From NCBI GenBank assembly GCA_023257255.1, contig JALRCR010000002.1, positions 5,000 through 68,999 of the forward strand: a DNA stretch of 64,000 bases. Reading direction: 5' to 3'. A program made the position numbers and the translations under genes. The stretch is from Gammaproteobacteria bacterium. Lineage in GTDB: Bacteria > Pseudomonadota > Gammaproteobacteria > Ga0077536. Below, in pieces: positions 1 through 64,000 of the stretch (positions are counted from its first letter, which is position 1; each line of letters opens with the position of its first letter). Under the pieces are notes generated by a model. The model did not search any database and had not been told where the DNA came from. It worked only from the letters and a program-made list of their open reading frames with translations.

Positions 1-372
1 GAAATCTATGAGCGGGACAACATTTTCGGACGCGCGGCGGCGTTGGCGCCCAAGTTCCAGGCGCGTCTGCGCAGCTTCCTCGACCACCCGCTGGTGGGCG
101 AGGCGCGCGGCGTGGGCATGATTGGCGCGCTGGAGTTTGTGTCGAACAAGACGACCAAGGCGGGCTTCACGCCCTACGGCTCGATCGGCACCTACTGCTT
201 CGAGCGTTGCCACGCGCACGGCCTTATCCCGCGCAACGTGGGTGATGGCATCGCGCTGTGCCCGCCGTTGATCATCACCGAGGCGCAGATCGACGAAATG
301 TTCGACAAACTCTCGCTGGCGCTGGACGACACCCTCGACCACGTCTCCCGTCAGGGTTTGCTGGCGGCTTAA
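1..372 (+). CDS. class-III (omega-type) PLP aminotransferase, C-terminal fragment; 5' end lies outside the window
   Basis: Frame 1 is open from nt 1. The tail 'GIALCPPLIITEAQIDEMFDKLSLALDDTL' is typical of class-III aminotransferases. TAA at 370-372. Confidence 0.8.
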   Translation, partial: EIYERDNIFGRAAALAPKFQARLRSFLDHPLVGEARGVGMIGALEFVSNKTTKAGFTPYGSIGTYCFERCHAHGLIPRNVGDGIALCPPLIITEAQIDEMFDKLSLALDDTLDHVSRQGLLAA

Positions 373-418
373 GCTTCGGCCGGCGCGTGCCCGGATTCGG
401 GTGCGTGCCGGCTAACGC

Positions 419-1198
419 ATGACCCACGCGCCCCAGTTTCTCCCCGTCGCCGGCCGCCGGTTGGCTTTTCGCGCGGTGCCCGGCGACCTTAACCTGCCGG
501 TGCTGGTGCTGCTGCACGAAGGGCTGGGTTGTGTCGAGTTGTGGCGCGATTTTCCCGAACAGTTGAACGAAGCCAGCGGCCATCCGGTGCTGCTCTACTC
601 GCGCTTTGGCTATGGCGCATCCGAGCCCCAGCCCTTGCCCTGGCCGTTGGACTACATGCAACGCGAAGGGCTTGAGGTCTTGCCCGCCGTGCTGACGGCC
701 GCCGGCATCGAAGACTGCGTACTGGTGGGACATAGCGATGGCGCTTCCATCGCGCTTGCCAATGCCGGGGGGCTGGACGATCCGAGGGTGCGCGGCCTCA
801 TCCTGATGGCCCCGCACGTGTTCGCCGAAACTTGCGGGCTGGACAGCATTCGTGCCGTGCAGGCCCAGTACGCGCAGGGTCTGCGCGATCGGCTGGCGAA
901 GTACCACGGCGCTAACGTCGACTGCGCGTTCCGGGGGTGGAGCGATTCCTGGACCGCGCCGGGTTTTGCAGACTGGGATTTACGGCCGCTGCTCGGGGGG
1001 ATTACCCAGCCCGTGTTGCAGATTCAGGGCGTTGACGATCAGTACGGCACCGCCGCGCAGTTGCGCGCGATCGAGGCTGGCGTGCGGGGACCCTGTCAGA
1101 CTGCGCTGCTGGAGGATTGCCGGCACGCGCCGCAATTCGAGCAGCCCGCGCAAACGCTGGATTTGATTTGCGCCTTTCTTGAACGCCATGCCCAATGA
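419..1198 (+). CDS. alpha/beta-fold hydrolase
   Basis: 259 aa. 'VLLHEGLG' oxyanion-type region, nucleophile elbow 'GHSDGAS', and a C-terminal 'DCRHAP' His. Confidence 0.8.
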   Translation: MTHAPQFLPVAGRRLAFRAVPGDLNLPVLVLLHEGLGCVELWRDFPEQLNEASGHPVLLYSRFGYGASEPQPLPWPLDYMQREGLEVLPAVLTAAGIEDCVLVGHSDGASIALANAGGLDDPRVRGLILMAPHVFAETCGLDSIRAVQAQYAQGLRDRLAKYHGANVDCAFRGWSDSWTAPGFADWDLRPLLGGITQPVLQIQGVDDQYGTAAQLRAIEAGVRGPCQTALLEDCRHAPQFEQPAQTLDLICAFLERHAQ

Positions 1199-1246
1199 AG
1201 CGGCCGCTGCCGCGCTAGCCTCACCCCATCCCACAAGGAGCTTCCG

Positions 1247-1612
1247 ATGATTGGTTACGTCACGCTTGGAACGAACGATCTTGCCCGTGGTGCCGCGTTC
1301 TACGACGCATTGCTTGCCGAACTTGGCGCGAAACGGGTGATGGATATGGACCGCTTTGTAGCTTGGGCGGTGGCGCCCGGCACGCCGATGCTGCTGCTGA
1401 TGAAACCCTTCGATGGCAAGCCCGCCACGGTCGGCAACGGGGTGATGGTGTCGCTGGCGGCCGGCAGTCAGGAAAAAGTCGATGCCCTGTACAAGAAAGC
1501 GATTTCGCTCGGCGCTGCCGACGAAGGCGCGCCGGGCATCCGCAGCGGCACCTTCTACGGCGCCTATTGCCGCGATCTGGAAGGCAACAAGCTCTGCTTC
1601 TTCACGATGTAA
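1247..1612 (+). CDS. VOC (glyoxalase/bleomycin-resistance/dioxygenase) family protein
   Basis: 121 aa. N-terminus 'MIGYVTLGTNDLARGAAFYDALL' and tail 'RDLEGNKLCFF' are typical of a single VOC module. Confidence 0.75.
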   Translation: MIGYVTLGTNDLARGAAFYDALLAELGAKRVMDMDRFVAWAVAPGTPMLLLMKPFDGKPATVGNGVMVSLAAGSQEKVDALYKKAISLGAADEGAPGIRSGTFYGAYCRDLEGNKLCFFTM

Positions 1613-1664
1613 GCTGCGTGTCCCGGCGGGCCGATGGGCACGCCGGGGCGCTGCTCCCCGCGCG

Positions 1665-2354
1665 CTAGATACGGGCGCCGAAAATCTGTCCGACCAGCGC
1701 GGTCGCGCCCATCGCCAAGGCGCCCCAGAACGCCACCCGCAAGGCGCCAGTCAGCACAGCGGCCCCGCCCAAACGGGCCGCCAGACCGCCCAGTCCAGCC
1801 AACAGCAGCAGCGATACCCCGCTGACCGTCCCGGCCAGCAGCGGCGCGGGCACCAGCACCGCAAGCGCCACCGGCGGCAGGGCGCCCAGACTGAAGGCCA
1901 GCGCCGAGGCCAATGCCGCCTGCAGCGGATTGGCGCGAGACCCTTCAAACAAGCCCAGTTCGTCGCGCGCATGCGTCCCCAGCGCGTCGTGGCGGGTCAT
2001 TTCGATGGCCACCTGCCGCGCCAGCGGTTCGCTCAAACCCCGGCCCATGTAAATGCCGGTGAGTTCGTCGAGTTCATGTTCGGGGTCATCGACCAACTCG
2101 GCGCGCTCGCGCGCCAAATCGGCCTGCTCGGTGTCGGACTGGGAGCTGACCGATACAAACTCGCCGGCCGCCATCGACAGCGCGCCGGCGACCAGCCCGG
2201 CCAGCGCCGCGATAAGCAGGTCGTGACTGGCCATTTGCGCGACCGCCATGCCGACCACCAGACTGCCGGTGGAAATGAGGCCGTCGTTGGCGCCGAGCAG
2301 GGCGGCGCGGAGCCAGCCGATGCGGTCGATTCGATGGTATTCGCGGTGGGGCAT
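1665..2354 (-). CDS. VIT1/CCC1-family iron/manganese transporter
   Basis: 229 aa. 'LGANDGLISTGSLVVGMAVA', an acidic cytosolic helix 'DDPEHELDELTGIY', and Gly/Ala-rich C-terminal TM helices. Confidence 0.85.
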   Translation of the reverse strand: MPHREYHRIDRIGWLRAALLGANDGLISTGSLVVGMAVAQMASHDLLIAALAGLVAGALSMAAGEFVSVSSQSDTEQADLARERAELVDDPEHELDELTGIYMGRGLSEPLARQVAIEMTRHDALGTHARDELGLFEGSRANPLQAALASALAFSLGALPPVALAVLVPAPLLAGTVSGVSLLLLAGLGGLAARLGGAAVLTGALRVAFWGALAMGATALVGQIFGARI

Positions 2355-2610
2355 GTTGCACTGCTACGGAGGAACTCAGACCGGAGTGTAGGCGCCGCAA
2401 AGCCTGTTCGTCACCGTGTGGCCGGCCATCAAATGCTGATGCCGCACCGGTTTGGCCGCGAATGTTGAGAACTGTGCCGCAAAAATAACGCGCGCATTGC
2501 CGCCGGGGCTTGCATCGCATCCCGCAAGCGGCCACCCTCCGCGGCAGGAAAACCCAGATGCGCGCAACCAAGGGTGGTTGGGGCATGCTCGGCACCAAAG
2601 GAAAGCAAAC

Positions 2611-3363
2611 ATGATGTTTGAGCAACTGACCAATTCCCGCTCGTGGATGACGAGCGTGGCGGCGGCGGGCCTGCTGAGCCTGACGCTGACCGCCAGTGCG
2701 GCCGGTCCGACGGTCGGCCCGGAGGCGACCAGCTGGACCCTTAGTTCGTCCAGTTTCGCCTACGACTCAAGTTTTAATTTCGTGCGTAACAGCACCGACA
2801 CCGGCTGGGATCCGTGGCGCCTGACGACGACCGACCCGGGCACCATCGATGCGGTCGGCACGTTCACGATCAACAACCCCAGCGGGCTTTTCCCCGCGAT
2901 CGGCAACCCTGGTGACTGGAAAGTCGTCGCGGCGCGCATCACCGCCCGCATGGAAGACGGCGACTCGGCCCTCGGCGCGTTCGATTACAACAATCTTGCG
3001 GTGGTGGTGGGGAAGGGCAGTGCCACGCCTCTGCGCATTCCCGGCCTGTATCTGAACGGGTTCCCGAACGCGGTGGTGGCGACCGCCACCAACTCAACCT
3101 CGCTGCTCGGTAACGACGCTTTCGGGGTGAGCCTGGCGACCATGCTGGCTGGCAGCGGTTCGGCGGTGAATTTCTTCATCGACGACCTCAATGAAGGCAT
3201 GAACAACCTGTTCTTCTACAAGTCGCAGGCCTCGGTGTTCAAGCTGGAGTTTGACCTGCAACGCGCGCTGACCCCGCCGCCGGCGCCGGTACCGGTGCCA
3301 GGTGGTCTGCTGCTGCTGGGCAGTGCCCTGCTGACCGGGGTTGCGATCCGCCGCCGCAGCTAA
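2611..3363 (+). CDS. secreted hypothetical protein with a PEP-CTERM-like tripartite C-terminal sorting signal
   Basis: Start chosen at the ATG at 2611, preceded by 'AAGGAAAG'. Signal peptide 'SVAAAGLLSLTLTASAA'. C-terminus 'PPPAPVPVPGG-LLLLGSALLTGVAI-RRRS' is a Pro motif, a TM helix and a basic tail. The ORF-track extension 2452-2610 is basic, low-complexity sequence. Confidence 0.6.
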   Translation: MMFEQLTNSRSWMTSVAAAGLLSLTLTASAAGPTVGPEATSWTLSSSSFAYDSSFNFVRNSTDTGWDPWRLTTTDPGTIDAVGTFTINNPSGLFPAIGNPGDWKVVAARITARMEDGDSALGAFDYNNLAVVVGKGSATPLRIPGLYLNGFPNAVVATATNSTSLLGNDAFGVSLATMLAGSGSAVNFFIDDLNEGMNNLFFYKSQASVFKLEFDLQRALTPPPAPVPVPGGLLLLGSALLTGVAIRRRS

Positions 3364-3382
3364 GCGCTGGTTGGCGGTTTCA

Positions 3383-3410
3383 AGCGTGCGCCCGCGTCAG
3401 GGCGCACGCT
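3383..3410. terminator. perfect 11-bp inverted repeat between convergent genes (possible bidirectional terminator, no U-tract)
   Basis: AGCGTGCGCCC (3383-3393), 6-nt loop, GGGCGCACGCT (3400-3410). It overlaps the HlyD-like stop codon at 3397-3399. Confidence 0.4.
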
Positions 3411-4599
3411 CCATATTGATTCTCACCGTTTGCCCCGCCTGAAGGCCGTCGGTCACGGGCTGCCCGTCCACATCCAGCGTCACCCGGAACGGGCGGTAGG
3501 TGGTCGGTAACTGCTGCGGATTGCGCGCCTCGCGGCGTCCTACCGGCACCGTGTCGTATTCGTTAACGGGCTCATTCCAGGTCAGCGAGAGCCGACCGGT
3601 CCGTTCTCCGCCGCCCGCATTAGCCGGCAATTTAATGACCACCCGCTGACCGTCCAGTACGTCGGGCAGGTCGGCGGTTTCCAGAAAACCTTCCAGCCAG
3701 AGCTGGCGGGGATTAGTCACGGTCAGGATGACTTCGCCCAGTTTGGCGACTTCACCGGCCCGACGATGGATGGCCGTGACCACGCCGTCGATCGGCACAC
3801 TCAACGTCAGACCTGCACGGTTGCCCCGGAGGGTCGTCAGTTCAACTTCAGCCAGTTTGGCATCGGTTCGCAGGTTAACCAGCGCACTCGAGGGCCCGCT
3901 GGGGCCGCCGTCCGCGCCCTGCGCGGCGGCCTGCGACAGTTCGGCCGAGCGCGCTGCCGCGCGCGCTGAGAGCTGTGCGGTGCGCAGTCGGCCCCGCCAA
4001 ACGGCCGCTTCCTGCGCGGCCTTTTCGTATTCCGCACGCGTGACGGCGCCCAGTGCCAGCAGGCGCTTAAGTTCCTGCAGACGGGTATCTCGCATCGCGC
4101 TGGTGGTTTTCGCTTCCTCGGCCTCAGCGCTCGCCATCAGGCGATTCTGTTCGGCGCGCGCCACGTTGGCCGCCGCCTGCGATTGCTGGGCGGGGTCTGG
4201 CCGGGACTGGGCGCTGCTCGTCGCTTCCAGCTGGGCCAGCACGGCACGCCGGGCGTCCAGTCGGGCTTCGGCCATGGCGATCGCCTGCTCCAGTTCGTCG
4301 CTGGAAAGTTCAACCAGCGGCTGACCGGCGCGGACCGTGTCGCCTTCGCTGACCAGCAGTTTGGTGATGCGGGAGGCCTGCGCGGGGGCGACCCGCAGTT
4401 CCAGCGCGCGTACCCGCGCGGTGCTGCTGATCATGGTGCTGTTCCAGTACCACATACCCAGTCCCACCAGCAGCGCCAGCGCAATCAGGGCCAGGCTGGC
4501 TGCTCTGACCTGTGGGCCCCGCGGCGCCGGCTTGGGCGCTGCCGCGACCGGCGCGATGGGCGTGTTCTGGTCTGGCAGGCGATTAAAGCGAATAGCCAT
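3397..4599 (-). CDS. HlyD-family membrane fusion (periplasmic adaptor) protein
   Basis: 400 aa. N-terminal TM 'ASLALIALALLVGLGMWYW', lipoyl-like 'LLVSEGDTVRAGQPLVEL', a long Ala/Gln/Arg coiled-coil hairpin, and the second lipoyl half 'VPIDGVVTAIHRRAGEVAKLGEVILTV'. Confidence 0.85.
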   Translation of the reverse strand: MAIRFNRLPDQNTPIAPVAAAPKPAPRGPQVRAASLALIALALLVGLGMWYWNSTMISSTARVRALELRVAPAQASRITKLLVSEGDTVRAGQPLVELSSDELEQAIAMAEARLDARRAVLAQLEATSSAQSRPDPAQQSQAAANVARAEQNRLMASAEAEEAKTTSAMRDTRLQELKRLLALGAVTRAEYEKAAQEAAVWRGRLRTAQLSARAAARSAELSQAAAQGADGGPSGPSSALVNLRTDAKLAEVELTTLRGNRAGLTLSVPIDGVVTAIHRRAGEVAKLGEVILTVTNPRQLWLEGFLETADLPDVLDGQRVVIKLPANAGGGERTGRLSLTWNEPVNEYDTVPVGRREARNPQQLPTTYRPFRVTLDVDGQPVTDGLQAGQTVRINMERAP

Positions 4600-4608
4600 C
4601 GATTAGTC

Positions 4609-6972
4609 CTAGGGCGCGTTGTCGCGGCTGTTGGCGGAGTCGGCAGACGACTGGCAGGCGGCGGTGCCCGGCGCCTTGTCCAGAATCAGCGCCCGGTAGC
4701 GGTCCAGATCGTGGATGGCCACGCCCAGTACCGGCCCGGTTTCGCTGAGGTCGATCGTCAATTTGCGGAGTGCATTCTCAAATTGCTCTGGCGTTTCGTC
4801 CGGGCAGCGGTCGCCGGCGGCCGCGCTCACGCCGATCCACCAGGGGCGCCCGGTGGCGGCGATTTGCTGCCCGGCCTTGCGCAACTGGGCGTCCAGTCGC
4901 TCGCGATCGGCGCCGTAGGCCATGAACACCACGCCGCTCAGCGCGCGGGCCAGCTTGGGTAATACGGGCGGCTCCAAGCCGTCGCGCTTGGCCAGCCAGA
5001 CCGGCAGGTCGGCATACAGCGGAATTTGTCCCTCGGCGGCCTTGGCCAGTTTTTGCACCACCGCCACCAAGCCTTCCAGCAGATCTTCCTGCGCATCGCT
5101 GTCATCCCAGTCACGCAGTGCCTGCGGCTCGATGTCGAGATGCAGCGCGTCGAGTCGTCCGGTATCCGACGCGTCCCGATTGAACGCCAGCACGGTCTCG
5201 AGATAACGCAGCGCGTTGTCCTGTTTGCCAGGCCGCACCCAGGCCGGGTCGCCGGCCAGCGCGTGGATTTTCACGCCGCGGGCGTGCGCTTGTTCGATGA
5301 ATGCCACCAGCGCCGCGCGCTCGGTGGTGAGCTGGGAGGCCTTCAACGCCACGAACAGATGATCGAGGCCGCTGGCGCTGGCCCAGTCCAGCAGTTCGCG
5401 AATGGCATCGGGCTGGCCGATGAAACTGCTGCGCCAGACCCACAGCGCGCGCCCGGCGCCACCCGCCGAACTGAGCCGGGCAAGCGGGGCGCGGGACTCG
5501 AACGGAATGGCGCCGGGATCCACTGCGCTGGCCAGGGCGAGCTGCAGATTGGCCCGCTCCACCGCGTAGTGCGCAATCAGCGCCTCACGCCGGCTGCGCA
5601 GGGCACGTAACTGGTCCCGCGCTTCGCGTACCAGCAGTTCGTCCGGATCCAGCTCCTCGACCAGCGCGTCGGTGCGCAAGGCGCGAACTTTCAGCTGGTC
5701 TTCGGCCACCAGCGCACGGCGCTCGCTGGCCTCGGCGGCCTTGCGGGCGCTGGCCAGCCCGCCCTGGGCGTCGATGACGTCTAGCGCAATCTGCTGAAAG
5801 GCGTCCTCTTCGGCCAGCGCGGCTTGCGCCACCAGCGCTTCGGCCCGGTCGAGGCGGGCCCGCCGCAGCGGCACCACCAGCACCGGCACCTTGAACAGCG
5901 CGCTGATGGTGAAGCCCCGGTCAATCGAGCGCTCGTTCTTGCCGTCGGATTGACCCCATGCCGTGCGCAGGCTGATATCCGGGGTGAGGGTGTCGGTGCG
6001 CGCTCGCACCGCCGTCGCCTTCAGGACTGCCGCCCGCGCACTGGCCAGTTCCTGACGGCCCTGACGCGCTGCGGCCTGGGGATCGTCGGGCACCATCGCC
6101 ACCGGTGCTTGCGCCGCCAGCGGCAGGGCGGCCTCGACGGGGCGCTGCATCAGCGCGTTCAGCCGGCTCCGTGCCAGCATCACCTGTTGGGTGACGGCTT
6201 CGGCGCTGGATTGGGCACTGGCAATTTCAGCCTGCGCTTCGAACACCCGGGTTCGCAGAACATTGCCACCCAGCGCCAGCGTCTTCATCTGCACGCGGAA
6301 GTTATCGGCGGCCGCGAGTTCCTCCGCCAGCGCGCCGGCCTGTGCCTCACCGGCCTGCAGACGGTGGTACTGCTCAAGCGCATCGGCCAGCACGGCGCGG
6401 CGGGTGGTCGCGTAGTTGGCGAGCGCGGCGAGGAGCTCGGACTCGGCGTCGGAAATCATCGCCTTGCGCTCGACCAGGCCGCCGTACACCGACTGGGTCA
6501 GCCCGGCCAGAATGCCGAGCGGATAGAAGCGCGTCATGAGTGAGAGTTCGGGGCTCATGGACACCTTGGCTTCCCGCAGCCGGGCGCGGGCTTCGATGAC
6601 GCGGTACACCGCCGCGCGCAAATCGAGGTTCCGCGCCTTGACGGTGGCCAGCACCGCCGCCGGCGTCGTTGGGGCCGGACCCGTGTCGGCCGCAAGTTCG
6701 CCCAGCGGCGGCAAGCGGCGGTGCTCGCTTTCGGCCCGTACGGCTGCCAGCAGGTCCTGCGCACGCGCGTCACCCGCCGTGGCGCCGTCGGTCTGCTGCA
6801 AGGTCTGGGCGGCGCTGTCGGTTTGTCCCTGGGCGTAGGCCAGCAAGGCCTGCTCAAAAGGCTCGCGGTCGGGAAAGGCCAGCAAAGGCTGTAAGGGCGT
6901 GCTGGCGCACGCGCCGAGCACGCCGGCCAGCGCCACCGCGCACGCCGCTCGCCATGCCGCGCGAGGGCGCAT
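4609..6972 (-). CDS. lipoprotein: TolC/OEP-like outer-membrane factor fused to a C-terminal TIM-barrel glycoside-hydrolase-like domain
   Basis: Start set at the ATG at 6972-6970, which overlaps the GT2 stop (TAATG). Lipobox 'VLGAC'. Two halves of long helices plus beta-hairpin segments ('SLMTRFYPLGILAGLTQSVYGG', 'ISLRTAWGQSDG...GFTISALFKVPV'). C-terminal residues about 508-765 alternate beta and alpha elements ('LWVWRS', 'HLFVAL', 'KIHALAG', 'ALHLDIEP', 'GVVFMAY', 'WWIGVS', 'GVAIHDL'). Confidence 0.65.
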   Translation of the reverse strand: MRPRAAWRAACAVALAGVLGACASTPLQPLLAFPDREPFEQALLAYAQGQTDSAAQTLQQTDGATAGDARAQDLLAAVRAESEHRRLPPLGELAADTGPAPTTPAAVLATVKARNLDLRAAVYRVIEARARLREAKVSMSPELSLMTRFYPLGILAGLTQSVYGGLVERKAMISDAESELLAALANYATTRRAVLADALEQYHRLQAGEAQAGALAEELAAADNFRVQMKTLALGGNVLRTRVFEAQAEIASAQSSAEAVTQQVMLARSRLNALMQRPVEAALPLAAQAPVAMVPDDPQAAARQGRQELASARAAVLKATAVRARTDTLTPDISLRTAWGQSDGKNERSIDRGFTISALFKVPVLVVPLRRARLDRAEALVAQAALAEEDAFQQIALDVIDAQGGLASARKAAEASERRALVAEDQLKVRALRTDALVEELDPDELLVREARDQLRALRSRREALIAHYAVERANLQLALASAVDPGAIPFESRAPLARLSSAGGAGRALWVWRSSFIGQPDAIRELLDWASASGLDHLFVALKASQLTTERAALVAFIEQAHARGVKIHALAGDPAWVRPGKQDNALRYLETVLAFNRDASDTGRLDALHLDIEPQALRDWDDSDAQEDLLEGLVAVVQKLAKAAEGQIPLYADLPVWLAKRDGLEPPVLPKLARALSGVVFMAYGADRERLDAQLRKAGQQIAATGRPWWIGVSAAAGDRCPDETPEQFENALRKLTIDLSETGPVLGVAIHDLDRYRALILDKAPGTAACQSSADSANSRDNAP

Positions 6973-8279
6973 TAGTACACCTCCATCTGCGCCTGGACTT
7001 GCGCCGGGGCAAAGGGATCGCGGTAGGAGGTGCGAAAGAAAATTTCCTGCGTCAGCGCGGTCAGCCGGATCAGCTTCAGCAGGATCCGGTACAGCGGATA
7101 GACCGGCAGGCTGAGCAGCAAAGGCAGACGCCGATACTCGAAGTCGCATACCACCAGACCAATCAGCGTGCGCAGGCTCATGCTGATGTAGTGCAGCACC
7201 AGCATCGTCACCAGAATGAAGTCGTAATCGCCTTTGAAGTTCAGCAGCATGTCGACGGTGTAGATCAGCCACATGGCCGGCAATATCGCCAGAAAAAGAA
7301 AGGTGTCCAGAAACGACACAAAACTGCTGGGGCTGAAGTTGGCGAAGGTCGGGTTGAAGATGTCGCGGTGTTTACGCGCGCGGTTACGCACCAGATTGCG
7401 GTCCCAGCGCAGGCGCTGGCGAATCAGCTTGGGCACGCTGGTCGGGGCGGTGGTGCGGCAGATGCCGTCTTGCGCAAATGCGATCTGGTAGCCCAGCTTG
7501 CGAATCCGGATGGTCGCATCCGAGTCGCAGCCCGGTCCCGGCTCAAGGCCGCCCACGCTGCCCAGCAGTTCCCGCCGGTAGGCGCCGATGGCGCCGGGAA
7601 CGATCGACAGGATGCCCACTTCCGCCTTGAACCGCCGGTCCAGCGACAGACTGAGCAGGTATTCGATGGCCTGCAGGCGGGTGAGCAGCGAGGTGTTGCA
7701 GTTACGCACCGTGAGGTTGCCGCTGACGGCGCCAACCTGCGGGTCTTCAAAATGACGCACCATCTGCCACACGGTGCTGCGTTCGAGCGTGGAATCGGAA
7801 TCCATCAGCACCACGAACTCGCCGCGGGCCAGTTCCAGCCCGGCGTTAATCGCCGCCGACTTGCCCTGTCGCCGGTTCATGCGATGCACCCGCAGGTGAT
7901 AGCGCTGCGCCAGCGCCTGCATTTTCTCGCCGGTGCCGTCGGTAGAGCCGTCGTCAATGAGGATAATTTCAAGGTTCGGCCAGGTCTGCTCGCGTAGCGA
8001 GCGAACCACCTCGCCAATGGTCTCGGCTTCGTTGAGCGCCGGCACGATCACCGACACCAGCGGCGTTTCCGGCCCGAATTCGGCGGGCTCCACCATCGTC
8101 GTTTCGTGCATCCACCAGTACAGCACGGCCAGATTGGTGAAGAAGTAGCGCGGGGTTTCCAGAAACAGGAAGGCCCAGAACACCCGCACGAACTGGTCGA
8201 TGTGCAGGCTGAGCGCCCAGTCGCTGACCTCTGTCAGGTACTCGATAAACCCGTTGAAGGCGAGCGTCAGGGAGTCCAC
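6972..8279 (-). CDS. family-2 glycosyltransferase, membrane-embedded processive synthase type (PgaC/NodC/BcsA-like)
   Basis: 435 aa. N-terminal TM helices, 'VIVPALNE', 'DDGSTDGT', 'MDSDS' (DxD), 'GAIGAYRR', 'QRLRWDR' (QxxRW), then several C-terminal TM helices. Confidence 0.85.
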   Translation of the reverse strand: MDSLTLAFNGFIEYLTEVSDWALSLHIDQFVRVFWAFLFLETPRYFFTNLAVLYWWMHETTMVEPAEFGPETPLVSVIVPALNEAETIGEVVRSLREQTWPNLEIILIDDGSTDGTGEKMQALAQRYHLRVHRMNRRQGKSAAINAGLELARGEFVVLMDSDSTLERSTVWQMVRHFEDPQVGAVSGNLTVRNCNTSLLTRLQAIEYLLSLSLDRRFKAEVGILSIVPGAIGAYRRELLGSVGGLEPGPGCDSDATIRIRKLGYQIAFAQDGICRTTAPTSVPKLIRQRLRWDRNLVRNRARKHRDIFNPTFANFSPSSFVSFLDTFLFLAILPAMWLIYTVDMLLNFKGDYDFILVTMLVLHYISMSLRTLIGLVVCDFEYRRLPLLLSLPVYPLYRILLKLIRLTALTQEIFFRTSYRDPFAPAQVQAQMEVY

Positions 8280-8286
8280 GCCCGCC

Positions 8287-9390
8287 TCATTCAGCCGACG
8301 GGTCGGCGGCGGGCGCGGGCTCGGCGGCGACCTGTGTCTGGGCGTTGCTCAGGCTGGCGCGTGCGTCGTCAAACACGGCCCGGGCGGTGGCGTGGCTGTC
8401 GCTCAAGGTCACCAGCCCGCAGTCGAGCGGCAGCGGTTCGCCGCCTTCGCCGGCGAGGCGGTCGACCGTCTCCTGGAGCCGCTTGAAGGCAAAGGGCGCA
8501 CCCGCGCCGTCGGTATCCACCAGCAGGGCGGCCAGACAGTCTTCGCGAAAGAGCGCCGCACAGTCGCAGTCGCGCAGGGAATCTTTGGCGCCGGCCACCA
8601 GACGGCGCATGGCGTCGTTGGCGGCGTTTGAGCCGGCAGGAAAATCGCTTTCGCGAAACGCTACCAGCATCAGGCTGAGCGGGCGTTTGTAGCGTTTGCT
8701 CGCCGCGACTTCCTGCGTCAGGCGTTCATCAAAGTAGGAAAACGAATACAGGCCGAATTCGGTATCGACCAGACTGCCGGCGCCGCGCGCATCGCCCAGT
8801 TCGCCCCGGTTGACGGCCAGCCCGCCGCGGGCATTCAGCCGGTAGGCGTAGACGGTGCGCAGTTCGGCGCGATCGGCAGGGTGCTGCTTACCGCATTTCA
8901 GGCAGAGGCAGCGGGTGTCGGGTTCGCTGCTAACGTAGTTGCAGGCCCGGCACAGATAGCTGCTGGCCGGGCGCTCGTAGTCCACGCCGATGTGCCGCAA
9001 CTGGTGGCCGCACTTCCGGCACGTATAGCGCACGCCGTCCTGAAACTCGCTTTCCGGCGCGGTATGGCCGCAGCGGAAGTGATGCAGCAGGTCGCCAATT
9101 TCCACATTGCTGCTCGCGCAAGCCGGGCAGGTTTCGCGAAACATCAGGGCATGGTGGTGGCAGTCGGGACAGTAGTACCCGCGCTCGGCGAACTGCCGTT
9201 CCAGATAACCCAGCTCGCAGAGTTGTTCCAGGTCTGCTTCGAGTTCTGCCGGGCTGAGGTTGAGACCAGACGCGTCCGGATAACTGAAGCCGCTGCTGAC
9301 GCCCGGGTCTGGTACTGGGCTTAGAAGTTGCTGGTGCGCGTTGGCCGCCAGGCTGAGCAGCGCCAGATAGCGGTCGCGAGGGGAAAGCAT
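8287..9390 (-). CDS. multi-zinc-ribbon (TackOD1-like) protein with a degenerate GGDEF domain that keeps an RxxD I-site; candidate c-di-GMP receptor
   Basis: 367 aa. Cys pairs CPDC (74-77), CPAC (88-91), CRKC (124-127), CRAC (147-150) and CLCLKC (161-166). GGDEF-like start 'GLYSFSYFDERLTQEVAASKRYKRPLSLMLVAF'. The A-site position reads 'REDCL' instead of GG(D/E)EF. 'RDCD' (res 273-276, nt 8563-8574) sits exactly 5 residues upstream of it. Confidence 0.6.
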   Translation of the reverse strand: MLSPRDRYLALLSLAANAHQQLLSPVPDPGVSSGFSYPDASGLNLSPAELEADLEQLCELGYLERQFAERGYYCPDCHHHALMFRETCPACASSNVEIGDLLHHFRCGHTAPESEFQDGVRYTCRKCGHQLRHIGVDYERPASSYLCRACNYVSSEPDTRCLCLKCGKQHPADRAELRTVYAYRLNARGGLAVNRGELGDARGAGSLVDTEFGLYSFSYFDERLTQEVAASKRYKRPLSLMLVAFRESDFPAGSNAANDAMRRLVAGAKDSLRDCDCAALFREDCLAALLVDTDGAGAPFAFKRLQETVDRLAGEGGEPLPLDCGLVTLSDSHATARAVFDDARASLSNAQTQVAAEPAPAADPSAE

Positions 9391-9522
9391 GGTCGGTCAA
9401 ATCCTTGGATAAATCCTGAGCGGCCTGAGCATGCCCGTCGAGGGCACAACAAACTTGCACGCACGCTAATGCTGCGCGCGCACTTTTACAATCCGTTGTC
9501 CTGAGTTTTGTGGGCGCTCTCC

Positions 9523-11262
9523 TCAGGCTGTGCCACCGCGCAGGATGCGGCCAGGGCGCGCGCCCGTATCCTGCCCCGCGCGTGTGACAAATTGCCCCCG
9601 CACGCAGGTGCCGACATAGCCGCTGACCTGTTCGGTCAGGCGCGGCATGCCGGCGGGCAGGTCGTAGACCATGGCGGGTGCGGCGGTCGCGAGGCGGCTC
9701 AGGTCGATGAGGTTGAGGTCGGCGCGCAGGCCGGGGAGCAGGCGTCCGCGATCGCGAAATCCGAACAGGTCGGCGTTGGCCCCGCTCAGCTTGTGGACCA
9801 CATATTCCAGCGGCAGATGGTGTGCGCTCTGCGGGTCCGTGTCGCGCACCCAGCGAGTCAGCATGTAGCTGTGCATGCCGGCGTCGGCGATGAAGCGCAC
9901 GTGGGCGCCGGCGTCGCTCAAGCCCAGCGCGGAGAGCGGATGGCGCAGCATGGCGTGCAGGGCGTTGGCGTTACCTTCGGCGTAGTTCACGCCGAAGTGG
10001 GTGAGGATGGCGCGGCCGTTGTTTTGCAGCAGCAGGTCATAGGCCACCGCTTGCGGCGTGCGCCCGGTGCGCCGCGCGATTTCAGCCACCGAGTTTTCCC
10101 GCGGCGGGGTGTAGTCGATCGGCGAACCGGCGGCGTAGGTGTGTTCCCACAGCACCGGATTTTTGTACATCAGTGAAAAGCCGGTGTCGTTAGGGTCCAC
10201 ATCGGCCAGCAGGCGCGCGCGCACTTCGGGGTTGGCCAGCGCGGCGTAGCGTGCGGCAAAGGGCAGGTCGCGCAGCGGCTGGTAGCTCGGCATGAAGCGC
10301 CAGGGATGCTCGCCCTCAAAGCTGAACAGGATGGAGATCGGGCGCCCGGAAACCTGCGGAATCAGGCGGTGACCGTCGCGCGCGGCGGCTTCGCACACCG
10401 CGAGCTGGCGTTGCCACTGGGCCGGGTCGAGGTTGTGTTGTAGCAGCAGAAACATCACCGCCGATCCGGAGCGGGCCGCCACGTTGCGCATCAGCTGCAT
10501 TTCGCGGTCGAGTCCTTCAAGGTCTTCGCCCACGATGCCGGCATTCACCATTTCGAGCAGCCCGTGACCGCTGGCCTTGACCGCGCCGGCGAGCGCGGCA
10601 AGCTCGTCTTCGGCGGCGAAAGTGCCCGGCACCGGTCGCCCGTCGACGGCGATATGGATCGCCGTGCGCGAACTCGACAGGCCAACCGCGCCGGCCGCCA
10701 TGGCGTCCCGGGTCAGTCGCGCCATCGCCGCGATGTCCTCGCCCGTCGCATTTTCATTGGCCGCGCCGCGTTCGCCCATCACATAGGCGCGCAGGGCACC
10801 GTGCGCCAGCATGGCCGCGAGGTCGAAGGCCCGCGGGGTGGCATCCAGCGCGTCGAGGTATTGCGGAAAGCTCTCCCAGTTCCACTGCATCCCGGCTTCC
10901 AGCGAGGCGCCGGGGATGTCTTCCACCCCTTCCATCAGGCCGATCAGCCACTGCTGCTGGCTTGGTCGGGCGGGCGCAAAACCCACCCCGCAGTTGCCCA
11001 TGATGGCGGTGGTCACGCCGTGACGCAGCGAGGGCATTAGCACCGGGTCCCAGCTGGCCTGTCCGTCGTAGTGGGTATGAATGTCGACCCAGCCGGGTGT
11101 GACCAGCAGGCCGTCAGCGTCGACTTGTTCTTTTGCCCGGCCCAGATGCGTGCCGATGGCGGCAATCTTGCCGTCGCGGATCGCCACATCGGCGGTGCGC
11201 GGCGCGGCGCCCGTGCCGTCAACCACCGTACCGCCTCGAATGAGGGTGTCGAACTCGGCCAT
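9523..11262 (-). CDS. N-acyl-D-amino-acid deacylase (D-aminoacylase) family amidohydrolase
   Basis: Start at ATG 11262, preceded by AGGAG. 'DTLIRGGTVVDGTGAAPRTADVAIRDGKIAAIG', 'LLVTPGWVDIHTHYDGQ'. The longer track ORF would overlap the upstream gene. Confidence 0.8.
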   Translation of the reverse strand: MAEFDTLIRGGTVVDGTGAAPRTADVAIRDGKIAAIGTHLGRAKEQVDADGLLVTPGWVDIHTHYDGQASWDPVLMPSLRHGVTTAIMGNCGVGFAPARPSQQQWLIGLMEGVEDIPGASLEAGMQWNWESFPQYLDALDATPRAFDLAAMLAHGALRAYVMGERGAANENATGEDIAAMARLTRDAMAAGAVGLSSSRTAIHIAVDGRPVPGTFAAEDELAALAGAVKASGHGLLEMVNAGIVGEDLEGLDREMQLMRNVAARSGSAVMFLLLQHNLDPAQWQRQLAVCEAAARDGHRLIPQVSGRPISILFSFEGEHPWRFMPSYQPLRDLPFAARYAALANPEVRARLLADVDPNDTGFSLMYKNPVLWEHTYAAGSPIDYTPPRENSVAEIARRTGRTPQAVAYDLLLQNNGRAILTHFGVNYAEGNANALHAMLRHPLSALGLSDAGAHVRFIADAGMHSYMLTRWVRDTDPQSAHHLPLEYVVHKLSGANADLFGFRDRGRLLPGLRADLNLIDLSRLATAAPAMVYDLPAGMPRLTEQVSGYVGTCVRGQFVTRAGQDTGARPGRILRGGTA

Positions 11263-11329
11263 GCGCGCGCTCCTGCGGGAATAAAGTGGGTCGATTATGT
11301 TGGGGCCTGCGCCGCAACAACCAGCGTTT

Positions 11330-12313
11330 TCAGCGCACCTTGAGCACCACATTACCGACCGCGCCCCGCTCGACAGCGCGATGGGCGGCGGCGATGTCGT
11401 CCAGCCCGAAGGTCGGACCCGGATGATGTTGCAGCTGCCCGCGCAACAGTTGGCGGGTAAGGTCGGCCAGCGCGGCGGCGCGGGCGGCGGGTGTCAGGTT
11501 GAAGACGATGAAAAAGCGGTAGCGCAGGTTCTTCAGCACGGACGGGAAAAAGGGCACGGGCACCTCAGCGCCGCCGGTGCCGTAGACGATGACATCGCCT
11601 TCGGCCGCGACCAGCGCGGCGTCTTGCGCGATGTTGGCCTTGCCGTCCACTTCGATGATGCGGTCGACGCCGCGCCCGTCGGTCAGCGCCAGCACCTGCG
11701 CGGCGAAATCCTCGGTCCGGTAGTTCAGCGCCTGTTCGGCCCCGGCGGCCAGCGCAAGCGCGGCCTTTTCCGGGCCGCTGACGCTGGCCAGCACGCGGCG
11801 CGCGCCGGCCGCCCGCGCAAACTGGATGGCGTAGTGCCCAACCGCGCCGGCGCCACCGGCCACCAGCACCGTTTTGTCCCGCACGCCGCCGTCGACCGCG
11901 ACCGCCTGCCAGGCCGTTAAGGCCGGAATGCCCAGACAGGCCCCGGCGAAAAAATCGGTGTGCTCAGGCAGCGGCACGGCCAGCGTGGCCGGCAAGGCGA
12001 TGTACTCGGCCGCCGTGCCGGCGGCGCGTCCCCAGGCGGCGTTGTACAGCCACACGCGTTCGCCGCAGCGGCTGCGGGCAATGCCGTCGCCAACCGCTTC
12101 GATAACACCGGCACCGTCGCTATGCGGCGTAATGCGCGGAAACGGAAGTGCGGTGCTGCGCAGCCCGGCGCGGGTTTTGACATCCACCGGATTGATGCCG
12201 GAGGCGTGTACGCGCACCAGTACTTCGCCCGGACCGGGCGCGGGCGTCGGCAGGTCGAGCACTTGCAGCACCGCCTCGGCGGGACCGGTACGTTCGTAAA
12301 CAGCAGCGCGCAT
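11330..12313 (-). CDS. NADPH:quinone oxidoreductase / zinc-type alcohol dehydrogenase (MDR) family
   Basis: 327 aa. 'MRAAVYERTGPAEAVLQVLDLPTPAPGPGEVLVRVHASGINPVDV' and the Rossmann motif 'VLVAGGAGAVG'. Confidence 0.85.
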   Translation of the reverse strand: MRAAVYERTGPAEAVLQVLDLPTPAPGPGEVLVRVHASGINPVDVKTRAGLRSTALPFPRITPHSDGAGVIEAVGDGIARSRCGERVWLYNAAWGRAAGTAAEYIALPATLAVPLPEHTDFFAGACLGIPALTAWQAVAVDGGVRDKTVLVAGGAGAVGHYAIQFARAAGARRVLASVSGPEKAALALAAGAEQALNYRTEDFAAQVLALTDGRGVDRIIEVDGKANIAQDAALVAAEGDVIVYGTGGAEVPVPFFPSVLKNLRYRFFIVFNLTPAARAAALADLTRQLLRGQLQHHPGPTFGLDDIAAAHRAVERGAVGNVVLKVR

Positions 12314-12337
12314 GGGCGTGTCTCTCCGGCGTTGGGC

Positions 12338-12961
12338 TTAGCGGTCGGGCGGGTTGTCGGCGATGCGCCACATATACAGCGCCAGCACCGAGCGATGTGG
12401 GGCGAACAGCGCAGCCGCACTGGACAGGTCATAGCGGGACTGCGTCACCAGAAACCGCTCCAGCGTTTTGCGGACCGCCAAGTCGCCGAGCGGCCAGATG
12501 TCAGGGTCGCGAAAATAGAACAGCGCTAGCATGTCGGCGGTCCACGGCCCGATGCCGCGCAGGGCGGTCAGCTCGATGGCGCGCGCGGCCGGCTCGAGGC
12601 GCGCCAGACGCTGACGCTTGAGCACGCCGGCCGCATCGGCTTCGGCCAGCGCCTTGAGGGTTTTCAGTTTGCCTGCCGACAGCCCACAAGCCAGCAGGGT
12701 GGCGTCGGGCAAGTTAAGCGCGAGGGCGGGAATAGATTGCTGCTCGGCCTTGCCCAGCGCCTCGACCCGGCCCCAGATGGTGCCGGCGGCGCGGGTCGAC
12801 AACTGCTGGCCGACGACCACCCGCGCAAGGTAGCGCGCCAGCGGTTGCTGATGCCGACTCGGCCAGTCCGGCGGGCCGACCGCGTCCATCGCCTGCGCCA
12901 AGGGGCGCGACACCCGCCGCGCGGTGCGCACAAAATCCGGATGAAGCAGGGCGAGATCCAT
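12338..12961 (-). CDS. DNA-3-methyladenine glycosylase II-like (HhH-GPD superfamily)
   Basis: 207 aa. 'LRGIGPWTADMLALFYFRDPDIWPLGDLAVRK' is a helix-hairpin-helix followed by the catalytic Asp region. Confidence 0.75.
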   Translation of the reverse strand: MDLALLHPDFVRTARRVSRPLAQAMDAVGPPDWPSRHQQPLARYLARVVVGQQLSTRAAGTIWGRVEALGKAEQQSIPALALNLPDATLLACGLSAGKLKTLKALAEADAAGVLKRQRLARLEPAARAIELTALRGIGPWTADMLALFYFRDPDIWPLGDLAVRKTLERFLVTQSRYDLSSAAALFAPHRSVLALYMWRIADNPPDR

Positions 12962-13102
12962 GGCCGGATTGTCGGCCGCAGGTCTGGCTTAAACAAGTTA
13001 TTGAAGGCGCGCGCGTCGGCGCGCTTTATCAGTAGAATGCCGTCTATCGGGGTCGTCGCATGGGCGCGGCCGTCATCTGGACTAACTCGGGAGAAGCAAA
13101 GC

Positions 13103-14929
13103 ATGGGCTGGCAACAGACAATTTTGCGGGTCAATCTCACCAACGGGACCTGCACGACGGAACCCCTCAACATGGACTGGGCCCAGCACTATCTGGGTTC
13201 ACGCGGACTGGCCACCAAATATCTGATGGCCGAAATCGACCCCAAGGTCGACCCGCTCTCGCCGGGCAACAAGCTCATCATCGCCACCGGCCCCTTGACC
13301 GGGACCGGCGCCTCCACCGGCGGACGCTGGACGGCGGTGACCAAAGGCGCCCTTACCGGCGCCATCGCCAGCTCCAACTCGGGCGGACAGTTCGGCGGCG
13401 AACTCAAGATGGCCGGCTACGATCTGGTCATTCTCGAAGGCCGTTCACCCACCCCGGTTTATCTGTACATCGAAGACGAGCGCGTGCAGCTGCTGCCGGC
13501 CGAGCACCTGTGGGGCCGGTCGGTGTGGGAAATCGAGCCGGCGATTAAAGACGCCCACAACGACCCGCTGATCCGGATTGCCTCGATCGGACAGGCCGGT
13601 GAGTACGGCAACCGCTACGCCTGCATCGTGAACGATTTGCACCGTGCCGCCGGCCGCTCCGGCGTGGGCGCGGTGATGGGCTCGAAGAACCTGAAAGCCA
13701 TCGCGGTTCGCGGGACCCGGGGCGTCAAGCCGCACGACCCGGCCAAGTTCATGGCGGCGGTCAAGGTGGCGACCGACGCGCTGGCCAGCAACAAGGGCCG
13801 CAAGGGCATGACCAGCGACGGCACCATCGCGATGATGGACGTCACCGGCGGCTTCGGTGCCTTGCCCACGCGCAACAACCGCGAAGTGCAGTTCGAGGAT
13901 GCCGGCAAGCTGAACGCCAAGGCCATGAAGTCGCCCAACGAGAACGGGCACACCAACCTCATCCAGAACGCCGCCTGCTTCGCCTGCACCATTGGCTGCG
14001 GGCGCATTTCGCACATCGACCCGCAGCACTTCTCGGTCAAGGACAAACCGCAGTACCAGAAAGCCTCGGGCGGTCTGGAGTACGAAACCGCTTACGCGCT
14101 CGGCTCGGCGGTGGGCGTGGGCGATATGGACGCCGCGACCTACGCCGGCTTCCTGTGTAACGAATACGGCATGGACCCGATCTCCTTCGGCGGCACGCTG
14201 GCGGCGGCGATGGAGCTCTTCACGGTCGGCGCCATTACGCTCGAGCAGACCGGCGGCGTAGATCTCTCCTTCGGTAACGCCGAGGCGCTCTGCCTGATGG
14301 CCGAACTGGCAGGCAAGGGCGAAGGCTTTGGCCGCGATCTGGGTCTCGGCTCCAAGCTGCTGTGCGAGAAATACGGCCGGCCCGAACTGTCGATGGCGGT
14401 GAAGGGGCAGGAGTTCGCGGCCTACGACGGTCGCGCCATGCAGGGCATGGGCTTGGGCTACGCCACCAGCAACCGCGGCGCCTGCCATCTGCGCGCCAAT
14501 CCCTACGGCGCGGACTTCACCAGCACCGCGACCGAAGGCAAGGCCGAGGTCGTCAAGACTTCGCAGGACCTCATCTCCGCGATCGATGCGACGGGCCTGT
14601 GCCTGTTCACCCTGCATTCCGGCGCGACGCCCGAGCACTACGCCATGCAGATCGACGGCGCCTGTGAAGGCGACTGGACGCTGCCGCGTTTCCTCGAAAC
14701 CGGTGAGCGCATCTGGAACCTCGAGCGGCAGTTCAATCTGGCCGCGGGTCTGACCGCCAAGGACGACACCCTGCCCAAGCGCATCCTGGAAGAACCGGCG
14801 CCCAGCGGGGTGGCGAAAGGACTGGTCAGCGGTCTGAAGACCATGCTGCCCGAGTACTACCAGCTGCGCGGTTGGGGCGAAGACGGCGTGCCGACCGGCG
14901 AGACGCTGTCTCGGCTCGGACTCAAATAG
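13103..14929 (+). CDS. aor: aldehyde:ferredoxin oxidoreductase (tungsto/molybdopterin AOR family)
   Basis: Start at ATG 13103, after 'GGGAGAAG'. 'ILRVNLTNGTCTTEPL', 'GSRGLATKYL', 'AAGRSGVGAVMGSKNLKAIAVRG'. [4Fe-4S] ligands 'CFACTIGCGR' plus the later 'DATGLCLF'. Confidence 0.9.
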   Translation: MGWQQTILRVNLTNGTCTTEPLNMDWAQHYLGSRGLATKYLMAEIDPKVDPLSPGNKLIIATGPLTGTGASTGGRWTAVTKGALTGAIASSNSGGQFGGELKMAGYDLVILEGRSPTPVYLYIEDERVQLLPAEHLWGRSVWEIEPAIKDAHNDPLIRIASIGQAGEYGNRYACIVNDLHRAAGRSGVGAVMGSKNLKAIAVRGTRGVKPHDPAKFMAAVKVATDALASNKGRKGMTSDGTIAMMDVTGGFGALPTRNNREVQFEDAGKLNAKAMKSPNENGHTNLIQNAACFACTIGCGRISHIDPQHFSVKDKPQYQKASGGLEYETAYALGSAVGVGDMDAATYAGFLCNEYGMDPISFGGTLAAAMELFTVGAITLEQTGGVDLSFGNAEALCLMAELAGKGEGFGRDLGLGSKLLCEKYGRPELSMAVKGQEFAAYDGRAMQGMGLGYATSNRGACHLRANPYGADFTSTATEGKAEVVKTSQDLISAIDATGLCLFTLHSGATPEHYAMQIDGACEGDWTLPRFLETGERIWNLERQFNLAAGLTAKDDTLPKRILEEPAPSGVAKGLVSGLKTMLPEYYQLRGWGEDGVPTGETLSRLGLK

Positions 14930-14981
14930 GACTGTAGTGCGGCGCCCGGTAGATGCCGGGCGCCGCTCGCCAGGAGGCGCG

Positions 14982-15236
14982 ATGCGGGTCAACGTAAAAC
15001 TGATGGGCTGGCTGCGGCACTATCTCCGCGAAGGAATAGAGGAGTTTGACGACCGCGATCTGGACCTCGCCAGCGGCGAGACCGTCGGCAGCCTTGCCAC
15101 CACCCTCGGTTTCCGCGGCGAACTCGACTTTCTTGCCCTGCTGAACGGCGAGCGCGTGCTGACTGACAGCTTCGATCAGGCCTTGCTCAAGGACGGTGAT
15201 GAACTGGTGCTGATCCCGCCGCTGAAAGGCGGTTAG
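14982..15236 (+). CDS. MoaD/ThiS-family ubiquitin-like sulfur-carrier protein
   Basis: 84 aa from ATG 14982 (AGGAGG upstream). Ends in '...LIPPLKGG' with a C-terminal Gly-Gly. Sits immediately after aor. Confidence 0.7.
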   Translation: MRVNVKLMGWLRHYLREGIEEFDDRDLDLASGETVGSLATTLGFRGELDFLALLNGERVLTDSFDQALLKDGDELVLIPPLKGG

Positions 15237-15239
15237 CGG

Positions 15240-18233
15240 ATGGTCGCACGAGCACCCGGTCAGGCGCTGCTGCCGGCAGCACGCTGGATTTGGCAATCTT
15301 TCGTCAAGACCACGCTGGTGCCCCTGCTGTTGGTGGAGGTGGCCATCATCGGCGTCTACATCGCGACGGTTTATTTTTCGCACCGCGAGAACGTCAGCTC
15401 GCTGCGCACCATGGCGACCGCCCAGATTGATGCAGTCGTGCGGGGCAACGCGGACTACATCAACGAAAAATTGCGCGGCGTTACGAGCCTCACCGAAATC
15501 CTGCGAGCCGATACCCGGCAAGCGCTGGATACGCCGTTCACGCCCTCGGCAGATGCGCTGGCGGCCTTGGCGATGTTGCCAGACGGCGTCTACTACTCGC
15601 AAAAGGATACCGGCGGGCCGGCGGTGTTTTTCAGCGGCGCGATGCCGGTCGGCCCGGCTGAGAAAGCGAAGGCGCAGCAGCTGCTGCAACTTGAAGGGAC
15701 CCTGAAGTCGCTGCGTGCCGCGAACCCGATTGTGGTGCAAAGCTACATCAATACCCGGGACTCGCTGAACATCATCTATCCCTGGTTCGATGTACTGACC
15801 CAGTACGCGGCCAAGATGGATATCCCTAGCTACAACTTCTATTACGAGGCCGACGAGCAGCACAACCCGCAGCGGCGAGTGGTGTGGACGGCGCCGTATC
15901 TCGACCCTGCAGGCGCGGGCTGGATCGTCTCGGCGATAGCGCCGGTGTATCGACGCGATGTGCTGGAAGCGGTGGTCGGCATCGATGTCACCATCGGCGC
16001 GATTGTGCGCGAGGTGCTTAACCTGAAGCTGCAGTGGGGCGGCTACGGGGTGCTGGTGGCGCAGGATGGCACGGTGATCGCGCTGCCCGCGGCGGGCGAG
16101 CGGGACTGGGGCTTGAGCGAGCTGACCAGTCACGACTATCAGACGGCGATTCTGAAAGACACCCTCAAGCCCGACGCCTTCAACCTTTACAAACGCGACC
16201 AGCTCGCGCCGCTCGCGGCGGTGGTTGCGCAGTCCCCGGCCGGCGTGACGGAAGTGGAATTCGGCGGCAGCAAGCTGGTGGGCTGGGCCACGGTCGAGGA
16301 GCCGGGCTGGAAGCTGCTGGTGCTGGTTCCGCAGTCCAACCTGTTCGCGGTGGTCAACGAGCTCCGCGCCAGCGCCACCAAGATCGCTTGGCTGATGGTA
16401 GTCGGGCTACTGCTCTTCTACCTCGTGTTCTTCACCGTGCTTTATTTTCGCGCGCAGGCCGAAAGCCGCCGTCTGACCCGGCCCTTGCTGGCGCTGAACG
16501 AACTGGCGCACCGGATCGGGGCCGGGCATTACCACCATCTGCCCGAGCGCTTCGAGATCCTCGAGTTCGATGACACCGTCCGACTGATTGCCGGCATGGG
16601 CGAATCGCTGGGTACCACGGTGCAGCAGTTACAGAACGCCGAGGCGCAGGCCCGCGCCAGTCAGGAGCGGCTGGAACTGGTGCTCACGGCCTCCGCGCAA
16701 GGGGTGTGGGACTGGGATGTCTTCATCAATGAGACCTGGCGGTCGGAACGCTTCCGGGCGCTGATTGGCGCGCCGGGGCCGGAAGATTCGGTCAGCGGCT
16801 TTGCGCTCCGCGAATACCTGCACCCGGGCGATCTGGAACGCTTCGAGCGCCGGCTCGCAGCGGTGCTGGCCGGTCGCAGCGAGACCCTCAACGAGGAAGT
16901 GCGGCTGGCGCGGGCCGACGGCAGCTATATCTGGGTGCAGTGTGTGGCCCAACTGCGCCGTGACGAACAGGGACGCGCGCAGCGCATGGTCGGCTCGATT
17001 GCCGACATCACAGCGCGGCGCACCGCCGCGGAGGAACTGCGGGAGGCCAAGGAGGCGGCAGAAGACGCGAGCCGCGCCAAGAGCCAGTTCCTGGCGACGA
17101 TGAGCCACGAGATTCGCACCCCGTTGAACGGCGTGCTGGGCATGGCGCAGCTGCTACAGGCCGGCAGACTGGCGCCAGAGCAGCGCGAATACGCCGACAC
17201 CATCCTCAGCTCCGGCAGTCACCTGCTGGGTTTGTTGAACGAAGTGCTGGATTTCGCCCGCATCGAGGCCGGGCGGCTTGAGTTGGTCAACGCACCGTTC
17301 TCGCTCCGCGCCTGCGTGGAAGACATTGCTCGCCTCATGGCGCCGCCGCTACGCGTCAAGAAGCTCGAATTTGTGTGGAGCATCGAAGGCCCCATGCCGG
17401 CCACCGTGCTGGGCGATGAAATCCGCCTGCGACAGGTCTTGCTGAACCTGCTGGGCAATGCGGTCAAGTTCACCGAGCACGGCGGCGTTGATTTTCTGGT
17501 GCGGGTGCGGGCCGAATCGCCGCAGAAATGCGCGATCGCCTTCCGGGTGGCCGACACCGGCATTGGTATTCCCGAAGACAAACTCACCGACATCTTTCAG
17601 GCCTTCCGGCAGGCTGACAACACGCATACGCGCAACTATGGGGGTACGGGGCTGGGGCTTAGCCTGTCCGACCGTCTGGTCCGCATGATGGGCAGCCAGA
17701 TCACGGCCGCGCCGCGCGCGGGCGGCGGCAGCGTGTTCAGTTTCGAGATTGAGCTGGCGGTGGTTGACCAGCCGGCCGGCGCCGAGGATGCCGAAGCGTC
17801 CGCTGTCGACGAGCCCCCCGCGTTAGCCGCTGCCGCCGCGCCGGCACCGTGCCGGGTGCTGGTGGCCGAAGACAATGCCGTTAATCGACGGCTGGTCGAA
17901 GTCATGCTGCGCAAGCTGGGTTTTACCGTGGAGCTCGCCATCGACGGTCTGCAGACGGTGGCGCGCATCGAGGAGTCGCCGCCGGATATTCTGCTGCTGG
18001 ACCTGCAGATGCCGGGCATGAACGGGCTGGACGTCGCGCGCCGGGTACGGGCGCGCGAAGCGGCGCAGCAGCTGCCGCGTTTGCCGATCGTGGCGGTGAC
18101 GGCGAACGCCTTTGCCGGCGACCGCGAGGCCTGTCTGGCGGCCGGGATGGACGATTTCCTCGCCAAACCCTTTACCAGCCAGGAGCTGACCGAAAAGCTG
18201 GACGCGGCGCTGGCCGCCGCTGCTGGCGCTTAG
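15240..18233 (+). CDS. hybrid sensor histidine kinase/response regulator (dCache-HAMP-PAS-HisKA-HATPase-REC)
   Basis: 997 aa. Two TM helices flank a Cache-like periplasmic region. H-box 'FLATMSHEIRTPLNG', N-box 'LLNLLGNAVKFT', G-boxes 'DTGIGI' and 'GGTGLGLS'. Receiver 'VLVAEDNAVNR...LLDLQMPGMNG...KP'. Confidence 0.9.
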   Translation: MVARAPGQALLPAARWIWQSFVKTTLVPLLLVEVAIIGVYIATVYFSHRENVSSLRTMATAQIDAVVRGNADYINEKLRGVTSLTEILRADTRQALDTPFTPSADALAALAMLPDGVYYSQKDTGGPAVFFSGAMPVGPAEKAKAQQLLQLEGTLKSLRAANPIVVQSYINTRDSLNIIYPWFDVLTQYAAKMDIPSYNFYYEADEQHNPQRRVVWTAPYLDPAGAGWIVSAIAPVYRRDVLEAVVGIDVTIGAIVREVLNLKLQWGGYGVLVAQDGTVIALPAAGERDWGLSELTSHDYQTAILKDTLKPDAFNLYKRDQLAPLAAVVAQSPAGVTEVEFGGSKLVGWATVEEPGWKLLVLVPQSNLFAVVNELRASATKIAWLMVVGLLLFYLVFFTVLYFRAQAESRRLTRPLLALNELAHRIGAGHYHHLPERFEILEFDDTVRLIAGMGESLGTTVQQLQNAEAQARASQERLELVLTASAQGVWDWDVFINETWRSERFRALIGAPGPEDSVSGFALREYLHPGDLERFERRLAAVLAGRSETLNEEVRLARADGSYIWVQCVAQLRRDEQGRAQRMVGSIADITARRTAAEELREAKEAAEDASRAKSQFLATMSHEIRTPLNGVLGMAQLLQAGRLAPEQREYADTILSSGSHLLGLLNEVLDFARIEAGRLELVNAPFSLRACVEDIARLMAPPLRVKKLEFVWSIEGPMPATVLGDEIRLRQVLLNLLGNAVKFTEHGGVDFLVRVRAESPQKCAIAFRVADTGIGIPEDKLTDIFQAFRQADNTHTRNYGGTGLGLSLSDRLVRMMGSQITAAPRAGGGSVFSFEIELAVVDQPAGAEDAEASAVDEPPALAAAAAPAPCRVLVAEDNAVNRRLVEVMLRKLGFTVELAIDGLQTVARIEESPPDILLLDLQMPGMNGLDVARRVRAREAAQQLPRLPIVAVTANAFAGDREACLAAGMDDFLAKPFTSQELTEKLDAALAAAAGA

Positions 18234-19369
18234 TAGCCTTTCAGGCAGGCATAGCGCGCGCGCTGAAAACCGCCATCGCCCAGCGTGTACTGCGCGACCC
18301 GGGCGCGCTTCAGAAACAGCCCGATTTCCTCCGCATCCGTCATGCCAATGCCGCCGTGCATCTGCACGGCTTCGGCCGACACCAGTTCGGCGGTGTCGTT
18401 GGCCTTGGCTTTGGCCAGGCAGGCCAGTAGCGCGGCGTCGGGGTGCTGGTGATCCAGCGCATCGAGCGCGGCCCGCACGGCAGAACGGGTCAGTTCCAGT
18501 TCGCAGAACATCAGCGCCGCGCGGTGTTTCAAGGCCTGGAACGAGCCGATTGGCACCCCAAACTGCTGGCGCATCTTGAGGTAGTTGAGCGTGCGGTCGA
18601 AGGCTTCCTGTGCGCTACCCAGCATTTCGGCGGCAAGCGCGGCGCGTGCGCCGTCCAGCACCTTGTCCAGCGCCGGCAGGACCTCGTGCAGCGGGCCAAG
18701 CAGGGCGTCTGCGCCGACGACGACCCCGTTTAACTGCAGGCTCGCCGCGTTCCGGCTGTCGACCATCGACAGGCGTCGGCGCGCAAGGCCAGCGCAGCCG
18801 GCAGGCAGCCGGAACAGACTGAGCCCGTGGCTCTCGCCGGGCGCGCCGGCGGTCCGCGCCAGCACCAGCAATTCATCCGCCACGTGACCGTCGAGCACCA
18901 TGGTTTTCTGGCCGTTGAGCACAAAGCCCTGCGGGTGCGCGTCGGCGCGGCAGGCGGTCTGCAGCGGGTCGTGATGCGGGCCTTCGTCCAGCGCCAGCGC
19001 GAGCACCCGTTCGCCGGCCGCAATCGCTGGTAATACGGCGTCCTGCACCGCCGGAGTGCCGAGGACGCGCAGCAGCGGGCCAGACAGCAGCACGGTCGAG
19101 AGCAGCGGCGAGGCGGCGAGCGTGCGGCCTGCTTCCTCCATGATCTGCCCAACGCCCTGATAGCCGAAATCAACCCCGCCATGGGCTTCCGCGATCAGGA
19201 TACCGGCCCAGCCCAACTCGCTCATCGCGCGCCACAGGGCGGGATCAAAGCCCGTCGGATGCTGGTCATCGCGCAGTTTGCGCAAGGCGGAAACGGGCTG
19301 TTTTTCGCTGAAAAATTCGCGCGCGGCGGTTTTCAGCATCTGCTGTTCGTCGTTCAGGGCTAGCGACAT
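18230..19369 (-). CDS. acyl-CoA dehydrogenase family protein lacking the catalytic Glu (probable non-catalytic partner subunit)
   Basis: Start at ATG 19369, just after the upstream stop. ACAD fold ('MQMHGGIGMT'). The 'YEGT' position reads 'YTLGDGGFQR'. Confidence 0.8.
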   Translation of the reverse strand: MSLALNDEQQMLKTAAREFFSEKQPVSALRKLRDDQHPTGFDPALWRAMSELGWAGILIAEAHGGVDFGYQGVGQIMEEAGRTLAASPLLSTVLLSGPLLRVLGTPAVQDAVLPAIAAGERVLALALDEGPHHDPLQTACRADAHPQGFVLNGQKTMVLDGHVADELLVLARTAGAPGESHGLSLFRLPAGCAGLARRRLSMVDSRNAASLQLNGVVVGADALLGPLHEVLPALDKVLDGARAALAAEMLGSAQEAFDRTLNYLKMRQQFGVPIGSFQALKHRAALMFCELELTRSAVRAALDALDHQHPDAALLACLAKAKANDTAELVSAEAVQMHGGIGMTDAEEIGLFLKRARVAQYTLGDGGFQRARYACLKGY

Positions 19370-19377
19370 GGGGCGCC

Positions 19378-20574
19378 TCAGTCGGGTAGGCCAAGCACGC
19401 GCTTGGCGATGACGTTGAGTTGGATTTCGGAGGTGCCGCCCTCGATGGAATTGCCTTTCGAGCGCAGCCAGGTGCGGCACATCAGCAGTTCCTCGTCGCT
19501 GAACTCATCGCCTTCCCAGCCTAGCGCGCGCTGGCCGGCGAGTTTCAGGATAAGTTCGAACTTCCGCTTGTTCTGCTCGGTGCCGTAGTACTTGAACATC
19601 GACGACAGCCCGCCGGCGGCGGCACCCGCCGCGCTTTCGGCCGCGGCCCGCCGCAAGGTGAGCGCAAAGGCGTGGTCGTCCATCACGTGGCGGGTGACGG
19701 TGTCGCGCAGGACGGGGTCCTTGATGTGGCCGGCCTCGTCGCCAAGGTAGCGCTGGGCAATGACGTCGACGCCCGGCACCGTGCCGCCGATGCTGCGACC
19801 GATTTCAGAGATCATGCCGCGCTCGTGCTGGAGCAGTTCCTTGGCAATCGCCCAGCCGCCGTTGATGGCGCCGACCAGGTTTTCTTTTGGCACCTGCACG
19901 TCGGTGAAGAAGGTTTCGCAGAACGCCGAGGCGCCGCTGATGAGCTTGATCGGACGCACCAGCACGCCCGGGCTCGCCATGTCGAACAGCAGGAAGCTGA
20001 TGCCGCCGTGCTTGTTTTTTGGATCGGTACGCACCAGACAGAAAATCCAGTCGGCGAGGTGGGCGTAGGAGGTCCAGATTTTCTGGCCGTTGACCCGCCA
20101 GTGCTCGCCGCAGTCCTCGGCGCGGGTTTGCAGCGAGGCCAGATCAGAGCCTGCCCCGGGTTCGCTATAGCCCTGACACCAGCGGATTTCGCCGCGCGCG
20201 ATGGGCGGCAGGAAGCGCGCTTTCTGCTCCGCCGTGCCCTGGGTCAACAACACCGGCCCCAGCATGCTGATGCCGAAGCCGAACAGCGGCTGGCGGCACT
20301 GCAGGCGCTGCATTTCTTCTTTGAGGATCTGGGCTTCGGCCGGCGTGAGGCCGGCGCCGCCGTAGGCCTTGGGCCAGGTCGGCACGGTAAAGCCCCGCTC
20401 GATGTTGAGGCGGAGCCAGCGTTCGCTATCCGGGTGTTTGAACACCGGCTGGCGTCCGCCCCACACCCGTTCGTCTTCCGGCATGGGGGTACGCATTGAG
20501 GCCGGGCAATGGGTGTCGAGCCAGTCGCGGGTTTCCGCGCGGAAAGTCTCCAGAGCGTCCATGGGCATCTCCAA
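19378..20574 (-). CDS. acyl-CoA dehydrogenase
   Basis: 398 aa. 'CQGYSEPGAGSDLASLQTRA' and 'IEGGTSEIQLNVIAKRVLG', which retains the catalytic Glu. Confidence 0.85.
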   Translation of the reverse strand: MEMPMDALETFRAETRDWLDTHCPASMRTPMPEDERVWGGRQPVFKHPDSERWLRLNIERGFTVPTWPKAYGGAGLTPAEAQILKEEMQRLQCRQPLFGFGISMLGPVLLTQGTAEQKARFLPPIARGEIRWCQGYSEPGAGSDLASLQTRAEDCGEHWRVNGQKIWTSYAHLADWIFCLVRTDPKNKHGGISFLLFDMASPGVLVRPIKLISGASAFCETFFTDVQVPKENLVGAINGGWAIAKELLQHERGMISEIGRSIGGTVPGVDVIAQRYLGDEAGHIKDPVLRDTVTRHVMDDHAFALTLRRAAAESAAGAAAGGLSSMFKYYGTEQNKRKFELILKLAGQRALGWEGDEFSDEELLMCRTWLRSKGNSIEGGTSEIQLNVIAKRVLGLPD

Positions 20575-20629
20575 GGCTTGCGGGGGAGGGCAGGATTATC
20601 GGCGAGCTTGAGGCGCGCGGCGAGGGTGT

Positions 20630-22492
20630 TCAGCGGGCGCGATGGTCGCCGATGGGCGCTGCCCAGGCATCTTTCACCAGCGCGTCCACGCTACCGCCGG
20701 TCAGGCTTTCCAGAAAGGCCAGCAGTTCGGCGCGCTCGGTCGCGTCCAGATTCAGTGGCCGGATTCGCGCATCCAGGCCTTCATTCGGCACGCCGCCCGC
20801 GTTGTAAAACGCGACCACGGCGGCGAGGTCGGGCAGCGAGCCGTCGTGCATATAGGGTGCGGTCAGCGCCACATTGCGCAGTCCCGGCGTGCGGAAGCGC
20901 CAACGGTCGGCCGGGTCGCCGGTCACTTCGTAACGGCCCAGATCGTTGACCGGTTCGATGCTGCTCGCCGCGCGGTCGCGGGCGCTGACCGGCAGGCTAA
21001 GCCCCGGACCGACGGTGACCGCCGCTTCGGCCGCCGGGCGATCGATCATCGACTGCCGGTAGCCGATGCCGGTGTTGTGCCAGCGGTGGTCGGTGAAAAG
21101 CGGGCCCGTCGGTGAGGCGAGATGGCAGCCGCCGCAGCCCGCTTTGCCCGTGAACAACGCAAAGCCGCGAGCGGCCGCGGGACTTGGCGCGGTCTCCTCG
21201 CCGCCCCGCCAGCGGTCGAAGGCGCTGCCGCCGGCAATCAGGCTGCGCTGATAGGCGGCCAGCGCCGCGCCCAGTGTTTCCATGGTCGGCGGGCCGCCGT
21301 CGAAGGCCGTGGCGTATTCCGGCAGGCCGGCGATTTTGTCGAGCACATAGCCAATCGCGGGATTGCCCATTTCGTTTGCCGCCAGCAAGGGGGCCCAGAT
21401 TTGTTGCTCCAGTCGCGTTTCGCGGCTGTCGTGAAAGAGGTGGGGCAGGAAACCGACGTTGAGCAGGGTGGGCGCATTACGGCGCACGCTGCGGCCCTCG
21501 ATGCCGATGGGTGTGGCCAGTTCGTTGCTGGTGTAGCCCTGTTCGGGCACATGGCAGCTGGCGCAGGAGAGCGTGTTGTTGTGCGACAGCCGACGGTCAA
21601 AAAAGAGCCGGCGGCCGAGCGCGATTTGCGCGGCGTCGGGCAGCGGGCCCGGCATTGCCGGCAAACCGGGTTCCCCGGCGGCGAGGCGCTCGGCCAGCGC
21701 CAGCGGCACGCCCTGTCGGGCTAGCAGTGCGCGTGAGCCGCTGCGATACGCGCCCGATTGATAGCCCGCGCGCGGGTCACCGGTGCCGGTGCTGGCCGGC
21801 GTCGGACGTGGTGGCGTTTCCGCCTTGCGCGCCGTCTCCAGCGCCAGCGTCTGAACGTCGGTGGCCAGCAGTCCGGCGTCCAGAAAGCCGGCGGTGTATT
21901 CGTTGCGGATCTGGCCGGCGGCGTCGATGAGGAAGACGCGCAGCGTATGCGCCAAGCTCGCGTCGTCACCGCCTTTGACCACATCTTGCCGATAGGCGCC
22001 GAGCAGTTGGCCCATGCTCGCCGGATCGGTTGCCATGAAGCGCCAGTCGATGCCGGGCTTCTGAAAATGTCCGGCGTAGGCCGCAAGGACCTGCGGGCTG
22101 TCGTGCGCCGGGTCGAAGCTCACGCTGAGAAACGCCACGCGCGCGCCAAGCTCGCCGGACTTGGCCAGCCGGCCTGCGGCCTGCGACAGTGTGTAACTGG
22201 CCATGGGACAACCCGCGCCGTCGGCACAGCGGGTGTAGATAAAGCTGAGCACGACAATGCGGCCGGCCAGCAGGTCGTGAAGCGGGCGGACCTTGCCCTG
22301 CTCGTCGCGCACCAGCCCATCGGGCGCCGCGCGCAGCGGCGGCAGGGCGTAGCTGCCCGGCGTTGGTAACTGGCGTGCCGGCGGGGCGGCCGGATGCGCC
22401 TCGTGCGCGGCGAGCGGGGCGCCGATCAGCAGCCCCGCGCACAGCACCGCCAGCGCGCCCGGCGGCAGCCAGCGACAGGCTGCCGCAGGCAT
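20630..22492 (-). CDS. fusion protein: SCO1/SenC-like thioredoxin-fold domain + di-haem cytochrome c peroxidase/MauG-family domain
   Basis: 620 aa. N-terminal half 'VVLSFIYTRCADGAGCP...SVSFDPAHDSP...LAHTLRVFLID'. C-terminal half has 'SCASCH' and 'GCGGCH' haem sites and 'FRTPGLRNVALTAPYMHDGS'. Confidence 0.85.
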   Translation of the reverse strand: MPAAACRWLPPGALAVLCAGLLIGAPLAAHEAHPAAPPARQLPTPGSYALPPLRAAPDGLVRDEQGKVRPLHDLLAGRIVVLSFIYTRCADGAGCPMASYTLSQAAGRLAKSGELGARVAFLSVSFDPAHDSPQVLAAYAGHFQKPGIDWRFMATDPASMGQLLGAYRQDVVKGGDDASLAHTLRVFLIDAAGQIRNEYTAGFLDAGLLATDVQTLALETARKAETPPRPTPASTGTGDPRAGYQSGAYRSGSRALLARQGVPLALAERLAAGEPGLPAMPGPLPDAAQIALGRRLFFDRRLSHNNTLSCASCHVPEQGYTSNELATPIGIEGRSVRRNAPTLLNVGFLPHLFHDSRETRLEQQIWAPLLAANEMGNPAIGYVLDKIAGLPEYATAFDGGPPTMETLGAALAAYQRSLIAGGSAFDRWRGGEETAPSPAAARGFALFTGKAGCGGCHLASPTGPLFTDHRWHNTGIGYRQSMIDRPAAEAAVTVGPGLSLPVSARDRAASSIEPVNDLGRYEVTGDPADRWRFRTPGLRNVALTAPYMHDGSLPDLAAVVAFYNAGGVPNEGLDARIRPLNLDATERAELLAFLESLTGGSVDALVKDAWAAPIGDHRAR

Positions 22493-22495
22493 CTG

Positions 22496-23866
22496 CTATT
22501 TACCCAGCGTGGCGAGCCCGGTGGTCGCCGGCAGATCGATCGGGACGCCGGCGGACATGGCGCGCGCGCCCAGCGTCATCTGATGGGCGCGACCGAGTTT
22601 TTCCTTGATGAAGTTCACCGAGAACGAGTGCTTGAGCGCCTTGCCGTCCCAGGCATAGGCCTTGAAGAACTGCAGGTCGCCTTCCGGGCCTTCGGTCTTG
22701 TCCCAGTTGGCGAGCAGCGAGGAGGTGAAGTACACCCGCTTGCCGTCCCAGCTCTGCGAGACCATGTTGACTTGCGCACCGATCTGCTTTTCATAAATCT
22801 GCTTCGGCTTGAACGGGTCGCTGATGTCGAACAGCCGCGCCATGCCGTCGTTCCAGGTGTTGACCCAGAGCGTCGAATCGTCGGCGGCGATGGAGATGTC
22901 GACCGGCAAGGGGATCTTTTTCGGATCGCCGATATTGGCCACCGACTGCGCCTGCCACTCGCCTTTGCCGTCGCGGTGGATCAGCCAGATTTGCGAGGTC
23001 AACGCGGTGGTGGTGAAGCAGTAGTCGTGCTTTTCGTTCCAGGCGCAGCGGATTTCCAGCGGCGCGCCCGGCACATCAAACACCTTCAGCGGTTTTCTGG
23101 TGTGCAGGTCCCACACCGCCACGGTGTTGCCGAAGCGCTTCATGGCTTCGCCATCGGCCATCATCTTGCCGAGGTTCATCATGTAGTTGTTCCAGCCGGT
23201 GAAGGAGGAGGTCAGCATCACGTTCAGGCGGGGCATGGCGCGCACGTCGTAGCCATAGCCGTCGGCCAGCTTGCCGGCCTTCACGGCGCCGCCCAGCGCG
23301 TCGTCGGTCGGCATCCAGTGGGTGGTGATGTATTCGCCTTCGTTGGTGTACTCGGCCATGCCGGTCCGGCCGCCGTGGTCCTGATTATTCGACAGACCGG
23401 TGATGAGCATGCGCCCCGGCAGGGCGTAAAAGCTGTGCGGGCCGACAATGCCGCCGGTGGCAGCGACAAAATCGGTGATGGTCGACACCAGCTTCGGCTT
23501 GGCCGGGTCGGTGTGGACGTCGAAGATGAAGATGTTGCTGCTGTCGAGGCCGCCGGCCCACAGGAAGCGACGGTCGTCGGTGAAGCCGGAGTGGTGCGCC
23601 TCGTTGCGCCCGCCCACCGACACGCTGTGAATCACCTTGCCGTAGGTTTTGGAATTGGGCTGGACGTCGACGGTCACCAGCTTGTCCTGTTCGTCGCCCA
23701 TGCCGAGCGCGCCCAGCGTCCAGATGTACATGAAGTCTTCCTGACCCGTCAGGCGCTTCATATAGGGCGACACACAGGTTTCGTCGGCGGTCGCGGGCAG
23801 GGTGGCGACCAGCCCCAGGGCGAGGGCGAACAGCCGCGGCCAGCGGGCGGATGTGAGGTGCTTCAT
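22496..23866 (-). CDS. mtoX: selenium-binding protein (SBP56) family / methanethiol oxidase-like, secreted
   Basis: 456 aa. Signal peptide 'RLFALALGLVATLPATA'. SBP56 beta-propeller-type sequence ('FMYIWTLG', 'HHSGFTDDRRFLWAGGLDSS', 'GPHSFYALPGRMLI'). Its stop lies 3 nt upstream of the SCO1::MauG start. Confidence 0.8.
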   Translation of the reverse strand: MKHLTSARWPRLFALALGLVATLPATADETCVSPYMKRLTGQEDFMYIWTLGALGMGDEQDKLVTVDVQPNSKTYGKVIHSVSVGGRNEAHHSGFTDDRRFLWAGGLDSSNIFIFDVHTDPAKPKLVSTITDFVAATGGIVGPHSFYALPGRMLITGLSNNQDHGGRTGMAEYTNEGEYITTHWMPTDDALGGAVKAGKLADGYGYDVRAMPRLNVMLTSSFTGWNNYMMNLGKMMADGEAMKRFGNTVAVWDLHTRKPLKVFDVPGAPLEIRCAWNEKHDYCFTTTALTSQIWLIHRDGKGEWQAQSVANIGDPKKIPLPVDISIAADDSTLWVNTWNDGMARLFDISDPFKPKQIYEKQIGAQVNMVSQSWDGKRVYFTSSLLANWDKTEGPEGDLQFFKAYAWDGKALKHSFSVNFIKEKLGRAHQMTLGARAMSAGVPIDLPATTGLATLGK

Positions 23867-23894
23867 GGGGTCTCTCCTCCTAGGGGATGGGGCC

Positions 23895-26372
23895 TCAGCG
23901 GAACGGCTTCCACATGAGGATCAGTTTGGGCATCAGGGTCAGCGCGCCCAGAATAGCCACCGTCATCGCGACTGTCGTCAGGATGCCGAAGATGATGCTG
24001 GGCACGAAGTTCGACATCACCAGAATCGAAAAACCGAAACACACCACCAGGGTGGTGTAGAAACCGGCTTTGGCGATATTGGAATGGCAGTAGTACATGG
24101 TGGCGACGCCGTCGCGCAGGCGCTGGAACTCCACGCCATAGCGATAGAGATAGTGGATGCAGTCTTCCACCGCGATGCCAATGGTCAGCGAGGCCACCAT
24201 GATGGTCATCATGTCGAGCGGAATGCCCATCCAGCCCATGAAGCCCAGCACGCCGCCGGCGGCGACGATGTTGGGGATCACGCCGATCAAGGCTGCAAGG
24301 AACGAGCGGAACAGCACCCACAGCACCAGCAGCACCCCGAGAATCGACCAGCCGAGCGAGGCAATCTGCGAGGAGAACAGGCTTTGCAGCATGTTGTTGT
24401 AGAGCACCAGCAGACCGACCATTTCGAACTCGTCGGACTTCAGTCCCAAATCGTGCTGCAGGCCGTCGCGGATTTGCTGAAGCAGCGCCTGCCGGCGCAG
24501 GTCGGGCATCGAATCGAGAATGCGCAGCGAGATCCGCGCCTCGTCGGCGTCGATCGAAATATAGGGCGAGATCATCTCGTCCTTGAGGTTGTCCGGCAGC
24601 CGCTTGTAGATGACGTTGAGTTCGAAAGGATCAAACTCGCGACCCTTGTTGAGGTCTTCGGCGACCCGCACCATCGACGCCAGCGAGGTGACTTTGCCCA
24701 CCCCGGGGATGGTTTCCAGATAGTCGTGAACCTGCTTGATGCGCGCCACTTTTTCGGGCGTGAACCAGTAGTCGGATTTTTGGGTCGGCTCGTCTTCAAA
24801 CATCGCAGACAGCTCGGCGTCTTCGCCTTCGGCGGTGGTAGCGCCGGCGTCGGTCGGCGGTGGCGGGAACTTCAACACGATATCGATAGGCGTGGTGCCG
24901 CCCAGAGTTTCATCGACCTGCTTGAGGCCTTGATAAATCTCCGTCGACTGCTTGAAGTAGTTGATGAAGCTGTTTTCGACTTCGAGCTTCAAGGTGCCCA
25001 TCACGCCCAGCACGGCGATCAGCATGCTGGCGCCGAGCACGATGCCACCGTGGCGGTCGGTAAACCGTGCCAGCGTTTGCGTGAAGCCGGCATTGCCTTC
25101 GTCGTTGACCTTGAGCGGGCGCTTTGCCATCAGCAGCATCACGCAGGGGATGAAGGTGAACAGCACGATGTAGACGATCACCAGACTGAGCGACATCATC
25201 CAGCCGAAGTCGACGATCGGCCGGATATCGCTGGTCGCCAGCGACGCAAAGCCCACGATGGAGGTCAGGTTGCTGTACAGACAGGGCTTGGCCATGTCGC
25301 GCGCGGTCATCCGCACCAGCTCAAACTGCGAGTAGTCGGGATGCTCGCGGTACAACTCCATGTAGTGAACGATCAAATGGATGTTGATGGAGATGGTGAG
25401 GATCAGGGTCAGCGCAATGAAGTTCGACGAGATGACCGTCAGCTCCCAGCCGACCAGCCCCAGCGTGCCCAGAATCACCACCGTGCAGTACACGCAGGTG
25501 GCGAGCGGAATCATCACCCAGCGTACTTCGCGGAACAGATAGCCCAGCATTGTGATCGCCAGCACCAGCGCTCCCAGACCAAAAACCATGATGTCGCTGC
25601 GCACGAAGCTGATGAGGTCGTTGGTGATCATCGGCAGGCCGCCGAGGTTGATCTGCGCCTGGTCCCGGTGCTTGTCGAGCACGCTGCGCACCTGCTCAAT
25701 GGCCGCGCGGTTGGTCTCTTCCAGTTGTCGCTTGCCCAGCTGGTAGGCGGGCTCCACCACCGCCAGACGCTCGGCCTCTTCCTTGCTGAGGGTGCCGGTG
25801 GCGCGCTTGTAGACCAGATCGCCGCGGTCAACGCGGATTTTTGCGAAGTCAGGATGGTCCTTGAACATCACCCGGATGGCGGTCGTCCGGCCGTCTTCGC
25901 TAATCGCCACCTTGCGATACAGCGGGCTTGAAAGCAGTTCTTCGCGCGCTTTCGCCAGATCCACTTCCGGAGATTCCAGCGTGCGGTATTTGGTTGCCAC
26001 TTCGGAGAGGCTGGCCTCGACGTTTTTCACCAGCGGCACGTCGAGAATGGTCAGCACCGATTCCACTTCCGGCAGGGCTTTCAAGTCGGCACGCAGGCTG
26101 GCAATGATGGCGCGCGAGGCGGGCTCGAACAGGTCGGCTTTGGGGGTCACGGTGACAAACAGGAAGTCGCGCGTCGGGTAGCGCTTGGTCATGTCGCGCC
26201 AGGCCTGGTAGTCGGCGTCGTTGTCGAGCAGCAGCGAGTCGGCCGAGGCATCGATGCGGAACTGGCTGATGCCGGCGCCAAACACCACCAGCAAGAGCGC
26301 CAGCGTCAGCAGGACGAGGCGGGGGTAGGCAAGGATGGTACGGTCGTAGAGGTCGGACAGGGCTCGCAGCAT
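23895..26372 (-). CDS. RND-superfamily exporter, COG1033/MMPL (HpnN-like) type
   Basis: 825 aa. Two repeats, each a soluble loop followed by a 5-6 TM bundle ('MVFGLGALVLAITMLGYLF', 'GVIPNIVAAGGVLGFMGWMGIPLDMMT'). Confidence 0.8.
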   Translation of the reverse strand: MLRALSDLYDRTILAYPRLVLLTLALLLVVFGAGISQFRIDASADSLLLDNDADYQAWRDMTKRYPTRDFLFVTVTPKADLFEPASRAIIASLRADLKALPEVESVLTILDVPLVKNVEASLSEVATKYRTLESPEVDLAKAREELLSSPLYRKVAISEDGRTTAIRVMFKDHPDFAKIRVDRGDLVYKRATGTLSKEEAERLAVVEPAYQLGKRQLEETNRAAIEQVRSVLDKHRDQAQINLGGLPMITNDLISFVRSDIMVFGLGALVLAITMLGYLFREVRWVMIPLATCVYCTVVILGTLGLVGWELTVISSNFIALTLILTISINIHLIVHYMELYREHPDYSQFELVRMTARDMAKPCLYSNLTSIVGFASLATSDIRPIVDFGWMMSLSLVIVYIVLFTFIPCVMLLMAKRPLKVNDEGNAGFTQTLARFTDRHGGIVLGASMLIAVLGVMGTLKLEVENSFINYFKQSTEIYQGLKQVDETLGGTTPIDIVLKFPPPPTDAGATTAEGEDAELSAMFEDEPTQKSDYWFTPEKVARIKQVHDYLETIPGVGKVTSLASMVRVAEDLNKGREFDPFELNVIYKRLPDNLKDEMISPYISIDADEARISLRILDSMPDLRRQALLQQIRDGLQHDLGLKSDEFEMVGLLVLYNNMLQSLFSSQIASLGWSILGVLLVLWVLFRSFLAALIGVIPNIVAAGGVLGFMGWMGIPLDMMTIMVASLTIGIAVEDCIHYLYRYGVEFQRLRDGVATMYYCHSNIAKAGFYTTLVVCFGFSILVMSNFVPSIIFGILTTVAMTVAILGALTLMPKLILMWKPFR

Positions 26373-26475
26373 GGCACTCGGAAACGCGTTGGGGTTGAGG
26401 GGCTTGGCGGGCGCATTGTACGGCCGCCGGCGCCCCGCGCCGAGTGATTCCTGAGCCGGCGCGCGGGCGCGCTCG

Positions 26476-27333
26476 TTAACGCGCCTGCTGCAGGGCCTCG
26501 ATCCGCTCGCTCAAGGGCGGATGGGTGGCAAACAGGTGGGCCAGACCGCCCAGCATGTTGCCGCTGATGCCAAAGGCGGCCATTTCGGCCGGCAGCGGCG
26601 CGGTCTGCCCCCGACGCAGGCGCTCGAGGGCGGCGATCATCTTCATCCGGCCGGCGAGGCTGGCGCCACCGGTATCCGCCCGGAACTCGCGCTGCCGCGA
26701 GAACCAGCACACCACGATGGACGCCAGCACGCCCAGCACCGACTGCGCCAGCATGTAACCAAGAAAGTAGCCCATGCCACGCTGGCCGTCGCGGTTGTCG
26801 CGGTCGAGGAAGCTTGCAATCAGGTTGGCAAAGACCATCACGAAGGTGTTAACCACGCCCTGAATCAGCGTCAGCGTCACCATGTCGCCGTTAGCGACGT
26901 GGGCCACTTCATGGCCCAGCACGGCTTCGGCCTCGTCCTGCGTCATCTGCTGGAGCAAGCCCGTGCTGACCGCGACCAGCGCGTGATTGCGGTCGGAGCC
27001 GGTGGCAAAGGCATTGGGCGTCGGGGAATCAAAAATGGCCACGTCCGGCATGCCGATACCGGCCTGTTTGGCCTGACGGGCGACGGTGTCCACCAGCCAG
27101 CGTTCGGTCGGTGAGGCGGGGTTGGCGATTAACTGCGCGCCGGTGGAGCGTAGCGCCATCGACTTTGACAGCAGCAAGGAAATGAACGAGCCGCCCATGC
27201 CGATGAGCGCGGTCATGAAGAGCCAGGGCAGGGTGTTCGTGCCGGTCCGATTGAGGCCCAGCAGCTGGAGGACCACCGAGAGCACCAGCACGACCGCGAG
27301 GTTGGTGCCTAGGAAGAGGAATAAACGATTCAT
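26476..27333 (-). CDS. htpX: zinc metalloprotease HtpX (M48)
   Basis: Start at ATG 27333 (GGAGG upstream). 'MNRLFLFLGTNLAVVLVL' and the 'HEVAHVANGDM' HExxH motif. Confidence 0.9.
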   Translation of the reverse strand: MNRLFLFLGTNLAVVLVLSVVLQLLGLNRTGTNTLPWLFMTALIGMGGSFISLLLSKSMALRSTGAQLIANPASPTERWLVDTVARQAKQAGIGMPDVAIFDSPTPNAFATGSDRNHALVAVSTGLLQQMTQDEAEAVLGHEVAHVANGDMVTLTLIQGVVNTFVMVFANLIASFLDRDNRDGQRGMGYFLGYMLAQSVLGVLASIVVCWFSRQREFRADTGGASLAGRMKMIAALERLRRGQTAPLPAEMAAFGISGNMLGGLAHLFATHPPLSERIEALQQAR

Positions 27334-27433
27334 CAGGGATACCTCCGGGCCACGCGCAGGGCGGGGCCGCATTGTACTCAGCGCAACCCGGGTGTCATGA
27401 TGCGGTGCCTCATTTACTCCGTCGACAGCCTGC

Positions 27434-28228
27434 ATGGATCAGCGACGCGCCGCCGAATTTCTCGCTTTTTTGCCCGAACTGGCCGCGCTTGCGGCGGCTG
27501 TCGTGCTGCCCCGTTTCCGCGCGCCGCTGCCCGTGACCGACAAGGGCGGCCTGCGCTTCGACCCCGTCACCGAAGCCGACCGCGAAGCCGAGCGGGTCAT
27601 CCGCGAGGCCATCCTTGCCCGCTATCCGGACCACGGCGTGTTGGGCGAGGAGTTTGGCAATCAGGCCGGCACCAGCGCCTGCCGCTGGGTCATCGATCCG
27701 ATCGACGGCACGCGCGCGTTCATCAGCGGGGTGCCGACCTGGGGCACGCTGGTGGCGCTGTGCGAAGACGACCGTCCGGTGCTGGGCATGATGAGCCAGC
27801 CCTTCGTGCAGGAGATTTTTCTGGGCGGTCCGGCCGGTGCCTGGCTGTTGCGTGGCGGCGAGCAGCAGCCCTTGCGCGTACGCCAGGGCGTGGCGCTGGC
27901 GCAGGCCTCGGTGTTTGCCACCACGCCAGAGATGTTTAGCCCTGAGGAACTCGCCGCCTTCAATCAGGTGTCGGCCGCCGCGCGCCTCACGCGCTTTGGC
28001 ATCGACTGCTACGCCTACTGCCTGCTGGCGGCGGGGCATATTGATCTGGTGGTCGAGGCCGGGCTGGGCTACTACGACATCGCGCCGCTCATCCCCATCA
28101 TCGAAGGCGCGGGCGGTATCGTCAGCGACTGGCAGGGCGCGCCGGTCCGCAGTGGCGGGCGGGTCATCGCCGCCGCCAGCGCGAGTCTGCACACCGAGGC
28201 GCTGGCCCTGCTGGCCAATGTCGACTGA
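27434..28228 (+). CDS. inositol-monophosphatase-family phosphatase (possibly histidinol-phosphatase HisN)
   Basis: 264 aa. 'DPVTEADREAERVIREAI', 'GEEFG', 'WVIDPIDGTRAFISGVPTWGTLVAL'. Confidence 0.8.
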   Translation: MDQRRAAEFLAFLPELAALAAAVVLPRFRAPLPVTDKGGLRFDPVTEADREAERVIREAILARYPDHGVLGEEFGNQAGTSACRWVIDPIDGTRAFISGVPTWGTLVALCEDDRPVLGMMSQPFVQEIFLGGPAGAWLLRGGEQQPLRVRQGVALAQASVFATTPEMFSPEELAAFNQVSAAARLTRFGIDCYAYCLLAAGHIDLVVEAGLGYYDIAPLIPIIEGAGGIVSDWQGAPVRSGGRVIAAASASLHTEALALLANVD

Positions 28229-29261
28229 AGTCGCTGCCACCGCGCCGCGTATCGCGGTGTGCATTGGGCGTTTCCAGCCCGTCACCCGTCGGCATCTGTT
28301 TCTGATCGAGGCGGCCTTGGCCGCCTATGACCGGGTCGTGGTGCTGTGTGCCGGGGCGGCGCAGCCCTGCGATCCGCCCAACGCTTGGTCGCTGCCGCAG
28401 CGTCTGGCGATGCTGGCGGCCTGTCTGCCCGACCCGCGCTGCCGGGTGCTGGCGCTTGCAGATTGCTGGTACGAGGACAGCCGCTGGGCCGCGCGCGTCG
28501 AGGCGCTGGTCGCAGACGCCTGTGCGGTATCCGGCCTACCCCCTGCCTCAGGTCAGGTCGCCTGCCTCGGGCTCGAACGCGCTACGCCTGACTACTACGC
28601 CACGCTGTTCCCGCACTGGCAGGCGCTCGCGCCGGATCCCGCCGCGCCGCCCCATGCCGATGATCTGGGCCCGCGCCTGCTGGCGGCCGCGCCGGCCGCC
28701 CGCGCGGCGCTGTTGGCGAGCGAGATCCCGGCGGCCGCGCAGGCGCTGGTCGCCGCGCTCTGGGATTCGCCGGTGGCCGAGGCACTGGCGATCGAACAGG
28801 CGTTCATTGGGGAGTACCGCCAGCGCTGGGCGGCGGCGCCGTTTCCGCCAGTATTTGTCACCGTGGACACGCTGGTGCTCTGGCGGGACCAGATTCTGTT
28901 GGTGCGGCGGGGGCGACTGCCGGGCGTTGGCCTGCTGGCCTTGCCCGGCGGTTTTCTCGACCCCGGCGAGTCGCTGGCCGAGGCTGCACGACGCGAACTC
29001 GCCGAAGAGACCGGCCTGACACTCCGCGACGCGCCGCTGGCGCAGGCGGTGCGGGTATTCGACCATCCCTTGCGCTCAAGGCGCGGCAGGACCATTACCC
29101 ACGTGTGGCATTTCGACCTTTCGGCGCTGCCCGCGCCGCCCCAGGTGGCCGGTGGCGACGATGCCGCCGAGGCCCGCTGGGTCCCTCTGGCCGAACTTAC
29201 AGCCAGCGCGTTTTTTGAAGACCACTACGCCATTCTGCAAACCATGCTGGGGCTGGACTAG
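28218..29261 (+). CDS. bifunctional NadM-type nicotinamide-nucleotide adenylyltransferase / Nudix hydrolase
   Basis: Start at ATG 28218, with an 11-nt overlap on the upstream gene. 'IAVCIGRFQPVTRRH'. Nudix box 'GGFLDPGESLAEAARRELAEETGL'. Confidence 0.7.
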   Translation: MSTEVAATAPRIAVCIGRFQPVTRRHLFLIEAALAAYDRVVVLCAGAAQPCDPPNAWSLPQRLAMLAACLPDPRCRVLALADCWYEDSRWAARVEALVADACAVSGLPPASGQVACLGLERATPDYYATLFPHWQALAPDPAAPPHADDLGPRLLAAAPAARAALLASEIPAAAQALVAALWDSPVAEALAIEQAFIGEYRQRWAAAPFPPVFVTVDTLVLWRDQILLVRRGRLPGVGLLALPGGFLDPGESLAEAARRELAEETGLTLRDAPLAQAVRVFDHPLRSRRGRTITHVWHFDLSALPAPPQVAGGDDAAEARWVPLAELTASAFFEDHYAILQTMLGLD

Positions 29262-29265
29262 GTCG

Positions 29266-30564
29266 ATGCGACGGCGAGCGAATGCCGCGCGCGCCATACT
29301 GCTCGTGCTGCTCGTGCTGCTTGGCACCGGCCCAGCCAGTGCGGCCGTATCCAGCTGGCGCGAACTCGTGCGCGAGATGAGTCGCCGCCCGCCGGATGAG
29401 CAAAAAATGTTCGCGGCGCTGGCGCTGAATCAGCTTATTGCGCGTCACGAGCACGAAATCGGGCGCGCCGCGCGCGGTAAAGCGCAGGGCTGGCAGCGCG
29501 GCATGCGCAGCTACATCGCCCGCCTCGAGGAGATGGCCAGACTGGTCGACGCCGGCGAACCGGTCCGGATGGTGCGCGAGGCGGGCGGTGAGGTGCGGAT
29601 GATCGTGGGTCATCGTCAGGCGATGCTGGCCACCGCCAACCCGGGCGGGCAGGGCGCTTACGAGCGCGCGGTGCTGGAGGCCTGGTGCGCCAGCGCGGAT
29701 TGCACCGGCGGTGGCGCGCTCGCCGCCACGGCGCCGGTAGCGCCGGCTGCCGGGGTGCCGCCAGCGCCGTCGGGGTCCGCGATCGACGCGACCCGGTTGC
29801 AGGCGGCACCGTCGGCGCCGGTCGTCGTGCTGGACGCCCCCGCCCCGGTCGCCGCAGTCGCGGCGGCCCAGAGTCCCGTCGAGACCGCCACGCCAACGGC
29901 GGTGGTCAAGAGTTTTGCGGCCGGCGAACGCCCGGCGGTCGCGCCCGCCACCGCGCTGCCTGCGGTGCAGCCGCCACCGCCTGCGCCGCCCGCCGGCGTC
30001 GCGGTGGCCGAAACCCCGGCCGTCCCCGTGCATCCGCTGGCGACGCCCGTTCCCGCCCCACCGGCCAGCGCCGAAGCGCCCGCCGTCCGCCCCACCGTCA
30101 GGCTGTCACCGACCGTTGAGGCACCGGCCGCGGAGAACGTGCGCGGCAACTGGTCTTTCGGCGATCGCGCGCCACCGCTGTATGCCGCCGAAGACGGCCT
30201 GCAGTGCGCGTTCGCCGACCTGCGGCATCTGAAACTGAAACAGGCGGCCTGCGCGGCGGTGATGACGGAGTTGCGCGAACTGCTGGCGCTGCTCCGCCGG
30301 GAAACCCGCGACGGCAGCCGGGTGGCGTGGGCGCAACTCAGTCTGCGCCCGGCCGGTGCCGAGGCGCCGGCCTTGTTGCAACTCGCGCCGGGACAACGGC
30401 CGATTCCATTCACGGCGCCCTATCTGACGGCCGCGCCGGAAGTGCTGGCCAGCGCCCGCGACTGGCTGCAGGCACGCCTTGCCGGGCAGCCGGCGGTGTG
30501 TCGCATCAACGCCCCGGAAGCCCTCGGCTACCTCACACCGCCGACGCTGGTCAGTGCGCCCTGA
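29266..30564 (+). CDS. secreted hypothetical protein with a long Ala/Pro-rich central linker
   Basis: Start at ATG 29266. Signal peptide 'AILLVLLVLLGTGPASAA'. Folded-looking N- and C-terminal regions are separated by about 170 aa of A/P/V-rich sequence. Confidence 0.55.
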   Translation: MRRRANAARAILLVLLVLLGTGPASAAVSSWRELVREMSRRPPDEQKMFAALALNQLIARHEHEIGRAARGKAQGWQRGMRSYIARLEEMARLVDAGEPVRMVREAGGEVRMIVGHRQAMLATANPGGQGAYERAVLEAWCASADCTGGGALAATAPVAPAAGVPPAPSGSAIDATRLQAAPSAPVVVLDAPAPVAAVAAAQSPVETATPTAVVKSFAAGERPAVAPATALPAVQPPPPAPPAGVAVAETPAVPVHPLATPVPAPPASAEAPAVRPTVRLSPTVEAPAAENVRGNWSFGDRAPPLYAAEDGLQCAFADLRHLKLKQAACAAVMTELRELLALLRRETRDGSRVAWAQLSLRPAGAEAPALLQLAPGQRPIPFTAPYLTAAPEVLASARDWLQARLAGQPAVCRINAPEALGYLTPPTLVSAP

Positions 30565-30612
30565 TGGCGCCTTCGTTGGCCCAATTCCCCGCCTTATGCC
30601 ACAGGAGGCCCC

Positions 30613-31365
30613 ATGCGACTCGCGGGTAAAAAAATAGTCATCACCGGCGCCAGCAGCGGCATCGGTCGCGCGGTCGCCGAGGCCTGCGCCCGCGAAGGCG
30701 CGGCGGTGGTGCTGAACTACCGTCGCTCAGCGGAGGCGGCCGAGGCTAGCGCGGCCCGTCTGCGTGCCGCCGGCGCGCAGGCCTACGCCCTCGGCGGTGA
30801 TGTGGGCGATCCGGCAGCGGTCGATGCGCTGGTGCGTGACTCGCACCGGGTGCTGGGCGGGATCGACGGCTGGTGCAATATCGCGGGCGCCGACATCCTG
30901 ACCGGCGAGGGCGCCCGTCTGAGCGATCTGGAAAAGCTGGCGCGGCTGATCGACACCGATCTGCGCGGCACCATGCTGTGCGGCTGGGCGGTGGCGCCGC
31001 TGCTGCGCGAGCGCGGCGGTTGTCTGCTGAATACCTCCTGGGATCTCGCGCTCCACGGCATGGGCGGGCGTAATCCCGAAATGTTTGCGGCGGTGAAAGC
31101 CGGGATCACCGGCTTTACGCGTGCGCTGGCCCGCTCGCTCGCGCCGGCGGTGCGGGTGAACGAGATTGCGCCGGGCTGGATTGCGACCGCCTTTGCCGAA
31201 CAGGACATGGACCCGGCCTACCGCGCCGGCGTGGAGGCGGCGACGCCGCTGGCGCGTTTCGGGCGGGTGGAGGACGTGGCTTCGGCGGCGGTGTTTTTGC
31301 TGTCTGACGAGGCCGCGTTCATCACCGGCCAGACGCTGAAAGTGAACGGCGGCCTGTCGAGCTGA
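30613..31365 (+). CDS. short-chain dehydrogenase/reductase (SDR)
   Basis: 250 aa. 'ITGASSGIGRA', 'NIAGA', and a C-terminal 'ITGQTLKVNGG'. Confidence 0.85.
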   Translation: MRLAGKKIVITGASSGIGRAVAEACAREGAAVVLNYRRSAEAAEASAARLRAAGAQAYALGGDVGDPAAVDALVRDSHRVLGGIDGWCNIAGADILTGEGARLSDLEKLARLIDTDLRGTMLCGWAVAPLLRERGGCLLNTSWDLALHGMGGRNPEMFAAVKAGITGFTRALARSLAPAVRVNEIAPGWIATAFAEQDMDPAYRAGVEAATPLARFGRVEDVASAAVFLLSDEAAFITGQTLKVNGGLSS

Positions 31366-31371
31366 GGCGGC

Positions 31372-32625
31372 CTAGAGGTCGCGTGCGAGGCGCAGGCCGG
31401 CAAAGGCCCAGCGCTGATGCGGATAGAAAAAATTGCGATAGGTCGTCCGCACGTGGCCGGGCGGCGTCACGCAGCCGCCGCCGCGCAACACGAACTGGCT
31501 GGCCATGAATTTACCGTTGTACTCCGCCACCACGCCGGCCAGCGGGCGGAAACCGGGGTATGGCGAGTAGGCGCTGCTGGTCCATTCCCAGACGTCGCCA
31601 AACATCTGCCGCAGGCCGCTGGTGTGCGCCGCCGCCGGGCGGGGTTGCAGGCCATCCAGCTGAAGCAGATTGCCTTCGACCGGCAGCGCGCGCGCCGCAT
31701 GTTCCCATTCAAACTCGGTCGGCAGGCGGGCGCCGGCCCAGCGGGCATAGGCGTCGGCTTCGTAGAGACTGAGATGGCAGACGGGTGCTGCGAGGTCGAG
31801 CGGCGCGTTGCCGCCGAGGGTGAACTCGCGTTCGCCTGCGTCGTCCAGCCAGTAGGCGGGACGCGTCCATTGTTCGCGCTGCACGGTGCTCCAGCCGTCA
31901 GCCAGCCACAGGCCAGGTTGGCGATAGCCGCCGTCGAGGATGAAGGCCAGAAACTCGCCGTTGGTCACCGCACGGCTGGCCAGCGCGTAGGGCGCCAGAT
32001 AGTGCCGGTGCTGCGGGCGCTCGTTGTCGAAGGCAAAGCCGTCCGATGCGTTGCCGATGTCCACCACCCCACCGGACTGCGCTTCCCAGCGCAGCGGCGC
32101 GACGGCAGCGGGCGGCGGGGCTGACAACGGGCGATACGCCGGCGCCAGCGGATTGCAGGCGAAGAGATGTTTCAAATCCATCAACAGCAGCTCCTGATGC
32201 TGTTGTTCGTGATGCAGACCCAGTTCAACCAGTCGCGCGAGCGGCTCGGGCAAGCCTTGTGTGAGGAGCGCCAGAAGTTGCTGGTCGATGTGCTGGCGGT
32301 AATCGAGAACCTCGGCCAGACCCGGGCGGGTAATCAGGCCGCGCTGGGGGCGTGCGAACTGCGGCCCCACCGCCTGATAGTAGGAGTTGAACAGCTCGCG
32401 ATAGCCGGGGAACGGCGAGCGGTAGCCGGGGATTGCCGCTTCCAGCACGACCGTCTCGAAAAACCAGGTGGTGTGCGCCAGATGCCATTTGGCCGGGCTG
32501 GCGTCGGGCATGGACTGCGCGGCGGCATCTTCGGGCGAGAGCGGGGCGATCAGCTGTGTGCTGAGGTCGCGGACGGCGCGGAAGGCGGCGGCGAGCCGGT
32601 CGGGGGCGAGCGCGGGCATGCTCAT
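31372..32625 (-). CDS. egtB: EgtB-type sulfoxide synthase (DinB-like + FGE-sulfatase domains)
   Basis: 417 aa. 'AKWHLAHTTWFFE', 'GLHHEQQHQELL', 'GDVWEWTSSAYSPYPGF', 'RGGGCVTPPGHVRTTYRNFF'. Confidence 0.8.
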   Translation of the reverse strand: MSMPALAPDRLAAAFRAVRDLSTQLIAPLSPEDAAAQSMPDASPAKWHLAHTTWFFETVVLEAAIPGYRSPFPGYRELFNSYYQAVGPQFARPQRGLITRPGLAEVLDYRQHIDQQLLALLTQGLPEPLARLVELGLHHEQQHQELLLMDLKHLFACNPLAPAYRPLSAPPPAAVAPLRWEAQSGGVVDIGNASDGFAFDNERPQHRHYLAPYALASRAVTNGEFLAFILDGGYRQPGLWLADGWSTVQREQWTRPAYWLDDAGEREFTLGGNAPLDLAAPVCHLSLYEADAYARWAGARLPTEFEWEHAARALPVEGNLLQLDGLQPRPAAAHTSGLRQMFGDVWEWTSSAYSPYPGFRPLAGVVAEYNGKFMASQFVLRGGGCVTPPGHVRTTYRNFFYPHQRWAFAGLRLARDL

Positions 32626-33407
32626 GTCATGCGCTCGGTGCGCCCGGGGCGCAACTGAAACCGGTCTTCGCCGCTGGTGCGGCCGTGCGCGTCATAGCGT
32701 CGTTCGACGAACAGGAGTTCGCCGCCGGGCTTGCGCAAAACCACGCTGGAACAGCGCGTGCCGTAGCCGGCGCCGCGAATAAAAATGGGGGCGAGCAGCC
32801 GTTCGCGTTCCAGCCCAACGCCGGTGTCGGGCAGCGCTGCATCTGGCGGCAGCGCGGCGTCCGCGAGCAGCATCAGCAGGGCCTCCACCAGCGCGTTCCC
32901 GCTCGCGCTGGCGGCGTGGCGAAAGCCCGCCTTCAAGCGCGTGAGCTTGGGCCAGTCCTCATCGATCGCGCCGTTGGAGAGCCCGAACAGCCCTTGCGTC
33001 AGCGGCCGCGCGGCGCTGTCGCGGTTACTCCAGGCCACCGCTTCGCTGTGATCCACGGCGACAAAATTGACGCCCGCATAGGCGCGGGCAGCGCCCTGTA
33101 GAGACGCCACGTAGTCGGCCGCGCGTTGTGCCGGTTGGGCGAGGTAGTCCCTGACCAGCAGGCCGCGCGAGCGCGGACCACTGGTGGGGGCGGCGCTGCG
33201 CACATTGGTCACCGCGGCGAAGCGCCCGTGCTGGTCAACGCCCAGCCAGGTGCCGCCGGCTTCCAGATCCCGTCCGGCGAGCAACGTCGGCTGGTCGGCC
33301 CAGGGCGCCGCATGCGCGGTGGGGCGGTCGTGGAATTCGTCACGATTGGCGGCGACGACGAGGTCGTAGTCGGGATGTTCGCGCAGCGCGACGACCAGCA
33401 CGCACAT
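32622..33407 (-). CDS. NRDE-family (TANGO2-like) protein
   Basis: Start at ATG 33407, giving 'MCVLVVALREHPDYDLVVAANRDEFHDRPT'. Its stop overlaps the egtB start (ATGA at 32622-32625). Confidence 0.75.
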   Translation of the reverse strand: MCVLVVALREHPDYDLVVAANRDEFHDRPTAHAAPWADQPTLLAGRDLEAGGTWLGVDQHGRFAAVTNVRSAAPTSGPRSRGLLVRDYLAQPAQRAADYVASLQGAARAYAGVNFVAVDHSEAVAWSNRDSAARPLTQGLFGLSNGAIDEDWPKLTRLKAGFRHAASASGNALVEALLMLLADAALPPDAALPDTGVGLERERLLAPIFIRGAGYGTRCSSVVLRKPGGELLFVERRYDAHGRTSGEDRFQLRPGRTERMT

Positions 33408-33427
33408 CGGGAGTAGCCGCGACGCGC

Positions 33428-33943
33428 CTAGTAATGCAGCAGCGCGTGGACCGGGCAATCGCCCAGTGCGGCGCGGCCCTGCAGGAAGTCGAGTTCGATC
33501 ACGAACGCGCAGCCGACCACCGTGGCGCCGGTCTGGCGGACCAGTGCGAGGCTGGCCGCGGCGGTGCCGCCGGTGGCCATCAGATCGTCGACCAGCAGCA
33601 CGCGGTCACCGGCGTCCAGCGCGTCCTGATGCATTTCCAGCGTCGCCGAGCCGTATTCCAGATCGTAGGCCACCGCATGGGTGGCGGCCGGCAGCTTGCC
33701 GGGCTTGCGCAAGGGCACGAAGCCCGCGTTCAGCGCCGCCGCGACCAGCGTGCCAAAAATGAAGCCGCGCGCCTCCATGCCCACGACCGCCGTCACCCCC
33801 GCCTCACGGAACGGTGCGGCCAGCGCCTCGGTGGTCATGCGCAGCGCGACCGGGTCGCGCATCAGCGGCGTGAGATCCTTGAACAGAATGCCGGGCTTGG
33901 GAAAATCCGGGATGTCGCGGATGCGGGATTTGATCAGATCCAT
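33428..33943 (-). CDS. apt: adenine phosphoribosyltransferase
   Basis: Start at ATG 33943. '[20 protein letters not shown]' and the PRPP motif '[14 protein letters not shown]'. Confidence 0.9.
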
Positions 33944-33990
33944 GGGCGTGGTCTCGTGTGATTTCGGGGGGGGCGCTGTTCTGGCGTCGT

Positions 33991-35046
33991 TCAGCAACAA
34001 CCGCCGCCGCTGGCGACGCTGCCGACTGTGCCGGCGGTAAACGGCATGAGCGTGCCACAGCCTTCGAAGATTCCGTAGTGGGTGTCCCAGTTACCGTAGA
34101 AATCGAAATGCGGTCGCAGGCGGGTGTCGTGCAGCATGCGCCAGGTGTTGCCGCAGACGAGATGCATTTTGCCGGTGGTGAACACGTGGTGCTTGTCCAG
34201 CGTGAAGCTGGCGGCGGCTTCGCTCACCGAACCCCGATAGACGACGGCCTGACCGTAATCTTCGCAGGCGGGTTCCAGCGCCGGCAGTTTGAACAGACGC
34301 CAGGTGGCGGAGAAAAACTGAATCGGCGCCACGCGCGCCGCGAGCGGCTCGCCGGCGACCTGCACCGGCCTGTCTTCAACCAGTCGCGGATCGCGAAAGC
34401 CCGCGTCGCGCGCGAGGGCAAGAAAATCGTTCCAGTACAGCGCGCCGCCCAGACATTCGCCGTAGAGCACGGGGTCGCTGGCCACCGCTGCCGGCACGCG
34501 GCGGTCGGCGTAGATATCGGCGAAGTAAAACTCGCCGCCGGGCTTCAGCAAGCGCCAGGCGTTGGCGAGTACTGCGGCCTTGTCGGTGGCGAGGTTGATG
34601 ACGCAGTTAGAGATGATGAGGTCGAAGGAGCCGGCGGCCAGCGGTAAGTCTTCGAGCTGCTCGAGATAGCCTTCCAGAAACTGCACGTTAGAGCGCGCAT
34701 AGCCGAAGCGCGCGCGATGCCACTCGAGATGCGTATTCGCGACCGCCAGCTGCGCGGGCGTCATGTCGACGCCAACCACTTCGCCGGTTTCGCCGACGAG
34801 TTGCGCCAGCACGTAGCAGTCGCGGCCGCTGCCCGAACCCAGATCGAGCACGCGCAGCCCTTGCAAGACCGGCGGGCAGACCAGTCCGCAGCCGTAGTAG
34901 CGGGTCAGTACTTCCGGGTGGACCTGTGCCAGCGCCGCGCGCAGCGCGGGCGGCATGGGCTGGTCGGTGGTGCAGGCCGAGGTCTTGAGGTCGGCGGTCT
35001 GTTGCACGACCTCACCGTAATAATGCTGGACGGCGTCACGCATCAA
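33991..35046 (-). CDS. ArsM-like class-I SAM-dependent methyltransferase
   Basis: 351 aa. '[20 protein letters not shown]', 'YYGCGL', '[31 protein letters not shown]', '[15 protein letters not shown]'. C-terminus is '...GGGCC'. Confidence 0.7.
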
Positions 35047-35061
35047 AAATGCTCCTTTGGA

Positions 35062-36498
35062 TCACGGCGGCGGCGAGACGATCAGGGGCTGGCCGGGCTG
35101 TAAGTCCTGTTTCGCCTTCAGTCTGTTCCAGCGCTGCAGGTCTTTAACCGTGACCTTGAATTGCCGCGCAATCGTCCACAGCGAATCGCCCTCGCGCACC
35201 GCGTAAGACTGGGCGCGCGCAGATTTTGCGGCCTTCGTGGCTTTTGCGGGCTTTGCCGCGTTGGCGCTACGGGCTGGGCGGGACGACGCGCCCAGGGCAA
35301 TTTTCTGGCCCGGTTGCAGCACGCTGGACGGCTTGAGTCCGTTGGCGGCCGCCAGCCGATCGACGTTGAGGTGGTAGCGTCGCGCGATCGTCCACAGGGA
35401 ATCGCCGGCCTTGACCGTGTGCGTCTTGCCGCTCGTGGTCGGCTTGCCGGTAGATTCGGCGACCAGCGTCGGTACCGGGCTGGGCGGCAGGCGCGCGACG
35501 AGCTGGCGTGCGGCGGCGGCCTTGCTCACGGGCACCAGCACATCGGCGTGGACTTTGGGACCCGTGTGCTGACGACGCCAGCCGGGGTTGAGCGCGCGAA
35601 AAGTGGCGTCGTCGATGTTGAGTTCGCGGGCCAAGGCGCGCAGGTCGGTCGGGCCGCGCAAGCTGACGCGTTCAAACGACGGGGCATTGGGTAACGCGGG
35701 CAGGCTGAGCCCATGACGCGCCGGTTCACGCACCACGATCGCCAGCGCCAGCAGGCGTGCGACCAGTTCCCTGGTCTCGCGGCTGACGTCGAGCGACCAG
35801 AGGTCGATGGCTTTACTGTTGCGGCGCTGTTTGACGACAGCGCGTTCGATCGTGCCCCAGCCGGCGTTGTAGGCCGCGACCGCCAGCAGCCAGTCGCCAT
35901 CAAAGCGCTGCTGTAACGCGGCGAGGTATTGCAAGGCGGCGTCGGTGGACTGGATGACGTCGAGCCGGCCATCGAACCAGGGACTGAGACCAAGCCCGAG
36001 CTTGTTGCTGGTGCCGCTCATGAACTGCCACAGCCCCGCCGCGCCGTAGGGTGATTTCACCGTCGGGTTGTAGCCACTTTCGATGATCGGCAGCAGTGCC
36101 AGCTCGCCGGGCATGCCGCGACGGGCCAGTTCGCCGGCGACGTAGTGCAGATAGGGCGCGGCGCTGGTCGCGACCTTGTTCAGGTATTTGGGATTGTTTT
36201 CCAGCCACTCGAGCTCGCGCCGGACTTCGATGCGCGCAGCGTCCGGGAGCGAGAATTGGGCGGGCAGGGATTGCCAGAGGTCGTCACCCGCCACCGCGGC
36301 CGGCTGCGGTGGCGTTGCGGGCTCGACGGCGGGCGGCTGCTCGTGCCCGGCGGGCGGCTTGTGCGCGTGACTTTCAACCGGCGCAGGCTGTCGGGGCGGG
36401 GCGCGGGAAGGTTGCACGAGGCCGCCACTGCAAGCGGCCAACGCGAGGGCGCAAACAGCCATCGCGGCGGTTCGCGAGTGTCGAGAATAACCGGGCAT
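35062..36498 (-). CDS. mltD: membrane-bound lytic murein transglycosylase D (SLT domain + two LysM repeats), lipoprotein
   Basis: 478 aa. Lipobox 'LALAAC'. 'LLPIIESGYNP...GAAGLWQFM...AYNAG'. Two C-terminal LysM repeats ('HTVKAGDSLWTIARRY', 'YAVREGDSLWTIARQF'). Confidence 0.9.
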   Translation of the reverse strand: MPGYSRHSRTAAMAVCALALAACSGGLVQPSRAPPRQPAPVESHAHKPPAGHEQPPAVEPATPPQPAAVAGDDLWQSLPAQFSLPDAARIEVRRELEWLENNPKYLNKVATSAAPYLHYVAGELARRGMPGELALLPIIESGYNPTVKSPYGAAGLWQFMSGTSNKLGLGLSPWFDGRLDVIQSTDAALQYLAALQQRFDGDWLLAVAAYNAGWGTIERAVVKQRRNSKAIDLWSLDVSRETRELVARLLALAIVVREPARHGLSLPALPNAPSFERVSLRGPTDLRALARELNIDDATFRALNPGWRRQHTGPKVHADVLVPVSKAAAARQLVARLPPSPVPTLVAESTGKPTTSGKTHTVKAGDSLWTIARRYHLNVDRLAAANGLKPSSVLQPGQKIALGASSRPARSANAAKPAKATKAAKSARAQSYAVREGDSLWTIARQFKVTVKDLQRWNRLKAKQDLQPGQPLIVSPPP

Positions 36499-36615
36499 GG
36501 CCGTATGCTAGGCGGGCCCGTTTTCTACCGTCAACCTTGAGGCCCTGTGCTGCGCAGGCCTTGCTGCAATCGCCAAGACTGAAAATGACCATCGCTGCGA
36601 CCCTGTGGATGAGGC

Positions 36616-37410
36616 ATGACTGAGCGGACCGAAGCGCCGCGCGCCGGTTCGGCGACCCCGGCTAATGGCCTGCAGGGCTGGTTTTCGACGGTCGCAGGCG
36701 CGGCCGTCGCCGCCGCTGAGGCGCAGCTCGCGGCCGTGGCGCTGTCGGACCTCTTTGGCTACCACCTTGTGCAGTTGGGCCGTCCCCACGAGGCCTCGCT
36801 GCTGGCTGGCAGTCGGATCAGCCATCACATCACGCTGGGAGGCAATCCGGCGGAGCCGGGCCTGTCGGCCTATGCCCGAAGCGATGCATTACCGCTGCAG
36901 GCGGCGACGGTGGATGTGCTGGTGCTGCCGCATGGTCTTGAGTTCGCGGACGACCCACACGGGGTCTTGCGCGAAGCGGAACGGGTGCTGATACCTGAAG
37001 GGTACCTGCTGGTTTTTGCGTTCAATCCGTGGAGCCTGTTCGGGCTTTGGCGGCTATTCAGTCGCTGGCGAGGGGAGTACCCGTGGCGCGGGCGCTTTGT
37101 CCGTCCCGCGCGCCTCAAGGACTGGCTGGCGGTGCTCGGCTTCGAAGTGGTGAATGCTGGCGGGCTGTCCTTTCGACCGCCCCTGCGGGATCCGGGCTGG
37201 TTTGCGCGGCTGGCGTGGATGGAGCGTCCGGCGGCTTATTTTCTGCCGCGGCTGGGCAATGTGTACTGGATTCTGGCGCGTAAGCGCGTGCCCGCCGCGC
37301 GCCCGATCCGGGCCTTGCGCGCGCGCCGTCGCCGGCTCCGCGCGACGGTGGCGGAATCTCCTCTTGGACAGCGGCGCAACGAGATAAAGGACCCGGACGA
37401 TGGCAGATAA
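36616..37410 (+). CDS. class-I SAM-dependent methyltransferase (YafS-like position upstream of rnhA)
   Basis: 264 aa. '[42 protein letters not shown]'. Synteny matches E. coli mltD-gloB-yafS-rnhA-dnaQ. Confidence 0.7.
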
Positions 37411-37861
37411 CGAAGCGGCGGTGGTGGTCTATACAGACGGCGGTTGTCGCGGCAATCCCGGGCCGGGCGCCTGGGCGGCATTGCTCCGCTACGGTGCGCA
37501 CGAGCGCGAGCTGAGCGGTGCCGAGCCGATCACCACCAACAACCGCATGGAACTGATGGGCGCGATCGTCGCCCTCGAAACCCTGACCCGCGCCAGTCGC
37601 GTGGTGCTCTACACCGATTCGCAGTACGTCAAAAAAGGCATGACCGAATGGTTACGCAGCTGGGTTGCACGCGGCTGGCTGACGGCCGACCGCAAACCGG
37701 TCAAAAATGCCGACCTGTGGCAGCGGCTGCAGACGGCGGCGGAACGTCATCAGGTGGACTGGCGCTGGGTTCGCGGTCACGCCGGTGATCCGGGCAACGA
37801 ACGCGTGGATCTGCTGGCCAATCAGGCCATGGATAAATTAATCGCGCAGCAGCGCGGCTGA
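37400..37861 (+). CDS. rnhA: ribonuclease HI
   Basis: 153 aa. '[22 protein letters not shown]', '[12 protein letters not shown]', '[18 protein letters not shown]'. Confidence 0.95.
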
Positions 37862-37873
37862 AGGAGACTGCGG

Positions 37874-38611
37874 GTGAGCAAGCGGCAAATCGTGCTGGAT
37901 ACCGAAACTACCGGCTTGTCGGTCGAGGACGACCACCGCATCGTTGAAATTGGCTGCATTGAACTGCGCGACCGGCGGCCCAGCGAGAGCCGGTTTCACT
38001 GCTATCTCAATCCCGAGCGGGAAGTAGACGCCGGTGCGATGGAAGTCCACGGCATCTCGCGCGAGCGGCTCCGCGATGCGCCGCGCTTCGCTGAAGTGGT
38101 GGAAGCCTTCATCGAGTTTGTGCGCGGTGCCGAGATCATCATTCATAACGCGCGCTTCGACGTGGGCTTCATCGACCACGAACTGGCTCGCCTTGGACCG
38201 AACTGGGGGCAGTTAGGCGACTACTGCACGGTGCTCGACACGCTGGAGGAGGCGCGGAAGCTGCACCCCGGGCAGCGCAACAGCCTGGATGCGCTGTGCA
38301 AACGCTATGAAGTCGACAATACGCACCGCACCCTGCACGGCGCGCTGCTGGATGCGGAACTGCTGGCGGATGTCTATCTGGCAATGACGGGCGGGCAGAC
38401 CGCGCTGTTGCTGGAACCCGAGAGCGCGCCGGTGTCGGCAGAAGATGCGGCTGAACGCCTGCATCAGCGCCAGCTCAATCGACCGGCGCTGCGGGTGCTG
38501 ATGCCTTCGGCGGCGGAGCAGGCCAGCCACGAGGCGCGGCTGGCGGTGATCCAGAAACGCAGCGGCGGTCAGTGCCTGTGGTTGGCCCAGACCGCGCCGG
38601 TAACGGGCTGA
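37874..38611 (+). CDS. dnaQ: DNA polymerase III subunit epsilon (3'-5' proofreading exonuclease)
   Basis: 245 aa, GTG start. Exo motifs 'IVLDTETTGL', 'IIHNARFDVGFI', 'HGALLDAELLADVY'. Confidence 0.95.
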   Translation: MSKRQIVLDTETTGLSVEDDHRIVEIGCIELRDRRPSESRFHCYLNPEREVDAGAMEVHGISRERLRDAPRFAEVVEAFIEFVRGAEIIIHNARFDVGFIDHELARLGPNWGQLGDYCTVLDTLEEARKLHPGQRNSLDALCKRYEVDNTHRTLHGALLDAELLADVYLAMTGGQTALLLEPESAPVSAEDAAERLHQRQLNRPALRVLMPSAAEQASHEARLAVIQKRSGGQCLWLAQTAPVTG

Positions 38612-38923
38612 TCAGGCCTGCGGGCTGACCATCTTCTGCAGGTCGCCCGACTGGTAGAGGTCGAGCACGATGTCGCAACCGCCAACGAGCTCGCCATCGA
38701 TGAAGACCTGCGGGAAGGTCGGCCAGTCCGAATAGCGCGGCAGGTTCTGCCGGATCTCGGGTTCGGCCAGCACGTCGACGGCGTGAAACTCGGCGCCGAC
38801 TGCCTTCAGGGCCTGCGCGGTACGCATCGAAAATCCGCATTGCGGAAATTGCGGCGTGCCTTTCATGAAGAGCACGATGCGATGGTCGCTCAGGGTGTTC
38901 TGGATTCGTTCAATAATGTCCAT
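38612..38923 (-). CDS. grxD: Grx4-family monothiol glutaredoxin
   Basis: Start at ATG 38923. 'VLFMKGTPQFPQCGFS' (CGFS site) and 'WPTFPQVFIDGELVGGCDI'. Confidence 0.9.
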   Translation of the reverse strand: MDIIERIQNTLSDHRIVLFMKGTPQFPQCGFSMRTAQALKAVGAEFHAVDVLAEPEIRQNLPRYSDWPTFPQVFIDGELVGGCDIVLDLYQSGDLQKMVSPQA

Positions 38924-39153
38924 GCGAGCTTCCTCGAAGGTCTGTAACGTGAACCGCAGTGTAGGGCGTGTGAGGTCTGCAAATAAACCGACGGGGACCA
39001 AGGTTTCGGCGTCGTCCCGGGTTGTTCGGTCAGTAACGCACAGCGCGCAGGCTTGAATCTTCAAAGTGCGTCATTGAAAATGGCCCGGCTTGGCGTTTTG
39101 CTCTTTAGCGTCACCATCCTCACCGCACGCAGACCTCACTGGGAGAACATCGC

Positions 39154-39249
39154 ATGAATCCGTTAGATACTCTGAAGGGCACGGTAATCGCCGGCGTCGT
39201 GCTGGCAGTCGTGCTTGCTTTTGTCGCCACCAAACTGGCGGGCGGCTAA
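39154..39249 (+). CDS. candidate 31-aa single-TM small protein (absent from the ORF track)
   Basis: ATG 39154 is preceded by 'GGGAGA' at 39141-39146. It translates to MNPLDTLKGTVIAGVVLAVVLAFVATKLAGG, with TAA at 39247-39249. Confidence 0.35.
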   Translation: MNPLDTLKGTVIAGVVLAVVLAFVATKLAGG

Positions 39250-39292
39250 TCCGCTCTCTCCTCCGTCCAAGCTCTGAGCAAAGGAAACCCTG

Positions 39293-39823
39293 ATGGAATT
39301 CGCAATTTTTGCCCGCTGGTTGCATATCGTGGCTGGTGTGATGTGGATTGGCCTGCTGTATTACTTCAATTTCGTTCAGGTGCCGGCGCTTGCGCAGGCC
39401 ACCTCGGAGGCGAACTCCGGTGGCCCCGGCGGCGCAGCGATTACCAAGTACGTCGCGCCCCGCGCGCTGTTCTGGTTCCGCTATGCGGCGCTCGTTACCT
39501 GGTTGACCGGTGCCTACTATCTGGCCGTCAGCCCCTACACGCTGCACGGCGCGTTCACACTGGGCCTTGGCCTTGCCGAGCCCGCAGCGAGCGTCACCTA
39601 CATCGGCTTCGGCGCGTGGCTGGGTACCATCATGCTGCTGAACGTATGGGGTCTCATCTGGCCGAACCAGAAGAAGATTCTGGGCATCGTGCCGGCAACC
39701 GATGAGCAGAAGGCCCGCGCTCGTCGCGTGGCATTTCTGGCGTCCCGCACCAACACCATGCTGTCGATCCCGATGCTGATGTTCATGCAGGCCGGCGCGC
39801 ACGGCTTGCCGTTCTTCGGCTAA
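39293..39823 (+). CDS. conserved multi-pass membrane protein of unknown function
   Basis: 176 aa with about 4 TM helices. 'ARWLHIVAGVMWIGLLYYFNFVQVP' resembles the W-H-x3-G-x2-WIG motif of the membrane domain of PuuD-type proteins (from memory, unverified). Confidence 0.6.
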   Translation: MEFAIFARWLHIVAGVMWIGLLYYFNFVQVPALAQATSEANSGGPGGAAITKYVAPRALFWFRYAALVTWLTGAYYLAVSPYTLHGAFTLGLGLAEPAASVTYIGFGAWLGTIMLLNVWGLIWPNQKKILGIVPATDEQKARARRVAFLASRTNTMLSIPMLMFMQAGAHGLPFFG

Positions 39824-39851
39824 GTCGCAGACCAGCAGCGTCATCGATTAA

Positions 39852-39887
39852 GTTGAGCCCGGCCGCTTGGCCGGGCTCAACGTTTCT
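39852..39887 (+). terminator. rho-independent terminator
   Basis: Perfect 13-bp stem GTTGAGCCCGGCC / GGCCGGGCTCAAC (39852-39864 and 39869-39881), GCTT loop, then GTTTCT. Confidence 0.7.
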
Positions 39888-39911
39888 GGAACCCCGACCG
39901 CAGGCAAGTCC

Positions 39912-41111
39912 ATGTCCAATGCAGCCGTGATGGCCACCTATGGCCGGATGAACGTTACTTTCAGCCGGGGCGAAGGCGTGTGGCTGTGGGATACCGAAGG
40001 CAAGCGTTATCTGGATGCCTTGAGCGGTATCGCCGTGTGCGGACTGGGACACGCCCACCCGCGACTGGCGGCGGCGCTCTGCGAGCAGGCGAGCCAACTT
40101 TGGCACACCTCAAATCTTTACCGCATTGAGTGGCAGGAGCGTCTGGCGGAAACGCTGGCGCGCAAAACCGGGCTTGATGCGGCCTTCTTCGCGAACTCCG
40201 GCGCCGAGGCCAACGAGGCGGCAATCAAGCTTGCGCGACTCTACGGGCACCGCAAAGGCATTGAGTGCCCGGTGATCGTGAGCATGGAAGGCAGCTTCCA
40301 CGGGCGCACGATGGGCTCGCTGAGCGCGACCGGCAACAAGAAAGTCCATCAGGGCTTCACGCCTTTGCTTGAAGGCTTCGTCCGCGTGCCCTACGGCGAT
40401 TTCGCCGCCTTGCAGGCCGTGGTCGACGCGACCCCGGCGGTGGTCGCCGTGCTGGTCGAACCGGTGCAGGGCGAAGGCGGCATCGTGATTCCACCGGCTG
40501 ACTATCTGCCGCAAATCCGGGCGCTGTGCGATCGGGCGGGTCTGCTGCTCATGGTCGACGAAGTCCAGACCGGCATGGGGCGTACCGGTACCTGGTTTGG
40601 CTTTGAGCACGCCGGCATTCGACCGGACGTGGTTAGTCTGGCCAAAGGACTGGGCAACGGCTTTCCGATCGGGGCCTGCGTGGCCGGCGGTGCGGCGGCC
40701 TCGGTGCTGCAGCCCGGGACCCACGGTTCGACCTTTGGCGGTAATCCTCTGGCCGCCTGCGTCGCCTACACCGTCTGCGACATTCTGGAAACCACCGATT
40801 TGCCCGCCCGGGCCGGCGCGCTGGGCGCCGCCGTGCTGTCCCACTTCCGCGACCGGCTGGGCAAGCGAGCCGGCGTGGTCGACATCCGCGGCAAGGGCCT
40901 CATGATCGGCCTTGAGCTCGACCGGCCCTGCGGCGAACTGGTCGGCAAGGCACTGGCAAATGGTCTGCTGATCAACGTCACCGCCGAGCGCGTCGTGCGC
41001 CTGTTGCCACCGCTGGTGATGAGCGACGATGAAGCGGCCCAGATGGTCGACGGCGTCAGTGCCCTGATTGAAACCTTTCTGGATGAAGCGGCTAGCCCGA
41101 CCAGCGTATGA
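39912..41111 (+). CDS. argD: acetylornithine aminotransferase
   Basis: Start at ATG 39912, downstream of the terminator hairpin. '[17 protein letters not shown]', '[11 protein letters not shown]', '[13 protein letters not shown]', '[11 protein letters not shown]'. ATGA overlap with argF. Confidence 0.85.
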
Positions 41112-42022
41112 GCGTGCGTCACCTCGTTAATTTTGCCGACCTTTCGGCAGATGAAATCCGTGGGCTGATCGCCCGCGCGACTGAACTCAAGCAGCGACGC
41201 GCCAAAGGCGACAAGCCGCGCATTTTCGAGCACAAGGTGCTGGTGATGATTTTTGAGAAATCGTCGACCCGTACCCGGGTGTCTTTCGAGACCGCGATGC
41301 TTGAAGGCGGCGGTGGCGCGGTGTTCCTGTCGCCGCGCGACTCGCAACTTGGCCGCGGCGAGCCGGTGGAAGATACCGCCCGGGTGCTGAGCGAAATGTG
41401 CGACGCGATCATGGTGCGCACCTTCGCGCACGATACGGTCGAGCGACTGGCGGCACACGCCCGCGTCCCGGTCATCAACGGACTGACCGACCGTTCCCAT
41501 CCCTGCCAGCTGTTGGCCGACATGCAAACCTTTTTCGAGCATCGCGGCGACATCGCCGGGCGCAAGGTGGCGTGGGTGGGTGACGGCAACAACATGTGCA
41601 ATACCTATATCGAGGCGGCCGCCACGCTGGGCTTTGAACTGGCCGTTGCGGTGCCACCCGGATTTGAGCCGGCGCTGCTGTCGCCGCAGGCCAGTGCCAA
41701 TCCGCGCATCACGCTGTGTCGCGACCCGCAGGAAGCCGTGCGCGGGGCCGACCTGGTCGTGACCGACGTGTGGGTCAGCATGGGACAGGAGCAGGAAGCG
41801 CAACGACGGCGCGAGCAACTGGCGGCCTATCAGGTCGATGCGGCACTGATGGCCAAAGCCGCGCCGGGCGCTCTGTTCATGCACTGTCTGCCCGCCCATC
41901 GGGGCGAAGAGGTAGCGAGCGAGGTGCTGGACGCGCCGGGCTCCGTGGTGTGGGACGAGGCGGGCAATCGGTTGCACGCACAGAAGGCCCTGCTCGAATT
42001 TCTCTTCAAGCACGTCGGCTGA
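41108..42022 (+). CDS. argF: ornithine carbamoyltransferase
   Basis: 304 aa. '[13 protein letters not shown]', 'HPCQLLAD', '[12 protein letters not shown]'. Confidence 0.95.
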
Positions 42023-42026
42023 TCGC

Positions 42027-42773
42027 GTGCGGCTGCTGTTGTCCAACGACGACGGCTACCGCGCGCCCGGATTGGCCGCGCTGGCCGAGGCGCTGGCCGA
42101 CCTCGGCGAGATCACCGTGGTGGCGCCCGAGCGCAATCGCAGCGGTGCCAGCAACTCACTCACCCTTGACCGTCCACTGCGCGTTAGTCCCGTGGGCGAA
42201 AACCGCTATGCCGTGGACGGGACCCCCGCTGATTGCGTCTATCTGGCGCTGACCACCTTGCTGGAGGCGCCGCCCGATCTGGTCGTCTCCGGCATCAATG
42301 CCGGCGAAAATCTGGGCGACGACGTGCTCTATTCGGGTACCGTTGCCGCCGCGATGGAAGGCTGTCTGCTGGGCACGCCAGCGCTGGCTTTGTCTCTGGC
42401 GAGCCCTGAACCCAGAGATTATGCTAGGGCCGCCGGTATCGCCCGGGCGCTGGTCGAGAAGGTGCTACGTGAGGGGATGGCCAAAGACTGGCTGCTCAAC
42501 GTGAACATTCCGCGCGGCGCCGAGGCCACGCTGGCGCAGGCCCGCGTCACCCGTCTGGGGCGCCGCACGCGGCAGGCCGGGACTATCCGGCAGTTCGACC
42601 CGCGTGGCGTGCCGGTCTACTGGTTGGGGCCAGCGGGCGAGCCCGGTACCGAAGCAGGGCCCGGCACCGATTTTCACGCCATTGCCGACGGTTGTGTCTC
42701 GATCACCCCTTTGCAGATGGACCTTTCGGCTTACGCAAACATGGAAAAACTCGTGACATGGCTGGGGACTTAG
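42027..42773 (+). CDS. surE: 5'/3'-nucleotidase SurE
   Basis: 248 aa, GTG start. 'LLLSNDDGYRAPGL', 'APERNRSGASNSLT', 'GINAGENLGDDVLYSGTVAAAMEG'. Confidence 0.95.
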   Translation: MRLLLSNDDGYRAPGLAALAEALADLGEITVVAPERNRSGASNSLTLDRPLRVSPVGENRYAVDGTPADCVYLALTTLLEAPPDLVVSGINAGENLGDDVLYSGTVAAAMEGCLLGTPALALSLASPEPRDYARAAGIARALVEKVLREGMAKDWLLNVNIPRGAEATLAQARVTRLGRRTRQAGTIRQFDPRGVPVYWLGPAGEPGTEAGPGTDFHAIADGCVSITPLQMDLSAYANMEKLVTWLGT

Positions 42774-42783
42774 CATCGCGACC

Positions 42784-43443
42784 ATGATGACCGACCGCAG
42801 TGGCATAGGCCTGACCTCGCAACGGGTCCGCGACCGGCTCGTGGCGCAACTGCGTGAGATGGGCATCAGCTCCGAAGTCGTCCTCGAGATCATCAGCACC
42901 ACGCCGCGCCACCTGTTTGTGGATGAGGCGCTGGCCAGCCGGGCCTACGAGAACAACGCCTTGCCGATAGGTTTCGGCCAAACCATTTCGCAACCCTATG
43001 TGGTTGCCGCCATGACCCAGCTGTTGCTCGAGACCGGCCCGCTGGAACGGGTGCTGGAAATCGGCGGTGGCTGTGGGTACCAGAGCGCGGTGCTGTCGCG
43101 TCTGGCCAGTCAGGTCTATACCGTCGAACGCATCGCCGCGCTGGCTAACCGCCTGCGCAGCCGCTTGCACGAACTGAAAATTGGCAACGTACGGGTGCGA
43201 CATGGCGACGGCCGTCTGGGCTGGAGCACGCACGCGCCGTTCGATGCCGTACTGGTGGCCGCCGCAGCGCCCGCCATCCCGCAGGCCCTGCTTGACCAAC
43301 TTGCCCCCGGCGGCAGGGCGGTCATGCCGGTAGGGCGTCAGGGCGAGCAAATCCTCACCCTGTTCAAGCGCACTGAGGCTGGTATCGAGGAAATCCCGCT
43401 GCAACGGGTGAGTTTCGTGCCCTTGCTTGAGAATGTGGACTGA
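42784..43443 (+). CDS. pcm: protein-L-isoaspartate O-methyltransferase
   Basis: 219 aa. 'LPIGFGQTISQPYVVA', 'VLEIGGGCGYQSAVL', 'APFDAVLVAAAAPAIP'. Confidence 0.95.
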   Translation: MMTDRSGIGLTSQRVRDRLVAQLREMGISSEVVLEIISTTPRHLFVDEALASRAYENNALPIGFGQTISQPYVVAAMTQLLLETGPLERVLEIGGGCGYQSAVLSRLASQVYTVERIAALANRLRSRLHELKIGNVRVRHGDGRLGWSTHAPFDAVLVAAAAPAIPQALLDQLAPGGRAVMPVGRQGEQILTLFKRTEAGIEEIPLQRVSFVPLLENVD

Positions 43444-43444
43444 G

Positions 43445-44443
43445 ATGCGCGCGGGGCGGCGGCAAAGCGGGGCGACGCTCTGGGTGCTGACGCTGGGCCT
43501 GCTGGGCGGCTGTGCGACGCAGGAGCTTGCGCCGATCGAGCAAAAAACGCCGCAAAGCCAGACCCCATCGCGCTCCCCGGCCAGCACGCTTCGGTCGGGA
43601 CCAACGACCGACCGGCCGCCAGCGGTGTATACCGTGGTCGCCGGCGACACGCTTTATGCCATCGCCTGGCGCTTCGGGCTTGATGCCCGCGACATCGGGC
43701 GCTGGAACCGGCTGGATGACTTCAACCGGATTATTGTCGGCCAGAAACTTAAGCTGCGCGGCGCGGAACCCGTGCCAGCGGCACGGCCACCGGAGCGCGA
43801 GTCCGCGCTTGCCAGCCCGCAACGTGGACCGACGCCATCGGTGCCCGGCATGCCCGGCACGATGCGCGCGCTGCCGCCGATTGAGCCGGCAAGCACCGCC
43901 GACAACAAGCCCACGGTGGCGCCCCTTGCGGTCGCGCCGCCGGTCGTGGCGGTCCCGCCAACGACGGCGCCGGCCATTGCCGCAGCGCCACCCGCAGCGG
44001 CCACAGAAAAGCCTGCGGTGCCTCCGCCCCCGCCCGCGGCGGAAGACGACAAGGCTGGCGCCGGGCGTGCGGCAGGTGGGCTGGTCTGGCGATGGCCCGC
44101 GAGCGGCAAGTCCCGGCCTACAGTTGCCGCGACTGGCGCCCAGGGCGTCGATATTCTGGCGGCGCGCGGTCAACCGGTGATGGCGGCAGCGGACGGTCAG
44201 GTCGTCTACAGCGGCAGCGGCCTCCGCGGCTATGGCCAGCTCATCATCATCAAGCACAACGATTCCTTTCTCAGCGCCTATGCGCACAACGACAAACTGC
44301 TGGTCAGCGAGGGCTCTAAGGTCAAGGCCGGCCAGCAGATCGCGCATATGGGAGACTCGGAAGCCGACGAAGTCATGCTCCATTTCGAGATTCGCAAGGG
44401 CGGCAAAGCCGTGGAGCCCTTGCAGTTCCTGCCTCCCCGCTAG
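43445..44443 (+). CDS. nlpD: murein hydrolase activator NlpD (LysM + M23 peptidase domain), lipoprotein
   Basis: Start at ATG 43445. Lipobox 'LLGGC'. LysM 'YTVVAGDTLYAIAWRFG'. M23 'GQLIIIKHNDSFLSAYAHNDKLLV...LHFEIRKGGKAVEP'. Confidence 0.9.
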   Translation: MRAGRRQSGATLWVLTLGLLGGCATQELAPIEQKTPQSQTPSRSPASTLRSGPTTDRPPAVYTVVAGDTLYAIAWRFGLDARDIGRWNRLDDFNRIIVGQKLKLRGAEPVPAARPPERESALASPQRGPTPSVPGMPGTMRALPPIEPASTADNKPTVAPLAVAPPVVAVPPTTAPAIAAAPPAAATEKPAVPPPPPAAEDDKAGAGRAAGGLVWRWPASGKSRPTVAATGAQGVDILAARGQPVMAAADGQVVYSGSGLRGYGQLIIIKHNDSFLSAYAHNDKLLVSEGSKVKAGQQIAHMGDSEADEVMLHFEIRKGGKAVEPLQFLPPR

Positions 44444-44461
44444 CGTCGAGGCCGCCGCCGC

Positions 44462-45478
44462 GTGAGTCCCTCTCGCGAGCCCCGCAGGTTAGCCTCAGAG
44501 CAGGGTGAACGGCGAGACGGCGGCGCAGAGGTTTCAGCGTTCGATGCGGATGGCGCGGGCGACGATGGGCGCTCCCTCACGTCAAGCGGCCAGCCGCTGA
44601 CGCGTCACGCTAGCGCTGGCGCGACGGATTTCCCGGAAGCCGAGCGTGACGTTACCCGGCTCTATCTCAGTCAAATCGGCTTTTCCCCGCTGCTAAGCGC
44701 GGCGGAGGAAGTGCACTTCGCGCGCCTTGCACAACAGGGCGATGCGGCTGGCCGACGGCGGATGATCGAGAGCAATCTGCGTCTGGTGGTGAAGATTGCA
44801 CGACGGTACATGAATCGCGGCCTGCCGCTGCTTGATTTAATCGAGGAGGGAAATCTTGGGCTGATTCATGCGGTAGAGAAGTTCGACCCGGAGCGCGGCT
44901 TTCGTTTTTCAACCTACGCGATCTGGTGGATCAGGCAAACGATTGAACGTGGTCTGATGAATCAGACGCGCACAATTCGCCTGCCTATCCACGTTGTGAA
45001 AGAAATCAACGTCTATCTCCGTGCGGCGCGCAAGCTGGCGCAGACGCTGGCGCGCGAACCGACGCCAGAAGACGTGGCCCGGTTGCTCGATCGACCGCTG
45101 GAAGAGGTCCAGCGCTTGCTGGGGCTAAACGAGCGCGTTTCATCGGCCGATCGACCGCGCGACGGCGAGTCTGATTGGACGCTGCTCGATACGATTCAAG
45201 ATGAGCAAAATATTGACCCCGCACGCCTGCTGCAGAGCGCCGACATGCAGCGTCATCTCGAACTATGGCTGGGGCAGTTGAGCGACAAGCAGCGCGCGGT
45301 GGTGCTGCGGCGTTTTGGCCTTGACGGGCGCGATGCGGCGACGCTGGAGGAGGTCGGGCAGGCGCTGGGGGTAACGCGCGAACGGGCGCGTCAAATCCAG
45401 GTCGAAGCCCTCCGTCGATTGCGGCTGATGCTAGAGCGAGAAGGGTTCTCGGGCGATGCTGTGTTCGACGACAGCTAG
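44462..45478 (+). CDS. rpoS: RNA polymerase sigma factor RpoS
   Basis: 338 aa, GTG start. 'TRLYLSQIG', '[16 protein letters not shown]', '[36 protein letters not shown]'. Positioned after nlpD. Confidence 0.9.
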
Positions 45479-45861
45479 CCGGCTGGCGGCTCAAGCGCGA
45501 ATAATGCCGCCGCGACCGAGCGTGATTCGCTGACCAGCACGTTGTAGCAACGGCAGGCCGCGGGCGTCGCCATGACTTCGCAGCCGATGCCGCGGGCCAG
45601 TACGGCGGCAAGCAGCGCCGGGGCAGGGAAGATTTGGCGCTGACCAGTGCCGATTACCAGCAGGTCCGTACCGAGCGCGCAGAGCGCATCAAGGTGGCTG
45701 GTGGTGAGAAGCTCGCTGCGCTCGGGTAGGAGGTCGAGTAACAGTTGGTCGCCCGTAATCACCATCGAGCCGCGAACGCGCTGCTCGCCCACGGTGAATT
45801 CTCCCGGGCCATAGGAGCGTATGATGCGCGCGCCCGCGCCGAGATCGAGTTCGAATTTCAT
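45475..45861 (-). CDS. Mth938-like (DUF498) domain protein
   Basis: Start at ATG 45861. '[29 protein letters not shown]', '[14 protein letters not shown]', '[19 protein letters not shown]'. Confidence 0.7.
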
Positions 45862-45959
45862 GGCGCGCCGAGTTTGAGCCCCCGCACACGCCGGGGCAAG
45901 CGGCCGGACAGCAAGGCTGAGGGGCACACGATTTTTTTCAACTGTAGTGAGGCTGGGTT

Positions 45960-46607
45960 ATGAAAATAATTCTGTTGGGTGGTCCGGGTGCGGGCAAAGG
46001 CACGCAGGCAGATTTTATCTGCCGGGAACTGGGGATCCCGAAAATCTCGACCGGCGACATGTTGCGCGCGGCGGTTAAGGCGGGCACGCCGTTAGGCCAA
46101 CAGGCAAAGCAAATCATGGAATCGGGTGGGCTCGTTTCGGATGAACTCATCCTCAACCTGATCCGCGAACGGATTACGCATGACGACTGCGCGCGTGGTT
46201 TTCTGTTCGACGGATTTCCCCGCACCATTCCGCAAGCGGAAGGTCTGGACGCAATCGGGGTGGCCATCGATCGCGTGATCGAAATTGCGGTCGACGACGA
46301 AGAAATCGTACGTCGCATGTCAGGTCGTCGCGTACATCCGGCTTCGGGTCGCAGCTATCACATCGCCTTCAATCCGCCGCGGGTGCCCGATGTGGACGAC
46401 GAAACTGGCGAAGCGCTAGTGCAACGTGATGATGATCGCGAAGACACTGTGCGCAATCGCTTGCACGTTTATCACGAACAAACCGAGCCTTTGATCGACT
46501 TCTATTCGCGCCGCGCAATGGTCGATTCCAAGCTGCATTATCGACGTGTTGAAGGCGTGGGCAGCGTGGATGAAATTCGTGAACGCGTGATGAGTGCGCT
46601 GCGCTGA
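45960..46607 (+). CDS. adk: adenylate kinase
   Basis: 215 aa. '[17 protein letters not shown]', '[11 protein letters not shown]', '[13 protein letters not shown]'. Confidence 0.95.
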
Positions 46608-46673
46608 TCGTGGGTGAACGCGTGTTAAAAGTTCGACAGCAAGCGCACTTGGCGAATTTTTTTATCGTATTGC

Positions 46674-46704
46674 TTTACACCTGATTAGCCGCTGCTGTAT
46701 ATAA
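46674..46704 (+). promoter_or_regulatory. putative sigma70-type promoter for the H1-like gene
   Basis: TTTACA (46674-46679), 18 nt, then TATATA (46698-46703), in a locally AT-rich intergenic stretch. Confidence 0.4.
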
Positions 46705-46757
46705 CGCGCGTGGTGTTGTATGTGTTTTTCAACCTGATGTTGAAGGGGGACTAGAAA

Positions 46758-47060
46758 ATGGCAACTGCGAAGAAAAAAGCGGTAACGAAAAAGGCTGCTG
46801 CGCCGGCCAAGGCGCCTGCCGCGAAGAAGGCACCGGCCAAGAAGGCCGTAGCCAAGAAGGCGCCGGCGAAGAAGGTTGTAGCCAAGAAGGTTGTCGCCAA
46901 GAAGGTCGTCGCCAAGAAGGCACCGGCCAAGAAGGCCGTAGCCAAGAAGGCGCCTGCCAAGAAAGCCGTAGCCAAGAAGGCGCCGGCGAAGAAGGCTGTT
47001 GCGAAGAAGGCCCCGGCTAAAAAGGCCGTCGCCAAGACCGCGCCCGCCAAAAAGAGCTAG
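46758..47060 (+). CDS. histone-H1-like Ala/Lys-repeat nucleoid protein (AlgP/BpH1-like)
   Basis: 100 aa made almost only of A, K, P and V, as reiterated '[10 protein letters not shown]' units. 'GGGGGA' lies upstream of the ATG. Confidence 0.75.
46801..47044 (+). repeat. in-frame tandem 15/30-nt repeats encoding (A-K-K-A/V-P/V)n
   Basis: Repeated 'GCCAAGAAGGCNCCGGCNAAGAAGGCCGTA' units. Three consecutive 15-nt 'GCCAAGAAGGTYGTN' units lie at about 46880-46924. Confidence 0.85.
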
Positions 47061-47093
47061 TCGAGGTCCAATCCTCACTGTCTCTCCGCGATT

Positions 47094-47126
47094 GGTGTCT
47101 GTTTGTCACGCTGGCCAACAGACACC
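47094..47126 (+). terminator. 10-bp perfect hairpin downstream of the H1-like gene (no U-tract)
   Basis: GGTGTCTGTT (47094-47103), 13-nt loop, AACAGACACC (47117-47126). Confidence 0.35.
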
Positions 47127-47266
47127 ATCGTCCAACTCCTGCTCCCTGCCATTCCAGCGAACCCGGTCAAGTTTCTCTTCGGCCTCGGGTCCCGCCTCGA
47201 ACATGCTGGTTTACAGCGTAAAAAGCCGTCAAAAGCGACTCATCCCCTTCCGCATCAGGGTCTCCT

Positions 47267-49579
47267 GTGAGCGATACTGAAGAAGACGACCGTTCACTGT
47301 CTGCGGTGCTGGGCAGTTGGGCCTGGTTTCTGCTGCGGCATGTTGCGTTGTGGCTGATTCTTGCACTCATTGCCTATTGGGCATGGCTGGATCAAGACGT
47401 TGTCGCGCGTTTCACGCAAAGACAGTGGGCCTTGCCGGCGCGTATTTACGCCGCGCCGCTTGAACTGCGTGCGGGCATGAAGCTTGACCCGCAGCGACTT
47501 GCCCAGCAGTTGCTGGCAATCGGCTATCGACAGGTCGAGTCGGTCAACGGTCCGGGTCAATTCAGCCTTGGCGCGCAAAGCGTCACCTTGCAAAGTCGGG
47601 CGTTCCGCTTTCCAGACGGCGATGAGCCATCGCGAGATACCGTGCTGTATTTTGCCAAGGAGGGTGTGCGCACGATCGCCAATCGCGAGGGCGGCACGCC
47701 GGTCGAACTGGTGCGTCTCGACCCGCTGGAGATCGGCCGCTTTCACAGCGATTCGTTTGAAGATCGGGTGCCCTTGGCGCTGGCGGATCTGCCATCGTTT
47801 TTCGTCCAGGGGCTGTTTGCTGTTGAAGACCGTCGCTTTGCCAGCCACATCGGTATCGACTTCATGGGCATCGCGCGCGCCATGGTTGCCAATCTGCGAA
47901 GCGGCGGCATCTCACAGGGAGCCAGTACGCTGACCCAGCAGCTCGCCAAGAATTTGTTCTTGTCGCGCGAGCGCAGTTATACCCGCAAGCTGAAAGAAGC
48001 CCTGATCGCGCTGTCTTTGGAGCGTGCTTTCGGCAAGAAGGAAATCCTTGAGGCCTACGTCAACGAGGTGTTTCTGGGGCAGGACGGTAATCGCGCGATT
48101 CATGGTTTTGGCCTTGGTGCGCGTTTCTACTTTGGACGCCCGTTGGATGAGTTAGGCGTGCCCGAGCAGGCTTTGCTGATTGGGCTGATTCGCGGGCCGT
48201 CCCAATACAACCCGTTTCGCTACCCGGCGCGCGCATTGGAGCGCCGCAATGTGGTGCTGGGTCGCTTCCGCGACAGTGGTCTGATCGACGAAGCGGAATT
48301 CACCCGCTTCAGCGGCGCGCCGCTGTTGTTGCGCGAGGGGGCCTGGCGCGGTAGCGGGCGTTATGCCGGCTTTCTCGAACTCGTGGGTCGGCAGTTGAAG
48401 CGCGACTATCAGGAATCTGATTTGCAGACCGCAGGGCTGAAAGTATTCACCACGCTTGATGTCGACATGCAGCAGGCGGCCGAAGTGGCCGTGGAGAAAG
48501 TGCTGACCAGCATTGAGCGCGAGCGCCCGGCCCAGCGGGGTAAATTGCAGGCGGCGATGGTGGTGTCAGGAACGCGTAACGGGGAGGTCCGTGCGCTGGT
48601 CGGTGAGCGTTCGGGCATGCCTGGCGGCTTCAACCGGGCGCTGGATGCGAATCGCCAAATAGGCTCGCTGATGAAGCCTTTTGTCTATCTGACCGCGCTG
48701 GCTGATCCCGCGCGCTTCAATCTGGCGACGGTGCTTAAAGATGAAGCCCGCAGCTGGCGTGGTGCGGACGGCAAGGTCTGGTCACCCCAGAATTACGATC
48801 GCGAGTTTCATGGTCCGGTGCGTCTCGACTATGCCTTGTCGCATTCGCTTAATCTGGCCACGCTCGATCTGGGATTTCGGGTGGGCTTGGGTAAAGTCAC
48901 CAAAACCCTGCGGCAACTGGGCGTGACCTCGCCCTTGCCGAACTACCCCGCGTTCTTTCTCGGGGCAGTCGAAATGACGCCCTACGACCTTACTCAGCTT
49001 TATCAGGTGCTGGCCAATGACGGCTATCGCAGCCCGCTCCGTGCAATTCTTGCGGTAGTCGATGCGGAGGGCACACCGCTACAGCGCTACGCGCTCGAAG
49101 TAGAGCGCGTGGTTGATGCGCCTACGGCCTGGCTGACCCGCTATCTGATGACGCGAGTGGTGGAAACCGGTACCGCGCGCAGCCTTGCCAATGCCATGCC
49201 GGAGGCCTTGCCGTTGGCCGGCAAGACCGGTACGTCGGACGATGGGCGCGACAGCTGGTTTGCGGGTTTTGGCGGCAACAATCTGGGGGTAGTGTGGATA
49301 GGCCGCGACGACAATCGTCCCATCAAGCTGACCGGCGCCACCGGCGCACTCCGAATCTGGACCGAAGCCATGCGAAGCCATGGGATAGAGCCGGTGAACA
49401 TGGACCCGCCTCCGACCATCGAATGGCATCGGGTGTCGGCGGATGGCGCCGCGCTGGCGGATGAGGCCTGTCAGGATGCGATCAGCATTCCAATGAACAT
49501 CGAACACCTGCCGCCACCCGGGCCATCCTGTGGTGCGGCTGAAGGTAACTGGGACAAATTGCGGGGGCTTTGGCAGTGA
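47267..49579 (+). CDS. mrcB: penicillin-binding protein 1B (bifunctional glycosyltransferase/transpeptidase)
   Basis: 770 aa, GTG start. N-terminal TM, a UB2H-like insert, GT51 motifs 'AVEDRRFASHIGID' and 'GASTLTQQLAKN', and TP motifs 'SLMKPF', 'SLN', 'KTGT'. Confidence 0.9.
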   Translation: MSDTEEDDRSLSAVLGSWAWFLLRHVALWLILALIAYWAWLDQDVVARFTQRQWALPARIYAAPLELRAGMKLDPQRLAQQLLAIGYRQVESVNGPGQFSLGAQSVTLQSRAFRFPDGDEPSRDTVLYFAKEGVRTIANREGGTPVELVRLDPLEIGRFHSDSFEDRVPLALADLPSFFVQGLFAVEDRRFASHIGIDFMGIARAMVANLRSGGISQGASTLTQQLAKNLFLSRERSYTRKLKEALIALSLERAFGKKEILEAYVNEVFLGQDGNRAIHGFGLGARFYFGRPLDELGVPEQALLIGLIRGPSQYNPFRYPARALERRNVVLGRFRDSGLIDEAEFTRFSGAPLLLREGAWRGSGRYAGFLELVGRQLKRDYQESDLQTAGLKVFTTLDVDMQQAAEVAVEKVLTSIERERPAQRGKLQAAMVVSGTRNGEVRALVGERSGMPGGFNRALDANRQIGSLMKPFVYLTALADPARFNLATVLKDEARSWRGADGKVWSPQNYDREFHGPVRLDYALSHSLNLATLDLGFRVGLGKVTKTLRQLGVTSPLPNYPAFFLGAVEMTPYDLTQLYQVLANDGYRSPLRAILAVVDAEGTPLQRYALEVERVVDAPTAWLTRYLMTRVVETGTARSLANAMPEALPLAGKTGTSDDGRDSWFAGFGGNNLGVVWIGRDDNRPIKLTGATGALRIWTEAMRSHGIEPVNMDPPPTIEWHRVSADGAALADEACQDAISIPMNIEHLPPPGPSCGAAEGNWDKLRGLWQ

Positions 49580-50145
49580 CAAGAAACATCACAACGCTGG
49601 CGGTACTGGTGGTGTTGGCGGGCTGTGCGATGGGCCGGACGACGCCGGCGCCGATCGAAGAGCGCAGCCTGAAGCCCGTGACGCGCAAAGCAGCGCCTGT
49701 GGCGCCGAAAGTCCAACCCGCAGTGCCGCGCGACCCGCGGCTGCCGGTCGTCAATGCTTTGCCGGATCCTGAAAGTCCGCTGGAACGCGCGCGGCCGCTG
49801 ACCGCACCCGAACCGCTACCGGCGCTCGAGATCAAGCCGCTGGATCAATCGGCAGCCATTGCCAGACCACCGGCGGCCGCAAAACTCCTGGCCGATGCTG
49901 AAGTGGCGCTGCAAGCCGGGCGCCGCGCCGAGGCCAGAGCCAAGCTGGAGCGGGCGCTGGAAGTCTCACCCCGGGACGCCGAACTGTGGTTTCAACTGGC
50001 GAAAATCAGCGAAGCAGACGGCAACTGGAAGCAGGCCAAGGCGCTGGCCGAGCGCTCAAACTCGCTGGCCGCGACCGGGTCGCCCTTAGCCACTGCCAGC
50101 GCGGCATTGCGCGAGAAAGCAGCGGCCGCACTGACTGCGCGTTGA
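49576..50145 (+). CDS. TPR-containing lipoprotein, LpoP-like candidate PBP1B activator
   Basis: GTG 49576 overlaps the mrcB stop (GTGA); the alternative start is TTG 49570. Lipobox 'VLAGC'. A Pro/Ala-rich linker leads to a C-terminal TPR-like 'AEVALQAGRRAEARAKLERALEVSPRDAELWFQLAKISEADGNWKQA'. Confidence 0.6.
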   Translation: MTRNITTLAVLVVLAGCAMGRTTPAPIEERSLKPVTRKAAPVAPKVQPAVPRDPRLPVVNALPDPESPLERARPLTAPEPLPALEIKPLDQSAAIARPPAAAKLLADAEVALQAGRRAEARAKLERALEVSPRDAELWFQLAKISEADGNWKQAKALAERSNSLAATGSPLATASAALREKAAAALTAR

Positions 50146-50153
50146 GCGCAGGC

Positions 50154-50432
50154 TCAGGCGCCGCCTACATCCTTGCCGCGCAGGGCGTAGGCAAAGGCAA
50201 TGACCTCTGCCACCGCGACGTACAACTCCTGCGGGATGCGCTGCTCCAGATCGAGTTTGCTCAATACCGAAACCAGCGCGCGGTCTTCCCGCAGCGGCAC
50301 GCCGTTGGCGCTGGCAATTTCGATAATCCGATCGGCAATTTCGCCGCGCCCTTTGGCAGTGACGCGCGGCGCACCCTTGCCATCCCACTGGAGGCTGACC
50401 GCGATCGGTAGCGGGCGTGGTGTGTCGCTCAT
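50154..50432 (-). CDS. free-standing FlhB C-terminal (EscU/YscU/HrcU) domain protein
   Basis: 92 aa. 'AVSLQWDGKGAPRVTAKGRGEIADRIIEIASANGVPLREDRALVSVL...IPQELYVAVAEVIAFAY'. It begins just after the position where the NPTH autocleavage motif would lie. Confidence 0.75.
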   Translation of the reverse strand: MSDTPRPLPIAVSLQWDGKGAPRVTAKGRGEIADRIIEIASANGVPLREDRALVSVLSKLDLEQRIPQELYVAVAEVIAFAYALRGKDVGGA

Positions 50433-50433
50433 C

Positions 50434-51846
50434 TCAAACCTCGGTATCGATCAAGTGCTGACCGCCCTGATGCACGGTGCGCGGTGGCGCAAGTTCGCGT
50501 AGCACGCTAGGTGCGGCATCAAATCCCCTGGCGGCTAGCGCGGAATCGAGCTCGCCGATGTGGGCAAGAATCAATTCGCGCAGCGCCAGGGTGTCGCTCC
50601 AGGTGGTGATTGCGATGCGTTGGCCGGCGAGGCCGATGCGCGCACGAAGTTTGCCCAAGTCGCCAACGGGGACTTCTACCATCACGGCCAGCGCGGCTGC
50701 CGAGGACGTGCTTTGGGGGCGGCCTTCATCCTGCACTTCGATGTTCAGCGTCTGCAGGCCGTGAGCGGTTTTCACAGGCAACTCGAAACAGGCGAGCAGT
50801 GTCTGGTTCTGTGCCGCATTGGCCGTATCCAACTGATGCGTGGTGATGCGGGCCAGCGCGGCGTTGACGTCTTCCAGCAAGCTGCCCGGAGGCGCCAGGC
50901 CGGCGGAGCCGGGCTGTGTGCCCGGGGTCGGGTCACTGTCCGGCGCCGCGGGCGTCTGGGGGCCGGGTTCGCTTGCCCCGGACGCGGCAGGGATAGCGGA
51001 GGATGCCTGCGCGAGCATCGGCGCTGTTGACGCTACGGTAGCGATGAGGGCAGTGCCCGACTGCGCGGCGCGCGGCAGGGCAAGCGGCGAGGGCGCTGCA
51101 TCCTGCGGGCGCTGAGCCGCTGACGTCGTCGAGGGGAGTATGGGACGGCTGGTGGCAAGCAGCGCTTCACGCAGCGCAATCAACTTCAGTTTCAAGTCGC
51201 CGGTCGGCAGGCTGGCATCCGCATCGGTCATCCCTTTCATGCGGGCATCCTGCGCCAGCACAGCCTCACCAAGACGGCGCTCCAGACCGTTGCCAGCCTG
51301 TCTGACGGCGTTAGCCAAGGCAGTGGGCTGCGCCAACGCGCGCAAATCAGGCAGCGCCTTGAGCAGGCTATCAAGCTGGTTCACCACCTCCTTGCCCAGC
51401 ACCGCAAGGCCCGCCGGATTTGCGAGCTGTTGCGCCATCCGCGGTACCACCTCCGCCAGCGGCGCCTGTTGGGGCAGCGCGCGCCCGAGCGCCGCGTTGA
51501 CCACCGCAGGAGGTGATTCCCCGTCGGGCGGGGCTTGAATCATCAATTGAGTCTGGCTGCCGGCGGTCAGCACTTTGGCGGTCAGTTGCGTGCCCGCCGG
51601 TAAGTTCAGTGCTGTTTTCGCCACCAGCGGCTGCCCGTTAACGCTAAGTCGCAGGGTGGTGGCGTCGAGTTGTTCGATGACGCTGATGGACAGGAGTTGA
51701 CCTACGGCCCAACCCTGCGCCATTGCGACTTGCGCGCTTGCCGAAGGCGCCCGTGGGGCGGTGGTGGGCAGGGTCGAAAGATCGATACGCATGCAGGCCT
51801 GAGCGGCCGCGGCCGGCTTAACTTGACCCGATGGCTGCTGCCGCAC
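50434..51846 (-). CDS. FliK-like (flagellar hook-length control domain) protein
   Basis: 470-aa ORF; ATG 51792 ('MRIDLSTL') is an alternative start. Ala/Pro/Gln-rich centre. The C-terminal 'LLACFELPVKTAHGLQTLNIEVQDEG...RIAITTWSDT' resembles the Flg_hook domain. Confidence 0.55.
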   Translation of the reverse strand: MRQQPSGQVKPAAAAQACMRIDLSTLPTTAPRAPSASAQVAMAQGWAVGQLLSISVIEQLDATTLRLSVNGQPLVAKTALNLPAGTQLTAKVLTAGSQTQLMIQAPPDGESPPAVVNAALGRALPQQAPLAEVVPRMAQQLANPAGLAVLGKEVVNQLDSLLKALPDLRALAQPTALANAVRQAGNGLERRLGEAVLAQDARMKGMTDADASLPTGDLKLKLIALREALLATSRPILPSTTSAAQRPQDAAPSPLALPRAAQSGTALIATVASTAPMLAQASSAIPAASGASEPGPQTPAAPDSDPTPGTQPGSAGLAPPGSLLEDVNAALARITTHQLDTANAAQNQTLLACFELPVKTAHGLQTLNIEVQDEGRPQSTSSAAALAVMVEVPVGDLGKLRARIGLAGQRIAITTWSDTLALRELILAHIGELDSALAARGFDAAPSVLRELAPPRTVHQGGQHLIDTEV

Positions 51847-51893
51847 GGTGCTCCGGGTGTAAGGTAGGCGTTAGTTCGGGCGGAATTCCTTGT

Positions 51894-52745
51894 ATGGCAA
51901 TCGGGCGCTTATGGTGGGTGAGGCGGGGCGGCGAGCCAAAAGGGCCGTTTCCAGCGGCCGTCATCGAAAAAAACATCGCGCAGGGTCGGATTCTGGCCGC
52001 CGACCAGCTGAGCGTTGACCGTCAATCTTGGGGACCGGCCAGCGCCTACCCGGACTTCGACGTCCTGGCTGCCAACGTGAACGGCGCGGCGCGCGAGCGC
52101 ACGCAGCCGGCCGCCAGACGACCTGCAGCAGGCGAAACGGTGGCGTCAGCCGATGTACTCGACGAGGCGGGGCTTACCGCTCGCATCGCGCGCTCGGAGC
52201 GGGTCTGGGCCAGCTTGCGGCCGGCCCGACCGCGTCAACGGCTGTTGCCTTACCTGCTTCTGGGCTTGCTGGTCATCGGTCTGTTTGTACTGGCCGTGAC
52301 TCGAAGCTTGCCGTCGTCGTCGGCGGCGCGTTGCGCCGAGGCTCCTCGCCCCGAGGTGAATTGGGAATATTGCGTGATGACAGGGCGCAACCTGCGCGGC
52401 GCGCAACTGGCCGGCGCAACGCTGCGCAACGCCCAATTGGCAGGCGCCGATCTGGGTGGTGCTGATTTGCGGGGCGCCGACTTGGCCTACGCCGACCTGA
52501 GCAATGCCTTGTTGCGCGATGCCCGGCTGGACGGCGCCCGGCTGGTGGGCGCTACCTTGAGCGCGGCCGTGTTGGAGGGGGCTAGTCTGGCGGGCGCGGA
52601 TCTGGGCTTCGCCGACCTGACCGGCGCCATCGTGAAGCGCAGCCTTTTTACCCGGACGCGCTTTGAACAAACCGTAATGCCATCGGGCCAACGCTGTTCA
52701 GCAGGCGGCACCAGCGACTGCGAGCGAACAGTCCGCAGCCCCTGA
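51894..52745 (+). CDS. GYF_2 (DUF4339)-TM-pentapeptide-repeat protein
   Basis: Start at ATG 51894. 'WWVRRGGEPKGPFPAAVIEKNIAQGRILAADQLSVDRQSWGPA', TM 'LLPYLLLGLLVIGLFVLAV', then at least 20 pentapeptide repeats ('NLRGAQLAGATLRNAQLAGADLGGADLRGADLAYADLSNA...'). Confidence 0.7.
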   Translation: MAIGRLWWVRRGGEPKGPFPAAVIEKNIAQGRILAADQLSVDRQSWGPASAYPDFDVLAANVNGAARERTQPAARRPAAGETVASADVLDEAGLTARIARSERVWASLRPARPRQRLLPYLLLGLLVIGLFVLAVTRSLPSSSAARCAEAPRPEVNWEYCVMTGRNLRGAQLAGATLRNAQLAGADLGGADLRGADLAYADLSNALLRDARLDGARLVGATLSAAVLEGASLAGADLGFADLTGAIVKRSLFTRTRFEQTVMPSGQRCSAGGTSDCERTVRSP

Positions 52746-52823
52746 TTGCGCCGGTGTGCAATCTGGCGCCTTAAATGGCTTGTGTTATCCCGCTCAGCCC
52801 ATTACGATTCGGCTCCTAACAGG

Positions 52824-52900
52824 TGCGGGGTGGAGCAGTCTGGCAGCTCGTCGGGCTCATAACCCGAAGGTCGCAGGTTCAAATCCTGCCCCCGCTACCA
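52824..52900 (+). tRNA. metY: initiator tRNA-fMet (anticodon CAT), metY-like position
   Basis: 77 nt, near-identical in pattern to E. coli tRNA-fMet as I recall it. Anticodon loop CTCATAA flanked by three G:C pairs (GGG/CCC). Encoded CCA. Position 1 (T) and position 72 (T) are unpaired. Lies upstream of rimP-nusA-infB. Confidence 0.9.
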
Positions 52901-52905
52901 CTCAG

Positions 52906-52938
52906 AAAAAAAAGGCCCCGGGACAACGGGGCTTTTTT
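52906..52938 (+). terminator. rho-independent terminator/attenuator after the tRNA
   Basis: A8 tract, stem GCCCCG (52915-52920) / CGGGGC (52927-52932), then T6 (52933-52938). Confidence 0.7.
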
Positions 52939-52947
52939 GTTTGTGCG

Positions 52948-53481
52948 ATGGAGAAAATGCTGGACGCCGACCACATCACGCAACGACTCGAACCCACGGT
53001 GACCGGGCTGGGTTTCGATCTCTGGGGAATCGAAAGAGGCCGAAGCGGGCAGAGCCAATTGCTACGGCTCTACATCGATCATCCCGAGGGGATTACCGTT
53101 GATGACTGCGAAGCAGTCAGCGCCCAGGTCGCCGACTTCATCGAAGTCCACGAACTGATCAAAGACAGCTACACGCTGGAAGTATCCTCCCCCGGGATGG
53201 ACCGACTGCTGTTTCGGCCCGCGCAATGGGCTGCCTATGTCGGCGAAGGCGTTCAGGTGAAGTTACGCAGCCCCGTCGCCGGCAAGCGACGGGTCACCGG
53301 CAAGCTGCTGTCGGTTGACGCTGAAACTGCATTAGTCGCGGAAGACACTGGCGATATCCGCCTCCCGTTCGCGGTCGTTGATCGGGCCCGGCTCGTGCCG
53401 GACTGGTCGCTGGTTGCAACACCTAAAAAGCCTGCCCGTGGCGCTAAGGGGCCGGCGAAAACCGATCGGAAAGAAAGATGA
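52948..53481 (+). CDS. rimP: ribosome maturation factor RimP
   Basis: Start at ATG 52948; the track ORF reads through the tRNA and terminator. '[16 protein letters not shown]', '[20 protein letters not shown]', '[14 protein letters not shown]'. Confidence 0.9.
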
Positions 53482-55031
53482 ACAAGGAAATCCTCACAGT
53501 CGTTGACGTGGTGTCCAACGAAAAAGGCGTGGCGAAGGAAGTCATCTTCGAAGCATTGGAAGCCGCGCTGGCCAGCGCCACCAAGAAACGCTTCACCGAA
53601 GACGTTGATGTGCGAGTCGCCATCGACCGACAGACCGGCGACTACCACGCGTTCCGTCGCTGGGAAATCATCGACCCGGAAGTGCGCACCGCTGAACTTG
53701 AACTGGTCAATCCTGGCGACCAGCCGGATCTGGAATTCCCCGAACGACAGATTTTCCTGCCAGACGCTGCGGCCAACCACCCACTGAAGCAGGTCGGTGA
53801 TTTCGTAGAGGAGCCGCTGGAGGCCGCCGAATTTGGCCGCATCGCGGCGCAGACGGCCAAGCAGGTCATCGTGCAGAAAGTGCGCGAAGCCGAGCGGGCG
53901 CAGGTAGTCGATGCCTTTAGTGCGCGGGTTGGCGAACTGGTCATGGGCGTCGTCAAGCGCATCGAGCGCGGCAATATTTTTCTTGATCTTGGCGGCAACG
54001 CCGAGGCCATCATCACCAAAGATCACGTCATCCCGCGCGAAGTGGTCCGCCCCGGTGACCGCGTGCGCGGTTATCTGTTCGATGTCCGTCCGGAGAAGCG
54101 TGGTCCGCAGCTCTTTGTCAGCCGCACCGCCCGCGAACTCTTGATTGAGCTTTTCAAGCTTGAAGTGCCAGAAATTGGCGAGGGCGTCATCCGGGTGCAT
54201 GGCGCGGCGCGCGATCCGGGACTGCGCGCCAAAATCGCCGTGCAAAGTCTGGACCAGCGCATCGACCCCGTTGGCGCTTGTGTCGGGATGCGTGGTTCGC
54301 GCGTGCAGGCGGTGTCAAATGAACTTGGCGGCGAGCGCGTGGACATCATCCTGTGGGATGAAAATCCCGCGCAGTTTGTGATCAACGCAATGTCGCCCGC
54401 CGACGTCGTGTCTATTCTGGTCGACGAAGATTCGCGCAGCATGGATGTCGCGGTCGCCGAAGAGCAGCTGTCGCAGGCCATTGGTCGTAATGGCCAGAAC
54501 GTGCGCCTTGCCAGTCAGCTGACCGGTTGGGAACTCAACGTGATGACCGAGTCCGATGCCGAGCAGAAGAGCGAGGCCGAGACCCTGCGTGCGCAGAAAA
54601 CCTTTATGGACCTGCTGGACGTGGACGAGGAGATTGCCGCGATTCTGGTGCAGGAAGGCTTTGCCTCTATCGAAGAAATTGCCTACGTACCCGAACACGA
54701 AATGATGGCGATTGAAGAGTTTGACGAAACCCTGGTCTCCGAGCTTCGGCAACGGGCCAAGGATCTGCTGCTGACGCAGGCGATTGCTTCCGAAGAGCAC
54801 GTCGGTGACAACGTTCCGGCAGACGACCTGCTGGCGATGGCAGGCATGGATACGGATCTGGCCTACGCGCTGGCTGCGAAGGGCGTCACCACGATGGACG
54901 ACCTCGCCGAGCTGTCGGTAGACGAATTGATGGAAATCGACGGCATGACGGAAGCGCGCGCCGGGGAACTTATCATGACGGCTCGCGCGCCGTGGTTTGC
55001 GGATGCGGACAATGCTTCCGCCGGGGGTTGA
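53478..55031 (+). CDS. nusA: transcription termination/antitermination factor NusA
   Basis: 517 aa. '[18 protein letters not shown]', an S1 domain, KH domains ('[26 protein letters not shown]', '[22 protein letters not shown]'), and C-terminal acidic repeats. Confidence 0.95.
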
Positions 55032-55033
55032 TC

Positions 55034-57568
55034 ATGGCTGAAATTACCGTTCGCGAGTTTGCGACCGTCCTGAAGGTGCCGGTGGAGCGCCTGATCGCGC
55101 AACTCGCCGACGCCGGCTTGGTGGGCAAGCAGGCCGAAGCAATTATTAATGAGCAGGAAAAGAGCCAGCTGCTGGCGCACCTGCGCCGACTGCACGGCAA
55201 GGACTCCGCCGCGCCCGAGGTCACCAAAATTACGCTGAGCCGGAAGACGGTCAGCGAAATCAAGATTCCGGCAGACAAAGGCAAAACCCGCTCGCGGCTG
55301 GTCAAGCCCGGCGTGGCTGCCAAGACGGTTGCGGTCGAGTTCCGTCGCACCAGAACTTACGTCAAACGCAGCGCGATTGACGACGACGAAGCGGCGAAGG
55401 CGGAACAGACCGGTGCGGAGACAGCCGACCAGTTCGTCGAAGCGATCGAGGAACTGGTGACGGAAGTCCCGGTGGAAGTGGTGGATGCCGCGCCCGAGGT
55501 GGAAGCGGTTGAACCTGAGCCGGCGGTCGTCGAACCCGAGCCCGCGACGGTGGCGGTCGTGCCGGAACCCGTTGTGGCGCCAGCACCGGTGGTCGTAACC
55601 CCGGCCCCTGCGCCGGCGCCGGCCCGTCCGCGCCCCGAAACGCCGCCGCGCCACGGCGAGCGCCGTGACGGTGGTGACGATAAGTCGCGCTTTGGCCGCA
55701 AAGAACTTCATGTGGCGACTGATAAGTCCGGGCGTCGCAAGAAAAAGCCACAACCGATGCGGCGAGTGGTGGCTCCGGTCGGCGGCAAGCACGCCTTCGA
55801 ACGGCCAACCGCGCCGGTGGTCCGCGAGGTGCCGATTCCGGAGAGCCTGACGGTTGCCGAACTCGCGCAGGCGATGTCGGTCAAGGCGGCTGAAGTCATC
55901 AAGGCCATGATGAACTTGGGCAGCATGGTCACGATCAACCAGATGATTGATCAGGAAACGGCGGCCGTGGTGGTCGAGGAAATGGGCCACAAGGCGAAGC
56001 TTCTGCGCGAAAACGCGTTGGAAGAAGAACTCCTCGAAAGTGCGGCCGGTGGCGTCCTCCTCAGCAGGGCCCCGGTGGTGACGATCATGGGTCACGTGGA
56101 CCACGGCAAAACCTCGTTGCTCGATTACATTCGCCAGTCGCAGGTGGCGGCCGGTGAGGCGGGAGGCATTACCCAGCATATTGGCGCCTACCATGTCGAA
56201 ACGCCGCGCGGCATGATCACATTTCTCGACACGCCCGGACACGAAGCTTTTACCGCGATGCGTGCCCGCGGTGCAAAAGTGACCGACATCGTGATTCTGG
56301 TAGTGGCGGCCGATGACGGCGTCATGCCACAGACTGCGGAAGCGGTGAAACACGCCAAGGCGGCGGGCGTGCCGCTGATCGTCGCCGTCAACAAGATCGA
56401 CAAGCCGGGCGCCGATCCGGATCGCGTCCGCCAGGAACTGTCGGTCATCGGGGTGCTGTCCGAAGCCTGGGGCGGTGACACGCTCTTCGTGCCGGTATCG
56501 GCCAAGACCGGGCAGGGCGTCGAAACCCTGCTCGAATCGATCGCCATTCAGGCTGAAGTGCTGGAACTGAAAGCACCGGACGTGGGCCCCGCGAAGGGGG
56601 TGGTGATTGAGTCGCGTCTCGACAAGGGCCGCGGCCCCGTGGCGACCGTGCTAGTCCAACGCGGTTTGCTCAAGCGCGGTGACGTGTTGCTGACGGGAAC
56701 CGAGTTCGGTCGCGTCCGCGCCATGATGGATGCGAGCGGCAAGGTCATCGACTCCGCCGGTCCGTCAATCCCCGTTGAGGTGCTGGGTCTGTCCGGCACG
56801 CCGAACGCGGGCGACGATGCGATGGTCGTCGAAGACGAACGCAAGGCGCGTGAAATCGCCATCTTCCGTCAAGAGAAGGAACGCGATGCAAAGCTGGCGC
56901 GCCAGCAGGCGTCGAAGCTGGAGAACGCGTTCCAACAGATGAAGGAAGGCGAGACCACCACCCTGCGCATTCTGGTCAAGGCCGATGTGCAAGGTTCGGC
57001 CGAGGCCCTGTACGAGTCTCTGACGCGCCTGAGCACCGAGAATGTCCGGGTGGAAATGGTGGCGAGCGGCGTAGGCGGGATCAACGAATCAGACGTCAAT
57101 TTGGCGCTAGCGTCCAAAGCCTATCTCATCGGGTTTAACGTGCGGGCGGACTCGGCAGCGCGTCGTCTGGTCGACGAGGCCGGGATCGAACTGCGCTACT
57201 ACAGCATTATTTACGACGTCATTGATGACATCAGAGCCGCTGTGCAGGGCCTGCTGTCGCCGGAAATCCGCGAAACCATCGTGGGCGTGGCGGCGGTACG
57301 AGAAGTCTTCCACTCCTCCAAGCTTGGCGCAGTGGCCGGCTGTCTGGTCATGACCGGCACCGTGAAGCGCAACAACCCGATTCGCGTGCTCCGCAACAAC
57401 GTGGTGATTTACGAGGGCGAACTCGAGTCGCTGCGTCGCTTCAAGGACGACGTCAACGAGGTACGTTCCGGCACCGAATGCGGTATCGGCGTGAAGAACT
57501 ACAACGATGTGAAGCCTGGCGACCAGATCGAGGTTTACGAGCGCACCGTAGTGGCCCGCACGGCTTGA
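55034..57568 (+). CDS. infB: translation initiation factor IF-2
   Basis: Start at ATG 55034. '[10 protein letters not shown]', G-domain '[17 protein letters not shown]', 'DTPGHEAF', 'NKIDK'. Confidence 0.95.
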
Positions 57569-57592
57569 ACACACGGCAGCAGGGAGTTCTGA

Positions 57593-57940
57593 ATGCCGCG
57601 TGAGTTTCCTCGTCATGTGCGGGTCGCTGAAAACATCCGTCGCGTGCTGGCCGAACCCGTGATGCGGGCCGGCCGGGATGCGGGGGTGGGCATGTTGACT
57701 ATCACGCACGTCGACCTCGCGCCGGACCTCACGCAGGCCAAAGTGGCGGTTAGCGCCCTTTCTGCTGCAGATACGTCGGGCCTGATGGAACTGCTGCGCG
57801 AGTTGCGACCGGCCATGAGGCAGGTGGTGTCGCGTGAACTCCGGCTAAAAAAAAGCCCTTCGATCTTTTTTGTGCTGGACGATTCCATCGCCAAAGCAGC
57901 GCGCATTGGCGACTTGCTGCTGAATCGGCAAGCGGAGTAA
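57593..57940 (+). CDS. rbfA: ribosome-binding factor A
   Basis: 115 aa. 'RVAENIRRVLAE', 'LTITHVDLAPDLTQAKV', 'LRLKKSPSIFFVLD'. Confidence 0.9.
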   Translation: MPREFPRHVRVAENIRRVLAEPVMRAGRDAGVGMLTITHVDLAPDLTQAKVAVSALSAADTSGLMELLRELRPAMRQVVSRELRLKKSPSIFFVLDDSIAKAARIGDLLLNRQAE

Positions 57941-57949
57941 GCCTTCAGC

Positions 57950-58936
57950 GTGGTGGCACGGCCGCTGAAGCCGAAGATCCCGCGGCGCCCGCTCACCGGT
58001 ATCCTGTTGCTCGATAAACCTGCCGGTCTCAGTTCCAATGCCGCCCTCCAGCGAGTGCGCTTTGTGTATGGCGCAGACAAGGGCGGTCACACCGGCAATC
58101 TCGATGTCGCGGCAACGGGCCTGCTGCCGATCTGCCTTGGCGAGGCCACCAAGGTCAGCGCCTGGCTGCTTGATTCTGACAAGCGATATCTTGCCGATGT
58201 GCGTCTGGGCGTTACCACCAGCACGGGTGACGCGGAAGGCGAAGTCCTCCGCAGTGCTGATGTGACCGCGGAGATGCGCACCCGTCTCCCGGAAGTGTTG
58301 GCCTCATTGCGCGGCGAACAGTCGCAGGTGCCGCCCATGTATTCCGCGCTAAAGCGCGATGGACGCCCGCTGTACGAGCTGGCGAGGGCGGGCGTTGAAG
58401 TTGAGCGAGCGGCGCGGCAAATCACGATCCACGCCCTGGAGATGCTGGCGCTGGACGGGAACGAACTGAAAATCGATGTGTCGTGTAGCAAGGGCACCTA
58501 TATTCGTGTGCTGGCTGAAAGCATCGGCGATTTGCTGGGTTGCGGGGCTTCCTTAAGTGGATTGCGGCGCACGCGGGCGGGCCCTTTCAGTCTGGCGGAC
58601 GCAGTGCCGCTCGCGCATTTTGGCGAGGTCCAGTGGCCCGGTACCGCGTTTGACAGCCTGCTCTTACCGGCGGATGCCGCCTTGCACGGGATGCAGGCGA
58701 TTGTCTTGCCGGCTACGCTAGACGCAGAACTCAAGCAGGGGCGGGCAGTGCCCTTGACCGGCCATCATCCCAGCGCGCCCGTCCGAATCTACCGGGCGGA
58801 CGGCGAATTTGCAGGGCTGGGCGAGGTGACCTTGGAGCGCAAACTGCAGCCTCGGCGCTTGCTCATGCCTGTGCGAAACGCTGTAACGGCTGAATGGCCC
58901 GTAAAAAGCGTTGTTCACGCCGAGAGTGGCGGTTAG
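57950..58936 (+). CDS. truB: tRNA pseudouridine(55) synthase
   Basis: 328 aa, GTG start. '[14 protein letters not shown]', '[25 protein letters not shown]', '[21 protein letters not shown]'. Confidence 0.9.
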
Positions 58937-58939
58937 AAT
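58911..58939 (+). promoter_or_regulatory. putative rpsO promoter inside the truB 3' end
   Basis: TTGTTC (58911-58916), 17 nt, then TAGAAT (58934-58939, overlapping the truB stop). E. coli also has a dedicated rpsO promoter here. Confidence 0.45.
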
Positions 58940-58995
58940 GCCCGGCCTTACCGATCCGGTTTAAAGATTTAAAGAGACATCAGGAGTTCTCAGTA

Positions 58996-59265
58996 ATGGC
59001 GTTGACGAGCGAGCAAAAACAGCAAATCGTGACGGGCCACCGTCGGGGTGGCAACGATACCGGTAGCCCGGAAGTGCAGGTGGCGCTGCTGTCCGCCCGT
59101 ATTGAAGAACTCTCCAAACACTTCAAGACCCACGCGCACGACAACCACTCCCGTCAGGGCTTGCTGCGAATGGTCAATCGCCGCCGCAAATTGCTCGACT
59201 ATCTCCGTAGTTGCGATACCGAACGCTATCGCGACCTTATTGCGCGGCTCGGATTGCGCAAGTAA
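58996..59265 (+). CDS. rpsO: 30S ribosomal protein S15
   Basis: Start at ATG 58996 (CAGGAG upstream). 89 aa. '[48 protein letters not shown]'. Confidence 0.95.
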
Positions 59266-59276
59266 GACCCCCCGCC

Positions 59277-59298
59277 GGCGCGGCCACACGCGCCTTTT
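59277..59298 (+). terminator. rpsO terminator/attenuator hairpin
   Basis: GGCGCG (59277-59282), loop GCCACA, CGCGCC (59289-59294), then TTTT. Confidence 0.55.
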
Positions 59299-59337
59299 GC
59301 GCAGTGGCCGTCGCTTCGTTTCCCCACCCACATTTCA

Positions 59338-61437
59338 ATGAATGGGTTACCGATGACGCCAACCACTGTCACGTTTAATTACGGCGAGCAACAAGTCACG
59401 CTCGAAACCGGCCGCCTTGCCAAGCAGGCGACGGGCTCCGTCCTCACCACCATGGGCCAGACTGTGGTGTTGACCACCGTGGTCTGTAACAAGGATGCGG
59501 GCGCCGCCCGCGACTTCTTTCCCCTGACGGTCGACTATCAGGAACGCACCTACGCGGCGGGTAAAATCCCCGGCGGGTTTTTCAAGCGGGAAGGACGTCC
59601 TTCCGAAAAGGAAACCCTGACGTCCCGCCTGATCGATCGCCCCATCCGTCCGCTCTTTCCCGAAGGGTTCACCAACGAAGTGCAGATTATCTGCACGGTG
59701 CTCTCACTGGACCCAACGGTTGATCCAGACATCGCGTCGCTGATCGGCGCGTCTGCCGCGCTGTCGATTTCGGGACTGCCCTTTCAGGGACCGATCGGCG
59801 CCGCACGCGTTGGTTATCGCGACGGCCAGTACCTGCTGAACCCGAGCTTCGGCGCCCTGGCCGATTCCAAACTCGATCTGGTCGTGGCAGGCACCGAATC
59901 CTCAGTGTTGATGGTGGAATCCGAAGCCGCGCAATTGTCGGAAGAGGTCATGCTGGGTGCGGTCGTGTTTGGTCACGACCAGTCGCAGGCCGTGATTCGG
60001 GCCATCAAGGAACTGCAAGCCAAAGTGCAGGCACCCACGTCCAACTGGACACCGCCGCCGGCCCCGACTGCGCTCATCGACGCGGTCGAGTCCCGCTTCG
60101 GCGCCGCATTCGCGGAAGCCTATGCCATCGTCGACAAAATGGCGCGCCGTGACCGCCTGTCGCAACTGCGGGGCGAAGTGGTCGCCGCATTTGCCGCCGG
60201 TGAATCGCCGGCTTGGACGGCCGCACAGGTGTCTGGCGTGGTCGCCAATCTTGAATACGATACGGTTCGCCGGGCGGCCATTGCCGGCAAGCCGCGTATC
60301 GACGGTCGGGGCAAGGCCGACATTCGTCCGATATATGTCGAAGTCGGGATGCTCCAGAGAACCCACGGTTCGGCCCTGTTCACGCGTGGCGAGACTCAGG
60401 CGCTGGTGGTTGCCGCGCTTGGCACCGAACGCGATTCGCAGATGATCGATGCCCTCGAAGGCCAGCGCCGCGAACCGTTCATGCTGCACTACAACTTCCC
60501 CCCGTTCAGCGTGGGCGAAGTGGGTCGGGTGGGTTCGCCGAAGCGCCGGGAAATCGGACACGGTCGTTTGGCCAAGCGCGGCATTCAGGGCGTGATGCCG
60601 GACATGAGCAAGTTCCCCTACGCGGTGCGCGTGGTTTCGGAAATCCTTGAATCGAACGGCTCCAGTTCCATGGCTTCGGTCTGTGGCACCAGCCTTGCGC
60701 TGATGGATGCTGGCGTGCCGCTAACCGCGCCGGTCGCCGGTATTGCCATGGGTCTGATCAAGGAAGGTGACAGCTACACCGTGCTGTCCGACATCCTGGG
60801 CGACGAAGACCACCTCGGCGACATGGATTTCAAGGTGGCTGGCACGCGCGACGGCGTGACCGCCTTGCAGATGGACATCAAGATCAACGGCATCACCAAG
60901 GAAATCATGGAAACCGCCTTGCATCAGGCCCGCGATGGCCGGTTGCATATTCTGGAATGCATGAACAAGGTGTTGAGCTCGCCGCGCACCGAGATGTCGG
61001 TCTATGCGCCGCGCATCATCACCATCAAGATCGACCCGGACAAAATCCGCGACGTTATTGGTAAGGGCGGCAGCACGATTCGGCAGATCACCGAAGAAAC
61101 CGGCACCACCATCGACATCACCGACGACGGTACCGTCAAGATCGCGTCGGTCGACTTCGCCGCCGGTCAGGAAGCCAAGCGCCGCGTGGAAGCCATCACC
61201 ACTGACGTGCTGGTTGGCGCAGTGTATGAAGGACGCGTGCAGAAGCTGATGGATTTCGGTGCTTTTGTGAACATCTTGCCGGGCAAGGACGGGCTGGTTC
61301 ACATCTCGCAGATTTCCCACGAGCGCGTGGAGAACGTCAGCGACAAGTTGACCGAAGGCGATACCGTAAAGGTCAGGGTGCTTGAAATCGACAAGCAGGG
61401 CCGCATCCGCCTCAGCATGAAGGCGGTCGAAGAGTAA
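59338..61437 (+). CDS. pnp: polyribonucleotide nucleotidyltransferase (PNPase)
   Basis: 699 aa; ATG 59353 is an equally plausible start. '[16 protein letters not shown]', two RNase PH domains, KH '[20 protein letters not shown]', and S1 '[29 protein letters not shown]'. Confidence 0.95.
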
Positions 61438-61448
61438 GCAAGGACAGG

Positions 61449-61473
61449 TTCAGGGCCAATTGATGGCCCTGAA
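61449..61473. terminator. bidirectional terminator-like hairpin between convergent pnp and the 5-FCL gene
   Basis: TTCAGGGCC (61449-61457), loop AATTGAT, GGCCCTGAA (61465-61473). Confidence 0.5.
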
Positions 61474-61485
61474 TCGCGTCACTCG

Positions 61486-62115
61486 CTAGCCCGCAGGCAC
61501 CTCGCTCGACGGCTTCGTCGAGCGAGCGTAGGTCTCCGTAATCCCGTCCTCCGTTACCAGCAAATCAAGCCGCTCATCGTGTGCTTCGCTGGGCAGCGCC
61601 GTCAGCACCTGCGCAGCGTAGGCGAATCCGATGCGACAGGCTGATGGATGTGCTGCCAGCCAGCGGTCATAAAACCCCTTTCCATAGCCCAGGCGCTCGC
61701 CGTTTGCAGTGAAGCCGATGCCGGGGACCACCACGGCGTCTATCTCCCCCCTATAAGCTTGCGGCGCTTGCGGGCGACGGATGCCGAATGGCCCGTTGAT
61801 GAGTCCAGTCCACCCGGGAAAATGAACGGCTTCCATCTGTCCGGGCCCCGTGATCATGGGCACGAAGAGGGACACGGTGGCCATACTTCGTCTGATGAAC
61901 GCATCGGTGTTGGCTTCGTCGGCGTTCGCGAGATAGACCAGCAGGCGCGTGTAGCCTCGCTGAAGGACGAGGTTCCAAAGCTGCTGCTGAAGGATTGAAT
62001 CGGCCAGATGGCGTTGCTCCGCGCTGCGCCAGAGGTGTTGGCGTTGCAGCTTCAGGCGCTCGCGCAGATGCAGTTTGCTGCCGACTTCGTTGCTAATGGT
62101 CTTTGTACTGTTCAT
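61486..62115 (-). CDS. 5-formyltetrahydrofolate cyclo-ligase family protein
   Basis: 209 aa. '[29 protein letters not shown]'. GC content is visibly lower than in the neighbouring genes. Confidence 0.75.
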
Positions 62116-62142
62116 CGATAGGTCCCAAGCCCATCATGTTGC

Positions 62143-62172
62143 TTCAATTTACGTCGCCTCATGGCATAGAAT
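62143..62172 (+). promoter_or_regulatory. weak candidate rpsP operon promoter
   Basis: TTCAAT (62143-62148), 18 nt, then TAGAAT (62167-62172). The -35 element is poor. Confidence 0.3.
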
Positions 62173-62234
62173 GCGCCCCTCGCGAAGCGGAACGCGTTCG
62201 CGCTTTCGACAATCCTCAAAAGGTATCCGACTTA

Positions 62235-62480
62235 ATGGTTACGATTCGACTCTCCCGCGGCGGCGCCAAGGCTCGCCCGTTCTATCACATCGTGGTCACC
62301 AATAGCCGCAACAAGCGTGATGGACGTTTCATTGAACGTCTGGGTTTCTTCAACCCCATCGCGGTCAAGGCAGAGGAACCTCTGCGTATTAATCTCGATC
62401 GCTATCAGCACTGGCTTGCGGTCGGTGCCCAGCCCTCTGATCGCGTCGCCGCGCTGGTGAAGCAAGCGAGCGCAGCCTGA
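62235..62480 (+). CDS. rpsP: 30S ribosomal protein S16
   Basis: Start at ATG 62235. '[41 protein letters not shown]'. Confidence 0.95.
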
Positions 62481-62530
62481 ACCTGGACGTTAGTCGTACT
62501 GCGTCGCCCGGGCCGGCTTAGGCCCGGCGC

Positions 62531-63070
62531 GTGGTGGGCAGTGGGCCCGTGGCATCAGACGCTAACGTCAGTGACGCACCGATCCCGGTGGGTCAGGTCC
62601 ATGGGGTGTTTGGCATTCGCGGCTGGATCAAGCTGCGTTCGTTCACGCGCCCCACAGACGGCATTTTTAGCTACCGGCGCTGGTGTTTCGGGCAGGACCT
62701 CCCGCTTAGGGAATATCACGTCAGCAGTTTCCGCGCGGACGGCGAAAATTTTCTCGTCAAACTGCGCGGGGTCAATTCTCGTGAAGAGGCCGAAAGTCTG
62801 GTCGGGCTTCAGGTCTCGGTTCCGCCGACCGCCTTGCCGCCGCTGACTGACGGTCACTACTACTGGCGCGATCTGGTTGGCTTGTCGGTGCTTAATCAGG
62901 ACGGGCTGGCGCTAGGCCGTGTGTCCGGTTTGCTGGAAACCGGCGCCAACGATGTGCTGGTGGTAGAAGGCGAGAGACAGCGTCTGATTCCATTCGTGCC
63001 AGAGCGCTATGTGTTGCGGGTGGATTTGACCGGTGGCCAGATTGTCGTGGACTGGCACGCGGACGACTGA
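62531..63070 (+). CDS. rimM: ribosome maturation factor RimM
   Basis: 179 aa, GTG start. 'VGQVHGVFGIRGWIKLRSFT', 'YYWRDLVGLSVLNQDG', 'GANDVLVVEGERQRLIPF'. Confidence 0.9.
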   Translation: MVGSGPVASDANVSDAPIPVGQVHGVFGIRGWIKLRSFTRPTDGIFSYRRWCFGQDLPLREYHVSSFRADGENFLVKLRGVNSREEAESLVGLQVSVPPTALPPLTDGHYYWRDLVGLSVLNQDGLALGRVSGLLETGANDVLVVEGERQRLIPFVPERYVLRVDLTGGQIVVDWHADD

Positions 63071-63071
63071 G

Positions 63072-63836
63072 TTGCGACGCTTTTCTGTCATTACGCTTTT
63101 CCCGGAGTTGATTACCGCTTTCGCTGGCGTTGGAATCGTCCGACGCGCCTGTGAGCGCAGCTTGATTGCCATTGAGAGCATCAACCCACGCCTGTACACA
63201 ACAGACGCCAGATCGTCGGTGGACGATAGTCCCTATGGTGGCGGTCCGGGTATGGTGATGAGTGTCTTGCCGCTCAGACGAGCCATCTCCGCCTTGCGCG
63301 CTGCCAGCGATGGCCAAGTTCACGTCGCCTATCTGAGCCCGCAGGGTAAGACAATTTCCCAGCAGACATTGCCAGAACTTGAGCGACCCGAGCACCTCTG
63401 CTTGCTCGCGGGGCGTTATGAAGGCGTGGACGAACGCCTGTTAGTGCGCGACGTCGATTCGGAATGGTCACTTGGGGACTTTGTGCTGTCCGGAGGCGAA
63501 ATAGCCGCGATGGCGGTGATTGATGCGCTGACGCGGCGCTTGCCCGGCGCACTCGGTGATGAGCGCTCGGCGAGCGAGGATTCCTTTGCCGACGGCCTGC
63601 TCGACTATCCGCATTACACCCGTCCAGAGGTGGTCGATGGGCAGGCGGTGCCGCCGGTACTGCTGAGCGGTAACCATGCGGAAATCGCGCGCTGGCGGCG
63701 ACAGCAGTCGCTTGGACGCACCTGGCTCAGACGCCCCGACCTGATCACGCTGGCGTGTCTCGACAAGACCGACCGCGCCTTGCTTGAGGCCTTCATCGAG
63801 GCGCTTCCTGCGGGTTCCAAAGGTGGGCATTCATAG
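63072..63836 (+). CDS. trmD: tRNA (guanine37-N1)-methyltransferase
   Basis: TTG 63072 follows the rimM stop and gives 'LRRFSVITLFPEL', the usual distance to the LFPE motif; ATG 63033 is the alternative. 'DDSPYGGGPGMVM', 'LLAGRYEGVDER', 'GDFVLSGGEIAAM'. Confidence 0.9.
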   Translation: MRRFSVITLFPELITAFAGVGIVRRACERSLIAIESINPRLYTTDARSSVDDSPYGGGPGMVMSVLPLRRAISALRAASDGQVHVAYLSPQGKTISQQTLPELERPEHLCLLAGRYEGVDERLLVRDVDSEWSLGDFVLSGGEIAAMAVIDALTRRLPGALGDERSASEDSFADGLLDYPHYTRPEVVDGQAVPPVLLSGNHAEIARWRRQQSLGRTWLRRPDLITLACLDKTDRALLEAFIEALPAGSKGGHS

Positions 63837-63882
63837 TTATCATGCCGGTCTTAACTGATTTCCCTGCCGGAGCGCGCTGACC

Positions 63883-64000
63883 ATGACCGATATCATCAAG
63901 GAACTCGAAGCCGAACTGCTCGAGAAAAAGATTCCCGCTTTTTCTCCGGGTGACACTGTGGTGGTGCAGGTCAGGGTGAAAGAAGGCAACCGCGAACGTC
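63883..64000 (+). CDS. rplS: 50S ribosomal protein L19, N-terminal fragment; 3' end lies outside the window
   Basis: ATG 63883. '[39 protein letters not shown]'. Confidence 0.9.

Follow-up and report, generated by a model that had tools for sequence, protein, structure and literature searches.

Gene arrangement at the locus

In the window (the whole 64,000-nucleotide stretch of DNA analysed, from the MAG of an uncultured organism), four tightly packed genes lie on the minus strand from 9390 to 3397. They encode a receptor (9390..8287, 367 aa), a family-2 glycosyltransferase (GT2) synthase (8279..6972, 435 aa), a channel (6972..4609, 787 aa from the ATG) and an adaptor (4599..3397, 400 aa). 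An ORF check placed all four where the first-pass annotation had put them, and the public gene calls for the locus list exactly these four products. The junctions were also as annotated when read off the sequence: 7 nt (8280-8286) separate the receptor and synthase genes, the synthase and channel genes share a TAATG stop/start overlap at 6974..6970, and 9 nt (4600-4608) separate the channel and adaptor genes. The overlap and the 7-9 nt spacers point to translational coupling of all four genes. All features described below are on the minus strand.

A terminator-like hairpin (9457..9483), a consensus match only, sits in the 132-nt gap that separates the receptor gene from the amidohydrolase gene upstream of it, and suggests that the cassette is its own transcription unit; seven of the 10 pairs in its stem are G-C, and its T tail is weak. 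An MMPL/RND-superfamily gene is located 14.5 kb from the cassette.

By ORFs and domain calls there is no ABC, RND or MFS gene within the operon, as had been claimed for it. No pump gene was found flanking the cassette in the window, and no pump or other fifth gene was found conserved beside 88 related loci.

The four proteins

HMM searches with Pfam and NCBIfam bore out the domain assignments of all four proteins. The first (8287..9390) is a cytoplasmic regulator or receptor in which TackOD1, a Cys-rich zinc-ribbon domain (Pfam 3.9e-44, aa 9-185), precedes a degenerate GGDEF domain (3.2e-5, aa 209-353). Across the family alignment, eleven Cys and His positions show little or no variation, and a hydrophobicity scan of the receptor found no transmembrane (TM) or hydrophobic segment. 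Alignment and the family profile identify an I-site-like R273-D-C-D276 (RxxD; 8563..8574), followed five residues later by REDCL at the position expected for GG[DE]EF. When the family profile is compared with solved cyclases, RxxD falls on the I-site and "eestl" on the GGEEF position. R273 and D276 are invariant in an alignment of 18 homologues; in a larger set of 83 aligned homologues, 67 retain RxxD, and GG[DE]EF is intact in none. Bacteroidota loci with the whole cassette have other residues where RxxD should be. In most homologues ~130 aa form an additional domain at the N-terminus, in some cases a Pfam receiver domain; the window receptor lacks this extension, which is found in the Shewanella and Pseudomonas forms. 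Loss of the A-site with retention of RxxD is the pattern of I-site effectors, so the receptor is predicted to be a c-di-GMP effector, and the first-pass reading of the degenerate GGDEF protein as a receptor stands.

The second gene (6972..8279) encodes an inner-membrane, processive GT2 of the PgaC/NodC/chitin-synthase-like type. It matches Pfam Glycos_transf_2 (9.2e-38) and Chitin_synth_2 (2.1e-11). The annotated processive-synthase motifs DDGS109, DSD160 and QRLRW288 are all present, together with DSD252. TM helices had been proposed on both sides of the catalytic domain; those on the C-terminal side (321-339 and 360-378) are clear, but the N-terminal segment is weaker (Kyte-Doolittle 1.39). 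The best NCBIfam model, PgaC_IcaA, aligns over nearly the full length at 168 bits, ahead of NodC (103 bits) and CelA (only 44 bits). Because 168 bits is far under the 422-bit PgaC equivalog cut-off, we leave the sugar unassigned. The top GT2 models are synthases of PNAG, chitooligosaccharide and chitin, and a GH18-type D-x-E at barrel strand 4 of the channel protein (see below) is a second hint of HexNAc. The polymer therefore probably contains HexNAc, the least secure step of our proposal.

The third protein starts with a lipoprotein signal peptide (6907..6972) with a hydrophobic segment at aa 5-23 and the lipobox L19-G-A-C22. A TolC-family outer-membrane-factor (OMF) domain occupies approximately aa 100-485 of 787 (5518..6675) and is matched by Pfam OEP in two stretches (1.6e-16). 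Long helical hairpins are seen in the AF2 model of the whole protein, and Foldseek matched it to OprJ, OprN, OprM, TolC, VceC and CusC over ~450 columns with a target-normalised TM of ~0.6. The C-terminal domain (CTD; aa 501-775, 4648..5472) is a periplasmic (beta/alpha)8 TIM barrel, modelled with eight strands at pLDDT 92.6 and pTM 0.90. The annotated fusion of a lipoprotein OMF to a TIM barrel is thus supported, and the guess of a "TIM-barrel hydrolase" is borne out as a fold. The fusion, with Pfam OEP matches, also occurs in Desulfoluna, Calditrichota and Hahellaceae, and an iterated profile picks up 59 of 60 N-terminal halves. In Pseudomonas, free CTD homologues of ~276 aa are encoded between the GT2 and adaptor genes and bear signal peptides, which supports a periplasmic location of the barrel.

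No Pfam family matched the CTD. Its top Foldseek matches were GH18 endo-beta-N-acetylglucosaminidases and chitinases, the PgaB C-terminal domain and GH84, at modest TM values of 0.5-0.6, and the unrelated TIM barrels SfnG and UVDE were also among the matches. In the model the CTD looks like GH18 and the C-terminal domain of PgaB. A putative catalytic motif, D608-A-L-H611-L-D613-I-E615 (5128..5151), lies where barrel strand 4 (residues 109-112, counted within the CTD) reaches its C-terminal end; H611, L612, D613 and E615 are invariant across the fused and free forms examined. We take this DxxHxDxE to have the spacing of the GH18 motif DxxDxDxE, except that the second Asp is a His here. One distant CTD member has a sub-threshold Pfam GH18 match over the motif region. 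Given the modest TM values, the unrelated barrel matches and the His, hydrolase activity and its substrate are only inferred.

The fourth protein (3397..4599) is a membrane-fusion (periplasmic adaptor) protein of the HlyD/EmrA type, with one N-terminal TM anchor (aa 31-49). It matches Pfam HlyD_3 (6.6e-13), HlyD_D23 and Biotin_lipoyl_2; the best NCBIfam models are the EmrA/EmrK subfamily and type_I_hlyD.

Distribution of the cassette and its match to Mxd

We scanned species-representative genomes for TackOD1 loci and surveyed the 80 best, many of them on incomplete contigs. A GT2 gene adjoins the TackOD1 gene in 73 of these loci; 57 have the CTD, 57 have the adaptor, and 47 have the full set of four parts, with identities of 20-45%. 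The loci span Planctomycetota, Desulfobacterota, Calditrichota, Bacteroidota and Gammaproteobacteria, and the module is kept together through at least three different gene orders. That 47 of the 80 loci, drawn from many phyla, share the four genes is far above chance; the cassette is common across bacterial phyla and is not unique to the window. Pseudomonas cassettes have the barrel as a free periplasmic protein and lack the OMF, and a Shewanella sp. locus (L069) and some others lack the CTD. The CTD and the OMF are thus each not universally needed in cis.

The first-pass annotation regarded the combination as undescribed, with BgsA/BgsB as its closest precedent. Neither statement is supported, since the core of degenerate-GGDEF effector, GT2 and adaptor has the gene content and order of mxdABCD of Shewanella oneidensis, an operon required for three-dimensional, matrix-dependent biofilm (PMC3691769, PMC7666153). 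In strain MR-1 (SO4180-SO4177), MxdA is a degenerate-GGDEF protein, MxdB a membrane GT2 and MxdC an efflux-type adaptor. MxdA, the product of the first gene, is an experimentally shown c-di-GMP-binding effector and is needed with MxdB for three-dimensional biofilm (PMC7666153, PMC3691769). The L069 locus carries the same trio (TackOD1-degenerate GGDEF, GT2, HlyD) in Mxd order, and HMMs from the window's family recognise its members. The match is one of gene content and order plus this one Shewanella locus. In the Mxd literature found, MxdD figures only as a conserved hypothetical protein, and neither an OMF nor a TIM-barrel or glycoside-hydrolase partner is described, nor is a TackOD1 domain of MxdA discussed. 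By gene content and order, the cassette core matches the little-understood Mxd biofilm system.

Export model and known systems

The four-gene operon most likely encodes machinery to make and export a biofilm sugar polymer, and in it a polymer-building membrane enzyme appears to be joined directly to an efflux-type periplasmic adaptor and an outer-membrane channel. We favour, as fairly probable, an Mxd-type machine for synthase-dependent exopolysaccharide production, with no pump in its conduit. Going by its motif and by MxdA, the TackOD1/degenerate-GGDEF protein would make no c-di-GMP and would serve as an RxxD c-di-GMP-sensing switch that activates the PgaC/NodC-like GT2. The GT2 would polymerise a UDP-sugar and thread the chain through its own TM pore. 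The single-pass adaptor would bridge the synthase to the dedicated, trimeric TolC-family lipoprotein channel, and the chain would pass the periplasm and outer membrane without an ATP- or PMF-driven pump, the force coming from polymerisation. The basis for this proposed route is that the gene content is kept from phylum to phylum. The channel-fused barrel may be a glycoside hydrolase that trims the polymer or clears the conduit, a role like that of BcsZ, the PgaB C-terminal domain, PelA and XcsC.

The adaptor and OMF might instead be an ordinary efflux or type-I pair whose partner ABC, MFS or RND transporter lies at another locus, its cargo an adhesin, small molecule or glycolipid and the GT2 merely co-regulated or cargo-modifying. 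EmrA/EmrK and type-I HlyD proteins are usual partners of MFS and ABC pumps, an MMPL gene is present 14.5 kb away, and the Sinorhizobium authors themselves could not exclude an indirect role of TolC in beta-glucan production (PMC13438883). We consider this very unlikely, because no pump gene is conserved beside the 88 loci from many phyla, the GT2, adaptor and OMF::CTD stay linked through several rearrangements, the OMF is fused to a carbohydrate-enzyme-like barrel, and the gene junctions point to coupled translation. It is also unlikely that the product is no secreted polymer but a glycan located in the periplasm or anchored at the outer membrane, or a glycolipid, with the barrel a non-catalytic lectin-like (glycan-binding) or transglycosylase module that would retain or remodel the glycan at the outer membrane instead of hydrolysing it. 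Inactive lectins exist among GH18-fold proteins, the barrel has the His substitution and lacks a Pfam GH match, and its structural neighbour, the PgaB C-terminal domain, was long taken for a binding module. Yet D613 and E615 are invariant in all fused and free homologues examined, as expected of a catalytic pair, QRLRW and the PgaC-like TM layout point to processive synthesis coupled with translocation, and Shewanella Mxd mutants lose matrix-dependent three-dimensional biofilm and aggregation (PMC3691769).

Rather unlikely, finally, is that the first protein is no c-di-GMP receptor here, its degenerate GGDEF being only a scaffold, and that control lies with a receiver protein acting in trans or with the TackOD1 zinc ribbon, which would respond to redox state, metal or a protein partner. 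The N-terminal extensions and receiver domains of homologues would fit this, as would the binding of MxdA to the receiver protein CheY3 (PMC7666153), the use of TackOD1 as a response-regulator output in archaea with no GGDEF attached (PMC5847659) and the replaced RxxD of the Bacteroidota loci. The I-site effector pattern in the window protein and its homologues, with the catalytic motif lost everywhere, speaks against it, and c-di-GMP sensing and TackOD1 or receiver control are not mutually exclusive.

The exopolysaccharide machine that we favour resembles several known systems in part. Its GT2 aligns with the PgaC/IcaA model of the PNAG systems (PgaABCD/IcaADBC), and the fold of its barrel is similar to that of the PgaB C-terminal (GH153) domain. 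However, the GT2 scores far under the equivalog cut-off, the cassette has no PgaD, CE4 deacetylase or PgaA TPR-porin, and its export would use an adaptor and a TolC-type channel. PelD of the Pel system and Listeria PssE, like the window receptor, have a dead GGDEF with RxxD kept, and they gate a polysaccharide glycosyltransferase. The partner domains of PelD are TM and GAF rather than a soluble TackOD1 zinc ribbon, and its export machinery differs too. BgsA of the rhizobial beta-glucan system itself binds c-di-GMP.

The pump-less combination of GT2, HlyD-type adaptor and TolC, put forward as original in the first-pass annotation, had already been published for XcsAB-TolC in cyanobacterial cellulose (PMC12430437, citing Maeda 2018) and for BgsAB-TolC in rhizobial beta-glucan (PMC13438883); for both, the direct conduit is a proposal. 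According to the review, Xcs shares with our cassette a c-di-GMP-responsive GT2, a HlyD-like adaptor, a TolC-like channel, a glycoside hydrolase (XcsC) and the lack of a pump (PMC12430437). Its synthase is BcsA-like with a built-in PilZ, whereas the window GT2 is PgaC-like with a separate receptor protein; XcsC is an endoglucanase unfused to TolC, and TolC is encoded elsewhere, which the review counts as a weakness of the model, whereas in the window the operon itself encodes the channel, joined to a hydrolase-like domain. In Bgs, a c-di-GMP-activated GT2 and a HlyD adaptor form one operon (bgsBA), beta-glucan production is c-di-GMP-controlled, genetics shows a requirement for the housekeeping TolC, and a tripartite complex is proposed (PMC13438883). 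The synthase there is BcsA-like, and Bgs has no dedicated channel, hydrolase or separate receptor. In the literature we found no description of an in-operon OMF fused to a GH18-like TIM barrel, or of the phylum-wide spread of such a cassette. The dedicated in-operon fusion and the module's very broad occurrence are thus what is apparently still undescribed.

Layout and surroundings of the cassette

The four genes of the cassette lie on the minus strand and encode, in order, the receptor (9390..8287, 367 aa), the GT2 synthase (8279..6972, 435 aa), the outer-membrane factor (OMF) channel protein with its C-terminal TIM barrel (6972..4609, 787 aa counted from the ATG inside the TAATG overlap), and the HlyD adaptor (4599..3397, 400 aa). 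The channel gene sits between the GT2 and adaptor genes. The junctions consist of 7-nt and 9-nt spacers and one 4-nt stop/start overlap (TAATG), and the gene positions, spacers, and overlap are exactly as the first-pass annotation had read them from the sequence. All four products are present, identical, in public gene calls from an NCBI MAG contig and from many metagenomes. A terminator-like hairpin (9483..9457) is found in the 132-nt gap 5' of the receptor gene, and the gene beyond the adaptor is convergent to the cassette. This layout suggests that the four genes are transcribed as a single unit.

The convergent gene (2452-3363, plus strand, likely start near 2611) is 33 nt from the adaptor stop and is kept at the same place in four of the homologous loci from other genomes and metagenomes (L001, L003, L006, and L013). 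Its product is a secreted protein with a signal peptide and no Pfam family, and its C-terminus, VPVPGGLLLLGSALLTGVAIRRRS, resembles a sorting tail of the PEP-CTERM type. The possibility that this protein is a paralogue of the TIM barrel was ruled out (hhalign probability 0.06%).

Flanking genes in the window encode an α/β-hydrolase, two proteins without a family match, an Amidohydro_3 protein, a zinc dehydrogenase, an HhH-GPD glycosylase, an aldehyde:ferredoxin oxidoreductase (AFOR), and a hybrid histidine kinase. No ABC, MFS, or RND genes are among them. The remainder of the window is ordinary chromosome, with nusA-infB-truB-pnp, a class A PBP, and a sigma factor. The sole RND-superfamily gene found in the window is an MMPL gene (23898-26510, minus strand), which is outside the operon, 14.5 kb from the cassette, and would be a candidate should a trans-acting pump ever be suspected. 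The AFOR gene (12737-14929, plus strand; AFOR_N/AFOR_C 1.7e-121) lies between the HhH-GPD and hybrid histidine kinase genes. It looks like a lineage-specific insertion, because these two neighbours adjoin each other in the otherwise syntenic L003. The upstream Amidohydro_3 gene was considered as a deacetylase partner and rejected: it adjoins the cassette only in the window and L003, other genes intervene in L001, it is absent from L006, and the terminator-like hairpin parts it from the cassette.

Domain composition of the four proteins

The synthase is a family-2 glycosyltransferase whose best curated models are PgaC/IcaA, NodC, and chitin synthase. It scores 168 bits over nearly its full length against the PgaC/IcaA model TIGR03937, below the 422-bit cut-off, versus only 38-44 bits against CelA models. 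The DDGS, DSD, and QRLRW motifs named in the first-pass annotation are present. That annotation also placed transmembrane helices on both sides of the catalytic domain; those at the C-terminus are strong and the N-terminal hydrophobic segment is weaker. PilZ had no match in the synthase, which ends about 30 aa past the last transmembrane helix. The adaptor is of the HlyD/EmrA type and has one N-terminal transmembrane anchor.

The receptor contains a TackOD1 domain (3.9e-44) followed by a weak GGDEF match (3.2e-5, Pfam). Neither a membrane segment nor a GAF domain was found in it by Pfam and hydrophobicity analysis. Alignment of 18 family members showed R273, D276, and the Cys and His residues of the zinc ribbon to be invariant or almost so. 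The profile of this alignment pairs the receptor RxxD with the inhibitory-site (I-site) RxxD of solved diguanylate cyclases, and REDCL with their GGEEF. The RxxD is kept in 67 of 83 aligned receptor homologues, the exceptions being mostly Bacteroidota. An active diguanylate cyclase was rejected as the function of this protein, given REDCL at the catalytic site (A-site), a metal/GTP-binding region (DxD...FK..ND..GH) that is not conserved relative to the solved cyclases in the profile alignment, and the lack of an intact GG[DE]EF in all 83 aligned homologues. This motif pattern is typical of c-di-GMP effectors of the I-site type that have lost catalytic activity.

The window receptor lacks a further N-terminal domain, about 130 aa long, that most receptor homologues (L012-L091) carry. 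This domain is a Pfam receiver in a few homologues and has no Pfam match in most. It is reminiscent of the stand-alone receiver CheY3, which reportedly binds MxdA of Shewanella. In Bacteroidota loci such as L049, L052, L056, L057, L066, L068, L075, and L078 the Arg of RxxD is replaced, giving LxxD, FxxD, TxxD, or KxxD, and the entire cassette is retained, which suggests that the module may work without c-di-GMP input in these lineages.

The channel protein begins with a lipoprotein signal (lipobox LGAC) and has two OEP stretches (1.6e-16, Pfam). Its full-length model, in which the beta-strand regions are of low confidence, matches OprJ, OprN, OprM, TolC, VceC, and CusC over about 450 columns with a target-normalised TM of about 0.6. 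The OEP repeats, lipobox, and structure match place the protein in the TolC/OMF family. A conserved segment of about 80 aa (window 6700-6900, channel aa 25-100) separates the lipobox from the first OEP repeat and has the motif PFEQAL.AYA.G.. and two short helices in the model; it occurs in closer relatives and is missing from L008 and L009.

The last 285 or so residues of the channel protein had no sequence match in Pfam, NCBIfam, or the PDB (phmmer); only structure prediction and Foldseek were informative for this region. It is predicted to be an eight-stranded beta/alpha barrel (pLDDT 92.6), and its nearest structures by Foldseek are GH18 endo-β-N-acetylglucosaminidases and chitinases, the PgaB C-terminal domain, and GH84 (TM 0.5-0.6). 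The H611-L-D613-x-E615 motif at the end of strand 4 is kept in every barrel homologue. We read D608 and H611/D613/E615 as spaced like the GH18 DxxDxDxE motif, with His in place of the second Asp (DxxHxDxE). Pfam GH18 has no match in the window barrel; in one distant homologue it gives a sub-threshold match (6.6e-5) over the motif stretch. This TIM-barrel family without a Pfam entry is a candidate new glycoside-hydrolase family. In two loci the fused barrel is accompanied by a second copy a few kb away from the cassette: in L029 a stand-alone 296-aa ORF (2839-3726), and in L040 the C-terminal half of a 527-aa ORF (5835-7415, minus strand).

Distribution of the module

A word-indexed search for close relatives of the fused channel protein gave seven matches. 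The four genes occur in the same order on all of the relative contigs examined, with identity down to 34% and differing flanks. Distant receptor homologues (27-32% identity) are likewise in cassettes comprising a receptor, a GT2, a protein of about 700 aa, and an adaptor. A scan of one genome per species, with the trimmed receptor alignment A6 as query, found at least 589 TackOD1 relatives. The best 80 of these come from Planctomycetota, KSB1, Calditrichota, Desulfoluna, Omnitrophota, Hydrogenedentota, Bacteroidota, Rheinheimera, Thiodiazotropha, Shewanella, and others. HMMs made from the window's family placed a GT2 next to the receptor in 73 of the 80 best loci and detected a barrel-containing protein and an adaptor in 57 each. 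All four parts, whose co-occurrence the first-pass annotation had proposed surveying, were present in 47 of the 80, in at least three gene orders and with many contigs truncated.

The barrel-bearing protein is usually 650-1050 aa long. Pfam identified OEP in examples from Desulfoluna, Calditrichota, and Hahellaceae, and an iterated profile recruited 59 of 60 N-terminal halves, a count to be read with the caution that iteration on helix-rich sequence can over-recruit. In an exhaustive representative search, a C-terminal barrel on proteins of about 700-850 aa was confirmed for hundreds of 50%-identity clusters; the search total of 3239 overstates the barrel family, since the profile spanned both halves and OMF-only matches were included. 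When 2009 flanking ORFs from 88 loci were clustered all against all, no conserved fifth gene or pump emerged. The largest cluster was present at only 18 of the 88 loci, and its one annotated member is a hybrid histidine kinase. The proposed absence of an ABC, RND, or MFS pump holds, both for the cassette flanks and as a conserved neighbour across the 88 loci.

In many Pseudomonas species the barrel forms a protein of its own, about 276 aa long and with a signal peptide, encoded between the GT2 and adaptor genes. The cassette of Pseudomonas mohnii and a metagenome (L010/L011, about 6277-10953) consists of receptor, GT2, free barrel, and adaptor genes. Because no OMF gene is present there, the channel in Pseudomonas would be either supplied in trans or not needed. 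In Desulfoluna and its relatives and Hydrogenedentota (L019, L022, L023, L027, L031, and L034) the order is GT2, receptor, OMF::barrel, adaptor. The fusion protein in these loci is much longer (about 990-1140 aa), and about 300 aa of additional N-terminal sequence precede the OEP repeats.

Proposed mechanism and relation to known export systems

The most economical reading of the cassette is a synthase-dependent exopolysaccharide machine. The receptor, as a catalytically dead GGDEF protein sensing c-di-GMP, would gate a processive GT2, with ligand binding leading to activation of the synthase. The adaptor would join the GT2 to the dedicated TolC-type channel, forming a physical conduit, and the periplasmic barrel, a separate protein in Pseudomonas and joined to the channel elsewhere, would be the system's hydrolase. 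The product may contain HexNAc, given the nearest families of the GT2 and the GH18-type D-x-E in the barrel; this is the most tentative part of the scheme. The analysis itself shows the domain identities, motif pattern, fold, fusion, and conserved linkage without a pump. The functional reading of the first-pass annotation is largely sound.

The textbook synthase-dependent systems (cellulose, alginate, PNAG, and Pel) export through a TPR-scaffolded porin. Membership in the PNAG (PgaABCD) system was rejected on the TIGR03937 score of the synthase (168 versus 422 bits), and no CE4, PgaD, or TPR-porin genes were found in the cassette or flanks. Pel also pairs a degenerate GGDEF receptor with a glycosyltransferase: it comprises the inner-membrane receptor PelD, with transmembrane, GAF, and degenerate GGDEF regions, the GT4 enzyme PelF, PelG, and the export parts PelB and PelC. 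The window receptor has neither transmembrane nor GAF regions, its glycosyltransferase is a GT2 rather than a GT4, and no Pel genes are in the cassette or flanks, so membership in Pel was likewise rejected.

Export without a pump has been proposed before. A review presents XcsAB-TolC export of cyanobacterial cellulose as a model without validation, with genes that are not in one operon, and ascribes this partly to TolC never being encoded with the synthase (PMC12430437). Such a route has also been proposed for BgsBA-TolC export of Sinorhizobium β-glucan, for which tolC is genetically required (PMC13438883). In both, as in the window cassette, the synthase gene is accompanied by a gene for a HlyD adaptor, the channel is of the TolC family, and a dedicated pump is lacking. 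The window cassette differs in that its GT2 is not of the BcsA-like kind that has a PilZ or C-terminal c-di-GMP-binding region, and in that the channel gene is inside the operon. This channel gene is coupled to the synthase gene in translation, its product is fused to a putative hydrolase, and the module recurs in dozens of phylogenetically distant genomes; the cassette therefore provides the genetic linkage that the synthase-adaptor-TolC model had lacked. Such compact four-gene units are candidates for reconstitution.

The first-pass annotation had treated the combination as unprecedented, which was overstated, in view of the Xcs and Bgs proposals and because the cassette core is not new: in gene content and order it matches mxdABCD of Shewanella oneidensis. 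In the literature searched we found no description of a dedicated OMF fused to a GH18-like barrel family without a Pfam model, of the TackOD1 identity of the receptor, or of phylum-wide conservation of the four-part module. TackOD1 itself has been described only as an output domain of archaeal response regulators, also found in some bacteria (PMC5847659). The cassette suggests a role for this domain, the function of which its describers called obscure.

In that Shewanella operon, mxdA encodes a protein resembling diguanylate cyclases; this protein, MxdA, has been shown to bind c-di-GMP and has CheY3 and a cyclase among its interaction partners. The other genes code for a membrane GT2 (MxdB), a homologue of an efflux pump component (MxdC), and a hypothetical protein (MxdD). 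Mutants in mxdA and mxdB lose aggregation and three-dimensional biofilm (PMC3691769, PMC7666153, PMC11395469). The first window gene similarly encodes a GGDEF-like protein, a putative c-di-GMP effector with a non-canonical A-site (REDCL) and the RxxD kept; the GT2 gene is directly next, and a HlyD adaptor gene is in the same operon on the same strand. In the window, the OMF::barrel gene is between the GT2 and adaptor genes. The Shewanella sp. locus L069 encodes a TackOD1 protein (2e-61) with a weak GGDEF, a GT2, and a HlyD protein, in that order, and no barrel gene. Its receptor, GT2, and adaptor score 271, 389, and 51 bits against the family HMMs. Exact look-ups of the L069 proteins returned generic names only, and an S. 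oneidensis MR-1 mxd-promoter primer had no matches in the metagenome contigs. Gene content and order, together with L069, strongly suggest, though they do not prove, that the cassette belongs to the Mxd family.

It is possible, if somewhat less than probable, that the cassette and Shewanella Mxd represent a distinct, phylum-spanning class of synthase-dependent exopolysaccharide secretion. In this class a HlyD adaptor and a dedicated TolC-type channel would be physically joined to a PgaC-like synthase, without any energised pump, under a TackOD1/dead-GGDEF c-di-GMP gate and with a previously unrecognised family of channel-tethered GH18-like hydrolases. If so, TackOD1 would acquire its first function, and the still unvalidated "synthase-MFP-TolC" model would gain operon-level support. 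The cassette would also make the Shewanella Mxd biofilm operon, itself poorly understood, part of a large family.

What the first reader, a model, noticed from the sequence alone, without database searches (positions are those of the whole stretch)
4678..5451. TolC-like outer-membrane factor carrying a C-terminal TIM-barrel hydrolase-like domain
Residues about 508-765 of the 787-aa lipoprotein follow the OMF helices and show eight alternating hydrophobic beta-strand/helix units: LWVWRS, HLFVAL, KIHALAG, ALHLDIEP, LYADLP, GVVFMAY, WWIGVS, GVAIHDL. An acidic 'DIE' sits at the end of a strand, as in (beta/alpha)8 glycoside hydrolases. Synthase-dependent EPS systems nearly always carry a periplasmic hydrolase or lyase (BcsZ, PelA, PslG, PgaB, AlgL). 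Here that function appears to be covalently fused to the exit duct, which would place polymer-trimming activity at the periplasmic entrance of the channel. I know of no characterised OMF with such a fusion.
Basis: inference. Interest (0 to 1): 0.7.

Follow-up and report, generated by a model that had tools for sequence, protein, structure and literature searches.

The report
Outer-membrane duct fused to chitinase-like domain
A TolC-type outer-membrane channel protein in a sugar-polymer secretion operon carries a real, widely conserved C-terminal chitinase-like barrel domain, which probably tethers a polymer-cutting enzyme to the export duct; nobody appears to have studied this arrangement.

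Summary
Window 6972..4609 (-) encodes one 787-aa lipoprotein. It has a complete TolC/OprM-type outer-membrane factor (OMF, residues ~104-481), a ~25-residue linker, and a confident (beta/alpha)8 barrel (residues 507-763).

It is not a frameshift. The same 787-aa protein appears in more than 12 independent assemblies. Homologues at 27-40% identity from four phyla align end to end. At least 43 of the 152 best family representatives carry the fusion.

The barrel belongs to a large family (1536 representatives) with no Pfam model. It is a distant relative of GH18 chitinases, not of GH114, GH135 or GH166. Its motif D608-x-x-H611-x-D613-x-E615-P lies on strand 4 and M684-x-Y686 on strand 6, and D613, E615 and Y686 are nearly invariant.

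The operon is TackOD1/degenerate-GGDEF (RxxD kept), then a PgaC/NodC-like GT2 synthase, then OMF-GH, then a HlyD/EmrA-like adaptor. It is conserved across phyla.

Most likely this is a c-di-GMP-controlled, tripartite-duct exopolysaccharide system whose periplasmic hydrolase is fused to the OMF. OMF topology places the domain on the outside of the duct at its equatorial belt, not at the channel entrance. Enzyme activity and substrate are untested. I rate it a new variant of a known kind.

The parts
8287..9390 (-). First gene of the operon: TackOD1 zinc-ribbon domain plus a degenerate GGDEF domain (367 aa). Candidate c-di-GMP receptor.
   Evidence: Pfam TackOD1 E=3.9e-44 and GGDEF E=3.2e-5. In 8 orthologues the RxxD I-site is invariant (window RDCD), while the GGDEF signature position is degenerate and variable (FREDC, HQGNI, VEHDR and others).
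6972..8279 (-). Processive family-2 glycosyltransferase (435 aa), PgaC/IcaA/NodC-like. Presumed polymer synthase and inner-membrane translocon.
   Evidence: Pfam Glycos_transf_2 E=9e-38 and Chitin_synth_2 E=2e-11. NCBIfam PgaC_IcaA 168 bits (cut-off 422) and NodC 103 bits. A QRLRW motif is visible in the translation. Its TAA stop overlaps the OMF ATG by one base (TAATG), with GGAGG upstream.
4609..6972 (-). The 787-aa OMF-GH fusion gene (whole ORF including stop).
6907..6972 (-). Signal peptide and lipobox (L-G-A-C22); Ala at +2.
   Evidence: Translation. Cys22 is invariant in 14 homologues.
6727..6864 (-). Family-specific N-terminal three-helix extension (residues 37-82), TPR-like. Function unknown.
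   Evidence: Helices 38-47, 51-60 and 69-82. Invariant F39, L43, D68, A71, L74 and E81; Y46 and G49 are kept in at least 90%.
5530..6663 (-). OMF core (residues 104-481). Two repeats, each with a beta-hairpin (148-161; 332-361), a ~70-residue long helix (164-234; 366-436) and a shorter helix (240-274; 443-481).
   Evidence: Pfam OEP. AF2 secondary structure. Foldseek to TolC, OprM, CusC, VceC and others, TMt 0.63-0.71.
5455..5529 (-). Linker (residues 482-506) from the end of H8 and the equatorial region to the barrel. Residues 496-505 have pLDDT below 50.
4684..5454 (-). (beta/alpha)8 GH18-like domain (residues 507-763).
   Evidence: AF2 pLDDT 84.5, pTM 0.85. Foldseek top hits are GH18 chitinases, SleL, Endo-F3, GH84 OGA and PgaB C-terminal domain. 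Profile against PDB sequences: 10yv_A E=5e-33, chitotriosidases E~7e-4.
5125..5151 (-). Putative catalytic motif D608-A-L-H611-L-D613-I-E615-P616 at the end of strand 4. It matches GH18 DxxDxDxE with the second Asp replaced by His.
   Evidence: Translation. Conservation: D613 91/94, E615 93/94, H611 84/94, P616 89/94. HMMER aligns it to FDGLDLDWEYP of chitotriosidase.
4915..4923 (-). M684-A-Y686 at the end of strand 6. It matches the GH18 'MxY(D)' motif, whose Tyr positions the N-acetyl group.
   Evidence: Translation. M 92/94 and Y 93/94. Aligned to LMAYD of chitotriosidase.
4654..4806 (-). Cys723 (loop after strand 7; codon 4804-4806) and Cys773 (C-terminal tail; codon 4654-4656). Probable disulfide.
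   Evidence: These are the only Cys in the mature protein apart from the lipidated C22. Among 14 homologues, 8 have both, 6 have neither and none has only one.
3397..4599 (-). Membrane-anchored periplasmic adaptor (400 aa), HlyD/EmrA type. Its start is 9 nt after the OMF stop.
   Evidence: Pfam HlyD_3 E=6.6e-13 and HlyD_D23. NCBIfam EmrA/EmrK 73 bits. Junction sequence.

Best explanation
The gene encodes the outer-membrane component of a four-gene, probably c-di-GMP-gated exopolysaccharide machine of the 'tripartite duct' kind.

Proposed steps:
1. A PgaC/NodC-like GT2 synthase polymerises a sugar polymer and threads it across the inner membrane. The polymer is most likely rich in N-acetylhexosamine.
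2. A membrane-anchored HlyD/EmrA-type adaptor and the trimeric TolC-like lipoprotein form the conduit through the periplasm and outer membrane.
3. A cytoplasmic TackOD1/degenerate-GGDEF protein with an intact RxxD site acts as the c-di-GMP receptor.
4. Each OMF protomer carries a GH18-like (beta/alpha)8 glycosidase on a flexible ~25-residue linker that leaves the alpha-barrel at its equatorial belt. Three enzyme domains therefore hang on the outside of the duct in the outer periplasm.
5. The domain cleaves the operon's own polymer by a substrate-assisted retaining mechanism. E615 would be the acid/base, D613 (backed by H611) would polarise the substrate's 2-acetamido group, and Y686 would orient it.
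6. Its role would match that of BcsZ, PslG, PelA-hydrolase, the PgaB C-terminal domain or AlgL: removing polymer that escapes into the periplasm and/or limiting chain length. Here that role is fused to the exporter, which guarantees 1:1 stoichiometry and co-localisation.

Shown: the fusion, both folds, the conserved motif, the operon and its conservation.
Inferred: catalysis, substrate, c-di-GMP binding, and export through the OMF lumen.
For: Fusion real and ancient:
- Searches show this.
- Full-length homologues with the same operon order occur in a near-identical gammaproteobacterial MAG and in Chromatiales and Nitrospirae MAGs. An acidobacterial MAG has the same order but gave no GT2 hit.
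- 36 of 51 sampled representatives have Pfam OEP, and at least 43 of 152 match my OMF HMM.

Fold: TIM barrel and complete OMF.

GH18 relationship:
- Profile hits to chitotriosidases and chitinases align DxDxE and MxY.
- GH18 entries head the Foldseek list.
- Sub-threshold Pfam GH18 hits fall on this same domain in relatives, at P0149 residues 392-472 and P0083 residues 184-292.
- A solved relative exists, 10yv_A, E=5e-33.

Active-site-like conservation: the near-invariant residues W511, W513, G574, W578, H611, D613, E615, P616, D655, P657, M684, Y686, G714, H754 and D755 all lie at or just after the C-terminal ends of strands 1, 3, 4, 5, 6, 7 and 8. This is the catalytic face of TIM barrels. 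No conserved carboxylate lies on strand 7, which fits a mechanism without an enzyme nucleophile.

Link to the synthase:
- A PgaC-like GT2 lies within 8 kb of the domain in 25 of 80 genome loci, including monoderm Firmicutes and an archaeon.
- GT2/Chitin_synth_2, TackOD1 and HlyD are the commonest co-directional neighbours.
- In Methanoperedens the neighbours are a GT2 and a CE4 polysaccharide deacetylase.

Periplasmic location: lipobox, OMF topology and the co-varying Cys pair.

Precedent for GT2 + HlyD-like + TolC export: cyanobacterial cellulose (Maeda 2018, cited in PMC8892547) and BgsA/BgsB/TolC for mixed-linkage glucan (PMC13438883).

Operon coupling: TAATG overlap and a 9-nt gap.
Against: - No biochemical data exist for any member, and no paper was found on the solved relative 10yv.
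- The window domain fails every curated model: no Pfam or NCBIfam hit even at E<=10. The GH18 link rests on profile E~1e-3 and TM ~0.5-0.6.
- The second Asp of the GH18 motif is His, and the Asp after the strand-6 Tyr is not conserved. The chemistry may therefore differ.
- The solved relative lacks the Met-x-Tyr motif (IVTF) and has Gln in place of His611.
- The GT2 scores far below the PgaC and NodC equivalog cut-offs, and the window operon has no deacetylase. A HexNAc polymer is therefore only a guess.
- Some family members carry CBM9 or CBM30, modules annotated for xylan, cellulose or glucan.
- If the adaptor-OMF duct is sealed, an enzyme on its outer wall cannot touch the polymer in transit. 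The 'trimming' part of the role is weaker than the 'clean-up' part.
- Domain placement comes from topology and a monomer model with pTM 0.56, not from a trimer structure.
Confidence: 0.6

Rival explanations
1. One reading: the hydrolase sits at the periplasmic mouth of the channel and trims or releases every chain as it enters the duct.
For: The evidence for fold, motif and operon is the same as above. The linker of ~25 residues, partly disordered, could in principle let the domain reach tens of angstroms.
Against: The domain follows H8, which ends at the equatorial belt around the middle of the ~100 A alpha-barrel and outside it (PMC8277102). In assembled tripartite systems the adaptor docks on the OMF tip and forms a closed conduit (PMC8892547; PMC8277102). 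An external domain would therefore have no access to the entrance.
Confidence: 0.12
2. The domain acts on peptidoglycan rather than on the secreted polymer. It would be a SleL-like N-acetylglucosaminidase (or a peptidoglycan-binding module) that opens or anchors the cell wall around the duct.
For: The second-best Foldseek hit is the GH18 spore-cortex enzyme SleL. Two of 51 relatives carry a peptidoglycan-binding SPOR domain. The equatorial position is in the outer periplasm, near the wall.
Against: The family co-occurs with a PgaC-like GT2 in Firmicutes and in Methanoperedens; from general knowledge, that archaeon has no murein. Other relatives carry CBM9 or CBM30 rather than wall-binding modules. 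From general knowledge, ordinary OMFs need no dedicated wall hydrolase.
Confidence: 0.1
3. The barrel is a non-catalytic, lectin-like module (like the chitinase-like proteins). It would bind the polymer to retain it at the cell surface or periplasm, or dock another component.
For: The GH18 motif is imperfect: Asp becomes His, and the Asp after Tyr is missing. No curated GH model is matched.
Against: From general knowledge, chitinase-like lectins typically lose the catalytic Glu. Here E615 is kept in 93/94, D613 in 91/94 and Y686 in 93/94 across very divergent sequences. That pattern is expected for catalysis.
Confidence: 0.1
4. Assembly or sequencing artefact: two adjacent genes (OMF and hydrolase) joined by a frameshift.
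For: None was found for this gene. One family representative, P0058, does look like an artefactual join of a truncated GH domain to the downstream adaptor, so such errors do occur in this operon.
Against: all show a single ORF of conserved length in many independent assemblies and phyla. Conservation runs through the junction. There is no composition break.
Confidence: 0.01

Closest known systems
Tripartite (synthase + HlyD-like adaptor + TolC-like OMF) polysaccharide export: the cyanobacterial cellulose system of Thermosynechococcus (Maeda 2018, cited in PMC8892547) and BgsA/BgsB/TolC for mixed-linkage beta-glucan in Sinorhizobium (PMC13438883)
   Same: A GT2 synthase is paired with a membrane-fusion adaptor and a TolC-type channel, in place of the usual TPR/beta-barrel porin. 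Control by c-di-GMP is known for Bgs and inferred here.
   Different: Here all parts, including a dedicated OMF, are in one operon. The c-di-GMP receptor is a separate TackOD1/degenerate-GGDEF protein. The synthase is PgaC/NodC-like rather than a cellulose or MLG synthase. The OMF carries a fused glycosidase-like domain and an extra N-terminal helical module. Neither paper read here mentions such a fusion; a search of the MLG paper for 'hydrolase' returned no occurrences.
GH18 chitinases and endo-beta-N-acetylglucosaminidases (e.g. human chitotriosidase 1hkk/1lg1, Pseudoalteromonas chitinase 6k7z, SleL 4s3k, Endo-F3 1eok)
   Same: (beta/alpha)8 fold. D-x-E at the end of strand 4 and M-x-Y at the end of strand 6, aligned by HMMER. 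No conserved nucleophile on strand 7.
   Different: Only ~10-18% identity and TM 0.5-0.6. The second Asp of DxxDxDxE is His. The Asp after Tyr and the strand-8 Trp are not kept (His754-Asp755 instead). It scores below Pfam GH18 thresholds. This is a separate family, not a GH18 member.
Periplasmic hydrolases and lyases of synthase-dependent systems: BcsZ (GH8), PslG (GH39), PelA hydrolase domain (GH166), PgaB C-terminal domain (GH153), AlgL (PL5)
   Same: Same presumed job and same genomic logic: one polymer-degrading enzyme encoded with the synthase and exporter. PgaB is also an outer-membrane lipoprotein that works at the exporter. The PgaB C-terminal domain appears among the Foldseek hits (rank 21, E=9.5e-6).
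   Different: No sequence-profile relationship to any of them. From general knowledge, those enzymes are free or bound non-covalently to a TPR scaffold. Here the enzyme is covalently part of a TolC-type channel.
PDB 10yv, 'Putative GH97 from Cellulomonas fimi' (275 aa, stand-alone)
   Same: Same domain family by profile (E=5.3e-33 over the whole domain). It keeps W-x-W, G-x-x-x-W, D-V-E-P and D-x-P.
   Different: It is stand-alone and actinobacterial. It has Gln for His611 and IVTF for (V)FMAY. A single-sequence search from the window domain does not reach it. The 'GH97' label is not supported for the window domain, which has no Pfam hit at all. No publication was found.
c-di-GMP receptors with degenerate GGDEF domains in EPS operons (e.g. 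YdaK of the B. subtilis ydaJKLMN operon, PMC13274460; PelD and PssE from general knowledge)
   Same: A degenerate GGDEF protein is encoded next to a GT2 synthase and a hydrolase.
   Different: Here the domain is fused to a TackOD1 zinc-ribbon module, and the system is diderm with an adaptor/OMF exporter.

Membership tests
Outer membrane factor (TolC/OprM; Pfam PF02321 OEP) | Two tandem OEP repeats, each with a beta-hairpin plus long coiled-coil helices | tested here: met
   Pfam OEP E=1.6e-16, 61 bits against a cut-off of 22, two stretches. AF2 shows both repeats. Foldseek TMt 0.63-0.71 to TolC, OprM, CusC, VceC, MtrE and SilC over ~430 columns.
Outer membrane factor (TolC/OprM; Pfam PF02321 OEP) | Lipoprotein signal (OprM/NodT branch) and a cognate adaptor gene alongside | tested here: met
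   Lipobox LGAC with invariant Cys22. A HlyD/EmrA-like gene starts 9 nt downstream.
Outer membrane factor (TolC/OprM; Pfam PF02321 OEP) | Curated subfamily membership (NCBIfam TolC type I / NodT) | tested here: not met
   TIGR01844 26 bits against a cut-off of 225. TIGR01845 13 bits against 210. This is a divergent branch.
Outer membrane factor (TolC/OprM; Pfam PF02321 OEP) | Trimer forming a 12-strand barrel and alpha-tunnel | not testable with these tools
   Only monomer prediction was available.
GH18 glycoside hydrolases | (beta/alpha)8 barrel | tested here: met
   GH18 structures top the Foldseek list.
GH18 glycoside hydrolases | DxxDxDxE motif on strand 4 | tested here: inconclusive
   The motif is D608-x-x-H611-x-D613-x-E615. 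The D-x-E core is nearly invariant, but the second Asp is His in 84/94. HMMER aligns it to DGLDLDWE.
GH18 glycoside hydrolases | MxYD motif (Tyr and Asp) on strand 6, and a conserved Trp on strand 8 | tested here: inconclusive
   M684 is kept in 92/94 and Y686 in 93/94. The following residue is variable (R, G, E and others), and strand 8 carries His754-Asp755 instead of Trp.
GH18 glycoside hydrolases | Match to the curated family model (Pfam PF00704) above threshold | tested here: not met
   The window domain has no hit even at E<=10. Relatives reach only 20.6 bits against a cut-off of 29.6. Not filed as GH18.
GH18 glycoside hydrolases | Hydrolysis of beta-linked GlcNAc glycosides with retention | not testable with these tools
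   Needs an enzyme assay.
GH114 / GH135 / GH166 / GH153 / GH8 / GH39 (known EPS-system hydrolases) | Detectable sequence or profile similarity to Ega3, Sph3, PelA, PgaB-C, BcsZ or PslG | tested here: not met
   The family profile against all PDB sequences listed only 10yv, GH18 entries and one designed protein at E<=10. No Pfam GH114 or GHL hit. PgaB-C appears only as a generic TIM-barrel Foldseek hit.
GH97 (the label on PDB 10yv) | Match to the GH97 catalytic domain model | tested here: not met
   No Pfam family at all for the window domain, and none among 61 relatives scanned. The PDB chain is 275 aa.
Synthase-dependent, tripartite-duct EPS secretion (Xcs / Bgs-TolC type) | Processive membrane GT2 + HlyD-type adaptor + TolC-type OMF acting together | tested here: met
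   All three are adjacent and translationally coupled. The order is conserved in the Chromatiales and Nitrospirae MAGs and, apart from a missing GT2 hit, in the acidobacterial MAG; delta-proteobacterial and unclassified-bacterial loci keep TackOD1-GGDEF, GT2 and the GH-domain gene in order, and a Planctomycetales locus holds the same three genes in a different order. Membership is by gene content only; function is not tested.
Synthase-dependent, tripartite-duct EPS secretion (Xcs / Bgs-TolC type) | c-di-GMP activation | tested here: inconclusive
   The degenerate GGDEF has an invariant RxxD in 8 orthologues. Binding was not tested.

The most novel reading that the evidence does not exclude
The four-gene cassette (TackOD1/GGDEF* receptor, PgaC/NodC-like synthase, OMF-glycosidase fusion, HlyD-type adaptor) is an undescribed class of c-di-GMP-gated exopolysaccharide secretion system found across several phyla. 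Its hydrolase is built into the outer-membrane channel. The barrel defines a new glycoside-hydrolase family descended from the GH18 lineage, with an H-x-D-x-E catalytic motif, and this family also serves GT2 synthases in Firmicutes and archaea.
Probability: 0.45. Interest if true: 0.72.

Novelty: new variant of a known kind. Interest (0 to 1): 0.6.

Why it matters
Synthase-dependent polysaccharide systems (cellulose, PNAG, Pel, Psl, alginate) all carry a periplasmic hydrolase or lyase. Why a producer needs an enzyme that destroys its own product is still debated. A system in which that enzyme is covalently fixed to the exporter, at a defined position and in 1:1 stoichiometry, is a natural experiment. 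Deleting or mutating one domain of one protein would separate the enzyme's catalytic role from any scaffolding role.

The finding also adds a third, self-contained example of polysaccharide export through a TolC/adaptor duct. It brings a dedicated OMF and a new type of c-di-GMP receptor.

It also flags a large family (1536 cluster representatives) of GH18-related barrels with no Pfam model. That family could hold new specificities for biofilm-matrix degradation.

Tried and rejected
1. Single-sequence searches of the domain against Pfam (E<=10), NCBIfam and PDB sequences gave nothing meaningful. Only a family profile reached PDB relatives.
2. The word-indexed homology search found very few relatives: 2, 21 and 11 hits. 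The exhaustive search was needed.
3. P0004 (4589 aa, E=1.6e-59) and P0110 are false positives. Each gives many weak per-repeat hits (i-E ~0.01) that sum over tandem repeats.
4. P0058 looked like a second kind of fusion (GH domain + HlyD adaptor) that would have supported a Rosetta-stone argument. Its GH domain stops after strand 5 and runs straight into the adaptor's membrane helix. It is probably a deletion or frameshift joining neighbouring genes, so I did not use it.
5. The first genome scan with the 49-sequence domain alignment failed because no stretch was conserved enough. A closer 14-sequence alignment worked.
6. GH-A clan membership was rejected. The 'EP' after strand 4 recalls the NEP motif, but the residue before Glu is Val or Ile, and no conserved Glu lies on strand 7.
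7. Literature searches for 10yv, for C. fimi GH97, and for TolC/GH fusions found no relevant paper.
8. The B. subtilis ydaJKLMN lead could not be tied to this family, because no YdaL sequence was available.
I could not measure where the barrel sits relative to the OMF or check residue clustering in 3D.


Full report
**What is at the coordinates.**
The finding's span (4678-5451) is the C-terminal third of a single minus-strand ORF, 6972..4609. From the ATG at 6972 it encodes 787 aa, beginning MRPRAAWRAACAVALAGVLGAC. L-G-A-C22 is a lipobox, and Cys22 is invariant in 14 homologues.

The gene is the third of four tightly packed genes on the minus strand:
- 9390-8287: TackOD1 plus a weak GGDEF domain.
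- 8279-6972: a family-2 glycosyltransferase.
- 6972-4609: the OMF-GH gene discussed here.
- 4599-3397: a HlyD-type adaptor.

The GT2 stop and the OMF start overlap as TAATG, with GGAGG upstream. The adaptor starts 9 nt after the OMF stop.

Pfam finds two OEP stretches in the N-terminal part and nothing in the last 290 residues, even at E<=10. NCBIfam and a single-sequence PDB search are equally silent.

AlphaFold2 on residues 495-787, with a 22-sequence alignment, gave pLDDT 84.5 and pTM 0.85, with eight strands alternating with helices. In full-length numbering the strands are 507-512, 538-542, 568-573, 609-612, 652-657, 680-684, 711-716 and 748-754. 'DIE' (613-615) follows strand 4.

The full-length model (pLDDT 80) shows two OMF repeats: beta 148-161 with helices 164-234 and 240-274, then beta 332-361 with helices 366-436 and 443-481. 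Foldseek matches it to OprJ, TolC, SilC, VceC, MtrE, CusC and OprM at TM (target) 0.63-0.71. The architecture is therefore a complete OMF, a ~25-residue linker, and a TIM barrel.

**It is not an artefact.**
- Fourteen cluster representatives at 27-99% identity align from the lipobox to the end of the barrel, with conserved columns on both sides of the junction.
- The 90% cluster contains 13 members of exactly 787 aa from NCBI, ENA, JGI and Logan assemblies.
- A 64%-identical homologue is one 787-aa gene in a fully syntenic neighbourhood on four contigs.
- GC content is even across the gene.
- In the species-representative genome set, full-length fusions occur in a near-identical gammaproteobacterial MAG and in Chromatiales, acidobacterial and Nitrospirae MAGs.
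- Among the 152 best representatives of the domain family, at least 43 carry an OMF N-terminal part, 55 are stand-alone (<=360 aa), and the rest are other architectures or fragments. Pfam OEP is present in 36 of 51 sampled.

**What the barrel is.**
An exhaustive search found 1536 cluster representatives at E<=1e-3. Two top hits are repeat-summed false positives.

Across 94 domain sequences a sharp signature stands out:
- W511-x-W513 on strand 1.
- G574-x-x-x-W578 after strand 3.
- H611-L-D613-[VI]-E615-P616 after strand 4, plus W622.
- D655-x-P657 on strand 5.
- M684-x-Y686 on strand 6.
- G714 on strand 7.
- G750-x-A-x-H754-D755 on strand 8.

Almost all of these lie at the C-terminal strand ends, the catalytic face of TIM barrels.

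A profile of 49 domains searched against all PDB sequences gave one strong hit: 10yv_A, 'Putative GH97 from Cellulomonas fimi', 275 aa, E=5.3e-33 over the whole domain. It then gave only GH18 enzymes, with chitotriosidases at E~7e-4 followed by fungal and bacterial chitinases. HMMER aligned FDaiHLDvEP to FDGLDLDWEYP and alMaY to NLMAYD.

Foldseek of the model puts GH18 chitinases, SleL, Endo-F3, GH84 O-GlcNAcases and the PgaB C-terminal domain on top (E~1e-6, TM 0.5-0.6). Weak Pfam GH18 hits in relatives fall on this same domain.

The motif D608-x-x-H611-x-D613-x-E615 is the GH18 DxxDxDxE with the second Asp replaced by His. There is no conserved carboxylate on strand 7. Together with M-x-Y, this points to GH18-style substrate-assisted catalysis on a 2-acetamido sugar. 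That inference draws on established GH18 mechanism and is not tested here.

The domain does not reach any curated GH18 threshold, so I treat it as a separate, related family.

**Context.**
The GT2 is closest to PgaC/IcaA (168 bits, cut-off 422) and NodC (103 bits). It hits Chitin_synth_2 and carries QRLRW. It is a processive, membrane-embedded synthase of the GlcNAc-polymer lineage but not an equivalog of any known one.

The first gene's GGDEF domain has an invariant RxxD I-site in eight orthologues, while the GGDEF signature is degenerate and different in each. That is the pattern of a c-di-GMP receptor rather than a cyclase.

The operon order TackOD1-GGDEF > GT2 > OMF-GH > adaptor recurs in the Chromatiales and Nitrospirae MAGs. 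The acidobacterial MAG keeps TackOD1-GGDEF > OMF-GH > adaptor but gave no GT2 hit. Delta-proteobacterial and unclassified-bacterial loci keep TackOD1-GGDEF > GT2 > a ~700-aa GH-domain gene without an adaptor hit, and a Planctomycetales locus holds the same three genes in a different order. Representatives of that length class match the OMF profile.

A PgaC-like GT2 lies within 8 kb of the domain in 25 of 80 genome loci, including Paenibacillus, Cohnella, Planococcus and a Methanoperedens MAG. GT2/Chitin_synth_2, TackOD1 and HlyD are the commonest co-directional neighbours. In Methanoperedens the neighbours are a GT2 and a CE4 polysaccharide deacetylase. In Planococcus they are a response-regulator diguanylate cyclase, a HEAT-repeat protein and a chitin-synthase-like GT2. 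The barrel family is thus a recurrent partner of this synthase type, whatever the cell envelope.

**Where the domain sits.**
In OMFs the paired helices H2/H4 and H6/H8 each have one end at the equatorial domain, a belt around the middle of the ~100 A alpha-barrel. The C-terminal tail is part of that belt (PMC8277102).

Here H8 is residues 443-481. It is followed by a short strand (491-493), a low-confidence stretch (496-505) and then the barrel. The three barrels of a trimer should therefore hang on the outside of the duct about half-way between the outer membrane and the channel tip, on flexible tethers. They should not sit at the channel entrance.

Cys723 and Cys773 are the only cysteines of the mature protein apart from the lipidated one. 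Among 14 homologues they are both present in 8, both absent in 6 and never mixed. This fits a disulfide in the periplasm.

**Mechanism proposed.**
By analogy with the cyanobacterial cellulose system and BgsA/BgsB/TolC, the synthase, adaptor and OMF would form a continuous route for a nascent chain, with c-di-GMP sensed by the TackOD1-GGDEF* protein. The fused barrel would be the system's BcsZ/PslG/PelA/PgaB/AlgL equivalent. Because it lies outside a presumably sealed duct, its most plausible task is to degrade polymer that leaks or is mis-delivered into the periplasm. It might also cut chains when the duct is disengaged.

Fusion guarantees that every exporter brings three copies of the enzyme. 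The fold, motif, fusion and operon are shown. Catalysis, substrate (my best guess is a beta-linked HexNAc polymer), c-di-GMP binding and the export path are inferred.

**Rivals.**
- A peptidoglycan-directed SleL-like role is suggested by Foldseek rank 2 and by SPOR fusions in 2 of 51 relatives. It is disfavoured by the GT2 linkage in monoderms and an archaeon, and by CBM9/CBM30 fusions.
- A lectin-like, inactive module is disfavoured by the near-invariance of D613, E615 and Y686.
- A frameshift artefact is excluded.

**Novelty and score.**
Export of polysaccharides through TolC-type ducts is known, and so are periplasmic hydrolases in synthase-dependent systems. New here are the covalent OMF-hydrolase fusion, the unannotated GH18-related family, and the cassette with a TackOD1/GGDEF* receptor. 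Public records call the protein only 'TolC family protein', and stand-alone relatives 'hypothetical protein'. I found no paper on it. A crystal structure of a distant stand-alone member exists without a retrievable publication.

I rate it a new variant of a known kind, interest 0.6. It is a solid, testable lead for the exopolysaccharide secretion field, but its function is not yet demonstrated.

Noticed in passing
window 8287-9390 (-): The TackOD1 zinc-ribbon + GGDEF protein has an invariant RxxD I-site (RDCD), while the GGDEF signature is degenerate (FREDC) and differs in each of 8 orthologues. It looks like a c-di-GMP receptor of a type not described for EPS systems. The only paper mentioning TackOD1 is the archaeal two-component census.
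   Followed up: partly
window 6727-6864 (-), residues 37-82 of the OMF: A conserved three-helix, TPR-like N-terminal extension. F39, L43, D68, A71, L74 and E81 are invariant in 14 homologues, and Y46 and G49 are kept in at least 90%. Ordinary OMFs lack it. It is a possible docking site for another component.
   Followed up: no
window 4804-4806 and 4654-4656 (-), Cys723 and Cys773: These two cysteines co-vary perfectly among 14 homologues: 8 have both, 6 have neither. Homologues lacking them have a 3-5 residue insertion in the loop. This suggests a disulfide tying the C-terminal tail to the loop after strand 7.
   Followed up: yes
window 2452-3363 (+): A secreted protein with a PEP-CTERM-like C-terminus (weak NCBIfam hits, E=0.0018) converges on the operon. 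A 282-aa gene sits in the same position in the 64%-identical relative. It may link to exosortase-sorted surface proteins.
   Followed up: partly
window 9523-11352 (-): An Amidohydro_3 (D-aminoacylase-like) gene lies directly upstream on the same strand and is syntenic in the 64% relative. It is unclear whether it belongs to the system, for example as a deacetylase.
   Followed up: no
PDB 10yv_A: The solved stand-alone family member is labelled 'Putative GH97' but is only 275 aa. The family has no Pfam GH97 signal, so the label looks wrong or provisional. It also lacks the Met-x-Tyr motif (IVTF) and has Gln for His611.
   Followed up: partly
P0058: An apparent GH-domain + HlyD-adaptor fusion. 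The barrel stops after strand 5 and runs into the adaptor's membrane helix. This is probably a deletion or frameshift joining neighbouring genes in a metagenome contig.
   Followed up: yes
L012 7200-11806 (Omnitrophica MAG): Two tandem paralogous ORFs of OMF-GH length (776 and 772 aa) that hold the GH domain, plus a third GH-domain ORF of 448 aa in one locus.
   Followed up: no
L027 813-7394 (Methanoperedens MAG): An archaeal cluster: a 536-aa protein ending in this barrel, then a GT2 synthase, a 388-aa unknown protein, and a CE4 deacetylase with CBM96. This resembles a PNAG- or chitosan-like pathway in an archaeon.
   Followed up: partly
P0004 and P0110: Giant tandem-repeat proteins (4589 and 1621 aa) rank near the top of the homology list. 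This happens only because many weak per-repeat matches add up. Full-sequence E-values need this caution.
   Followed up: yes
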